From NCBI GenBank assembly GCA_965153455.1, contig OZ234493.1:20760213-20824212 (forward strand): DNA of 64,000 bases. Reading direction: 5' to 3'. A model generated the notes under the pieces. That model made no database searches and was not told the DNA's origin. It saw nothing but the letters and a program-made list of their open reading frames with translations. Positions within the stretch are counted from its first letter, which is position 1; each line of letters starts with the position of its first letter. The DNA is from Sphagnum compactum. Its lineage: Eukaryota. The position numbers were made by a program, and so were the translations under genes. This document shows, piece by piece, positions 1 through 64,000 of this stretch.

Positions 1-195
1 GGTGGGATTATTGCCTTTTCTTCATTGACTCAATATCAGTCGAGCCATAACTCTTCTCTGTTTGACATTTAGCAGCTTCTCTGCTTGACATTTGGTTGCT
101 TAGGGTAATCTTTTCATACTCGATTATATTGATGAAAAGAAACATTCAGTCATCTTGGAGCTTCTGGTATCTCTATACTTGTATTTTATGATTGT

Positions 196-271
196 AGACC
201 TGGGATGAAGATTGCTCTGGTGACCTACAGGGGTTTTTAAAGTCTGATGATGACATTCAGAAGCTGAGTCT
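196..271 (+). ncRNA. Candidate box C/D snoRNA
   Basis: Terminal stem AGAC/GTCT; box C-like GGATGA (203-208); CTGA/TGATGA at 244-250; TGACATTCAGA (251-261), complementary to the conserved LSU rRNA segment UCUGAAUGUCA, just before box D CTGA (264-267). Confidence 0.45.
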
Positions 272-408
272 AATAGCTGTGTTGGTACCTTGGCAAATCT
301 TCTAGAACTGGACTGAACCAAGAGTTGTGGATTTTAGCCTAGATTTTTCCGTTCTTTTACCATGAAGTTTCTGAATCTGTAACATAACTTGTTCAACAAA
401 AGTGGTAT

Positions 409-476
409 TGGCTATGATGACCTACATTTATTTTCACAGTTTGTCTGATAATGATGAACTTGCAATGTCTGAGCCA
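409..476 (+). ncRNA. Candidate box C/D snoRNA, copy 1
   Basis: TGGC/GCCA terminal stem, box C ATGATGA 414-420, D' CTGA 445-448, C' ATGATGA 451-457, D CTGA 469-472. Confidence 0.6.
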
Positions 477-572
477 TGTATTGTGGTCCTAAAGTCCAGA
501 ACCCCAACTGTACATTGAGTGCACAAGTGGTGCTTGAATCTGTAGCATGAACTTGTTCATCAAAAGTGCTAT

Positions 573-639
573 TGGCTATGATGACCTATATGTATTTCAC
601 AGTTTGTCTGATAATGATGAACTTGCAATGTCTGAGCCA
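573..639 (+). ncRNA. Candidate box C/D snoRNA, copy 2 (within a ~164-bp tandem duplication, ~375-700)
   Basis: Same architecture: C 578-584, D' 608-611, C' 614-620, D 632-635, TGGC/GCCA stem; boxes and pre-D/D' segments identical to copy 1. Confidence 0.6.
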
Positions 640-955
640 TGCATTGTGGTCCTGAAGTCCAGAATCCCAACTGTACGTTGATTGCACAAGCGGAGCTTGA
701 AGATTTTTCATTGACATGATTGTGTCTTAAGGTGTTTATAGTTAGTTTCACAAGGATAGGAGCTTTGTTTTCCATGTGGAATTGTCAAGGATTCCAGCAT
801 ACCAGAGCCATTACATCTAAAAGGAAGATCCCACCATACCACCCAGAGATTTACTGTGTTACATTCAACATGATGACTGCAATACATCTGAGCTGCCATA
901 TTGATGGAAAACACCTGTTTCTAATGTAACTCTTTGGTTGCTGTGGTGTGCACAG

Positions 956-1499
956 ATATTCAGGTGCCACAGTGCATTTTGTGGATGAGGAATATGACAG
1001 TGGTCCTATCTTGGCACAGAGGGTAGTGCCAGTACTAGCTTATGATAGCCCCTCGGACTTGGCTGCAAGAGTCCTGAAGCAGGTTTGTTTTCTTCCAAAC
1101 ACCTATCATTGAATCCACATTGCTGATGTTGTAGGTGCAGTTTGACTGCAGTATGCTAACAGAAAGCTGTGAGAGAACAGCATTTGCATGTCTGTATTTG
1201 GGCTTGGACGAAAAACGTGGTGAAGTTGAAGGAAAACTGTAACCAATATTGGGGCTTAGATGTCCAATATCAACTTCCAGTAGGGTGGGCTCCTGGTTAG
1301 TAGAGTTTTTAAGTGTTGTTCAGTATATGTTTCAGTTGTGCAAACACAAACCTCTTGTGGTTGGGGGGTCTGTTTGGCTTTGCAGGAGCATATGTTATAC
1401 ACTGAAGCAGTGGCAGCACTTTGTGAGGATCGTATATTCTGGCGAGAAGATGGTGTCCCTTTAATTCGCAAGTCATGGGATGAGGCAGAATACTTGTAA
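956..1499 (+). CDS. PUR3: Phosphoribosylglycinamide formyltransferase (GAR transformylase), last two exons (956-1082, 1386-1499); 5' part not identified, probably upstream of window
   Basis: Spliced translation YSGATVHFVDEEYDSGPILAQRVVPV...LAARVLKQ|EHMLYTEAVAALCEDRIFWREDGVPLIRKSWDEAEYL* has the PurN G-x-T-V-H-F-V-D-E-x-x-D-x-G motif and a plant-type C-terminus; AG/GT boundaries are canonical. Confidence 0.93.
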
Positions 1500-2627
1500 C
1501 AGTAAGTAGTCAAGAGAATACTTGAAACGCCTCTCCAATTGTAGATCAATTGAACAGTTTTGATACCTTCCCTGCAAATTTTGCTGAGAATATGCACTCT
1601 TGCCAGTCTTTGTGCTTGCCATTTGCGTTCTGGGGAAGACTTTAGTTTTGCTTCCTTTTTAGAGTGTTCATGGAGCTGCATTTTGCTTTTCCCCGTATTG
1701 GCTTGCACCCAGGAGTAGTTCTGAAGGCAATGTGATCCAGAAAAAAAATGCTGGTTCATGAGAAGACAGTTTGCCATCTTCCACTATGCTTATTCAAACA
1801 ATTGAGTTATTCCATAGCTCTGTTTTTTCCCCCTCTCCTTCTAAGTGAGGAGGCTTTGAAGGTGTGTCTGTAAGCTTTGCAGACCCTGCTTGACAGGTAA
1901 GGCATGACCTATATTGTGTGCTAGTTCAAAGAGATAAAAACTTGACAGCAAAAGGTGTTATCAATATTAGCTTCAACCGAACTGTAGGGATTGCAACTGG
2001 GATGAACTTGTCATCATGGTGTATGGAAGATTTGGGATTTTAGTCCTTTGGGCAAGCTTGTCATCTACAAGAATGGAACATACAAGTATGGAACAATGTT
2101 TGGGTTTTGATCCTGATGGAATCTAGTGAGGGAAGAACTAGTTATTTTGGTTCAGTGATTTTCTTTGTCTATGTGTGTGAGAACAATGATTTGGGGGGGG
2201 CACAAGTCATTACCCCATTCAGGGTGTTGTTGCCTCCAGACAAATAAACCCTAAAACCCACAAGCCTCAAGTACACATGTTAACTATAACACCAAACCTT
2301 GGTGCTCTCCAATTCTTCTGCACACACAAATGTTGTGATTGCCTCATAATCTTGTACCTAGGTGTGAAGAAACAAAATTTGGCCAGCAATATTGTTCAAC
2401 TGGGTGTTGAATTGATTTTGTAGAAAGAACTGTGCCAATTCATAACATTTGTGCAGAAGTGGAACTAGCTGCACAAACAAATCTCAGTTTCATTGGATAA
2501 TTGTGGAACTTCCAGACTGCCCACTGAAATAATGGAAGACATGGACCACAGTTTTCAGTGCAAAAAAGATGAGTGCACAGAAAATGGGTATGGAGATATT
2601 TGTGGAAAGCATGATACATCAGTGGGT

Positions 2628-4594
2628 TTATGGGTGAGGCGATTCCTCAAGAAGAGAGTATAGCTGTTCACTTATGCCAAAGCCAAGTATCCGCATCATA
2701 TCATTAATTCTAACTGCTGGTTTTGGGACCTTGCGTGCATTTAGCCATGTATGTAACAGAAACAATTTGTTCATAGCAAACAACTCGAGTGCCTCTGGAT
2801 TGAATACAAGGCCCAATCGCCTGCTCATCTGCCATACAAGAACCATCCAAAAAGTAAGAACTGCAATTTGGCCAAGATGATTGGCATGGATGTGACTACA
2901 GGAGTAAGCCTGAGATCTGTGGCTTGCCAAATCCATATTCTAGTTGACTAGATAGTGAGTGTTATGTGCTATAATGCAAGAGTTGTTAAAGTAAAGCCAG
3001 ACCAACCTGATGAGGAACAAGCATTGCAACATATCGGGAAAGCTCACCAGCCCGCCAGTCAAGAACAATGGGCAACCATGGATAGGCTGCATCCAAGCGC
3101 ACAAACCATAGTCTGATATCAGGGTACTCTGAAAGCTCTCGAGGGTCCAACGGATCATCTCTTTCATAGTCTAGCACAAAGCCCACAGTCCGCTTAAAAA
3201 GTTCTTGAGGGTCATCTGGTGGCTCACTAGTGTTGTCACCTGCAAAGTTAAAATGTCACCTGCAATGAGAGATCCATGCCAATTTCCACTTAGATTTTTC
3301 CAAGGTTTGAACCCATGCCCATGAACCTTGAAAATGGACACATTCATCAAATGGGCTATGATGATTATAGGTTTTCAATACCTATTTGATAGACATATTT
3401 TCGAAAAACTTCATGAGCTGGGGTTAAATCAAGCCGAGTGATGACATCTTTGGTCACCAAGATGTCAATGCGTCCTGGTGTGGGAGGTGGTGCTGCAGTC
3501 ACATCTGGGCCAACTGCATCATTCCGAAGCATGGAAAAATATTTTAAAAATGAGAACACATGAGCTAAATTTGATCAGAAGAGTTCACACAAATCAGGAC
3601 TGACATGAGACAACCCCAACATAGTGAAAATACAAATTGTCATCAACCCCAATGCAAGGCAGTCATATGATGTAAGTTTCCCACATATGAAACCAAAGGC
3701 TACTTGTTAGCAGCCATCATGACCAACATTTCTAGTGGTTGTGGGTTCAAATCCCACTAGGGAACTATAAGCACAAGAGGCCATTAGGTCACATAGTTTT
3801 ACAAGGTAGCAGAACCTAGGAGATTTCATCAGAAGTGATGGAGCAAGATTTAAATCAATGGTATAACTATTGACCCTTGGCTCATGGACTTGCCATGATT
3901 GGCATGGAGAAGCCAGAACCCTGTTTAAGAAAAAAAAGTTGCACCTTATCAATGGACTGCTGCCTTATTCTTCTTTTTTCAAGTTCCCTAGGAAGCATGT
4001 GATCGTTTCTGAACTTTTGTTTATTCTGGTGACCATAGATCATTTCCAGGCACATCCCTCTTCTACCACAGTTTCTGTGCCACCACTATCCTAACCGAGC
4101 TCTAACACTAATCCAGCATACACAAATGTAACCCTTTCAGGATAAAGTGTATTATCTCAAACATGCACCCTTCCTCATCAACAGCTCTGCCACATAAAGA
4201 TTTTGATACCTTTCAAAATTTGCACACCCATTGAGCTTCATGTAGCAAGGCCTTGCAAAATCCATTTCAAGGTGACAAATCAAAGGAAAAAAAATTACAA
4301 ATAAAGACTTGTACCTTCTTCCTCCTCCATGGAGAAATCCATGGCACCCTGTGGATTCAATGACGAGCTGATTCTTGCTACTCTTTGTCTGCCTTGACAT
4401 TTGTTAATGTTGAACACAAGATACAATCGCAGAGGATTGCAAAGCTGGAGCTGACATTGGGTGGGAGTGTATAGGCATGATACTGAAGCTGCCAAAGCTG
4501 TGGGTGGATTTTTCCGTATTTTCACATGTTTTTTCAATGTAAGCTTGAGGCTTGGGGCCCAAGCGTGACCGCAGCAGCAAGACAGGGATGTCAT
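2628..4594 (-). CDS. CRR6: CHLORORESPIRATORY REDUCTION 6 (NDH subcomplex A assembly factor); exons 4594-4315, 3513-3382, 3239-3007, 2828-2628; start codon tentative
   Basis: Spliced product contains DPRELSEYPDIRLWFVRLDAAYPWLPIVLDWRAGELSRYVAMLVPHQ|MSRRLGLVFNPEALELFAMNKLF, typical of CRR6; transit-peptide-like N-terminus; exon phases are consistent. Confidence 0.9.
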
Positions 4595-5501
4595 CGCCAC
4601 CGTTGCACTAACCAAAGATGTTGTGCTGCAGAGAACAACAGTGTCAGGATATTAGGTACATATTGAAAATGATAATCAATTGACTCACATAAGCTTTAAC
4701 AGATTTGTTGTTGGGAATTATTTCATTGGTTTTTGCTCCGAACTTTCAAAAGAGAATTGGCACCACTCTGTCTGCATAATTTGCCAGCCACATTAGACCT
4801 ATAATCTATGAAAATACCCACTGCTTATGCTTGTAATTGAGAAGAACAGGAAGTTTGGATTCATCTGTGGAAAAAACATATATGTGGAGTTTCTTTAAGA
4901 CTCAGGAAGGGGTGGTGGGGTTTCCATACTTCCAAAGACAGGCCAAATCCAGAATTTGACACGACAGCAAGCAAGCAAGCAAGAGCAACACAATTCCTGT
5001 CATGAAATGCACCTCCTGTTGTTCCACACAAACTGCTGCTTTCACACAAATGACGGTTTGAAGTATAATTGATGATTAACAATGTACCCAGACGAAGCAG
5101 CAACAGGAGGGGGGAGCTAGCCGTGTGTACCTTGACAATGTCTGCGGCACAAGTGTAGCAGTAAGCCGCCTCTTCTTCTTTCTATTACCCTCCTGGCAAC
5201 AGCCAAAGAATCTTCGGGTGGGACACGCTCCTCTGGTTCCGACAGCCCAGATTTGCATTCAAAATACAAAGCTTATTCCCTCTGGCTGCTACACCCTCTT
5301 TATGTTAGAAGGAGAGTTAAAACTCCTCCTGTCCTTACCCACATTTCGCATGAGCTAACTATATACGGTTGCTGCTGTTCTTGGCAAGGTTCAAAGGGGG
5401 GCTCAGAGACGAGCTTCAGAGATAGGCAAAGACGACCAAACAGACAACACTGACATGCTTCAAAGATGGAGCGCTAGCCAAGACACATGGAAAACAGGAG
5501 T

Positions 5502-5539
5502 TAGGGTTTGACGCTAGGGTTTGAAGAACGCTAGGGTTT
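5502..5539. promoter_or_regulatory. Three telo-boxes (TAGGGTTT) in the short divergent region between CRR6 and SF3B5
   Basis: TAGGGTTT at 5502-5509, 5515-5522 and 5532-5539; telo-boxes are common in plant housekeeping/RNA-processing promoters. Confidence 0.6.
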
Positions 5540-5684
5540 GCTTGTTGCTTTGAGTTTTGCCCTCGCTCTTTTTGTCTTTCCTTCGCGTTGAGGTTGTTGT
5601 TATTGTTGTTGTTGTTGCGGCTCGTCGATTTCCCTGCTACACCACACCAGCAGTGCTTGTTAGGCTTCGCGTAGTCTCGCCACC

Positions 5685-6949
5685 ATGCAGGTACTCACAT
5701 CTTCTCTCTCTTTCTTGTTGTTGTTGTTGTTGTTGTTGTTTTCTTACTCTCCGAGAAACCCCGGAAACAGTAGGTACAGGTTTCCAGGCTTCTTTGAGGT
5801 CCAAGTGATTAGGGTTTTCTTGTTGAAGCTGTAGGATCATGTGAAAAATGTTATGTATGCGGACGAGGATGTTGACAAGGTTACCCTTCACTGCATGTCC
5901 AAGTTTTGGCTGGTGTTTTCATACTAATATGGGATTGTTTGTTCCGGTGCTGCTTTCAGGCCAGCGATAGATTCAACATAAATAGTCAGCTCGAGCATTT
6001 ACAGGCCAAATATGTGGGCACTGGTCATGCAGATGTCAATCGCTTGTAAGTCTAACTTCCTACCCTGATCTCTCTCTATCTGTGATCATATGACTCCAAA
6101 GTTTTGGAACCATCAAGCAGTTTCTTTCTTTCCAGTAACAATGACCAGTAGTTTGAAGTCTAGAGGTTCAAATTGGTTCTTTTTTTTCTGTGGCATGCCA
6201 TGCCATGCAAGGGTTTGGTCTTGGCGAATTGAAGATTTCCAGAAATGTATGGTAATATGGTTTAACACTGCCTCTGAGAGCTGAAAAGATTGAAGCTTGT
6301 TCAGTGAGACAGGTCTCATTTTTTAGGTCAGAATTTGCAGTGACCAACTGTGGAATATGTGGGACAGGTTCAATTACTGGATGCTTTCCAAGTGCTAATG
6401 TGTCTCTGGATCATGTGAGGGTCACAGTGAATGGGCAGTGAATATCCAAAGAGACAGCTATGCATCCTATGTCGGGCATTACCCCATCCTCGCCTATTTT
6501 GCAATTGCAGAAAATGAGTCAATTGGCCGGGAGCGCTACAACTTCATGCAGGTGAGTTGAATTTCCTGTGTATGTTGTATAAATAATAACATGTGACCTT
6601 ATTCTGAGGTTTTGTAAGGTATTCATCTGCAGTGAGGGCACCCCAAGGAACAGGAGTGTACTGAGAGACAGTGGGAGCAGTTAAGTCACATGCCCAGAAT
6701 GAAATTGGCATGGGTTCATGGATTTGATCACAATGATGCAGTGTTCATGGATTTGATCTATTGTTTTACATTCTCACATTGTGAGTGGCTGTGTCCCTCC
6801 ATGATGAGAAGCTTGTAGAGCAGGTGGTTCATCTTAATTTGAAGAGGCTCCTTGTCCAGAAATATTAACTCTAGGGATACCTTGTATGGTTGATGCAGAA
6901 AATGCTTTTGCCATGTGGAAAACCTCCAGATAGGGACCAGGAGGATTGA
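5685..6949 (+). CDS. SF3B5: Splicing factor 3B subunit 5 (SF3b10); exons 5685-5690, 5960-6045, 6428-6551, 6899-6949
   Basis: Spliced MQASDRFNINSQLEHLQAKYVGTGHADVNRFEWAVNIQRDSYASYVGHYPILAYFAIAENESIGRERYNFMQKMLLPCGKPPDRDQED*; not visible in the ORF track because the exons are short. Confidence 0.96.
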
Positions 6950-8134
6950 GTGAACTCCACCTTAGTTCAGCTGAGTTTTCAGTGGACCAGTTGGCATCGT
7001 AGTAAAGAATTGCTCAAACTTAACTACTGAGTGTAATACCTTTGTTCAGATGTTTCAAACTTTCTATATATAGTGCTCCATCAGTGTTTCAACAATCAGA
7101 CATCTTGTTGCAGCAAAATCCTTTGTTCCTGGCAAAATGTAAGCTTCTAGAGACCTTTTTGTATCATGTCTTCTTTTTGAGCATGGGGACCTCTGATGAA
7201 TGTCTCATGGATACACTGTAAGGTTGTTACACTCTACATTCGTAAATCCAAAATTCACTTCTTTGAGATTGTTCAGCTACTCTTGTGTGGCTGTATTTCT
7301 CTTTCAACTCTGAGGTACCGTGCAAATCAGGACAGGTTCAATGAGAAGAATTCTTGATGCTGATTTTTATGCAGACCCTAAAGAACTAGTGTAGGGGAGT
7401 AACTAAGACTCAACTGTGTAGCCAAAATCACTGCAATTATGCACAAAATCTGTTTGCTAACCTAGTACCACAGTTCCTGGTTTGAAGAAGAATTTAGAAT
7501 GGGACATGCAGGGTTTGATAGGGCATCTAATTCTAGTATCTTGGTGGTTCCTGCATTGTACTTGTCTGCTTCATAATCCAGCAGGCAAAAGTTATGATGA
7601 AACTAAACATTTGGACATCAGGAGGCATATTTTGGAGGGGCGCAAAGGGGGGGGGGGGTGTTAACAAGAGACTCTGCTGTGTACTGAGTAGCAAATGTGA
7701 CCTTATCTCCTTCCCATTGCATTTGACAATAAAATGTGGGCTTCCATGGAAGTTCAACTATACAAAATCATTAAGGCTCAAGTCAAAATTGCTGACAATC
7801 TGCAGTACTGAAGAATTTCTTTACAAGTAGCAATAATAATTAGACATAATTGAGAGATCAATGAACCTCAGACTTGACAGTCAACCATGCTGCTAGGCTA
7901 TGAACTCTTGAAATTGAAGCAAAACCAAACTCTTCTCTTTGACAAGAAGCAAACCCCACCATCCTCAGTTGTGCAATTCTATCTTCCATGCCTCAATTTA
8001 CCCAATTCCAAACTTCCAAGATCATCCCTTGAAAACAACAAAGTTGTTCGTACCCAGTGATGGAAAAAAGGTGGTCATGATTCCCCACTGTCTGGGATAC
8101 TTGCAGATGAGGAAACACACCACAATTTTCAAGC

Positions 8135-9637
8135 TTAGATTGGTGAGCTTAAACTCAGCGCTGAGGAGAAACCATAAGAGAAATCTGGGCAAGAAAGTGT
8201 CCACATCCACCTCTTCTTCCTCAAGCTGTAAGTAAGCATCCCTGGTTTCCTGTTCCTCTTAATAATGACAAGATCATTGTGACCAATGACACACCAGTAA
8301 TGGAACCTCTCATGTTCATCCAACTGCCTGCAAGTCTCATCAAACTCTTGTGAACTGGAAGAGGTGGAACTTGATGCTGGAAAAGAATCTGAGGGTTGTG
8401 TGTCAGTAGATGTGAACCCAGGAGGTGAAAAACCAGGTATGCTTTGTGGTACAGAGGATGTGAAACCTTGGTAAGCTGACATTGGCTCAGATACTGCAAC
8501 CTCTGTGCACTCCTTGGTCCAGGGATTCACCTCCCAGATGCAGAAGACAGTGGATGCATGTGGAAACAAATGGGCCATCATGTCATCTTTGCTGCTTTTC
8601 CAAGATACTGGAACAACAGCAGTGTCGTCTTCAGAAGCGGGATGAGAGTCCAAGTCAGCTGTAGAAACCATCAACAGATGATCGCAGCACTGGATCAAAT
8701 GCACATCAGAGCTTTGCCTTGGTGAAGACTTCAAGAAATCAACACCGGTCCAGCGATCTCGGTCCACATCATATGCAAAGTCACAGCAATACTCAGTGCT
8801 CCACAGGTCTATGAAGAACCAGATTCCTTTGAAAAGAATGGAATGCACATTGTAGCCGACACCATCATCTGGGACATCATGAAGCCTCTTCCAGGAATCT
8901 GCAATGGAATCATAGACTTCCAATTTCGATAGTGCTCTGTCGCCATTTCTGTCTTCAGAAACCACAAAGAGCTTGAAGGCAAAGCTTTGCTTATCTACTA
9001 CCAAGGCCACGCGGCCATGTGGCGGATCTGTATACAGAGGCGGCGGTGGAAGTATTCTCACACTTCTGGTTGCAGGATTGCAAACACTCACCTCGTCATG
9101 CGAACTCCAGCGGCAGAAGAAGCTTCCATCCGCAGCTACTATGTCCTGAGTGTACAATGCGGCCTCGCGTTTGCTCAATGGCCAGCAAGAAGAGGATTTG
9201 AGTTGAGGGAGGAAGAAACTAGGGTTCAGGCTGTACCACACACCGGAGGAGGAATCAAGTGCAGAGGGATTGGAGTTGCTGGACCACGCCACTTCCTTGA
9301 ACACAAAGAGGTAAGTATACGCGTGGTTGGCAACTTGTGCACAGAGTCTCCGAAACCGTGGAGAAGATGGCAGCGATGCCCATGCCTTGCACACAGTGCG
9401 AAACTCCAAGAGAGTCAGCAATGGCAGAGATGCCAAGACACGTTCAAGAAGATCGACGGGAAGGTTCTTCCAGACCTCCGCTTCAAGGCACCGTGCGTCC
9501 GTTTCAGATCCATTTGAGTCGCCGTCTTTTTTGCTTATGCAAATCACATCCTCCTCCTCCTCCTCATCCTTCTCCTCTGCTGCAACAACATCATATCCGC
9601 TTGTGGTTTGCAACGTCCTTGCACTCATGATTGTCAA
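8135..9637 (-). CDS. Intronless F-box protein with beta-propeller-like (kelch/FBA-type) C-terminal region
   Basis: 500-aa ORF with F-box VWKNLPVDLLERVLASLP...FRTVCKAW, then VCNPATR...LPP, EVYDSIADSW and AYDVDRDRW repeats. Confidence 0.88.
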   Translation of the reverse strand: MTIMSARTLQTTSGYDVVAAEEKDEEEEEDVICISKKDGDSNGSETDARCLEAEVWKNLPVDLLERVLASLPLLTLLEFRTVCKAWASLPSSPRFRRLCAQVANHAYTYLFVFKEVAWSSNSNPSALDSSSGVWYSLNPSFFLPQLKSSSCWPLSKREAALYTQDIVAADGSFFCRWSSHDEVSVCNPATRSVRILPPPPLYTDPPHGRVALVVDKQSFAFKLFVVSEDRNGDRALSKLEVYDSIADSWKRLHDVPDDGVGYNVHSILFKGIWFFIDLWSTEYCCDFAYDVDRDRWTGVDFLKSSPRQSSDVHLIQCCDHLLMVSTADLDSHPASEDDTAVVPVSWKSSKDDMMAHLFPHASTVFCIWEVNPWTKECTEVAVSEPMSAYQGFTSSVPQSIPGFSPPGFTSTDTQPSDSFPASSSTSSSSQEFDETCRQLDEHERFHYWCVIGHNDLVIIKRNRKPGMLTYSLRKKRWMWTLSCPDFSYGFSSALSLSSPI

Positions 9638-10343
9638 TTCCAGAAGAAAAAAAATAGCAGGAAGAAGAACAGTTGCGGAGACTCTTCTTCTTCCTTAGTT
9701 CATGACCGATCCCAGTGCTGCTTAAGTTGCAAAACAGAAATGTGCAACAGATAAGCGCCTGCTTCTCGGTTGCAAAAAACACAAGCAAACGATCCAGAAA
9801 CACTGTCCAAAGGCTTGAAACTTCCAAAAACAAAACGCTACGTTACCAATGCATGAAACAAAAAATTGTCTGCAAAGCAGTAATTGGTGGAGCAAGCAAT
9901 CTTCAAATCAATAATGCTAGAAGCAGAATGCATGAAATCGATTATGAGGGGAAAAAAAAAAAAGAAGTGCCCGAGTAGAGAGAGACAGAGAGAGAAAAAG
10001 ATGCATGAACACAACAAACAAAAAAAGAGTGTGTAGAGAGTTAAAAGAGGTGCATAGAAAGAAACTTGTGAAGAAGGAGATGGAAACCCTAAACCTAGAA
10101 ACCACACACTACTAGTGACGATCAATTATTGATGAAAAAAAATGGATTGATTTTGTGAAAATTAATTGTCATTTGAATGATGAAAATATTAGATGACATT
10201 GCATGTAACTTGAATTGGATTTGAATTGAATTGAAATTTTATTTAAATATAATATAATATAATATATTGAATTTAAATTCAATCAATTCAATTCAACATT
10301 TGAATTAAGATTCAATTGAAAAAAAAAAGGGATGCAATTGATT

Positions 10344-13300
10344 GAATTGAAAAAAAATGAGATGCAAATTGATAAAGAAAGTATTGAAAATATATTTATA
10401 AATATGATATTTGAAAATTTTAGTTTTTAAAAAAACATAGATTCAAAAAGACATTTTGTCCATGCCTTTTCACTTGGGAATGGGTTCAACATCTTTTAGT
10501 TTGGAATTATCCAAGTGATGACCATGGCTTATGGAATTTAAACTTATCTTAAATTATCTTACCTAAATCAATTTCAATGAATCATGATCATTAGAATTTT
10601 GTGTATTAAACAAAAACATGTTGTGCAAAACCCTAAAAACAAGTCGCCTTTTTTTGTGTAGGGTACTGAGTCCCAATTTGTTTTTTAATTTTAATTTTAT
10701 TTCTTTCACAAATTATTGCCATGTTTAGACAACAAAAACCTGAAAATTCCCTTTTAAATTTAGGTATTTTTTTCATAAATTCATTCAAAAATCCCCTCAC
10801 CCCACACATGGTAGTCTAATTCCATAGTTGTTAAATTGTCACATTGCCAGGAGGGTGATATCAAGGTCGTCAAATTTGCAAAACATCGATGGTTACATGT
10901 GCCCATTCACCATATGCTTCAAACAAACAACAAAATTGCAAACTCTCATCATTGTTTTTGTTATCTTGGTGAGAAAATTTAATGTAAATAATATTTTGAT
11001 TTGGTAGCATTCACATTTGAATTTTTTTGTTGACATCGTTTAGATTTAATAAATACATTATTGTAACATTTTCTTTTGCAAATTGGTTGTTCATCATAAG
11101 ATTTTCAACATTGGAGAGTCCTAGGATTAACATGCCAACTTAGAAGGTATTTCAAAGATATAATATTTTGTTTGGAACTTAGTTAAGTATGGTTGGTGCT
11201 AATAAAATTTCAATTTCAACTGTAGTGAAAGAAAAGTTCAAATATTTCAAATTACACCTTTGATGGTCAAATTTTCAACATCCATATGGTACTTTGTTTA
11301 TGTTCTAAATTTCCATTGCTAGATTATGGTTAAACTTGTTTTTGCACAAATGTGAGATTCATCTTTTTTGTGGATGGTGTTCTCATATGAGGAACTTCCA
11401 AGTCTAGATGTAGATGTAGTTCCAATGTGACATGTTATGCAAGTTGCATAACAATGACATTGAAAATTTGCATATGTTGCTAATTAAGTTTTGCAATTGT
11501 GTGTTCAACTCTTCAACTTAGGGTTCATAATTTCATTAACATTCCCTAGTTTAAGGTTCAAAAACATAAAGTGCTTATTTATGGCCATGCATACTCTAAT
11601 AAAGAGGACATAGAGAAAGTGCATGTTCTTGCAGCTCAAGTAACTTTCCAAAAAAAAGATCTAACTTTTACAACATCACTAGGCATTAGTAAAAGACAAG
11701 CTCCCAAAACATGAATTGCTTTCTCATTTCATCTTCACTACCATCACAAGTAAAATGAAATGATTAGGATGATCATCACTCTCCAAAAAGACATTCTCCT
11801 TCCACAACAACCACCTCCAATGGATGACACTCCCAATTTTGCTTTCCAACTCATAAACAACAATTGCTTCAAGTTGTAAATCACTACACAACCACCCAAA
11901 GCCCCATCCACCACCAACTTTTTCCATAACTTGCAAAAAAGTTCATCAATACGATAAATAAATGAACCCAAATTGTCACATTAGTCTATTCCTTGTTCAA
12001 AAAAACACATGCATGTTCAATGATAACTAATCCAAAAAACGTTATATTAAATTATTTTACATTTGTCATTAAAGAATAATACAAAATGTGTCCCCACATC
12101 TTCATGTGCCACAAAAGGATACATTGTAAATTCTATTTGAAATGACAATGTGATTAATCAATCCATATAACAAGAAGCGGACAACTACAAATTTGGATGA
12201 AAGTGTAAATGTGCTCACAATCATATCTTGTTTTTTTCCTTATTTCTCAATTGTTGTTTGTAAATTCAAATAGAGGTGGTTCTTACGAAAGCAAGGGGTG
12301 ATGGAGTAAACTAGGTGACTATTCATAGAAGCAAATGATATAAAGAATCACACACAAATTGAAATGGAAGAGTGTTGGAGTGATAGAAAGTGAGTTGCTT
12401 ACATTTTTCAAGCCAAAATTCATTGAGACTTGTTAAATGGCTAGGAGCTTGATCCTAGGACATTGTCTTACATTGCTACACCACACAACAAAAACATATC
12501 TTTCCAATTTTGATGTTGGCATCAAAATTCATTTCCATCATAGATTTCACATGCAAAGACCATTTAATGGCAATGTTAAAATAAAATCATGCAAAATTTT
12601 TAACTTGTTCCATCGCCTTCAAATTGATAACATTGAAAGGTCAAGCAATGCATGTTGAGAAAAGTCTTAAATCCTAATGAGACACCAATAGGTATATATG
12701 AAGACATGAAATTTGGATTTCATTTAATGACCTTGATTAATTTTAGTGTTGAATTGGACATAGTTAGAAACAATTTCTTTTTCATATCATAAGTCCAAGG
12801 TGAGGACAAGTGCCATTGATTGTTTCATGTTCCAATTATGAAGCATGTGTGGTTATTTGAAATTACACCCTCAATTATTTCAAACCTACATACCCAGTCA
12901 AATACCCAATGGAGTTCAATCATTGATTCAATACCCACTTAACATAAGTTGTGCAAAGTGCAAACTTGGCCTATAATATGATGAGTGGTCATAGTAACTT
13001 GCTAGAATTTCAACATCATATATTTTGTAAAATCGACTTTCAATTGTTGAAATCAATATGTGTGTCTACATGGTCTTTGTCAACTTGTGCAACTTTTTAC
13101 TAAGTGGTAGTATACCTCAAAGTGAACTTAATAGATTACATGAGGATTTCCATTGTTTTTACATTAAACAAAATCTATTGAGAATTTTTTTTTTTTTTTT
13201 GGTGATGATGGTTTAATTTTTTACTCTAAACAAAAATTGAGGAGTCTGTTTTGAGATGGTGGTAGTGTTCAAAATCTTGTTTTCACACTAACAAAATTTG

Positions 13301-13613
13301 ATGCATTTCATTGATAGGTTGTTGATGTTGGAATTCTGGTAATTTACAATAACCAAAATTTCATTGGCAATGATTCATTAGAATTGATTTAGGGATAACA
13401 AGTTTAGGTTTCATATGTCATCATTTGGATAATTCCAAATGTTATCATTTGAACAATTTTAAATTAGAATTTGTTCATTTGATTCCCAAATGAAAAAGAG
13501 TGGAAAAGTGTCTTTTCAAATAGTGTATTTCAATTTCAATTTTTTCAAAACCATAGTCATGACTAAATATTCAATGCCTTTTGCATCAATTTGCATCCCA
13601 TGTCTCTTCAATT
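10344..13613. mobile_element. Degenerate AT-rich DNA-transposon region bounded by ~250-bp diverged inverted repeats (~10344-10600 and ~13350-13613)
   Basis: GATGCAAATTGAT...TTGGGAAT...TTGGAATTATCCAAGTGATGAC...CCTAAATCAATT at left has a reverse-complement counterpart at right; the interior has no intact ORF. Confidence 0.45.
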
Positions 13614-16107
13614 AGTATTGACAAATTTTATTTATTTATTCATAATCAGCTGGGGAGTTTATTTATTTAATTTTTGGACCACACAAGTTATATATATATA
13701 TATATAGATTCACTGGTTATCAATTTCCTTACCAAAATAATATTATTGATTATCAATTTACTCAATATTTTTTGGTAATAACCACCAGTTTTGCATAAGC
13801 CTTGATTTTCAAATACCCAATCTTGAGAATTGTTCGCTATAATGCATAGGTAGGATAGGTATAAGGTTTATATTTATATTTTCTTTAAAAAATTTCTATC
13901 ATCAATATGTTTAAGGTTTTAGAATTGATAACCTGCCTACATGAAGTTCTAATTATCCAAATAAATTATTAAAAATTGAAAATTCACTACCTGACCCATA
14001 AGGGTCTTTGTGATTCTTTGAATGGTATGTACAAGGCAAGTAGGTTATTTACTAGTTTTCAGAAAAAAGCAACCACCAACTAGTAGGTTATTAATACTTG
14101 GGTTGATAATTGGGTGTTATTTTAAAGACCGATGGACACCGATTTGAATTTGCCACAAAAGGTCGAGTCATTCATGATGATGTGCTTGTTATAGACACTC
14201 TCTCTTTCCCTCTTCATTTCATAAAGCTCTCTTGCAAAAGTTCTATTGTATTTGGAGGCACCGACTTCTACATATGAAGGAAGGTAGTTTGCTTGTTTTC
14301 TTTGTTTGTCACGATGAGATTTGTCACAACCATAGTGCCTCTCTTAGTACCATTGGAAAGCCCTTTGAAAAGTAAAAGGTGCATGAAGTTGATTTCATAA
14401 TGTTTTGACTTGCAATGAAAAAGTGATTGAATATTGAACAAATATTTGCTGAAAATTCATTTAAATAACAACTAAAAATTATAGGAAGATTTGGGTGCAC
14501 TATTATATAAAAAATGCTCAGTGAATAATAATTATTCAAAGTGATTTGGAAGATATTAGACCTAAGGTGCTGGAGATATTATTGAATTTTGAGTAGTTTT
14601 TGTCATTGAAAATTCAATTAAATTCCAAAAAATGATTTTGAAAGGAAAAAATTAGTTGGGTACCCGGTTCACACTTGAGCCAATGATTACATCCTACAAT
14701 AGTAAACATGGATTTTGGCCCTGCAAAAGGGGTGGGGGGCCTGTTTCAGAAATGAAATGCCCACTGAACCCTTGAACGGTTAGAGGGCATTTTTTGGGTA
14801 GGGTAATGCCCAAGGAGCAGGGTGTTCCCCAAGTGAATGCCTGCTTGAGGTGGATCTGAGAGGTGCATACTTCTGGAACTCCTGGACTTCAAGGGCATTA
14901 TTGAGCATAAAAAATTGACACAATTTTTTGTATGGTTTTTTAGATACTCAATGAGTATCACCTGAAAAAAAAAACACTAAACATATTAAAAAACAAAAAT
15001 GCTTGAAGGTGTGGGTGTTGGAACATTTTAAAAAATGCTTCCTGAGATTTTATGCTTTGTAAGTGCACCTCCAAATGCACTTAAAAACATTCTTGGAGGT
15101 TTTTACATTTTTGAAATATACCTTCTTTTGTCACTTTTTTCTCATAATACCCAATATCCAATGGGTATGTGTAGCATGAGAAAATATATAAAAATAAAAT
15201 TTAAAAATTTAAAAATAAAATAAAATAAAATTTAATTTTCCAGGAGGGGAAAGGCCCTTGGGTAAGGCCCTCTGGGTTGGGCATTGCCAGCCTCGGAGTC
15301 CACAGGAGTCTGCTTGGGCCCATTAGTGGTAATACCTTGCCCCCCTTCCCTCTCCCCCAGTGCCTTACCCTAAACATGACACACGTCAAGATACCACCCC
15401 CAACAAAAAAAAGAAAAAAAAATAGAAAGACAAAAAAGAAACCCTCAGCCCAACCCCAAAAGAAAGAAAGCAAGAAAGAAAGATGCGTTGGCAGTTGGAG
15501 GAAGAATGGGTCAATTGTTCGTTTGCCGTTGTTACTTACGAAAAACAAATTCATTCATTCATTCCTTCATTCATTCATCCCACCATACAAATTTGGTTTT
15601 GTTGGTGACAGAAAGTGCGTGTCTGCCAAAAAAAAAGAAAAAAAAGAAAAAAGAAAAAACCCAATCACGCACTTGATCTGAATCACCGAAGCAACAAGAC
15701 GAGAAAAACAAGAAGAAAAAAAGACGAAGTCGACGAAGCCCTTTCTTCTGGAGGGAAAATATTCATAAATCTTCTCGAGGTTTCTTCGAGCGTAGTTGTA
15801 GTGGCCACTGCTGAAGAAGAAGAAGAAGAAGAAGAAGAAGCAGCAGCAGAAGAAGAAAAAGCGATTTCAGGTTTTTAGGTCTTGTCTGCTCCGCAATCGT
15901 GCTTGGCATTTAGGAGCGATTTTTGGTGTTTTTAGGTCTTATGTGTGCTTCGTGGTCGTGTTTGTAGTTTTGGAGCTTGTTTTCAGATTTTGATTTCCTC
16001 TTTGTTGCTCTATTTGTTGTCGTTGTTGTTGTCGTTGTGGCAAATAAATTTTTGCAGGTCTTTTTGTTTGTGTATCATCATCGTCATCGGCATCATTATC
16101 AAACAAG

Positions 16108-17845
16108 ATGTTGATCAGAGTAAGGAGCAGAGATGGATTGGAGCGTGTAACCGTGGAAGCGAATGCAACAGTCAAAGAGTTGCAATCTGCGATAGCGGAA
16201 ACCTTGAACGTTCCTGTGTCACAACAATTGTTGTCCAGAAATCGAGCGTTATTGCTTGCCAAAGGACCCGACAGAGACGCGTCTTTCACTGATATGAAGA
16301 ATTTGGATGCCAGTCTATTGTCTCTGGGACTCGGCCACGGAGCTGTGGTATACCTTGTGTACAGTGGGGAGAGAGTTGTTGCCGGACCGCCTGTAACGCC
16401 ACACGGGACTTTCGGGAAGAAGATGACTATGGATGATCTCATTGCACGTCAAACTCGGATCGAGCGACAAGAGAAGCCGCATTGCAGTTCCTTGTCATTG
16501 GACAGGGAAGCGGCTGACTCATTCCAGCACTATGTGCATCAGAGCCTTGCATTCTCAGTCAAGAGAGGAGGATTCATGTACGGTTCAGTGAATGAAGCAG
16601 GTGAAGTCTCTGTGGAATTCATCTATGAGCCTCCACAGCAAGGTTCTGAAGACAGTCTCCTTCTCATGAGAGATATGGAGGAGGAGAAGCATGCAGATAT
16701 CATTGCGGCAGGGTTAGGGTTACGCAAAGTTGGCTTCATCTTCACCCAAACGGTCAGCCAAACCAAAAGGGATTATACACTCTCTAGCATTGAGATCCGG
16801 CAGGCAGCACAGCTTCATGTTGAGTCTGGATTTGAGTGTTGGGCCACTGCCATAGTCAAGCTTGAAGTGAATGATGAAGGTGGCACCGATGTGCATTTTG
16901 AGGCATTTCAATTGAGTGATCAGTGCGTGAAATTGTATAAGGAGGGCTGGTTCGTTGAGGATTGTCCTGACCTTGACCCCAAACTTTCCCGTATGGCTAA
17001 AGATGTGGTGATTTTAAGCAAGGATACGCGGGATGTTGACAATGATTTCTTCCTTGTGCTTGTCAAGATCCTTGACCATGAGGTTCAGTACTTTCCTTTC
17101 CAATGCTGTTCCTTTCCTCTTTTCCATCACTCTCTATATCTTCCTTCTTATCTTGCTCCTTTCTAAACTTGGTTCAGAGTGCAGCATCAAGGTGGGTCGT
17201 AGAGAGAAAATTCTTAATTGTCAGTGAAGTCTTTCTCTATGAGTTGCAGAAAGTGTAGTTGTTTTCCAATCATAAGGGTATCCTTGCTTCTTTTGGATGC
17301 TTCAGCAACATTGTAGTAGCTCTTCACCTTGTAAATACAGTAGCAAAGGCCCATCTTGAATCTCAAATCTGGGCGGATGATGCCCTTTCAGTTTCTGCTG
17401 AAAATCTGGAAAGAGGGTGCCAGTTTCAATTGGCAAGCAATCATCCCCTAGATGGCAATCTCTCACTAAAACCAGGTTTTGTTAGACCCTCAGGAATGGT
17501 TGAAGATTTCTTGTTGTACAGAAGGCAGGGTTTGGAATTGTATTTTCAAATGGCTAATTACTGAAGTTGGTGAACTGTGGATCTGTTCAGGGTCCATTGT
17601 CATGCACATTTCCAGTTGAGAACCGTGAGTCATTTTCAAGTCTCCAAGCACTGAAGGCTCATCTGGAGCGCACCAGGAATAAGCCATATGTAAAACGGAT
17701 TGCAGACTTCCACATCCTGCTCTTGTTGTCTAACTACTTGGATGTAAATACAGACATACCTCAACTAATGGAGTGCATTCGAGTTCAAGGCCCTGTACCA
17801 GATGGGTACCAGCTTATCATTGAATCTCTTGCAAGTCATTTCTAA
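16108..17845 (+). CDS. NPL4: NPL4 family protein (CDC48/p97-UFD1 cofactor); exons 16108-17082 and 17591-17845
   Basis: UBL N-terminus MLIRVRSRDGLERV, FGKKMTMDDLIARQTRIERQE, RGGFMYG, FIYEPPQQG, VGFIFT, FEAFQLSDQC, GPLSCTFPVENR, IADFHILL, GYQLII. Confidence 0.95.
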
Positions 17846-19725
17846 ACTCTCTTTTTACTAAACTACTAGAGGAGAGAGTGCCAGGGAGGGGTACTATAAT
17901 CCCTACTTTGTACATTCCTTAGAGGGAGAGTCACACCTGTTGTGGATATGTGATTCCACATTGAATGTAATTGTGCAAGCAACTTGGTAATCAAAGGTGA
18001 CTTGTGAGCACAAATGAATATTTGGCTGTCAAAGAACCTGCAATTTATTGGATGTGGATTCATGTGTCATTTTGTCAGGGATCTTAGTTGACTTCTGGGA
18101 TCTAGCCACACAGAATCAGGTTTGGGGTTTAAGAAGGGTTTACCAATTTGGTTGCAAGCCAAGGGTTCTCAGCTGTGGTCTAATTACCAGCCATGCTCAA
18201 TTCAAGGTGGTCATGTTCTGAAAATTATGCCACTAAGACAGAGAAATGAAATTGCTTTGCAGGGGACTATTAAAGTTGCTTTGCCACAAGACTATAGAGC
18301 CACTTGCATGTTGTCTTGAACTTGTGACCTAACCCTAACCCTAGCCCTGATCGAAATGCCTAATCCCTCCTTTTCAGGAACAACCATGAATCTGATGATC
18401 ATGTAGTAGATGTATTTATACAATGGAAGTGAAATCTTTGTTTTCATCTAAATCATCAATTTGTTGCCTCAATTCTGCTAAATTTTCTGATAGCAAAGTT
18501 GGTATGCTGTATATCTGTGGATCTACAAGGGATGGTCTCTTTGAGGGACAATTGTGCTTCTGAAAGACACCATTAGCATGTTTAGTATCCTCATAAATCG
18601 TCCATAATTGCAGTTCTTTTATGACCATTCCTGATTTTGGTTTCTTTGTTCAGATTTAATGGCAAGTGTTTGTTCTGTGATTAGGCTACTCACAACAGAG
18701 AAGATTCCCGTGGCAAGAAGAGCTTGTAGCATCCTTGCTCCATATTCAACAACAATGCACCATGACATGTTTAATAATTGTTTCTTGTAATCACACATTC
18801 TTCCCAATTACGACTTCTGATGTATGTATATATGTATGTATTGCTCTTGAACAACTTTCCGTGCTCCCCAGCAACTTCTATATGACCATATGTGGCAGTA
18901 GCAGCTTTATCATCAAACCTGTATTACCTGCCCAAGAGAAGAGGTAGCAGAGTTTGTGGAGGTGTGTTGTGCATCCTTTTCTTTCATGCCATTCTTTTGT
19001 AACACATCTGCTTTTGAGAAGCTCCTTGACTAGAGGAAATAGCAGACTTGCAGAAATAGGTTAACTGGTGGAGTAGGATGAATAAGAACATCCTTTTCTT
19101 TCATGCCATTCTTTTGTAACACACCTGTTTTTGAGGAGCTCCTTGACTAGAGCAGACTTGCAGAAATAGGGTAACTGGTGGAGGAGGATGAACAAGAATT
19201 CACAATTGAAAACCTTTGACAGGAATGAGGATGGGATGCAGGACCACAGGGTAACTGCTGGAGGAGGATGAACAAGAACTCACAATTGAAAACTTTTGAC
19301 AGGAATGAAGATGGGATGGGGGACCACACTGAGTTTGCAGCATTTCTTGAAAGGTTCACAAAAGCTTGTGTATTGGCTCACTTGAGCACCAAGATAGTCA
19401 TTTTCTCAGTGGTGATCCCCAACATAGTTGTGATGAGCAGGCCAGGGGCAGATCGCTTTCTCTTGTGGGTCCAATTATGCATCATGCACCCAACCTGCTC
19501 TATTCTGCTGCAATGACATAATGACCACCTGGATTGCCTTTGCAGGCAGTCAATTCAGCAAAATGTGAGGAGATTCACAATAGTTTTTCATGTTCTGTGC
19601 ACTGGCTTTGATTTGGAGTTTTATTCATGCAAATACACTGGATCTTGAATCCTGTCATTTTTATTTCTCCCCTTGATTTTGGAGGGATATATGTATGCAA
19701 TCTGTTAAGGTTGCCAGCTCTTACC

Positions 19726-20720
19726 CGATATACTACACTGATCACAGGCAAACTTCAAATCCCTTGTTGTATATCTCTCCTCCTCCTGTACATATGTTTG
19801 CCTTTGACCAATACTCTGTGATGGTACTTGCAGACAGCATCACAGCAGCAACTTTGTACCACCATCTTGTTTGTGCTGCTTGTGTTGCTTGTTCATCTAG
19901 ACATTAAACAGGCAATTGATTTCAAACTGCATCAACATCAGGTGCTAGATATTAGGTACCTACGAAAGACAACAGAAAAATTGCTAATCACCACCTCTTG
20001 CTGGTGGTGACATTTGCCCAGAAATGTTGAACTAGACACAGGGAGGATGATTTCCCCCCAAATCACTTGATGCAGGAGGGAGTCACACACTACATGGACC
20101 ATTCACACTCTCAAATGAATTGAGTGTGGCTATAATGAGCTCACATGAATCTTACAAGGCACATTGATCGTTCATTGAGATCTTTACGAGAGGAGGAGAG
20201 AGGTCTGTGGTTAAGGGAAAAGAAGAGGTCTCATGGTTTAAGCCCCAGATTGATGAGCATGCATCCAGCACAATGCCAACAGATGTTGCTGCTGGACTTT
20301 CTGTTCTGAAACTTTTGTTGGACTTCAGACAGCTTCCTGTTTGCGCAAAAGACTCGAATGGAAGAACCCTAAAGCACGGCCCAAGCACTTGTCCTACTTC
20401 TCAAGACCATGCAACAACATCCTCCGCCCCCAAAAAACCAAGAAAGGGAGGAAATTCCTTTCGGAAACAGTAAGGCAATTGGAGAACAAGAGTGCTTCAA
20501 GCTTTTCGAGTGACATCGAAGCTCTCTTCTGACCAAGTGCGACGAGACGGGGAACTCTTCCGCCATAGCCGAAAGCTTACCCGCAGCTTGTTTCTTTGCG
20601 CAGCTCAGTGGATGAGAAACGGTCGATGATCACAGCTCCAAAAGCACCAAAACAGTGAAACAGATGAAAAATAGAGGCAGGTCACCGTTTCGTATGGATG
20701 CTCCTCGTCGTCTTCCTTGC
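19726..20720 (-). ncRNA. Possible spliced non-coding transcript (or decayed gene) divergent from BolA4; putative exons ending ~20581, ~20338-20156, ~19959-19725
   Basis: Minus-strand GTAAG donors near 20580, 20155 and 19724; acceptors AAACAG (~20339) and TCTTTCGTAG (~19960); joined exons give no long ORF. Confidence 0.3.
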
Positions 20721-20940
20721 GTCTCTTCCGGGTTTTTCTCCTCTTCTGCCCTTTCGATCCGTTAGGGTTTTGGGGCTATTGCAGTGCGATCGCAGTCCGA
20801 TTGCTGCGCTCGCGACTGCTATCCCTGTGGCTTTTGCTCTACTGCAGCGGCAATCAAACGAGCAGGAAATTGAAGGTTTTATTAAAATTTTCGAAACTTC
20901 GTACACACAGGAACCAAAAGCAGTGCATTTCTTTGTTGCG

Positions 20941-20975
<35 letters not shown>

Positions 20976-20981
<6 letters not shown>

Positions 20982-22093
20982 GGAGCTTTGGCACAATCGT
21001 GTGTTTCCGTGCTGAGATCCATCCGCACCATCCAACCTCGATGTCCTTCAGTATGCGCTCTGCAGCAGCGCACTTCCCTACCGTCACGGCAATGGAAAAG
21101 CTGTGGATTGTTGTCATCAGGGGAGACGACGACGAAGCAGCTGAGGCAGCAGCGGTTCTTAACAGTGAAAGCGGTGGATGTGTCCGGGCCAGGAACTGTG
21201 GACTTCCCCCTCATTACAAGCATGCAAGATAAGGTTTGTTTTTTGCACCTCTGTTTTTCTTCCCTCTCATCCTCTTCTTAATTCTTCCCTGTATGAAATG
21301 ACAAAGCAACAACATCTTCTTGTAGCATTGTTTGTCTCATGGAATTCTGGAGCTTGCAAAAGACCATCTAAGTATCTCTCTTTTGGCACTTACTACTGCT
21401 GCAGCTTTTCGTTCCGTATTGAAGCCTTTTGGAGACACACCTACTGATGAGCTTTAGGTCTTGTTGAAGTTTCTTGCGTTTAGTGGGAAGGAAGGAATTG
21501 TGGATTATGTGTGATAAGTCTGTTGCAGTTACAAGCTTGAAGTTGATCGTTGACATTCTGAGTTCCATTGGCAATTGTGTATAGATAAAAGAACAATTGA
21601 AAGCACAGGAGGTTTCTGTGAAAGATGCATACGGAGATGGGCGACATGTCAGGTATGGTAGCTGCATCCATTTTCCCTCTTTCTATGGTTACTATCATGC
21701 CTGAACTCCCGTCTAAGCAAGTCATCTTGCAGAGAGAGGAACAATGCTAGATATCTCTTAGTGCAAAATATGTGACAGATGAAGATAGGGGTGTGGATTT
21801 TACTGACATACTTAGCATCTGACATTGCAGATTGATTTCTGTATGTATTTCTGTAGATAGATCGATAGATTGTAGTTGGGAGCTTCAAACACAACCATGT
21901 TGATTTGTCTCTGGATACCCTGGTCTGCAGCATTGATGTAGTGGCAGAAGCATTTGAGGGCCAATCAAGGGTCAACCGACAACGGATGGTATACAAGGCC
22001 ATATGGGAGGAACTTCAAAGCACAGTTCATGCTGTTGACCAGCTCCGCACCCAAACTCCTGCTGAAGCTGCAGCTGCTTCCAAGGATGTGTAA
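20976..22093 (+). CDS. BOLA4: BolA4-like organellar BolA protein; exons 20976-21233, 21585-21652, 21931-22093
   Basis: Transit peptide then [73 protein letters not shown]. Confidence 0.94.
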
Positions 22094-23069
22094 AGTGGTT
22101 TTAATTAGTGATCTGTAACGGGTAGGTGTAGATATATTTTGCAGGGGCTGCTTCTACAAAACATTGTGTAGCAGACAGAAAATACTCAACTTCAAATGTG
22201 AGATCTGAATAAATTGTTTTATGTTTGTGGTCCTTGAGAGGTTTCTGGCTGCCTTGTGCTGCTGGTGTGCAATACTTCAATCATGAACTGAGCTCAAGCA
22301 TTGTATACTGACATTCTGCAATAGAAGGAATGTAGCATCCACCATCTTTCCATTGATGTTGTCCAATGGCAGTCTCAATCTAGAGACTATTGGGTTGCTT
22401 TTCTGAGTAAAATTGTCATGAAACATGTGGGAGGGAAATGAGGAGGGGCTTCAGATTGTATGGAAGAAACAACATTGCCAAGAACCCCTCAAATGCCTGT
22501 TATGTTGTTTTGCCCACTCTCCTTTGATTGCAAACTTGAGCTCCTATATATTTTTTTCTTGTTGCAGGTCTTTGGTATTATTATTGAATGTGCTTCTTCA
22601 ATGAGGAATTAGTCCTGTGAGCTTCATTGAAAAGAGGAAAAGGAATGCAGTAGTCTGTCGATGAAACGCATTGAAACTGTGTGGTTTGATTCTCTGCAGA
22701 GTTTGAGACAGCGACTGTCAAAATCCTTAAGGAAAGCACTTAACTTATTAACTCATGGAAGGAACAGTAGATAGCTGTACATATAGAGTCAAGGTTTTTA
22801 CTCTCCAGTAGATTTAGGAAATTCCTCCATAGCTCCTCCTCCTCCTCCATTGTTGTCTCTCTGCAACTAGCTATCTATATCTTCACCAAATTGCACCTCA
22901 AGGCACACAGATCACAAGAATGTTATCTTGTGAGGAGGAAGGAGGGATCGAATCCAGAGGAGCTGAATTTTACATACTTGCAAGCTTCTGCTGCCTCTTT
23001 TCTGTGGAGTGTGCAGTTACTACTGCAAGCAAGCAGCAAGCTCTGGACTGAAGAGGAAGAAGAAAAACC

Positions 23070-23564
23070 CTAGGTTGCATTCCTTGTGAAGAATTCAGCA
23101 TTCTGTTTCCATGCCTCTCCGTTGTTGTAAATTTCCTTCTTCCAAATGGGTACCGAAGCTTTAATTTCATCGATCACAAATTGACAAGCTTTGAGCGCAT
23201 CTTGCCGATGTATGGACGAGACAGCGATGAAGACGCTTTCCTGGCCAATGGTTACAACGCCGGTTCTGTGCGCCACCGCCATGCGCTTCAAATCCCATTG
23301 CTCTCTCGCCGCTTGACAGATCCTCCTCAGCTCGCGGTAGGCCATGGACTCATGTGCTTCGTAGCGGAGTTCCAAGACTTCCTGTCCTTGGAACGTGACT
23401 CTGGTGGTACCGCTGAAAGTGGCGATGGCACCAGCACTGGAATCCCGAACGGCATCGATGTACCGCATGATGTCTAGAGGGTTCTCCTTGATCTCTACGA
23501 CATCTTCCACACCCTCTTCTTGTTCTTCTTCTACTGTACGTATTTTCCCGTCTGCCGATGCCAT
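23070..23564 (-). CDS. CNX6: Molybdopterin synthase catalytic (large) subunit MoaE/MOCS2B, intronless
   Basis: GAIATFSGTTR, ELRYEAH, AVAHRTG, SVFIAVSSIHR, IDEIKASVPIWKKE motifs; first ATG at 23564. Confidence 0.95.
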   Translation of the reverse strand: MASADGKIRTVEEEQEEGVEDVVEIKENPLDIMRYIDAVRDSSAGAIATFSGTTRVTFQGQEVLELRYEAHESMAYRELRRICQAAREQWDLKRMAVAHRTGVVTIGQESVFIAVSSIHRQDALKACQFVIDEIKASVPIWKKEIYNNGEAWKQNAEFFTRNAT

Positions 23565-23826
23565 CACCACTAAAACCCTCACCCTCCTCCTCTTCCTCTT
23601 ATGGCATACAGAAACCTTCTTGCCTCGCCGAGGAGAAAAACCCTAACCACCCTCCTCTTGTCAAATTCAGAAACCCTTTTTCTCTATTTGGGGAGAGAAA
23701 CTCCAATCACCCTCGTCTTCCGGTCGCATGCAGAGATCCTCAACCTGTTCAGAGACTGACTCGGTTTTCCTTGTGAGGTCCGAGCCTATGGCGAACCTTG
23801 CAGAAATTCTCAGGCGCTCTTGCGAG

Positions 23827-24164
23827 CAGTGTTTTTTTTTCTGGCGAAATTTCGCCAATTTTTGACAAAGAAATTGGGAAGTTTTTTGAAATTTTGGTTT
23901 TTGTAGTGTAAATTCGACTAATTTTGCTAATTTTTATTTTGTTAAGTTTCATCAGAATTTCAATAATGAAATATAAAAAACACTGGTCTAACTCCTGTCC
24001 TGTCCAGGGTTTTCTTTTTCTGGCGAAACTTTGCGAATTTTCGACAAAGAAATTGAGAAAATTCTGGAAAATTTTGTTTTAATAGTGTAAATTATTCGAA
24101 TAAATTCGCCTAAACGTTTTGGTTAAATGTCGCCAAGCTTTCGATAATGAAAAAAAAAGCACTG
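23827..24164. mobile_element. hAT-type MITE pair (23827-23985 and 24005-24164)
   Basis: Two related ~160-bp units with CAGTG/CAGGG-poly(T)...poly(A)-CACTG ends; the pair is flanked by CTTGCGAG / CTTTCGAG (8 bp, one mismatch). Confidence 0.65.
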
Positions 24165-24628
24165 CTTTCGAGCACGAGAAGGGGGTTGGAAATAGTTTTC
24201 AACCAGCAATTGATGCGTCTCGAATTTCCATCAAAGACTGCGTCATTGACCCAAGCGCTATGATTATAGTAACTAATGATCCGGTGACCTTTTTATAGCA
24301 CGACATAGCCAAAAGGCTGACAAAGGATATGGGAGAAAACGGACACCTACAGAATGTTAAATAGCACTACGTTACCAGCGAGGGAGCTCAACTTCCTCCT
24401 GGCCTGTGAGCTCACACCAGAAATTCTAGGATTGGAGTCACAATTGTTGGTGTAACACAATTGGGTACGGAGCAGCAACACCAGCTTTCCCTTCCCTAGA
24501 TTTTTTTCTCTCCATGAATCATCATCATCATCAAACATCGACTCCACCACCTTCTGATCGTCCTCCCCTTCTCCCTCCCTCCTTCTCTCAACTACCATCT
24601 GATCAACCAGAAGCAACAGCCTTCTCAA

Positions 24629-24910
24629 CATCCTTTTCTTTTGCTGGCAATGGCAATATATAGCCAAAAAGCTATATTAAAAATTAAAAGTGCTGAAATT
24701 AATTGCTTTGTGAGATTTTCAATAGCCATAATTCGTCCAATTTTTTTAATCGCCATATTCATATACATGGTTCAAGTATGTAGCCAAAAATATAAAAGGG
24801 TGTTTTTTTTTAATGAATTTCATATTTAAGCTTGTAGCCAAATTTAGCTAAATTTTCTTGTGGATCATCACCACTTTGGCTAGATAAAAAATTTCACCAA
24901 AATAACACTG
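24629..24910. mobile_element. hAT-type MITE, second family, copy 1
   Basis: Perfect 8-bp TSD CTTCTCAA (24621-24628 / 24911-24918); ends in CACTG; similar to 24990-25258. Confidence 0.7.
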
Positions 24911-24989
24911 CTTCTCAACCATCAATCTTAGGCACTTGGACATCACAAAATTGGCAGGAACAGAAGGACTCAGCCATGATAGTGGTGAC

Positions 24990-25258
24990 CAGCCTTTTTT
25001 GGCTGGTTACATCTAGCCAAAAAGTTATATTAAAAATTAAAGTGCTAAAATCAAGTGCTTTTTGAGATTTTCAATAGCCAGAATTTTATCATTTTTGAAA
25101 AACAAATTCCATGTCTTCTACATGGTTCAGGTAGGTAGCCAGAAATATAGAAGGATGTTTAAATTTTTTCCTTTCATATTTAGCTTGTAGCCAAATCTTT
25201 ATCATCACCACTTTGGCTACAGCACGAAATGCACCCCCAAAAAAAACAAAAACCACTG
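24990..25258. mobile_element. hAT-type MITE, second family, copy 2
   Basis: CAGCC...CACTG ends; internal TAGCCAAA motifs shared with copy 1; degenerate 8-bp TSD GTGGTGAC/GTGATGGC. Confidence 0.65.
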
Positions 25259-25402
25259 GTGATGGCTGGCGTGAACCAACAACTGCCACTGCACCATGAG
25301 GGATGGATGGTGGATGGGAAGGAAACACTTTTTCATTGGGTTCCATTTCCTTAGTTTTTGAAGACATGCCTTTCAGAAATACTGGAAGCTGGTGAGGCCA
25401 CA

Positions 25403-25538
25403 TCGCCCCATCTTTATTCAAGATCTCAAATGAGATCTTAAGACATGAAGATCTTGAAACAAGAGAATCGTCGCCCCATCTTTATTCAAGATCTCAAATG
25501 AGATCTTAAGACATGAAGATCTTGAGCTAAGAGAATCT
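25403..25538 (+). repeat. ~70-bp near-perfect direct tandem duplication
   Basis: CGCCCCATCTTTATTCAAGATCTCAAATGAGATCTTAAGACATGAAGATCTTGA occurs twice. Confidence 0.85.
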
Positions 25539-26699
25539 ATGTGAGTTTTTTCTTCACTTAACAATGGGGCTATCATCATCACTAATTGGCAACAAAGAAG
25601 GAATGAGGAAGATGCTTCTCACAAGCACTTGCATGTGTTGTGTGTGGTTCTCTTGAACAACTTGGCAGGTTTTTTCACAGTTCGGATGCATGTTATGCAA
25701 GCAACGAACTTGCTTGTTGTTAGCTCTCAAGTTGTTGAGGTAAATTTGACTTCTTTAGGACTTTCTTATGTTGAGGAAGTATTTGGTCAATGCTTGAACT
25801 TTATTTTCCTCTTTCCTTTCCTTGATCCTATATGTGCTTCATTTAGTGGAAAAGGGTTTATCTTGCTGCAGGCTGTTCCTTGTTCTTGGGTTGTTCCAAT
25901 GACCTTCAATGTAGTCAATCATTCAATCGGGAACGTGCATCTTGCAATGATAATATACAAAACGTACCATCGAAGTTGAAGTTGTGAAGCATTGATGATA
26001 TTATATGTGTATAGGATTGACAAGCATGTTGTGTTAGTTGTTACAAATCATCAATAAGCATTCTTATTTGTAAATGCAATTAACATGTGTGTTTGCTTAT
26101 AGAGTTCATTGGTTATGGACCCTATTTAAAATCTACAAGTTAAATTAAGATTCTCATTTAAAACCTAACTTCTTGTAAGAGGCAACACATTTTGATCATG
26201 AACAGTCATGATATGGGTTGGTATTTGTAACTTACAAAATAGTGGATGTTGTCAGCAATGGTTAATAAAAACATAGCTCAAACATGTTCAACATTGTTGG
26301 GTTAATCATTAAAATTTGTGTATAGATTCAAGTTTGTATGAAGTCTTGACCATAATTCTATTTATTTGTTCAATTGCATTTTTCATTCATGTTCTACACC
26401 TCTTCCAAATCATTTCAATAATTGATATGATTCACATGTATGTAAGATTCAAGCCATTAATTATAATGAGGGCATTTGCCCCTTTGAAGTGTCCATGTAT
26501 ATTTTTAGAAATGTTCTTTTGGGCAATCTAACTTTGGTGAACACTCCCAACTGCAAGCACTAAGAGTTGGAGCTCCCCCACCATGAAGCACATCACAATT
26601 ATAAGGATTCATGATGTTTGAATCTAATAATCTACTTGTTTTGATGTGTGAAGTTCAAGTATTATTAAGGTATGTTGTCATGTGAAACCATTTTCTTAG

Positions 26700-27097
26700 A
26701 TGAACCTAGAAAGCCAACAATTGTTGACTATATTGGAAAGAATTGGAAAACTTGTTATGGTGAATCCTAACCAACACAAAGCAAAGGACTCCCAAAAGGC
26801 ATTTACATTCAACAAGGTCTCCAACATAGTGGCTTCACCATGTACAGTGGCATTTTCCATGGTCTTAGTACTTATGAAAGTTAAGAAGGAATTCAAGCTA
26901 GCAAGTTGATTATCAACTTGTCATCATAGATATACTTTGGAACTTTTAAAGATGTTTGAATTAATTACTTCATGATAATGTTATAATAACATTTTTTTTC
27001 TTTCCTTGTAAAGGAAGTCTTCATGAAAACACAAACTTTGATTCATTTAATCTTAGATGGGCACAATGTTTGTGTCTTTGCTTATGGATAGATAGGT
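26700..27097 (+). pseudogene. Kinesin-14 motor-domain gene fragments (two decayed exons)
   Basis: GKLVMVNP...KDSQKAFTFNKV (~26743-26819) and EVFMKTQTLIHLILDGHNVCVFAYG*IG (27014-27097) match the kinesin-14 consensus EVFxDTQPLIRSVLDGYNVCIFAYGQTG; CAG>TAG at 27089. Confidence 0.75.
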
Positions 27098-28899
27098 ATA
27101 ATGTCTTTACTATGATGGTATCTGCTATCTAGAACTATTCATAGGTTGTTTACAATTTGTCACATGTGCTATTCTAATGGTTGTTACAATTTATAATTGG
27201 AGTTGATATAGGGTAACAAAAGTATAAAGGAGGCCTCTTGTTTGTCCCCAACTTATAAATTATGATCTTTTGAAGCCCAAGTACTTTTTAATCCATAGTT
27301 ATATTCAAGGTTGGTTTTTTGTCAAGATTATTTCTATTTCCACATTGTGGTTGAAGATAACCAGAACCCTGGTGTTCAATGTGGTTTGCTTGTAGCTTTT
27401 GAAGCCACGTACGAAGGTTGACATTCTTGATCCATTTTCTTGACTACCTTGCACATTTGGTGAAATGTGAAATATGTGGTGTGCTAGGGATGACATTCCA
27501 CAAGAACCTTATTACACTTGGGCACTACAATGGGACTTTGAAATTACCATTTCTAAACCTAAATGTAATGATTTTGGATGACATGGGAAATGACATTGTC
27601 TTATGGCGTGAGAATGACTTAGTTGCATTATAGATCAAATAATGTGGTTGCAAGGAGTCACAAGTAGTGTATGATAATCGTGTATGGGATTGGAAGTGCA
27701 TGTATGCAAATTGTTTGTGTTAGGCATGGGAGACCTTTTGAAACTATGATGTCAACCTTGATGTTGAACTATTTTGAGACTGAATTAATGATATGTAAAG
27801 TTGGAGGTTATTTTGCTATTGTTTATAGTTAAATAATGTATGCATATATGCATGTATAATAGATGTACCATTCTTTTAGGCACCAATTTTGGTCAATAAA
27901 ACAAAACTAATGTTAAGTCTTATAGAGCAAAAAAGGTAAAGAAGATTGGCACATAGTAACAATTGGCTCCAAAGTTTTTAAAAACAATAATGTATTTACT
28001 CCTAAAATGGTAAAAAATGAGTTCAGTTAAGATGACATGTAAATAAACGACCAAGTGCAGTCAAGTAGGCCATGTATATATTCAACTAGGATTGGTCAAA
28101 TAAACCATTAATTTATAATGAAGTAACTAGCTAATCCACCTTCATGGACAGTGCAGATGGTGATACGTGTTTTTAATAGATGCACAATGTATACATGACA
28201 TGTGTCAATGTTAGATTGACAAATTGATGACATGTGGCACTTCAAAATGGATGAAAAATTGAATGGGAAATGGCACCTAACAATGCCATGTTGATATTTA
28301 AGATGTAACATAGTTGTGACACATGGCATACATAATACTATAGTTTATTATGGCCAATTTAATTAATGGTCAAGTTGACAACTTGTCATCTTGACCAGTA
28401 AAAATAACCCATGACCCCTTGGTAAAAAAAACATTGGTCAAAAAGGTTAGGTCCAAATTGATATCTTAAATTGATGAATGAATGAGTAAGATATGCCCTT
28501 TGCAAGTGAAGGGGTTCATGATGGGCATTTGGGCTAACACATATGAATAGTTTACATTTTAGAGCTTAAGATTTTTGGATGTTGCTCTATTATCTTTATT
28601 TGAAAAAGGTTTTGTAAATCTTCAAGTGGCACTTTCATAGCTTTTTAAATTGTTCAAAACAAGCAAGAAATGAGAAAGATATGAGATTTGAAAATAAAGG
28701 GGTCTAAATGTTTTTTTCTTTGCTTGAACAAGTTCATCCTCTTCTTCCTTTTTTGTTGTTGCTTCTTTGGTTTTGGAGTTCGAAGAAATATTGTAAATCT
28801 TCATTTGGCTCACCCATGGTCATGAAAATCTTTCCAAAAGGACAAAAAATTCAAAGATATGGTAGGTGTTTGGTGATAGGCATGTCTACCTTATAGTCT

Positions 28900-29770
28900 T
28901 ATTAATTATGCTATATTAACCTAATCCACCTATTAGCTATACTAAGTATTAACATAAAAATATTTAAAACATAAAAAAAATGATCATTATTATTAAGTAT
29001 TTATAATACTAATACCAACTATTAATATTGGTACTAATATAAATTAATACTTAATAATAATATTAATAATATTAATTATATTAATTTTGTTGGATATTAT
29101 ATGTTGTTTAATTATAAAAATTAACTAGTAATTTCAAAAAATATTATTGATAATTAGATTTTACTAATATTCATAATAATAATTATATTAAGTATTATTA
29201 ATTTAAATATATAGGGTTGTGGGTTAATAACGATTAATATTAATGATTAGATATTTACTCAATATTATATTATATTCAATAACATAATCATAGTCATATA
29301 TTTATATTTTAGATTAATATATATAAATAGAATTAGTATATGAAATATTATTAAATATTTAAGTGTAATTTAACTCATTATTTATCATTAATGATATTAT
29401 GATGGTAGTAATAATATAAAATTATATATATAAATAATTATTAATTTTATATCTTTCCAAAAATTAATAGTAATAATAATAATGAATATGTGTATACATT
29501 AATACATCAAAATATAATACATACAATAAATTATAATATAAATATAAATTAATGTAAATAATATTTATAATTGAATATTAGTCATATGAAATACTTTTAA
29601 TTATAAAATATAATTTTATTAAATGAATAATGGTCAATAATATTATTAATATTGATAACAAGTTATGATCTGTGCATAATAATACTATATACATATGATA
29701 TATTAATTTAGGTGAGATATAATAATTATATAATATGTATTAACTTAAACTAGGTCTACTATTTAACATA
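28900..29770. repeat. Extremely AT-rich low-complexity tract
   Basis: Long runs of TAA/TA/AAT with very few G or C. Confidence 0.8.
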
Positions 29771-32700
29771 GGTTATTATAGTCTTTTGAGGGTTTTGAAA
29801 TATTGTAGTAATGTTTTTTCCCCAAAATCCTTTGGTACAGTTGTTGTGATGTTTTTAAATTCCCCAACTATGAATGAGTTGTAAAATACTAAAAAGACCA
29901 AATCATTCCTTTGTGAAATTGAAAGTTAACTATAATAAAATAGCGAAATGCCCCAACTTACAAATGTACTTTGCACTTCATCAATCCACCAATGTAAATT
30001 GCCATTCAACCAAAAACTAAATTACCAAAATAGTCAAAGGCCCAACTTATGATGATGCAACATCACCAAAGGGTACAATGATGTATGATGACATCATAAT
30101 TTTATTTGACCTTTGAATTGAAGGTCAACTAGGAAAGTTGTCAATGTAAAACACTTGCACAAGGTGGACCCCCATTTGAGGACCATTTTCAACTACTGAC
30201 CATTCTATTGATAGTTCAACTCATTTATTTTTTGATTTAGAAATTTAAAAATTGTAGTTGGAATGTAGTTGGAGACGACATTTAGTCGGGAATTTTCAAG
30301 TTTAAGAAAAAGTTTTTTTTTTAGTGTCTTTCATGTTACCTATCATTTTTTTGTCATTTCTCATTAACAACTCTTTGTTTTCTCACCTTATCACCTCAAT
30401 TTTGAGGCAATTGTGTGAAAGGCAAGCTGAAACTAGAGGTTGTAAGTCACAAGCCCTATTAACTATTGTTGAATGTTTGCCTTGCCATATCTTGCCTATT
30501 TCTCTCTTTTCACCTATCACCAATCTTGACTTGGATTTTTTTTTCTTTACATTTTTGAGCTTCACCTTCTTAATAATCATTCCTATCATGAACACTAAAG
30601 ACAATGGTGTTAATTGTAATACCCCAATTTTTTGTAAGATATGATAACAATTGAATTTTTGATAATTTGTTACAAGAAAATAGAAAATTGCATCCTTTTG
30701 AAGCTAGTCCATCAATAGATGATGATTCATATGTATCAAATTAAGATACAATTGACAAATCTATAGAAGCAAACGATTACTTGTAAGCCTCATAATTGGA
30801 ATTCACTAATGCATGTGCTTGTTTTTAGGTGAACCACAACAAATTAATAGACCTTTTTCATAATCAAATAATGTGGTGCATAATTTGCCATAATGATGTT
30901 ATGGGTCCTAAAATTTTGGGATTGCACATTAGGTTAAGCAAGGTATCATTGTTTATCATAAATCAAATGGCATAATAACATGGATTAAATTGAATCATGT
31001 ATGAATCATCAATGACATATAGATGCGAACTCAAATACTTAACTAAATGCTTATGTTCAAGGCTAAATATCTCTTCATGTTCAAAAATAAATCTTATTTG
31101 GCTATGTTGACCGTTATTAATCTATTCATGTTTCATTAACAATATGAAACCAATTTGCATTGCATTTAGGAGATTCATTTTAGGAAATAGGCTGACATTA
31201 AAAAATCAAGGAGAATTGAAAGCCTTTGGTATTGAAAAAATATTGTTTAAGGTTTTGTTATTATAAAAATTGACAATGCTATGATTTTCATGTTGTTTTT
31301 TACTTTTGATAATATGTACCATAAACCCAATTAATTCATAGTCTTCAAACAATCTGCCTATAAATTAAATATGAAATACAAATAATTAATCATGGATTAT
31401 TATTTTTTGGTTACACAACATATATATATACTATTTTTTGTTGCTTCTTGTGATTGAAAATAGTCAAAACCATTTCATTTTCAGATTTTTAATTTTTAAT
31501 TTCACTTTTTGGCAAGATTTCCCAAATAATAAAAGATTGATTTTCATTTTTCATGGTTTCAAATTGGGAACTATTCAGCTATGGGCCCCAAACATTGTTT
31601 GCCAATTTATTTTGATTGAGTGGCTATGTATTTATATTTGTAATCAAACAAACAAAACAAGTGGAACAATAGGTGGTGTTTGATGACTCCCAAAAGACTA
31701 AAGACCACACAAAATGTTACATCAAATGTGAGAAAGCCCATGTTGCATCACTTGCTTACACGCTTGAACAACCATTCTAATGTCCTACCTTACTTTCACT
31801 ATTTTAAAGTTGTGGGTATGTTGGGTACATAACCACCTTGCCTACCCTTGACATGTTCTTGATGTAGTTGGATATGAATCTCTACCCATTTGTTTTTTCC
31901 TATTTGTTCACAACTCCAAAGTTTTCCAAGGGTCAGTTGAACATCATCATCAACAAGCATCATTAAAAGAATGGTTTCCTTCACAAGCCAAGATGGAAAG
32001 AAGAAGAGTTTTGAAACAATGTTTAATTTGTTCCACCATCTTTCAAATTGAACTTCTGTAGAAATTTTTGGCTATTTTTCCAAGGACATAAGATCTTTTT
32101 AGTGTGATGAGGTGATAACATAGTCTAAGGTTGTTGTTGCTTTTAAAAAATTTAAACAGGAATTCTCAATGTCATAAGGGTGGGTGCGGTCACATTAACA
32201 AGAGCCATAACAATTGTAATGTGTGCTTAGTTTTTCATGTTTAAGAGTGGTAATTTAAATTGGTGTTGAAAAATTATAAGATTTTTTAATTTAGTATGGT
32301 TCATAATATATCATTGGAACATATGAATTAATTTGAAAAACATCCGATGAATAAAAAGCTCTCAAAAGCATTCATTAAACATTGTAACACATGATTTTTA
32401 ACATTAAAAAGATTTATAAATAAATTTCAAAACTTTTGAAAATTACAAATATTTTGAAATCTTATACATAAACCTTGACATAATAATATAAAAAAATTAT
32501 TAAAAAATTGATGAATTTTTTGAAGACTTTTTTTAAAAAATTCTAAGAAACATTCATATAAAAACAATCCCAAAAGCACACAAGTGTGGCTCATGTTATC
32601 CTATTTGCACTTGGGTGTTAGACATCAGCAAATTATGATTTTTCCTTTTAAACTTATTTGCATTTCTTTAGAAGATTAGGAATAGCATGTGATCATATTA

Positions 32701-34394
32701 TGTCTAATGATCAAACTATAACTTGTCTATGTGTGTTCTTCAATAACATGACTTTTTTTATTGTACATATGTGCAACATATTTTGGAACTTGGAATTGGG
32801 TGTTTTTAATCAAATGGCCATCTCATGCACAAAAGCCTGTGAAAAAAAAGAAAGAATAGTAACATCACTTTCAACACAAATCTTTTCAATTCAATACCAT
32901 CTTTTTAATGTATGACTTTCATTGGACCAATTTTTTTTTCATTGCTTATCTTGTTTTGATAAATCTTCCTTCTCCATGGAACCTTTGGAAAAATTGTGCC
33001 ACATGTGTTTGAATTTTAAACAACCTTATTCATCAAACACCCATAATCAAACACCATGAGTTTAATTCCTCAAAATGAGCTTTGCTATAAAATGTCTCTT
33101 TTCAATCATCCATATGAAGATATGAAGATCATGTTGTGAATTGAAAATTGAAGGAATAGATGAAAAAGGATGTTGGGTTTTGCCCAATTTTTTTACAACT
33201 TAGGAGGAAGTTTTAAATGTGTATTTTTAATAAGGGCATATCGTATTTTAAACCTTAAACCTTGAACCTCTTTCACAATACATAGACCCAACAAGATTTT
33301 CCTTTTGTATATTGTTGTTGCTTAAATCACGTGTCACCTCATGCACAACACTTAAGAAATTGTAAAATTTTGTTGATCAATCAATAGGACCTTTTAATTT
33401 CATAATATTTTTCAAAATTTTAAAATACTATTTTCCTTTTCTTTTGCACACAATGTTTTTCTTTAACAAAATGTCTTTTTACGAAAGCCAAAAAAACATT
33501 TATGCACATGAAGAGATCACAACCACTTGCATTGTTGTTGCCAAGGAGGATATGGTGAAAGATGGTTATTTCTATTAAAGCAAAGTAGCTAAATGCAACA
33601 TTTGCATCATAGATGTGACACTTGCATTTTCACATACATTAAACATGGGAAATTCAAGAATGGTTTTTGTTTGGTATAATCTGATATGTGGGTCACCATC
33701 TATTTGTAGTGTAAAGAAAAGCACATCCACCATTCCACCATTATTGTTGTTGCAAGGAAGATTACTAGGTGTAGGTAATGCATAACCCAACTCCTTAGTT
33801 TTAATCATGTGATCCCACAACAAAAACCCATGTCATAAACCTTAAGAAATCACAAAGTTCAAAAGTTCTTATTCTTCTTCTTCTTCTACAATCTAACTAT
33901 GATGGATATTAGCAAAAACATGATTACTAGTGTGAGCCTAACAAGTAATGGATCTTGAACAAGTTCAACCTTTTCCCAAGAATAGAATAATTGTTGCCAT
34001 TAGTTGTAAGAACTTATTGGAAGGGGCGGAAAAAAACATTGCATGTGAGCAAAGAAGGAGTTTGCATGCAAAATAAGATAATGATAACAAATCAATGAAA
34101 AAAATTTAAGGGATTTATCAAAACAATAAAAAGTTACGAAAAATTAGGAAAAAAATCTTTTTAGCTCTTGATGTAAGTAAAAGGTTCACATTTAGACCCT
34201 TCCAAGCATTTGCGCCTTAGGATGGGAACTTCAATTTGCAGAAATGTCTAAATGTAGACCTTTATCATATACCATAAACCCTAAACCTTATCAAGGTACC
34301 CATATTATGAACAACTTTTATTATTAGCATTACTTTTCAATATGAAAATTTGGACTTAGAAGTTAATAAACACATTGTTGTGCATTACCATATC

Positions 34395-34845
34395 AACAAT
34401 CACACCTATCATTGTCCACACCCCACACAAAATAACATAATAACACCCTAATTGGTAAATCATACTTAAACCAACATGAAACTCATTTGCAAAATATAGG
34501 AATCCAAGCTCAAAACATAGAATGAAACACAACACACAAACCTTGTGCCAAAGAAACTTGCATAAGAAAAATGAGAACTTAAAAAACAAAACACACTATG
34601 TTTTTGATGCATTGTTGCGTGTTACCATATTGACACCTACACCTATCACTATCCAAACGTCACACAAAATAACATAGGAACACCCTCATTGGTAGATCAA
34701 ACCTAAACCAAAATGAGACTCATTTGCAACAAGTAGGAATCCAAACCCAAAACATAAAATGAAAACACAACACACAAACCCTATGCCAAAAAAACTTGCA
34801 TGAAAAAAACATGAAAACTTACAAAACAAAACACATTATGTTTTG
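34395..34845 (+). repeat. Diverged ~240-bp tandem duplication
   Basis: ACACCTATCA...AAAATAACATA...CTCATTTGCAA...AGGAATCCAA...ACAACACACAAACC...AACTTGCAT...AAAACAAAACAC occurs twice. Confidence 0.7.
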
Positions 34846-35919
34846 GAATCTCAAATTATCAAAAGTATTTGAGAATCCACACCTCGAGATTTTATCCCAA
34901 AAACCAAATAGCCCAAACCATGTTCACATTTGAATCAATTTTGTACTAAAACACAATTAACTATGCTAACACAACTTAACAATAAACTAATTATGACCTA
35001 ACCAAAATAGCTAAACTAAGACTCCTAACAACATCTTGGCTTAGTTCGGGCTGAAATAATATATAGAAATACATATAACTTTTTTTTTACACAATACTAG
35101 TGGTCCAAAAAAAAAACATCAAGCACCCAAGAAAAATAAAATTAACTGGAATATTTTTAATTGAAGGAGACAATAATGATGGGGAATACTGGTCATAAAA
35201 CTCTAAAAGAGTACTTGAATGAAATGCCAAAACTGGGTATAACAAGTAGCTCATGGCATTTAATGGCTCTGCCCTTTTCTTAAATGACATCCATAAGGAT
35301 GATAAAATTTCAACATACTAAATTGGAAACACATGGTGGTTAGCATCAAGTGTGTATTTGTTTTCAATTTTGTAGTGTAGCAACAATGGCAAGCCTCCCC
35401 AAACATATTTCAACTTAATTGCTACTAGTCACAATCAATTATTTTAAAATTTTCCTATATTTTCATATATTTATGTCAATGTCAAATTTAATTTAAATTA
35501 ATATACATTTCATGGACATGAAAATACACATGTTATTTTATTTTTTTAATATCCATGTTGGTGGACAGGAAAAAAGAATGAGGTAATTATAAAATGGAGG
35601 TAGTTATTAGAAAAGGTGGGAGATAGTTATTATGAAAGTTGATAAAAAAATTAGGTTATTAAATAGTTATAAAAGAAATAATTATGAAATAAGTAGGCTT
35701 GAAAATGAGATAGTTATTTCTGAATAGTTTTTGACATGGTCAAGGGATGACCATACGACCAAAATGGTCATGTAGAAAAGACATACGAAACTTTTTGCAA
35801 AGAACCCCATATAAACCAGTTCCTACGTCATTGGAATAATCATTTGACAACTTGTGTTTTTGAAGAAAAAAATGAATATTTACCAAAAATTTGAGTTGGT
35901 GTCACACCTTTTGGCGATT

Positions 35920-37720
35920 CTTGAGGGTCATCTCCATGCCACTCATGAGTTCCACTTATGTACGTCATAAAAGAGATGTTTACAAATGTAATAAAATGGG
36001 CCTCCGCATATGTCATAAGAAGTTTCTTCAGGTTTTGACAACTGAATGTTCTTGCATTCTTTCTTGGTCTTTTATAACAAATTGAAGGATCCAAAGTCAT
36101 GGTGGTGATTGATCAAAATTCTTTAGAACCCAAAAAAGAAGAAGAAAAGCCACCATTATTTTGTTTGTACTACAATTCTGTAGTTGACTGAAATATCCCC
36201 CTTCTTACCTTGTGTGAGTGAGGCTTAAGGCGGAGCAGAGTTCCAGAGACAAAATTGACCAAACAAAAATAAAATGAAAGATGAAAAAAAAACACACACA
36301 CTCTTTTGTTGACAAAATTGCTGACACCCAATGCAACCAAATAAAAGAATTGAATTCCATAGAGACTTTCAAATGAATGACAATCGCCACATCAACGACA
36401 ATTAGCCATACTTTCCATCACTTTTGGTGGGGTGTTTGTTGCATGAGAACTCTTTCACCTCCCACTCCACTTGTTTGTTGAAGCATTGGGCGACAAACAG
36501 CCCAACAACCCATAACAAGATGTAGGAAGAATAATGTTAAAAAATCTCTTCAGCTTTAGATTTTTTTTTCTTTAAAGAAACAAATTGGATAAGTATATCT
36601 GGATTCTTATGTGCATACGTGTGCTTACGTGGTTTTGTACATCCATATGTCGAATTGGAATCAAAAAAAGCACCAAAGGTATTAAATAAGTATAAATTGT
36701 TCCCAACGTGCATGTTGTTCAACATATAAACCGACATCAGAGGTTTTCTTCCATGATTCAAAACACCAAAACCAAACCTAGTCAAAGTCAACATTGTAAT
36801 CAACACAAAGTTCCCAATTCAAAGATTAAAAACGTTCAAACCAATCCTTTTTCATAGAGTGACATTGTGTTAAACAAACACCCAATTCAAGTGTAACAAC
36901 ACCAAAACCACACCTACTCAAAGAGGCGCATCCTTTGCAACAAACACCCAGTTCGAGATTAATGACACCAAAACCACCCCAACTCAAAGAGAGACATCCT
37001 TTGCAACAAACACCCAAACGCCCAACTCAAGAGTAATGACACCAAAACCAACCCTACTAGATCAGGGACATCGTTTTCAACAAACACCCAACTCAAGATT
37101 AAGGACACAAAACCACCCGTACTCAAAGAAGGCTATCATTTGCAACAGAACACCCACACACCCAACTCAAGAGTAACAACACCAATGCATGTTTTCTATG
37201 AATAAAAAACACATTCAAAGTCCAACTTGAAAGCCAGGTAAACCAGATAAATGACTAAGTAGGCTAACAAAATCCTCCACCCACAATTTAGCAAACCCAT
37301 ATGAAGCTGTATTCTACAAGAGTTGCTTAGAAAGGAAATTTTCACCCAAAAACTGAGAAAACCTGCCCTCTTAAATTCTTATCCCAAAACAGCTAACTCA
37401 CAGAGCCATGGCATGTCTGGATATCGATGAAATGGGTCACTTCACAAGAGAGTTTATGCCTTGCATACATACAATCTTTACAAACATTTGAAATTCTGGA
37501 AAGATGTAGCCACTGGGACCCTTCTCTTCTTTGTGAATAACAGGAAATGGGTTTGTTGTTCAGGCATTCGAAAACTGCATTACAGAAAGAAGATATGATT
37601 TTGACTCTCAAATCCTGAATTCTTCCACACAGAACTAACCCAACGCAAAATGATTTCCTAATCCACCACCAGCCACACTAATAATAATAATAATAATAAT
37701 AATTTCCCTTTGTTTTCTCC
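35920..37720 (+). repeat. Duplicated TGA 3' flank (paralog of ~59120-61210), including a ~65-bp tandem minisatellite
   Basis: Collinear diverged match to 59120-60750 and 61145-61210; AAACACCCAACTCAAGA...CCAAAACC units at 36865-37185 and 60070-60310. Confidence 0.85.
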
Positions 37721-37731
37721 AGCTTCCTTCA

Positions 37732-39000
37732 TTATCCCTTCGCTTGGGGTCGTGCAGACCACAGGGAACTTAGTGCTCGCAAACGTGCATAGTAATCAGC
37801 CACTGCAAGAAGAGCTCGCGCTGATTGACGGGTTGTGAAGATCCGAAGCATTTGTTGCAATGTCTGCTGCCGCAAATCATCCGCCTACCATTAATGCCAG
37901 GCCCGCCCCAAGCTCAACAGAGTCATTCACAGTAGAAAGAAAAGAAGGGTTCCAAAAGAGAAGAACCAAAAGAATGATCTATTTCCTTCAAAGAGAACCA
38001 TGAGCTGCAAAGGGATTGTTATATACCTACCTGTCGCACGAAAGACTCAACTGTGCCCAGTTTACCCATCGCCATCTGGCCCATGTAATTCGCTACGTTG
38101 GGTGACGAATCCACCAAGCTGCCTGCAATCGTATCTGCAAGCGATTGCTGTAAAGCTTCCATTGCTTGTGAAATCGCATCCTCTGCCTGTTGTAATGACT
38201 GTTGCAAGTTACGGATTCCGAGTAGTTGTTCCTCTGTGAGTGGCTCGACTTGTGGTATCACAATCTGCACACTCCCAAAAAAAAACCCAAAACTCATTTT
38301 GCTTTCTGAAAAAGAAAATGATATGCGTAATTTTTGTTGCAGCTACTTACAGTTGAAAAAACGAAATAGGTAGCTACTTGCTTTTCTTCCACCTCGCTTG
38401 ATGGTCAGGCTACCACATGTAAGACAAGACAAAATCTGGAGCTGGAAAAGAAAATCAGTACTAAATTATGCTTGTAATCAGCAGCATTCAACAACCATTT
38501 AAATTTACATTTCCCGTAATGCACCTTTAAGGCTTCAGAAGGTCCAAGGCCACCCATCCACATAAAGCAGCGCTCAGCTAGTGTGACCCACGTTCCTGAT
38601 ACCAGTTGGAATACATCCGTTTTAGCAGCGACAGCCTTGAGGCGGAATAAATAAATCATTATAATGTGCCGTTCCCACCTCTACGAGCAAGCGTAGCTCG
38701 TTGTCAGGTACATGGGCACGCAGTGCTGCGCGGAGCTCACACATGTACCGATGGTAGTCTTTCACCCATGTTCTACAGTCCATATCGAAAGTAGCCGCTC
38801 CTGCCCACATAACCCATCACAAAATACTTGAGATTTGTATTGCGTGCCTTGTCTGTCACCATTCATATAAGGGAAAATGTACATTTCACTAACACAACTG
38901 CCCAAAAAACACAGGAATCTTATGCAACAGATCATTAAAAAGTGAGTAACTCAAACGTACCTGGATTCAATGCGACAACAACATTCACCCCATTTGTGGC
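37732..39000 (-). pseudogene. 5'-truncated duplicate of the TGA gene lacking bZIP exons; exons (partial ~39000-38961), 38800-38525, 38264-38031, 37884-37732
   Basis: Exon-by-exon homology to 62545-61245. The 38800-38525 exon is 276 nt versus 272 (TTTA duplication, frameshift); next exon has a 6-nt deletion (MAMAM>MAM); stop shifted (ARPQAKG*). Confidence 0.88.
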
Positions 39001-39042
39001 TACTCAAAGAGGGACTTCTTATGACGTGTTTGGTGGCCCATT

Positions 39043-39603
39043 TTAGTGCATTGGGTGTCAGCAATTTTGTCAACACATATGTGTTTGTGTGTGTGTGTGT
39101 TTTTTTTCATCTTTCATTTGATTTTCCTTTGGTCAATTCTGACTTTCAGTCCTGTGATTTCTCATAAAAGACAAAGAAAGAAAGCCCATGCGGTCATCAA
39201 AAACCGAAGAAACTTCTTATGACGTATGCGAAAGCCCATTTTATTGCGTATGTGAACATCTCTTTGTGACGTACTTAAGTGGAACTTGTGGGTGGCATAG
39301 AGATAACCCTCAAGAATCACACTTATCTTAATTTTGCACTTTCCATGGAAGTCTAAGTTTATTTTAAAGTTTAAATCTCATTAGGGATTTAAAAAAAATT
39401 TGGTGGCAAAATTTTGCAATTTTGTGAATTATTGTGAGAATTTCTTCAACATAAAATGTGTCTTTTCAGCCGAAAAAAATTGCCACTTTTGTGAAATCAA
39501 AAATTGAAAAGAAAACCATTGAGTCTCATACTTGAGTGACAAAGAGATGGGCCTTCTTTAAGAAGTTTGTTCATTCAAACCATGCACGTATTTTTAGTTC
39601 ATT
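39043..39603 (-). repeat. Inverted copy of the TGA 3' flank (reverse complement of ~58703-59545 and partly ~35920-36340)
   Basis: AAGAAGTTTGTTCATTCAAACCATGCACGTATTTTT (39560-39595) is the reverse complement of ~58710-58745; GAAGAAACTTCTTATGACGTATG matches ~59212-59235. Confidence 0.85.
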
Positions 39604-40825
39604 TTAAATTTATTTTTGATAATTTCGTTTGCAATATTTTATTAAAATTATATCACAAAGTGATGTCCAGGTACCCATAAAGTCGATAAAAGCTAGGGTG
39701 GACTCACCCTATGTTCATTGAAAACATAAGGCATAGTCAAAAACATAGGGTGAGGAGTTGACAAAAGAACAAAACATGGGGTGAAACTTGGAAATGCATT
39801 TATTTTGATGCGTTTTGAGTTTCGCCCCTCTTTTTTTTTGTTGACACATGGATTATGTGACGACAAGGAAGAGATGAATCTTTAGGGTTTGCATTGGAAG
39901 GAGTGACAAATTTTAGCATAAAAAAAAGGTAGTCATTTTTTAGCACTAAATGTGTTTAGGCTTTCGGAGAGTAGCCAACTTGGGTTTTCATCATTGTTTG
40001 TGCTTGTCTTCTTGGTGTATATGAGTGCCATAAAAGTTTATTTGAAGGGGGAGGAGGTCCAATGCTTGAAAGAGGAGGTGTTTGAAGGCAAGTGCATCAA
40101 TAGAAAAAGAGGTCACATGTTTGAAGGTCATTTGACAAGCCAAGAGGTGCATCAACAAAAGTATGTCAATCTGCATGTTTAAAGGTGCATTAGCAAAGCA
40201 TCACTCACTTGAAAAAATTGTCAATCATCAACACAACAAATGCATCAACATATTAAGCAGGTATTGTTTAAACTTGGTGGGGTTTCTTTTCTTCATGTGG
40301 TTACCAAGGTTTTGTTCACATTGTTTGCGGGGTGTTTTTTCAATGTGTCATTGCCAGGGGTTGTTTGCATATTATTGAACTAGAAACGGCATCAGTCTCC
40401 TCCGTCTCTCCTACCTAGCTTTTTGCATGTTGTTTCCAATGCAATTAATCCCATCCAATTGTTCAAGTAATTGAATAACCGTCCTTTGACCTCCACCAAG
40501 GCCAAAATAAGATCCAAACTTGTCCCAATCATCCGAGTCTTCAAATGTGTGCTCACCCAAATCATCGAACACATAGGCTCCATCAAATGGACCTTCACCT
40601 ATAAATAGAAAGTAGAAAGGGTGAAAATGAACACAAACAAGAAAAATTCCAAACAAAGCAATCGAAAAGTAAAAAAAACTTCAAAAAGAAATAAAGAGTA
40701 GAGAATCAGAAGCCAAATAATGGACATCAGAAAATTCAAAAAAAAATCTCGGTGGGTACAACAAAGGATTCGATTTTTGAATCTTACACCCCTTTATTTT
40801 TCAAATTCTTCAACGACATGACTAT

Positions 40826-41143
40826 TTGGTAGCCACCAAATAGAAACCTATCTAGTGGTTGCCTAATCAAAATATAAGCTGGCCACTATATATAAGCCTC
40901 TTTGACGACCCCCTGATCAAAATATAAAATGGCAACCAAATAGGTTGATTTGGTGGCCACCATGTACAAAACTTTGATCTATCTAGTGGCCACCATGTTG
41001 ACATATTTGGTGGCCACCAAATGCAAAATATCTACAACCAACACACACAAAAAGGATAGAAAACTATCTGGTGGCCACCAGATGCAAAATATCTAACAAC
41101 CGACACACAGAAAAAGGATATAAAACTATCTAGTGGTCACCAA
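40826..41143. repeat. Cluster of palindromic TGGTGGCCACCA-like motifs
   Basis: About 8 exact or degenerate copies in ~320 bp; resembles the subterminal repeats of a DNA transposon. Confidence 0.6.
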
Positions 41144-42670
41144 ATGAATCCTACATTTTAAAATAAAACTCAGAGAAGAATCTTATCTAAATGTATTCAT
41201 AATTTAAAATATTGTACAATACTTGTTGAAGAAAACCATTAGTCATAATTTAATATAGCTTTAGGTGGGTTCAAGTCCTCGAGAAGAACTTGTTTGTTCA
41301 TCTATGTACCAATATCATCATCCTCGACATCCTCAACATCGTCCTCCTTCCCAACAATGGGCCTTTGCGATGGTTCCGCATAATAGATATCAGGTCATGG
41401 TGATACATCATTGGAAAGTAATTGCATCCTATGGTGGACCAATTTTGGCAAGTTTAGAGTCCCTTTTTTCCCTCCTTTTTGAATTCCCACCTACTTGGCC
41501 TAATAATAAAATCCCATTTGATCACATATTAATTTTAATCCTAGTCGTTCATTTGTGTTGGGAAAGTTGGGCGCCCAATTCAAATTTTTACTACTACGTG
41601 CATAGATGACACAAACATGTGGTCACCACTTTTCCTACATTTGTACACTACATGAATCTATCTAATGCACAATGGACAAGCTTTTGTCATGATTGTTGTT
41701 CTTACTAAGGTCTTCTAGCTTCGCATCTTCCAGCATTGCAAGAGGAGGTTGTCAAAGATTTTCACTATTCTTGTTGTGTAGGTATTTTATTATTGTTTTT
41801 ATTGTAGGAAACATTGTGTGTTCTTGTAAAGTCAAATAGGAAGGAAAGCATGGTCATCACGTTGGGTTTGCTGCACCATTATACAACAAAGTGTCAGAAC
41901 TAAAAGATGGTCGATCTTTATTCACAAAAGATTTTGTTGAAAAGTATGATCTATGTTGTGAAGGTTTAAGTCCCAAACACATCAAGATTCGAAGGGATTT
42001 GACTACAGAAGATGTCACAAAGGTTTTTGGTCATGTTGTGAATCAAAATGACTATAGTTATCTTCATTATGAAGACCTTGTTTTGATAGCAAAGATTGAA
42101 TCTTTGTTTATGATTGTTCATCAAACGACATGTGTTCCTACTACACGATTCATCTCATTTGGAATGGCAAGAGTCATTGTTCTAAACAGAAGTTAGGAAA
42201 AAAGATGAATTGGGCAGCGTATGTTGAATGGACGAACGTTGAACAACAAGGCACAAGTCATCCTTTCAAGCACAAAGACAAATTATTTACTTAGCGATTA
42301 TGAAGGCGGTAATAGCGAAGATGGTATGGAACACGAAGACTTTCAAATTCAAGCAATTTGAAGAGGAAAGTGCAAACCTGTTTTTCTTGAAAATATTGTG
42401 TTGTCAAGTTGTTTCTAGTTTTACAACATTTCATTTTGTTGAACTTGGGGTTGATTCTATTTATTGAAGTTGCTTGGTTGGTATAGTTTATTGAACTTAA
42501 GGTTGAGGTAACACAAAAATTTGCTTAAGACAGGTTTGCAAATTTCTTTTTTACTTACTACTACATTTCAATTTGTTAAACTTAGGGCTAGTTGAATTGA
42601 TACCCAATTGTTGGGTTGTGGTATGTTTTACAAAGCAGGTGTTCTAGAATAGCTTTTGCAATATGCAAAG

Positions 42671-42826
42671 TGTCATGGCCTAGGATATTTTGGGACTAGT
42701 ATGGCTCAGGGTTATAAAAGGAGATAGTCTGGGGAACAACCCTTTAGCAGATCAACACCAGTTGATGGATCAATAAAGCTTGTCTTGTCTTGTAATTCTC
42801 CACTTGTTTGTAGTCGGTCCATAACA
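42671..42826 (+). repeat. 5' LTR (156 bp)
   Basis: TGTCATGG...CATAACA; TATAAAA at 42713; AATAAA at ~42772; differs from 48668-48823 at only two positions by eye. Confidence 0.95.
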
Positions 42827-42969
42827 GTTTGATCTACTCCTTCTTCTTGTTTGTTTGTTTTGTTGTTTCAGTAAGTAGCTAGAGGTATATTGGAGTGAAA
42901 CTTGGAAAGGTTATAGAAGACTATAGGACGCTTCTACTCTCAAAGTTTCAAAAGAAAAGGATATGTTTT

Positions 42970-43775
42970 GAGAGAGATCCAAGCATCTGAAGTTTCAAGT
43001 GCAAATCTGGTTTTTTGGTCATATCTCCTTTGTGTAAGCTTTTCTGGTTCTGTAACTTTGTGATCTTATAGATCATATAGGAATATATGTGTGAGAGAAA
43101 TTTCATGTCATTTGGACTTGTATTGAGAGAGATTCAAGCATCTGAAGTTTCAAGTGCAGATCTGGTTTTTTGGTCATATCTCCTTTGTGTAAGCTTTTTT
43201 GGGTCTGTAACTTTGTGATCTTATAGATCATATAGGAATATATGTGTGAGAGAAATTTCATGTCATTTGGACTTGTATTGAGAGAGATCCAAGCATCTGA
43301 AGTTTCAAATGCAGATCTGGTTTTTTGGTCATATCTCCTTTGTGTAAGCTTTTTTGGGTCTGTAACTTTGTGATCTTATAGATCATATAGGAATATATGT
43401 GTGAGAGAAGTTTCATGTCATTTGGACTTGTATTGAGAGAGATCCAAGCATCTGAAGTTTCAAGTGCAGATCTGGTTTTTTGGTCATATCTCCTTTGTGT
43501 AAGCTTTGTTGGGTCTGTAACTTTGTGATCTTATAGATCATATAGGAATATATGTGTGAGAGAAATTTCATGTCATTTGGACTTGTATTGAGAGAGATCC
43601 AAGCATCTGAAGTTTCAAGTGCAGATCTGGTTTTTTGGTCATATCTCCTTTGTTTAAGTTTCTTTCGGTCTGTAACTTTGTGATCTTATAGATCATATAG
43701 GAATATATGTGTGAGAGAAATTTCATGTCATTTGGACTTGTATTGAGAGAGATCCAAGCATCTGAAGTTTCAAGT
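42970..43775 (+). repeat. 155-bp tandem array (5 full units plus a partial unit) in the retrotransposon 5' UTR
   Basis: GAGAGAGAT(C/T)CAAGCATCTGAAG starts at 42970, 43125, 43280, 43435, 43590 and 43745. Confidence 0.95.
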
Positions 43776-43813
43776 TTGAAGATTGAAAGCGCAAAAGTGT
43801 GAGAACTACCACC

Positions 43814-44788
43814 ATGGACAACTCAGAATCCAACATCGATCTCACTCAAATCCTCGCCGCCCTTCAACACCTTCAACAAGAAAATGCCGTGCTTAGAGAC
43901 TCGGTGACCCGCCTACAGAATCAGCCACCACCTCCTGCCCCAGTACTTCTTGCTCTTGCAATGGCCGCCCAAGAACCCAAGATCAGTCTGCCAGAAAAGT
44001 TTGATGGAACGCGCCTCAAATTTCGAGGCTTTGTCAGCCAGGTACGCCTGATCATGCAACTACACCCCCGTCGTTATTTTGATGACACCACTCGTGTAGG
44101 ATTCGTTGGAACCCTACTCACTGGGACAGCTGCAGCATGGTTTGCTCCCATCCTGGAAACATCATCCCCTCTTCTACAAGATTTCAACGCCTTTATGGCG
44201 GAATTTGAAGCAGTATTTGGGGACAGTGATAAGGCCAGGACTTCAGCCAACAAGCTGCGTCGCCTCCAGCAAGGGACACGTTCGGCCATCGTCTACGCTT
44301 CAGAATTCAGGCAGCTTGCCTGTGACGTCAATTGGGGAGAAGCTGCCTTGATTGATCAGTTTCGCTGTGGGCTTCGTGATGATGTTCAAGATCTTTTGTT
44401 GACACTCGCAGACCCTTCTTCCTTCAGTGAAGCCATCACCCAGGCAATTCGGTGCGATAATCGTCTGTTCGAACGTCGCCAGGAAAAGAAAGTCACCTCC
44501 AATGCCCAGCTTTGGAACAGTCGGCCTATTACGCTCCCCTTAGTTCCCCAAACAACACCAGTTGCCCGACCTGCCTCTTTTGGACCTGCTCCGATGCAGA
44601 TCGACACAGCTAAGTTTAAATCTTTGACAGAAGCCGAGAAACTTCGCCGAAGGACAAACAATCTATGTCTTTACTGTGGCAACCCAGGGCATATAGCTCG
44701 TCAATGCCCTCAAAAGCTTGTCAAACTTCAGGTACAAGCTGTGGAAACTCCCCAGGAGTTGGAAAACAAGAACATCCAGTCACAGTAG
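43814..44788 (+). CDS. gag: Gag (capsid + CCHC zinc knuckle), intact
   Basis: [10 protein letters not shown]...[48 protein letters not shown]10/sushi-like. Confidence 0.93.
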
Positions 44789-47700
44789 GAGCCGTGCGAC
44801 TGGATCTCACCCAACACCACCTTTGCAAAGGCTCCTGTTCCGCTGTTGGTCCCAGTCCCAGTTTCACTCAGTATGTGGACATCATTCGTATTCCAGAAGA
44901 CATACCACAAGTGTCAGCTTTGGTGGACTCCGGCGCCACCTCTTCTTTCATCGACCAAACATTTGTCGTCCAACACAACATCCCTGTGGTCAAGAAGTCA
45001 ACCCCTGTTCCGGTAGAGGTTATTGATGGGAGAACCATTGCTTCTGGTGCAATCACACACGAGACAACCCCTCTAGAACTCTGTATCGGCAAGCACACGG
45101 AGAAGATTATTCTCAACATCATTTCCACCCCTCACCATCCCATCATCCTTGGTCTGCCTTGGCTAGAAGCACACAACCCTATCATTGATTGGCGATCTAG
45201 AACCCTCACCTTCAGCGCACAACGATGCACCTCTCAAGAACCCCACGCTCAGAAAAACACTTTGTCCAGTCCTGCCAAGAACCCTGTGGTCGAGAACCCA
45301 AAGAGGGTCGGAACCAATTCCAGTTTTATCAAGTCTGTTATGTCAAATCCTGCAGTCAAGAACCCCCGATTGGTCAGAACGAAACCTTGTCCTGTCCAGA
45401 ATCTTGTCAAGAATTATGCCCAAAAAACCAACCCTGTCCAGATCTTCGTTGATAGAGCTGTCCCTTTCTATCGGGCTGCTAAGAATCTTCAAGTCTTCGC
45501 CATCCATGTCAACCCAGCCAACACCACAAACCCCCAATCGGAACCAACACCTGTCAAACTTCCCAAGAAGTACAAGGACTTTGTTGATGTTTTTGAAAAG
45601 ATTAATGCTGATCAGCTCCCCGCCCATAGTCCATATGACTGCCCGATTGATCTAGAAGAAGGACAGTCACCACCCTTTGGTCCTATCTATGGCCTATCGG
45701 AACCGAAACTCCAAGCCCTGCGTGATTACCTTACTGAAAATCTTGCCAAGGGGTTCATTCAGCATTCCAAGTCTCCAGCCGGCGCCCCAATTTTGTTTGT
45801 CAAGAAGAAGGATGGCTCCCTTCGACTTTGTGTGGATTATCGTGGACTCAACAAGATAACCAAAAAGAATCGATATCCTTTGCCCTTGATTTCAGGTCTC
45901 TTAGATCGACTACGTACCAGGAAGATCTTCACCAAGCTTGACCTCCGTGGAGCCTACAACTTACTCAGGATTCGCCCTGGTGATGAATGGAAGACAGCTT
46001 TCCGCACACGCTATGGCCACTTCGAATACACGGTCATGCCCTTTGGCCTCACCAATGCACCCGTAGTCTTTTAGCATCTGATGAATGATATCTTCCGGGA
46101 TTACATGGACGAATTTGTCGTGGTCTATTTGGATGACATTTTAATCTTTTCCAAGGACCAGGAAACCCACGACAAACATGTACGATTGGTGCTTGCGACG
46201 CTGCGGGAGCATGGCTTATACGCCAAGTTGGAAAAATGTGAATTCGACAAATCTTCAGTGGCGTTCCTCGGCTACGTGATCTCTCCAGATGGCATTTTCA
46301 TGGACAAGTCAAAGGTCGAGACCATTCAGTGTTGGGCTACTCCATCCTCGGTCAAGGACGTTCAACGCTTCCTAGGGTTTGCCAACTTCTATCGTCGGTT
46401 TATCAAAGGCTATTCCAAGATCACAACACCGTTAATAACCCTGACTTGCAAAGACAAGCCCTTCTCGTGGAATCCAACGGCCCAGGTTGCTTTTGATACT
46501 CTCAAGATGGCATTCACCTCTGCACCCATCCTGATACATCCCGATCCTACCAAGCCATTCATTGTGGAAACGGACGCTTCAGATTTTGCCTTGGGAGCTA
46601 TTCTATCTCAATTTGGAATAGATGGGTTGTTCCATCCAGTTGCTTTCTATTCACGGAAGTTAACCAGTGCCGAAATCAACTACCAGGTCTACGATAAGGA
46701 ACTCCTGGCAATCATCACGGCATTCGAGCAGTGGAGACCGTATCTTGCCGGAGCTCAACATCGAGTCCAAGTTCTGACAAATCACAAGAATCTCCTTTAT
46801 TTCACAACTACTCGGACCTGAAATCGTCGCCAGGCACGCTGGTCTATCTTCCTAGCTGATTTCGACTTTGAGATTCAGTATCAACCCGGCACCCAGCAAG
46901 GGAAAGCTGACGCGCTATCTCGTCGTTCAGAATATGAACTTCGAGCGGGGGATGAGGCCTACGGCCAGCAGAACCAGACTTTACTCAACCCCAAGCAATT
47001 TCGAGTTGCAGCAACAATCAGCACCCTCCCAGACTCATACCTTGTCAGGGACATCAAGATAGCAACTGAAGAAGACACCTGGGCTACCAACATCAAGAAG
47101 GAACTCCAGGAACGACCAAGGAACCCAAATCGTGATGACTTGGATCAATTTGAGCAGCAAGACGGACTTCTCCTTCGAAATAACCTGATTTATGTACCCG
47201 AAGGACCTATACGCCTAAAAATCCTGAGGGAATGCCACGACAACACCCTGGCAGGTCACTTTGGAATGGCACGAACTCACGAACTAGTGTCAAGGACTTA
47301 CTGGTGGCCCAAAATGAACAAGATGCTACGGGAGTATGTCAAGTCTTGTGATACATGTGCTCGATCCAAGGCTCCCAGGCATCGCCCGTTTGGACTCCTA
47401 CAGCCTCTGTCGATTCCTAGTCGACCTTGGGGATCTATTGCAATGGACTTCATCACGGACCTCCCTACTGTCAGAACCAAGAATTCAATACTGGTTGTGG
47501 TCGATCGACTCACCAAAATGGCCCATTTCACCCCTTGTTCCAAGTCAATCACGGCAGAAGAGACAACTCAGTTAATTCTGGACGGGATCGTCCGACTGCA
47601 TGGACTCCCCGAGGAAATTGTGTCCGACAGAGGTCCTCAGTTTGCATCCAAGTTCTGGCATCGTCTATTCGAGCTTCTTGGAGTTGACATTCGGCTATCT

Positions 47701-48519
47701 TCAACTTTCCACCCTGAGACAGATGGACAAACCGAACGGACAAACCAGACACTCGAGCAATACCTTCGCTGCACTGTGAACTACCAACAGGACGACTGGC
47801 TGGACCTACTATCTCAAGCAGAGTTTGCTTATAATAACACAACACATGCATCGACCGGGATCAGTCCATTCTTTGCCAATTACGATTTTCATCCTAGGTT
47901 CAGCCTTGAAATTCCTGGAGACTCCGTAAACCCCTCGGCTGAAGAAAGGGCCACGAGGCTTGGACAGGTTCAACAGAACCTTATGGCAGAACTCAAGCTA
48001 ACACAGGAGTGGCAAAAGAAGCAAGCAGACCGCCGACGCAAGGACCATCCAAACTTCAAGGTTGGAGACAAGGTCTGGCTTCTCAGAAAGAACATTGCTA
48101 CCACTCGCCCATGTGCCAAGTTGGATTACAAGCGCCTCGGACCTTTCAAAATCGCCAAATTGGTTGGTCTAGTGGCTTGCCAGTTGGAGCTTCCACCCCA
48201 GTTCAAAATCCACAATGTTTTCCATGTCTCCCTGCTTGAGCCCTATCATGAAAACCCGATCCCAGAACGTCATCAAGAACCCCCAGCTCCAGTCGAAATT
48301 GAAGGCCAAGAAGAGTTTGAAGTTCAGGAGGTCTTGGACTCCAAGAAGATTCGTGGAAAGCTCCTGTACCTTGTCTTTTGGCGAGGTTATCCTCCTTCTG
48401 AAGCTACTTGGGAGCCTGCTGGAAACCTAGTTCATGCCCAAGACTTAGTTAATCGGTTTCACCAACGATATCCTAACAAACCGGCTCCATCTAGAAGATG
48501 TCGCTTGAGGAGAGGATAA
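44761..48519 (+). pseudogene. pol: Pol (protease, RT, RNase H, integrase, chromodomain) in the -1 frame, with two in-frame stops (46072-46074 TAG, 46819-46821 TGA)
   Basis: [37 protein letters not shown] zinc finger, SDRGPQF, ETDGQTERTNQ, LGPFKI, chromodomain EFEVQEVLD...FWRGYPPSEATWEP; all ORF pieces share one frame. Confidence 0.93.
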
Positions 48520-48823
48520 TGTCATGGCCTAGGATATTTTGGGATACTTTTGGCAATGTCATGTCCTAGGATATTTTGGGATACTTTTGGCAATGTCATG
48601 TCCTAGGATATTTTGGGATACTTTTGGCAATATCATGGCCTAGGATATTTTTGGATACTTTTGGCAATATCATGGCCTAGGATATTTTGGGACTAGTATG
48701 GCTCAGGGTTATAAAAGGAGATAGTTTGGGGAACAACCCTTTAGCAGATCAACACCAGTTGATGGATCAATAAAGCTTGTCTTGTCTTGTAATTCTCCAC
48801 TTGTTTGTAGTCGGTCCATAACA
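48520..48823 (+). repeat. 3' LTR (304 bp) with four additional 37-bp U3 units
   Basis: TGTCATGGCCTAGGATATTTTGGGATACTTTTGGCAA-like units at 48520, 48557, 48594 and 48631, then the 156-bp core at 48668. Confidence 0.93.
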
Positions 48824-51800
48824 CAAAGTATTCACAGAAGAAGTTGAAGGAGGTGGAAGCTTCCATTTTTGTGGTGCAGTAAGGTAAAAAAAATAATGAA
48901 GATGTCAAATGTGTGGGCTCATAGCCAAATGGAAGACCGCAATAATATGCTACTTGAAGCCAAACATGGATTAGCTACATGCATTGCAAAATTAGAATGT
49001 TTGGGTGCAAATGAGTTTGTAGAGGTGAAAGTAGAAGCGCAAAGGCAATAGATGGTCAAAGGGGTGTGGTGCAAATGTTTAAGACACTTGCCAATGCATG
49101 GAATGCAGAGTATGAACATGTGTCAAAATTGTTAGATGGAGAAGCAAGCAAAATTCACAAAATAAAAAAATAAATTGAATTTTGCATAACAGCATCAAAA
49201 TGGAGTGGGAACACTTGTCAAAAAGTTCCAGAATGGTTTGTTGAAATCATCATTGAACAGCCCTATTCCTTCCCAACTTGCAACCACAATTGATGAAATT
49301 GATCTCTAATATTACCTTTGGGTAGGTGGTTGTTCATTTTGTGGTGTTTCCTTTGGGCTAGTTTGGGTAGGGAAGTTAGCATCTTGCAAACCCTTGTGTG
49401 CAATAGTCCACTTCAACACATCCACAAAATGTGTAGTGTGTATAAAAAAACCAAGGCCTACTTATGCAAAGATTGGAGGTCAAAAACACATTGACATCTA
49501 TGGAGTGGCCAGCAAGCCAGGTGCATTTGATTCTCACCAACTTGTACATTACAATAGAAATTTTTCAATGTCAGATGATAGCAATCTCTACTTGTCACTC
49601 GATGGAGATTGAATTGAAGTTGCATTCAAGTTAGGTCCTTTTTTGGTGAAATTTGGGTCATTAAGGTGTATAATAGTCACTATAAAAGTCAAATGACTTT
49701 GTTGTTGTCAATGTGTCCAGTGTGTAAATAATGTTTGTCTTGTTATGTTGTGTCCATACACTTACATATACTTACACTTTGCATGTACTAATGTGTTGCT
49801 GGATTGATTTCAGAGTGCTTTCATAGTCTATATGAGTACACAATTTTTTTTAGACATTGGTTTTTGACTTCTTTTACATATGCAAGTATTGAGTCTAAAT
49901 ATATTAATTTGTTGCTAGATGGATTGTAGAGTGTTGTGACAGTTTGTGTGGGTACATTATCTCTATAGATAGTGAGATTGACTTATTGTATATGTATGCT
50001 TATGGAGTTTGGATACACTAATGTGTTGATGGATGTACTTCAAAAGGCTTGAAAGTCTATGTGAGTACATAACATTTACACACATAATGACTATTGACTT
50101 GATGTATATATTATTTATGGAGACTAAATGTACTTTTGTGTCAACAGATGGACTGCAAAGTGTTTTCATCATCTATGTGAATACATTAGTCATAATATAT
50201 ATATATTCAAGTGACTTGTATATGTATGCTTATGGAGTTTGAATGCAGTATTGTTCCAATGGATGGATTACAGAATGTTTTCAGAGTCCATGTGAATACA
50301 TATTCTCCACATGTAATTATTCTTGATATATTATTCACATGTTTAAGGAGTTTGAATGGAGTTTCAACAGGTCTTTAATCCTTAATTGTACATAAAACAA
50401 CATGTATAACTTGTACTTCTTGTAACTTAAGTGTGTAATTTGTAACTTTTATTGTATCCATGAATTGCATATTAACTCTGCTTAAGTTTGATGATCTGTG
50501 TTCTTATTTTGTGCAAGATTTTCTTCCATAGATTAGTAAGAATGTCCTTCAATCTCAATCACCAATACACATATGCTAGGGAGAAAAGTTATACAAATTC
50601 AGCATCCAAGTGCAAGCAAGACTTACATTATAGATGTCAGTCCAAATGTTAGTAGCATTCATGTGAATGCTTTGCCCAATAAAGGGGCAACAAATTCCAA
50701 GGTCAATACTCCAAGTAAACTAAAAGTTGGCCAAGAGACAACATGTTATGTTCAAAAGGAGGAAACTAAGCAATGTGGAAGAATTTCCAATGCAAAGAAA
50801 GTTTTGTTGAAACCTCTTAAAGAATTTGATAATAGAACCAATAGATAAGATGTTGATGGAGATGGTGAACCTGAATGGTCAAAATCAAGTGAGTATGAAG
50901 AGGAGGAGGAGGACAATCTAGAAGGTAATGAAGATGTTCATAAACTAGCTTTTTAAAAAAGAAAAGGTTACGTTGTTTGCAAGCAAATGACTTCTTCAAA
51001 AGGCAAACAGAGGATTGAAAAATTGGGATCACTATCAAAGAAGGGACCCAACCCTAAGAAGCCCATCAATTAGAGGGTTTCTAATGCAAGGACTACTCGA
51101 GCTACACATATTCACACTTGAAGCAACAAAGGAAATAAGTCTTACGACTGAAAAATTGTAAATTGAAACTTGTTCATTGCAAAATTGAGTTTGGTTGGTC
51201 ACATAAACCTGCCACCACCGCCTGAGTAGGTGGTTACAAAGTAAGGTGCACCAATTCCAATAGATAAATAGTCCATAAAAAGTCCATTCAGTAGTGTTAA
51301 AATTGTAGTCTACTATGATATCATTGTGTAAATGGGGGACTAAATGTGGTTAAGGAGATAATAAAGATTATGTGAATAGAAGCCCAACTACATAACTTTT
51401 TAACATGAATGTTAAAGAAAAAAAAGTTTGAAATCCATCAAAAAATGAATATGATATGGACTTTTGAAAATAAGGTCCATTTTAAGACATTTAAAAGTTC
51501 ATATTTTCTTTCGGGTTAAAGTTTTTCTAACAATTTTTTTACATCTAGGTCACCTTTTCTTTAATATATCATATATTGAGTCCCTATAAAATAACATAAA
51601 CAAAATTCATAAATAAAAATTTATTTGTATTAAACCACATACAAAAGACCAATCGATATTTTTCTACTTCAAAACTTCAATACTATATATTTGAAGAATA
51701 CATGTTATATTTTTTTATGTAGATGTTTTCTTATTCAAGTTGAAAATCTTAATTCAATGGAAAATTTGGCATAATGATGATTTTATGGCATGTTAATGAC

Positions 51801-54694
51801 ATGTTAATGCATGACACTCTACAAAAACCTATAATGTGATGCAAAAAATGGTCCACCTTAGCTTGCACCCACCCAAGCAATAAGCATGAGTCATAGTAGT
51901 GACTACCATGACTACAATCACTACATCAAGAGGCTCAAAATCACCTGAAACTATGAAAGCAGTTGACATAAAAGCGGGGAAGTTTAGAAAGCCTAGCCAA
52001 TATTTAAACTCCTTGTGAGACAAAAAGCACAACAACTAAATAACAAGAAAGCTGAGGCAAACAAAAAGTGTCTAGTTTCTTACATGCCATATGATTAATA
52101 ATAATGTTAGAAAGTTAAGGCTAGGCATGGCCACAAAACTTACACAAGTCTCTTATCGCTAACATGTTACATATTGCATAAACTAACACAAACATGTCTA
52201 TGAAATTGAGGCTAACCATTGCATCCATTCCAACATAAACAAAATGAACACAACAAAATAACTTGTGAATGTTGACAAAGTATTAGACATCACCTTTTGT
52301 CACAAATGGTAGTGACTAACTACCATTACTTTCCACTAATTTCATCAACTACCAATTGTAGGTGTATATATGCTCCATAATAATTTACATATTGGGCAAT
52401 ACAAAAGTCTATATCTTGAGTTTTTTTTGCATTTTCAGATTCAATGGGAAGACTGGTCATGATGGCAAGTTCCCACTCAAAAAACATAGCATTAAAAAAG
52501 GCAACAATATACTCATTCAAGTTGCAACAAGCCATCGAGGGTAAGCTTTAGGGCAAGCTTCATTCCATTTTAGCTTGCCCCTATGCAGGCAAACATTTAA
52601 CCTTAAGGCATAAGGGAAATACTAAGCATATTTATAGGACATTAGTGGCATGGAAATGTGGCAAAAGCTCATTCACAAGGTAATAAGTAGTAAGATCGAA
52701 CTACCTTTCAGACAATATGTGTTGCTAAGTGCTTCAAGGGGACAATAAGAATCACTGGTAGTTGAGTAGGTCGATCAACATCCTCATCTCCCTCATCTTC
52801 TTTAGGTTGTAGATAGGCCTCAAGTAAAAGTAGATAGTTAGCAATAGAGCTTGGATAGTAGTTGCTCCCAAGATTCTAATCCTAAATGCCGATAATAGAA
52901 GCTTTAATTCAATCTCATATGTCTTCACATGAATATTTGTCGTTTTCTCCCACAATGCAACCCATCTTGCATTCCACCTATCTGGATCTATTACTTCCTT
53001 ATAGTATGCAACATTTTCACTCCATTCCTTACAAGCATACCATATCAAATGTCAAAAAAATAGTATTTTGTTAGCATTGTTGAATTTTCTACGCAAATTA
53101 TCATTAATATGAAGACTACATTGTGGAAAAAACCACCTCTTATTGTAAACAGTCAATCATTAACACATGGATGTGTAGACTATTGGAGCACCTAGTTGAT
53201 CATGTAGCCATTAATACTACTACATATGTATGCTTTGTTGTATTATGAAAGTTGGAATGGCTCACAAATCAAGTCATATATAGATTTTTTGATGTTTGTT
53301 ACTAGGATAACCATAGTATTTCTAAATATTTGTGTGATGAGTTTCTATCACATTTCCAAATGCAACAAGAAAAACTTAGTGTCATGATGTTGGCTAGGAT
53401 TCAAGAGACATGGCCTTGTAGTAACATGTCCAATTGTGACAATTTATTTGGCATCCTTGTGATTATTAATCTTGAAAGGAAGAAAAGGAACAATGGATTA
53501 AGTACTACAAATCTTCAAAAAATCTAATTGAAACACATGCATAATAGATGAAATGAAATTGAATTATGCAAGGATGCTAAATCATAAGACTCACTATGCC
53601 ACCAATATGAAGGACTTGATCAAATGATGCCACAATTAGATAGGCACTAGAATAATCCAAAAAACATTTGGTGATTGATTGTCAGATTTGAGAAGAAAAA
53701 ACTAATATTAAGGTTTGGTGTACACTAAGACTTCTTGTAGCAAAATTCCATGCACCGTGCCTACAAGCCCTATTCTTTCTTTGTGCTTTAGAAAAATAAA
53801 ATATAAGGGGGAAGAAAACAAAATTATCCAAATGGAAGCCACATCCCAAACTTCCAAAAAAGATCAATACTTCAAAATCTATAACTTATCCATTTCTTCC
53901 TGATTGAATGAGAATTAGTAGATCTTCCCACCAAATCTTTGCTTGGTTGCATACAAGTACCTAACAAAAGAACAAAGATCACACAATTGTCAATTTACCA
54001 AAGTTGCAAATAAGCAACGAGGATAATGTTATTACTTATTATTTTGACGCAGTAATAGGTGTTTAGGTGAGTGAAGGATGATTAGGCAAATATGAAATGG
54101 CTGGTGTAGTCACAACCGTAGCCGAAATAGCAATAAGAATGGAAAAAGAATGTATATAATGAATTGAAAGAAACTTCAAAAGAGCTTTTATCTAATAGCT
54201 AAATTACCAATGCCAGCCCCCCCATTGCATGCGTGATCTGTTTTTTTCATTCTTGTTCATGCCTACCTACAAAACCTTAAACCTTAGGGCTAGGAAAAAA
54301 ATTGAAACCTTAAAATTTTGGAAAACATTCACCAGTGCAAGGTCATAAAAACCAATGGTCATCTGGTTCCGGGGTTGAACTTGGATCCGAGATAAGGGCA
54401 GGTCCTAGGGTAAGATTTAAGTTCGAGTATTTGAATAGAGGTTAGGGTTAGGGTAGGGTATGTATAATCAGAATTGGAACTGCTGGTTATTACCTAGATT
54501 TCTGGGCAACCACCCGCCACTAGTTAGGACCTTGAAGACAGCTTCAATCATGAATCTTTGAATGTGCTTCGAAAATGATTAAACGACATGTTGGACCAAC
54601 AAGCAATGGGCAAGGAAAATCTACCCCTTGTTCATGAATCATAGACCATAAGAAAACCACCATAAGTAAATTGAATCCTTATAGCAAGTATGAG

Positions 54695-55800
54695 CTCGAC
54701 ATGTGGACAGATGAAGCATTGGAAGCATCAATAGATGTTATTGAAAGAGGGACATGTTCCTTAAGGAGGGCTAGAAGGTCATGGAACATTCCTTTGAACT
54801 CACTTTTTGACCACTTGAATAGAAAAGGGTCTAGGAAGATGGGACTAGGAGGTGTGCTTGATCAAGTAAACTTTAGATATGCAAGAATGTGGATTGTCCA
54901 TAACCTTACAACAACTAAAGATGAAGATTGCATAGCCAACACAAATAAGGGATACACCATTCCGAGATGGAATACTAAGAATAGTTAGTGGTATTGGTTC
55001 AAACAAAGACACCAAGAGGTGAACATTTGATAAACATAAGGCTAGAAGTCTATATAGCACAGGGATTAACACCCATTTCTTGCAATTCATTTTACGCCAA
55101 CCTACAATCATTATATAACTAACACAATTACATGATAAATCATGTATGGAATTCAAATGAAATAGGCATTCAAGCCGGTAGATAATTTAGAACAAAGGTT
55201 TTAGCTAGGAAAACATCAAATGGTGTATATAACACCATCCCTAAGTCTCAAAAGTGGTTAATTATAAACTATGCAATAAATGTTGTAAGAGGTGTTTTAC
55301 CAGGGTTTTACATTTTCAAAAGTGAAAGACTACAAAATGATTACATCAAACTTTGCAAACAAAGAACTTGCATGTCAATGCAAAAGAAAGCTAGGATGAC
55401 TTCTTTTTTGTTCAAAAAGTTCTTAGTTTCCTTCAAGAAGTATGTTCTAAGTGGAATGGCAATTGTTAGTTTTGAATTGGCATGGTAATCATGTTATTGT
55501 AGAAACAATAGAACAAGCACAAGAGATTGGGTTAAACATGATTAACTTACTATTTCGTACATGACATGTTCTACATACATTAGACGTGTCTTGTTTCAAG
55601 CCATAGAAAATAACATTTAGAAAGGTCAAGGATGTAGTTAGTGTAAAAGCAATCACATGGAACCAAATTAGATCATGCTTGCTAGATGGGTAGATTAGGC
55701 CATAGGTCAATCACTCAAAAAAAAACCATCAAGGTTAGGTTCAACGTTACAAGTATTTGTCTTTTGAACCCCAAGGCAATGGACAAAAAAATTCGAACCT
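54695..55800 (+). mobile_element. Decayed pogo/Fot1-like (HTH_psq + DDE_1) transposase
   Basis: WTDEALEASIDVIERG..SLRRARRSWNIPLNSLFDHLN (psq HTH); downstream relics VWNSNEIG (IWNxDETG), LVLNWHGNH (LILDGHxSH), HVLHTLDVSCFKP (HxLQPLDVxxFKP); frameshifts and stops. Confidence 0.75.
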
Positions 55801-58236
55801 TAGAAATTTACATTGTAGCAAGTATTAACAGCCATGGAAATGATCAAGAGGAATACAAATCAGATGAAGAAACAGATCACAATCAAGGTCAACAATGGAT
55901 GGAGGAATCTACTGCTACAGAACTTCTCCATATAATTAAAACAATAGTCCATCAAACAACACATGAAGATCATCCTACCAACAAGTTAGAAATTGATCAA
56001 CATTATTATGTAAACATGCCTCAAAACCCTATTGTGATAGAATATCAATTAAAAGAGACTGTAAACCTAAATGAAGTTATTCTTGAATTGGTTAGGAAAC
56101 ATAGAATCCTCCAAATTCGACCTACGAAGCCATGAAGTTGCGCAACTTGCTCTCACCACCTCATTTACTTGCAAGACACACAAAATGTAAAAAGAGCCAT
56201 TAGTTGACTATTTTCAACCACATGTTATGACTTCTATTAAATACCTAAATATTCAGAGGAAAAATATTTTAGACAAGGTAATTAAAGAAGGAAAAATAAA
56301 AAACAAGCTAAAATAACAACAAATTTGCTAATTGTAGGACATAGAGTAATTATCAGAATTGTTAAAAAGTGCATTGTAACACAATTTACTATAGCTTGGA
56401 CTTCAATAACTATCAAAGAGGTCTATCATAGAGTTCACCAAAACTTTCAAATAGGCTTACAAACAGATTCGCACAATTACATGGGTGTTAATCTTGGATG
56501 CATAACTTGGGTTCAACAAAAGGCTAAGTATTGGGCACAACTAAGCAACAAACAAGAGAGTGTTGAGTAACAAGGTTGCTACCTTCTTATGATTAAATAT
56601 GAGAAATACATATGGTCACCACTAAGACTAACACTAAAGGAAAACATGATCTAGGATCACCAGAGCTAGAACCAAAATATAACCACCTCAAGAACATGAA
56701 AAAAAATCATGAAGGCCAACATGGACTTCAAGAACACAAAAAACACCACCAAAATGTTGAAACACCTTGGAAACACCTAGAAGACCAAAAGACCAAAATA
56801 AATTACATCAATAGTGGAGCTTTGAACTCAGAGTTTCAAAAACATGTCTAGACTATCATAATACGTTATAGTAACATTAGAACTTTGAGGTTAGAACATG
56901 TTTAGAAGACCATTGCAAGTTACACAATGATGAAACTTCGAAGTGAAAGTTTCAAGAACATGCCCATAAAACCATTGAAGGTCACAACAATGATGATATT
57001 TTGAAGTGAAAGTTTCAAGAACATGTCCATACAACTAGAATAGTCTACAGCAATGGGCATGCAGCTTAGGTGTGTATCTTCTTGGTGATGCAAACTCACC
57101 TTTTCCTAGTGAGATGTTCCTAGTGACGCACATTTTCTTCATGATGTTCTCTTCTTCTTGAGGACACATTGCTTGCTTGTGATGTGCTTCTTCTTGTGAC
57201 ACACACAACAAACCCACCTCTTTATGGTGATGACCTTGTTTCAAGCCACATATATGACTATCACTTCCTTGTGACAAACATCCAAGAAAACCAATGCTTC
57301 TTCTCGCTTCTTCTTGATGACGAATTTCCAAAAGAATCAACACTTCGTAATGATGAACATCAAAGAAAACCAACACCCACATGTCATGTCTCTTCCTGGT
57401 AACGAATGTCCAAGAAAACTCATGCCCACAAACCTATGACTAGTTTGGGGAACGAGGTTTTCAAAACCCATTACCTTTGATTTTTAGCCCTAGTTTTTGT
57501 GAAAATCCTAGCCACATGTTCAACATTGAATGGTCATTTTGAAAATAATGGTTGTTGAGACTTTCATCTATTCTAATGACGAGGATAGAAGATGTCCATC
57601 AATGAGGATATCATTGTTTGGTTTTAGGTGAGCAAGCAAACTCTCATGGGCTCTCATGTGTTTGAAGCCTTTTTTTTCTCTCATTTTTTATCACCAGATC
57701 TTTAGAGGGGCATACCTTGCTCAATTTTGACTTGATTTAAGCGACTTCAAGGACACTGGGTGCACCCTCTATTCGTCCACACTTTATCTTCAGACACCAA
57801 AAACAAAGGAGGCAGATTGAAAGATCTAGAGCTGACTGACACACTTAGTGTTCAGTCACCAGCCTGTTTACCCTAATCCTGCAATTGCACTAATTTACTT
57901 TTCACCTTTTAGGACATGTGGCCAACTTATAGCTAGTGTAAATCAAAAGGTTAAAATTATTATTTTTCAAAACAAGTGATGTCATTCGTCCACATACTTG
58001 GCTTTGAATATTTCATCAAAATTTCATCCCCCCCCTCCCCCTCAACCTTAATCTCTATCTCTTACATACATTAGCTTTCTATCCATAGCGTGCAAAAACC
58101 TTCGTCTTTCTTTTGTGTCATCCGTCTATCCTCATCATTCACATTTCATCTAAAGCGGAAGACAAGAAGTCATGGCTGGCTGTCGCCATGACATGTTCAC
58201 ATTTTTGGGCTGACCGATTATGCTGATGAAAGATTG

Positions 58237-58500
58237 GAGGTCACACTATGCCCATACCCGTCACTTGTTATGTGACCTTCAATTCTCATGAGGTTGCACA
58301 AACCTTTTTGTGCTGATACCATCAATTTGTTATGTGACCTTCAATTCTCATTCATGTGAGGTCACACAAAAAAACCTTTTTATGCTGATACCGTCAATTG
58401 TTATGTGACCTTGGATTCTCATTCATGTGAGGTCACACAACTTTTTGTGCCCATACAGTCAACTGCTACGTGACCTTCAAATCTCGCTGAGGTCAAAACT
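58237..58500. repeat. About four imperfect 60-75-bp tandem units, each with an internal inverted repeat
   Basis: GTTATGTGACCTT...GAGGTCACAC repeated. Confidence 0.75.
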
Positions 58501-61244
58501 TTATCAAGGCATGTTATACATAAGCAAGCAAACCAATTGGGGACTTGACACAAATTGTGGTTTTAACGAACTATTTACATTCTCAAAAATTAAGGGGCTT
58601 AGGATGAAGTGGTAACTTTTTTTTGAAAAATAGGAAGGAAAAGCATAACAAATTACTAGATCAGTTAGCCTAATGGTCAAACTTTTTTTTCTTTTAACCT
58701 AATGAATTGAAAAATACGTGCATGGTTTGAATGAACAAACTTCTTAAAGAAAGCCCATCTCTCACTCGCTCAAGTTTGAGACTCAATGTTTTTGTTTTCA
58801 ATTTTTGATTTCACAAAAGTGGCAATTTTTTTGGGCTGAAAAGACACGTTTTATGCCAAAGGAAAAGAAAGTTTTAAAATTGGGAAAACATGAGCTTCGC
58901 AATGTTTTTTTGCAAGAATTCACAAAAATTGCAAAATTCTGCCACAAAAAATAGAATAAAAATCCTTGAAGAAGATTTAAACTTTAAAATAAACTTAGAC
59001 TTACATGGAGAGTGCAGAAGACAAGTGTGATTCTCGAGGGTGATTTGTAGACCACCCACAAGTTTTTACTTCATTCTTTTCACTTAAAACTTTCATGGAG
59101 AGTGCAAAATTAAGAAAAGTGTGATTCTTGAGGGTGATTCTATGCCACCCACAAGTTCACCTCATGTACGTCATAAAGAGATGTTTGCATACGTAATAAA
59201 ATGGGCTTTGGCATACGTCATAAGAAGTTTCTTCAGTTTTTGATGATCACATGTGCTTTCTTTCTTTGTCCTTTATGAGAAATGAAAGGATTGAAAGTCA
59301 TGGTGGCTCAAAATTCTTTAGAACCCACAAAAGAAAAAAGAAAAGTCGACATTATTTTATTATTTTATAGTACCAAAAAAAAAAATAGTAGTTTGTAGTT
59401 GACTGAAATATCACCCTTCTTACCTTGTGTGAGTGAGCCTTCATGAGGAAGAGAGTTAGTTCCAGAGACAAAATTGACAAATGAAAAAAAATGAAAGATG
59501 AAAACACACACACAAGCACTTGTTAACAAAATTGTTGACACTCAATGAAACCAAATCTATATAATGAAATTGCATCAAGAATTTCAAATGAATGTCAATC
59601 CCCACATCAACAACAATTAGCCATACTTTCCATCACTTTTGGTGGGGTGTGTGTGCATGAGAACTCCTTCCCCTCCCACTCCACTTTTTTTAAGAAAGCA
59701 TTGGGCAACAAACAGCCCAACAATCCATACACATAAGAAGAATAATGTTAAAAAATCTCTTCACCTTTAGATTTATTTTTTTCTTGAAAGAAACAAATTG
59801 GATAAGTATCTGGATTCTTATGTGCATACATGTGCTTACGTGTGTTGTACATCCGTATGGCCAATTGGAATGAAAAAAGCACCAAAGGTATTAAATAAGT
59901 ATAAATTGTTCCAAACATGCAGGTTGTTCAACAAACCAACCGACATCAAAGATAACTTCTATGATTCAAAACACCAAAACTGACCCTACTCAAACATCAA
60001 CATTGTAATCAACACACACCCAATTCAAGACATAAAACATTCAAACCACTCTTTCTCAAAGAGGGACATTGTGTTAAACAAACACCCAACTCAAGAGTAA
60101 CAACACCAAAACCAACCCTACTACTCAAAGAGGGACATCCTTTGCAACAAACACCCAACTCAAGATTAATGACTCCAAAACCAACCCTACTTGGAGAGGG
60201 ACATTGTCTTCAACAAACACCCAACTCAAGATTAACGACACCAAAACCACCCATACTCAAAGGGGACATCATTTGCAACAAACACCCATACGCCCAACTC
60301 AAGATTAACAATATCAATGCATCAAAACACATGCAAAGTTGACAATACTTGAAAGTCAGGTAAAAAAACCAGGTAAACGACTAAGTAGGCTAACAAGAAC
60401 CCGCACCCACAATTCAGCAAACCCATATGAAGCTGTAGTCTAAAAGAGTTGCTTAAAAAGGATTTTTTTCACTCAATAATTGGGAAAACCTGCCCTCTAA
60501 AATTCTTATCCCAAAACAGCTAACTCACACAAGCCATGGCATGTATGCATATCGATTAAATGGGTCACTTTACAAGAGAGTTTTATGCCTTGCATACATA
60601 CAATCTTTACAAACATTTGAAGTTCTCAAAAGATGTCACCACCCACTCCCTTCTCTTCTTTATGAATTGCAGGAAATGGGTTTGTTGGTCAGGCATTGGA
60701 ACACTGCATTACAGAAAGAAGATATGATTCTGACTCTCAAATCCTAACCCTAAACTCCCCCTCTTCAAAGAGAGGGAAACCGACTCCACTCTACTCTACT
60801 CTACTAGCATCTTTTCTAATCATTCCCATCTAGTCCCAACTGCCCATTTTATGGTAAAGTTTTCACTCACAACCTGTTCTGAAGACCTACTTTTTTTCTT
60901 TGCAATTTATACAAGAGACTAAAAAACATGTGACTACAAGCTGCTGCCTTCTGTGCCCTAATTACAATCGCCATGTCCACCCTCACAATCCTTCAACATC
61001 ATGCCGCTCCCATCAATTACAGTGGTGTTGTGGTGGTAATATTTAGTCGTGCACTTTGTAAAAAACAGGGGAAGCGAATCTGGATTGTTCACTGCTGTGG
61101 CTTTCGAATCCTTCGACACGCCATTCTTTTTTATAAAATTGAAAAACAGAACTAACCCAAAGCAAATTGATTTCATAATCCACCACCAGCCACACTAATA
61201 ATAAATTCCCCCCTTTCTTTTTCCTCCTGCTTCCTTCATTATCC

Positions 61245-63568
61245 CTACTCTCGGGGTCGTGCAGACCACAGGGAGCTGAGTGCTCGCAAACGCGCAAAGT
61301 AATCACCCATTGCAAGAAGACCTCGCGCTGCTTGACGGGTTGTCAAGATCCGATGCATTTGTTGCAAAGCCTGCTGCCGCAAATTATCCGCCTACCATCA
61401 TGGCGAGCCCCACCCCAAGCTCAACAGAGTCATTCACAGTAGGAAGAAAAGAAGGGGAACAAAAGAGAGAAGAGCCAAAACAAGGATCTCTTTCCTTCAA
61501 GAGAACCATGAACTGCAAAGGGCATAAAACAATGGATCTATTTCCTTCAAGAGAACCATGAGCTGCAAAGGGCAATTTCATTGATTGTTATATAACTACC
61601 TGTCGCACAAAAGACTCAAGTGTGCCCAGTTTACCCATCGCCATTGCCATCTGGCCCATGTAATTTGCCACATTGGGTGATGAGCCCAACAAGCCGCCAG
61701 CAACCGTATCTGCAAGTGATTGCTGTAAAGCTTCCATTCCTTGTGAAAGTGCATCCTCTGCCTGCTGTGATGACTGTTGCAAGTTACAGATTCCAAGTAG
61801 TTGTTGCTCTGTCAATGGCTCAATTTGTGGTATCAAAATCTGCAGACTCCCAAAAAAAAACCCAAAACCCAATTTGCTTTCTGAAAAAATGAAATTGTAT
61901 TATGTAATTTTTGTTACAGCTACTTACAGTTGAAAAAACGAACTAGGTACCTACCTGCTTTTCTTCCACCTTGCTTGGTGGTCAGGCTACGACAAGTAAG
62001 ACAAGACAAAATTTGGAGCTGGAAAAAAATTAGCACTAAATTATGCTTGTAATCAGCAGCATTCAGCAACCATTTTTGAATTTTTTCTTGTAATGCACCT
62101 TGAGGAGTTCAGAAGGTCGAAAGCCACCCATCCACATAAAGCAGCGCTCAGCTGGTGTTCGCCACATTCCTGATACCAGGTGGAACACATCTGCTTTAGC
62201 AGCAACAGCCTTGAGGCGGAAGATATCATCATAATGTGCCATTCCCCCATCTACGAGCAAGCGTAACTCATTGTCAGCCACATGCGCGTGCAATGCTGCA
62301 CGAAGCTCACACATCTGTCGATGTTGCTCTTCCACCCATCTTCCATATTCCATATCGAAAGCAGCCGCTCCTGCCCACATAACCCATCACAAATACTTGA
62401 GATTTATAATGCGCGCCTTGACTGTCGCCATGCATGCAAGGGAAATGTACATTCAATTACACAACTGTGCAAAACACAGGAATCTCATACAAAGATCATA
62501 AAAAGTGGGTAACTCAAATGTACCTGGATTCAATGTGGTGACATTCACACCATTCGTGCCACCACCAGAATGAGGATTCTGATCAATACCATACCCAGCC
62601 CCACCCATGTAAAGACCCTGAAGCCACAAAACCTCCAGGGGTGGCTTTTCTCTTCTCAGACTCAAAAATACCTTGGAAAGAAGGGACTTATGGAAACAAA
62701 TAGGGCATTACTACACCTCCTCCACAGAGTAGAGAATTGTGAAAGATGGAGAAAAACTCACTTGCTGCCGAGCTCTTTGAAGCTCCTGCTCAAGTTGATT
62801 CAACTTGATTCGGCTTGATTCAAGTTGTTGTACATATGCCTAACTCACCCACGAAGAACAACTCCCCATGTTTGTCAATTCCCATAATCTTGATCCATGA
62901 AATGAACACATGATTTTTATTTTTTTCGCTGTGAATTAAGTTTCTGAAAACAACGAATTTCACTGTGTTGTGGTGGAACATGGGAATTGGAAGAAATAAT
63001 AATAGTAATAATAATCACCTTCTTTCGAAGCCGACTTTTGCGTGCAGCTTCACGATTTTGAGCAAGCCGTCTGAGAGCCTGCACACCAAGAACAACATAG
63101 AATTACAAAGAGCTTCAGAAGTGGCTCCATTTCAAACTAGCACACACAAATTACATAACAGATAGCAGAATTCTCAGCTTCCTGCCCCTGTGCATAGAGA
63201 AATGGGAGGGATGGAAAATGTTGATTGCCAAACCTTGGAGTCACCATTCCTTGTTGCTTCCTGGTCAGATGTAGTTGAAACAACTGTTGCACCATGATGT
63301 CCATCATCTAGCTGCAACACAACAATCCAAAAACCAATCAATGGAATGGAAAATAAGCAAGCAAATACTTTTGTGACAGAACCCAATATGGTGAGTGACT
63401 AAATGAATTTGCACAACTTGAAATGACATAATTTTGCAAGAGAAAAGCAGGGAAAAAAAAGAGAAAAAAGGATAGTAGATAGAGAACTTCTCATATTACC
63501 CAGTTGTCTACCTTCGCATCAGCCTCCAAGTCAGTAGAAGTATCTGTTCTAGGACTGTTGTCTGCCAT
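61245..63568 (-). CDS. TGA: TGA-family bZIP transcription factor with DOG1 domain; exons 63568-63512, 63311-63234, 63078-63019, 62839-62762, 62617-62524, 62370-62099, 61839-61600, 61391-61245 (N-terminus may extend upstream)
   Basis: MADNSPRTDTSTD..., ALRRLAQNREAARKSRLRKK|AYVQQLESSRIKLNQLEQELQRARQQ, AFDMEYGRW, KADVFHLVSGMWRTPAERCFMWMGGFRPSELLK, ADNLRQQ...RLRALSSLWSARPRE*; all exon phases are consistent. Confidence 0.97.
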
Positions 63569-64000
63569 CCTGGAATCAATCTCTCTCTGCTTGGTACTTA
63601 AAAGAGGTGGAGTTGAATTTTGGGGCAACCCAAAAACCCACTTGATTCTATGACAATAATGTATGTGCTGGAGAAATCGAGAAAAAATGGAGTGCTTGCT
63701 CGCTTGCTGGAAAGATTGAAAAAAAAAGTGTTGGGTGGTGTCACTTGTAACTGACTTTGGAGAATTTTATTGGCATGATTGCTGTCCCACACAAACCAGG
63801 AAAAAAAAGAAGAATCCCAAGTTGAGAGTTTTATCACTTATAAATGAGCGTGAATTGAGTTGTGCTCTCCTCAATCACTTCAGCATTTTCCATGAGATGT
63901 AAACAATGTTTACTCAGACAACAATGTAGGTGGTTATGGTATCATCATCATCCTCTTCACTTTGAAATTAAACCCAAACAAAAAAATCTAGAAATGAGCA

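Follow-up and report, generated by a model that had tools for sequence, protein, structure and literature searches.

Priming of reverse transcription by an element's own RNA is proven for Tf1 of Schizosaccharomyces pombe, in which an 11-nt self-primer located at the mRNA's 5' end anneals to the PBS (primer-binding site) and is freed by an RNase H cut between nt 11 and 12, an account in PMC7175516 with which the original prediction agrees. Tf1 also requires a three-duplex 'pretzel' (bioRxiv 10.1101/2022.12.06.519325). For Tcn1 of Cryptococcus neoformans, Tj1 of S. japonicus and sushi of vertebrates, self-priming has been proposed from like sequence evidence (PMC7175516, PMC4600332); these elements have other hosts and primer sequences, and we liken them to the family described here by description only, the Cryptococcus element having in addition a gag-pol frameshift (bioRxiv 10.1101/2022.12.06.519325). 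Among plants, the text of PMC6317226 describes the Tcn1 elements of mosses and club-mosses as mostly without a tRNA PBS, predicts self-priming for 83% of 1,500 of them by requiring an LTR complement of 10 bp or more that starts within 0-5 bp of the LTR end, and gives the clade a mean length of 6,357 bp (range 5,466-9,444), 5-bp target duplications and a gag/pol overlap in 60% of classified elements. Not every Tcn1 element shows a self-primer, because Selaginella SM-Tcn1 is described as having none (PMC2864245). The text of PMC6317226 further predicts self-priming in 89% of 203 elements of the TAR lineage of plant Ty1/copia (Houba, Osr-1), an unrelated lineage that differs by its copia domain order.

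The window analysed here is a stretch of 64,000 nt of Sphagnum compactum, and it carries at 42671-48823 (+) a Ty3/gypsy chromovirus of 6,153 bp with both LTRs, flanked by a 5-bp target duplication and possessing all the expected parts (gag, PR-RT-RH-INT order, C-terminal chromodomain, LTRs and a polypurine tract). Its features, by position in the window, are the following.

42666..42670, +, left copy of the target-site duplication CAAAG (identical five bases at 48824-48828)
42671..42826, +, 5' LTR, TG...CA, 156 bp, one 37-bp U3 unit (LTR-LTR comparison)
42713..42720, +, TATA box TATAAAAG, conserved; anchors 133 junction sequences of families A and B
42746..42755, +, predicted transcript 5' end and self-primer AGCAGATCAA, 33 nt past the TATA T and preceded by a pyrimidine
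42761..42771, +, R arm of the R/U5 stem, GTTGATGGATC (folding)
42772..42777, +, AATAAA, candidate polyadenylation signal
42816..42825, +, U5 arm of the R/U5 stem, GGTCCATAAC (duplex -10.2 kcal/mol, 13/500 shuffles as good)
42827..42828, +, LTR-PBS spacer GT, 2 nt (GT in 109/115 family copies)
42829..42838, +, primer-binding site, TTGATCTACT in the window copy, a minor variant at 42836 (family junction counts)
42943..43770, +, leader tandem array, about five 155-bp units, end approximate (155-bp steps in element length among copies)
43814..44788, +, gag: Retrotrans_gag, Ty3_capsid, zf-CCHC (domain matches)
44620..48519, +, pol: protease, RT, RNase H, integrase, chromodomain; other frame, overlapping the end of gag
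48301..48462, +, chromodomain, aromatic cage positions, group I type (HP1 alignment, E 8.8e-11)
48505..48519, +, polypurine tract (identical in 18/19 two-LTR copies)
48520..48823, +, 3' LTR, 304 bp, five 37-bp U3 units (LTR-LTR comparison)
48824..48828, +, right copy of the target-site duplication CAAAG, matching the left

The insertion is young, because its LTRs show only 2 differences when the 156 nt of the 5' LTR are set beside the final 156 nt of the 3' LTR, and their gap in length, 156 versus 304 bp, is accounted for by the number of 37-bp U3 units, one versus five. The window copy is dead: two in-frame stops (46072-46074 and 46819-46821) break pol, and a catalytic position of RNase H is non-acidic; this position is acidic in 23 of 23 other family copies checked, in all of which the acidic positions of both RT and RNase H are kept. 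Aligned to the HP1 chain 6asz_A, the chromodomain possesses F, W and Y at the aromatic positions that define the cage, a definition that we took from PMC3350952. Among 19 other two-LTR copies, 8 also have LTRs that differ from each other in the number of U3 units, and 4 of these show no further difference in the last 130 nt; the 5' LTR of the window copy is the sole one-unit LTR among 115. Such inequality suggests slippage in reverse transcription or soon after it, or else assembly error. The 155-bp leader array likewise differs among elements in unit number, in 155-bp steps, and RNA reads cover it well.

Seeing these structural features together (aromatic-cage chromodomain, moss host, 5-bp duplication, length, gag overlapping pol), we consider membership of the Tcn1 clade very likely. 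RNA runs with small shares of matching sequence carry moss or plant metagenome labels, and the host genes of the window are of plant type. Compared with the plant Tcn1 clade as far as PMC6317226 and PMC2864245 describe it, the window element is alike in host, cage, duplication, length (~6.2 kb), frames and PBS, with no difference of kind. Its integrase core is 58% identical to a chytrid sequence, 53% to Mucoromycota, 47-48% to other fungi and 46% to frog, compared with 41% for a tRNA-primed family of the same genome and 38-39% for grasses; the closest rows reach 59-63% and mostly carry no species name. A 26-row integrase tree, built without a reference Tcn1, PpatensLTR or Tf1 sequence, placed the window's family (family A), a sister family (family B) and a third sub-family together (100/100), beside the chytrid (90/68), with the chytrid and moss rows inside a group of 7 (94/95, just under the starred level); the grass, Closterium and tRNA-primed moss rows grouped elsewhere (82/86), and the backbone of the tree was unresolved.

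The original prediction held that the 5' LTR is followed by no TGG of a tRNA-primer site and that a decamer downstream of it is complementary to the likely transcript start, and on re-reading, the coordinates of TATAAAAG, AGCAGATCAA and TTGATCTACT were all correct. The LTR ends in CATAACA (42820-42826), the spacer GT follows, and TTGATCTACT then begins, complementary at 9 of 10 positions to AGCAGATCAA, which lies 33 nt after the TATA box. This LTR end is fixed independently of the pairing, by the 3' LTR and by the CAAAG duplication on both sides. In a chance test, we dinucleotide-shuffled the LTR 4,000 times and matched it to target decamers starting 0-5 nt after the LTR, revealing matches of at least 9/10 in 136 shuffles anywhere in the LTR and in 17 within TATA+25 to +40, and full 10/10 matches in 2 anywhere and 0 within that zone. 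Taken alone, the 9/10 match of the window copy is thus only modestly above chance; its R-U5-PBS fold is no better than that of shuffles (z 0.08), and each of its primer/PBS pairs has a predicted probability of 0.5 or less.

For the wider family, a DNA search of the own genome returned 421 candidates, 40 of which were scored, and LTR- and gag-based searches together with 60 further regions (10 without a family 5' junction) brought the collection to 135 junction records from 115 distinct insertions. None of the 115 carries TGG 0-5 nt past the LTR, and hence none has a tRNA 3'-end PBS. The common PBS, which the original prediction had proposed reading from an alignment of copies, is TTGATCTGCT (93/115), which pairs fully with the common LTR decamer; 14 insertions have the window's mismatched TTGATCTACT, and 8 have another single variant. 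Of the 103 ungapped copies (the 115 without the window copy and 11 gapped or divergent copies), AGCAGATCAA is unchanged in 94, and both sides are perfect, giving 10/10 pairing, in 78, such that the LTR complement set by PMC6317226 is of full length in most of the family and is 9/10 in the window copy itself. The family form folds with z -1.81 (12/200 shuffles as good), natural copies of families A and B have predicted pairing probabilities of 0.75-1.0 per pair, with 0.76-1.0 for the fully pairing family form, and by its position the 10/10 pairing is well above chance.

Comparison with sister family B, whose gag is ~93% identical to that of family A at the DNA level and whose U5 is ~60 nt longer, revealed that the two arms have changed together. 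Family B possesses the LTR decamer AGCAGACCAA and the PBS TTGGTCTGCT. We aligned 133 distinct junction sequences from the own genome and a metagenome, 120 from family A and 13 from family B (5 own-genome rows, equal to 4 insertions, and 8 metagenome rows), with anchors in the TATA region, at the LTR end and in the leader tract, and with none in primer or PBS. At primer position 7, 119 of the 120 family-A rows pair T with a PBS A and all 13 family-B rows pair C with a PBS G, a compensatory change found despite the longer U5 of family B, and one that bears out the expectation that the PBS co-varies with the start of R. Whatever the number of rows, this covariation is one evolutionary event. The alignment also delimits the duplex. 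In none of the 133 rows could it be extended by pairing the base immediately 5' of the primer with that immediately 3' of the PBS, so it starts exactly at the A found 33 nt past the TATA T, behind a pyrimidine. An A at this distance is where plant promoter spacing would place the transcript start.

We also sought a more distant family with its 5' LTR for covariation, and none was obtained from gag profile searches or viral contigs. From the gag searches came families A and B together with a tRNA-Met-primed family. Of 20 regions, 7 contained tRNA-Met elements with a pair of LTRs, 5 contained elements of A or B, and 8 gave no usable LTR pair. Of the third sub-family, 86% identical in integrase, only a 3' LTR behind a truncated pol was seen (L119:1258-1690; G000:C19, near 4312961), with a different, repeat-rich U3 and a B-type decamer. 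Two contigs of a viral collection (L331 and L332, 5.8-6.0 kb) possess a gypsy-like pol of 33-35% identity and terminal direct repeats of 123 and 71 nt, and are possibly circular retroelement forms or products of assembly overlap.

Beyond the primer/PBS helix, folding predicts a second element: the R/U5 stem formed by 42761-42771 with 42816-42825, which stacks on the primer/PBS helix in family A and, despite the U5 insertion, in family B. Across four copies, 13, 12, 14 and 3 of 500 shuffles were as good. The stem tolerates a change from A-U to G-U (49 versus 71 family-A rows), and across the 133 rows of the junction alignment its changes were one-sided, with no two-sided change seen. We describe the R/U5 stem as a predicted structure, conserved beside the primer/PBS helix. 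A third duplex of the 'pretzel' kind, between leader and LTR, did not emerge from 24 tests, in that no helix was both significant and common to A and B, tests which a short weak duplex could escape; the best candidate (13/300 shuffles) lies ~16 nt past the PBS in family A only.

Transcription of the family was evaluated in one polyA raw-read run with the same organism label, perhaps from another individual, of which ~12% was read, yielding 386 reads at 85% likeness. The family is transcribed and, assuming a standard stranded library, most of its reads are sense. Depth stood at 35-41 in U3, 20-26 in R and 30-58 across U5 and leader, running on through U3, as expected from the overlap of 3'-LTR and 5'-LTR transcripts; these 386 polyA reads showed no pile of starts or ends. 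The pairing base at 42836 is present in 26 of 30 raw reads, and in three RNA contig sets it accounts for 59%, 76% and 83% of summed depth, figures biased toward the window's letter and drawn from a kind of data which, unlike raw reads, cannot show transcript starts.

Taking these observations together, we consider it highly probable that this moss chromovirus family, of Tcn1 type within the Tf1/sushi group, primes its minus-strand DNA with its own RNA in the manner of Tf1. The tRNA-independent self-priming put forward from the window alone is thereby supported, by the absence of TGG in all 115 junctions, the fully pairing PBS in 93 of them and the A/B covariation. Transcription would start at about A42746, and the first 10 nt of the transcript pair with the PBS 2 nt past the LTR, a step shown by the sequence pairing and the one compensatory change, while the R/U5 stem, as predicted by folding and conserved, would stack beside the resulting helix. 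By analogy with Tf1, the RNase H domain of RT would then cut after about nt 10, freeing a 3'-OH from which RT would copy the spacer, U5 and the remainder of R. The pairing may form within one RNA or between two packaged RNAs. Compared with Tf1/Tf2 of S. pombe, the moss family is alike in having a 5'-end self-primer to a PBS beside the 5' LTR, a second duplex that joins the end of U5 to LTR sequence downstream of the primer, and a chromodomain integrase, going by the published descriptions. It differs in primer length (10 nt, or 11 to 13 counting bulged pairs with the GT spacer, versus 11 nt in Tf1), in the third 'pretzel' duplex, which Tf1 has and our tests did not find here, and in its gag and pol, which occupy separate overlapping frames, unlike Tf1/Tf2; the mechanism itself is proven for Tf1 and would apply to the moss family by inference.

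The alternative that survives best, though we regard it as improbable, is that the R/PBS duplex, as a conserved RNA structure, serves some other function (packaging, dimerisation or translation control) and that the element uses a different primer or start site. Covariation and folding, after all, demonstrate pairing rather than priming, and the lack of a start pile in the RNA reads and of the third Tf1 duplex would suit such a structure. Its placement argues otherwise: the 3' arm lies exactly at the primer position, 2 nt past the LTR end, where 115 of 115 junctions offer no other primer site, and the 5' arm begins at the TATA-predicted start, precisely where pairing stops.

Priming by a host RNA was assessed against tRNA sequences. 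Full-length tRNA priming is excluded, as judged from the junctions, because TGG is lacking at them across the family. An internal tRNA fragment, of the half-tRNA type found in the copia elements Bryco, Osser and Bianca, or another small host RNA would be a different matter, and here the comparison is with an incomplete set: from 26,565 rough candidates we scored 63 and read 30 loci, giving 47 unique sequences, mostly organellar, among which no nuclear initiator tRNA-Met was identified, an incompleteness that leaves this alternative some room. Within that set, the best match inside the PBS decamer region is 7 nt, in line with the expectation that no tRNA would match the PBS well, and an 8-nt match, from a questionable gene call, falls in the pyrimidine tract that follows the PBS. 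A host primer would also leave unexplained why the A/B change in the PBS is mirrored in the LTR, and the text of PMC6317226 reports half-tRNA priming only in Ty1/copia lineages. On these sequences tRNA-fragment priming is unlikely, and we hold the idea of a host RNA primer of either sort to be very improbable.

As a negative control, we examined 7 LTR elements of the same genome that carry a TGGTATCAGAGC site, which we take to be of tRNA-Met type, and these show at most 5 nt of LTR complement. The control elements (L171, L173-L176, L182, L184) constitute a second host gypsy family with ~820-bp LTRs and a long single gag-pol frame. That the complementarity is mere chance, in an element that lost or never had a recognisable PBS, might be entertained for the window copy, with its 9/10 match recurring in shuffled LTRs and its unremarkable fold, but is refuted by the family junction counts and covariation: the family pairs at 10/10, which no shuffle did in the start zone, has undergone a compensatory change, and stands against a control at 5 nt.

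We next consider the single mismatch of the window copy, at 42836, which lies in a CHG context, one in which methylated C is often deaminated. CHG sites are changed in 3.8% of copies in the LTR and leader and 4.9% in gag, versus 1.2-1.6% for CHH, and 42836 itself is changed in 12 of 103 copies (11.7%), the highest of 13 LTR/leader CHG sites (the 12 others, 39/1,236) and within the tail of single CHG sites in gag (10.8%, 19.4%). Our first family query carried the 42836 variant and thereby enriched variant copies; an early excess of 8/41 shrank to the above value with more copies, and among the 44 copies that came solely from the gag list, only 2 show the change. A special mechanism for the change is not supported, given this shrinkage and the rates that gag CHG sites reach, nor is a single mismatched master element, as no other difference is common to carriers at p<0.02. 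Carriers occur in both sub-lineages, and their nearest-neighbour clustering is borderline (p 0.075). The change was also seen as two transversions. At the remaining nine PBS positions, the transversion rate matches background (0.0022 vs 0.0016-0.0028).

The suggestion that the mismatch may be post-insertion decay fares well in one respect and less well in another. Recurrent decay is the likelier origin, ahead of origin during copying, given the CHG site and the recurrent change, and the mismatch of the window copy is most likely deamination of a methylated C in CHG context after insertion. Carriers are not older, however (median rare differences 0.0044 versus 0.0063 in others, p 0.74), and this equality of age counts against simple decay, which would predict older carriers. 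A doubtful reading, with a small chance of being right, combines two-helix self-priming (primer/PBS and R/U5, with no leader duplex) with an error-prone, self-templated PBS, in which the 42836 change would be made in reverse transcription, by mis-copying near the primer's capped end before second strand transfer. For this reading speak the high rate of change at 42836, the youth of the copies that carry the change, and its two transversions. Were it true, the 42836 change would record where the primer ends, and the family would be well suited to demonstrating directly, for the first time, that a plant element self-primes.

Self-priming by the Tf1-like route is not new for such elements, being a published prediction for moss Tcn1 chromoviruses (PMC6317226); the surprise implied in the original prediction was misplaced, as self-priming is there the predicted norm. 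New beside the text of that paper, whose element tables may list comparable primers, are a family in another moss, the compensatory change and the R/U5 stem, and the value added lies in the compensatory base-pair change, the duplex boundary at the predicted start and the conserved R/U5 stem. Within the open-access literature, consulted mostly as listings, we found no experimental demonstration of self-priming in a plant, and a young, multi-copy, transcribed family is a place to test the prediction. Self-priming elements would presumably also escape host control exerted through tRNA fragments.

Several minor observations accompany these results. Two family copies (L055, L056; G000:C1, near 16950000) face each other within 6 kb, one with an opposite-direction LTR, and represent a nested or inverted insertion. 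A dense cluster of 13 tRNA genes (L081, L085; G000:C563), among them one with the apparent anticodon TCA, resembles an organellar contig from another organism within the assembly, in which TGA is perhaps read as Trp. Elsewhere in the window, a 3-kb direct repeat pair (about 35900-39000 and 59100-62600, 23 kb apart, ~82% identity, with internal short repeats) is an old duplication or another repeat family, and host genes or exons lie at 8135-9694 (-, F-box with KIB1-4 propeller), 16048-17166 (+, NPL4 family) and 23070-23642 (-, MoaE).
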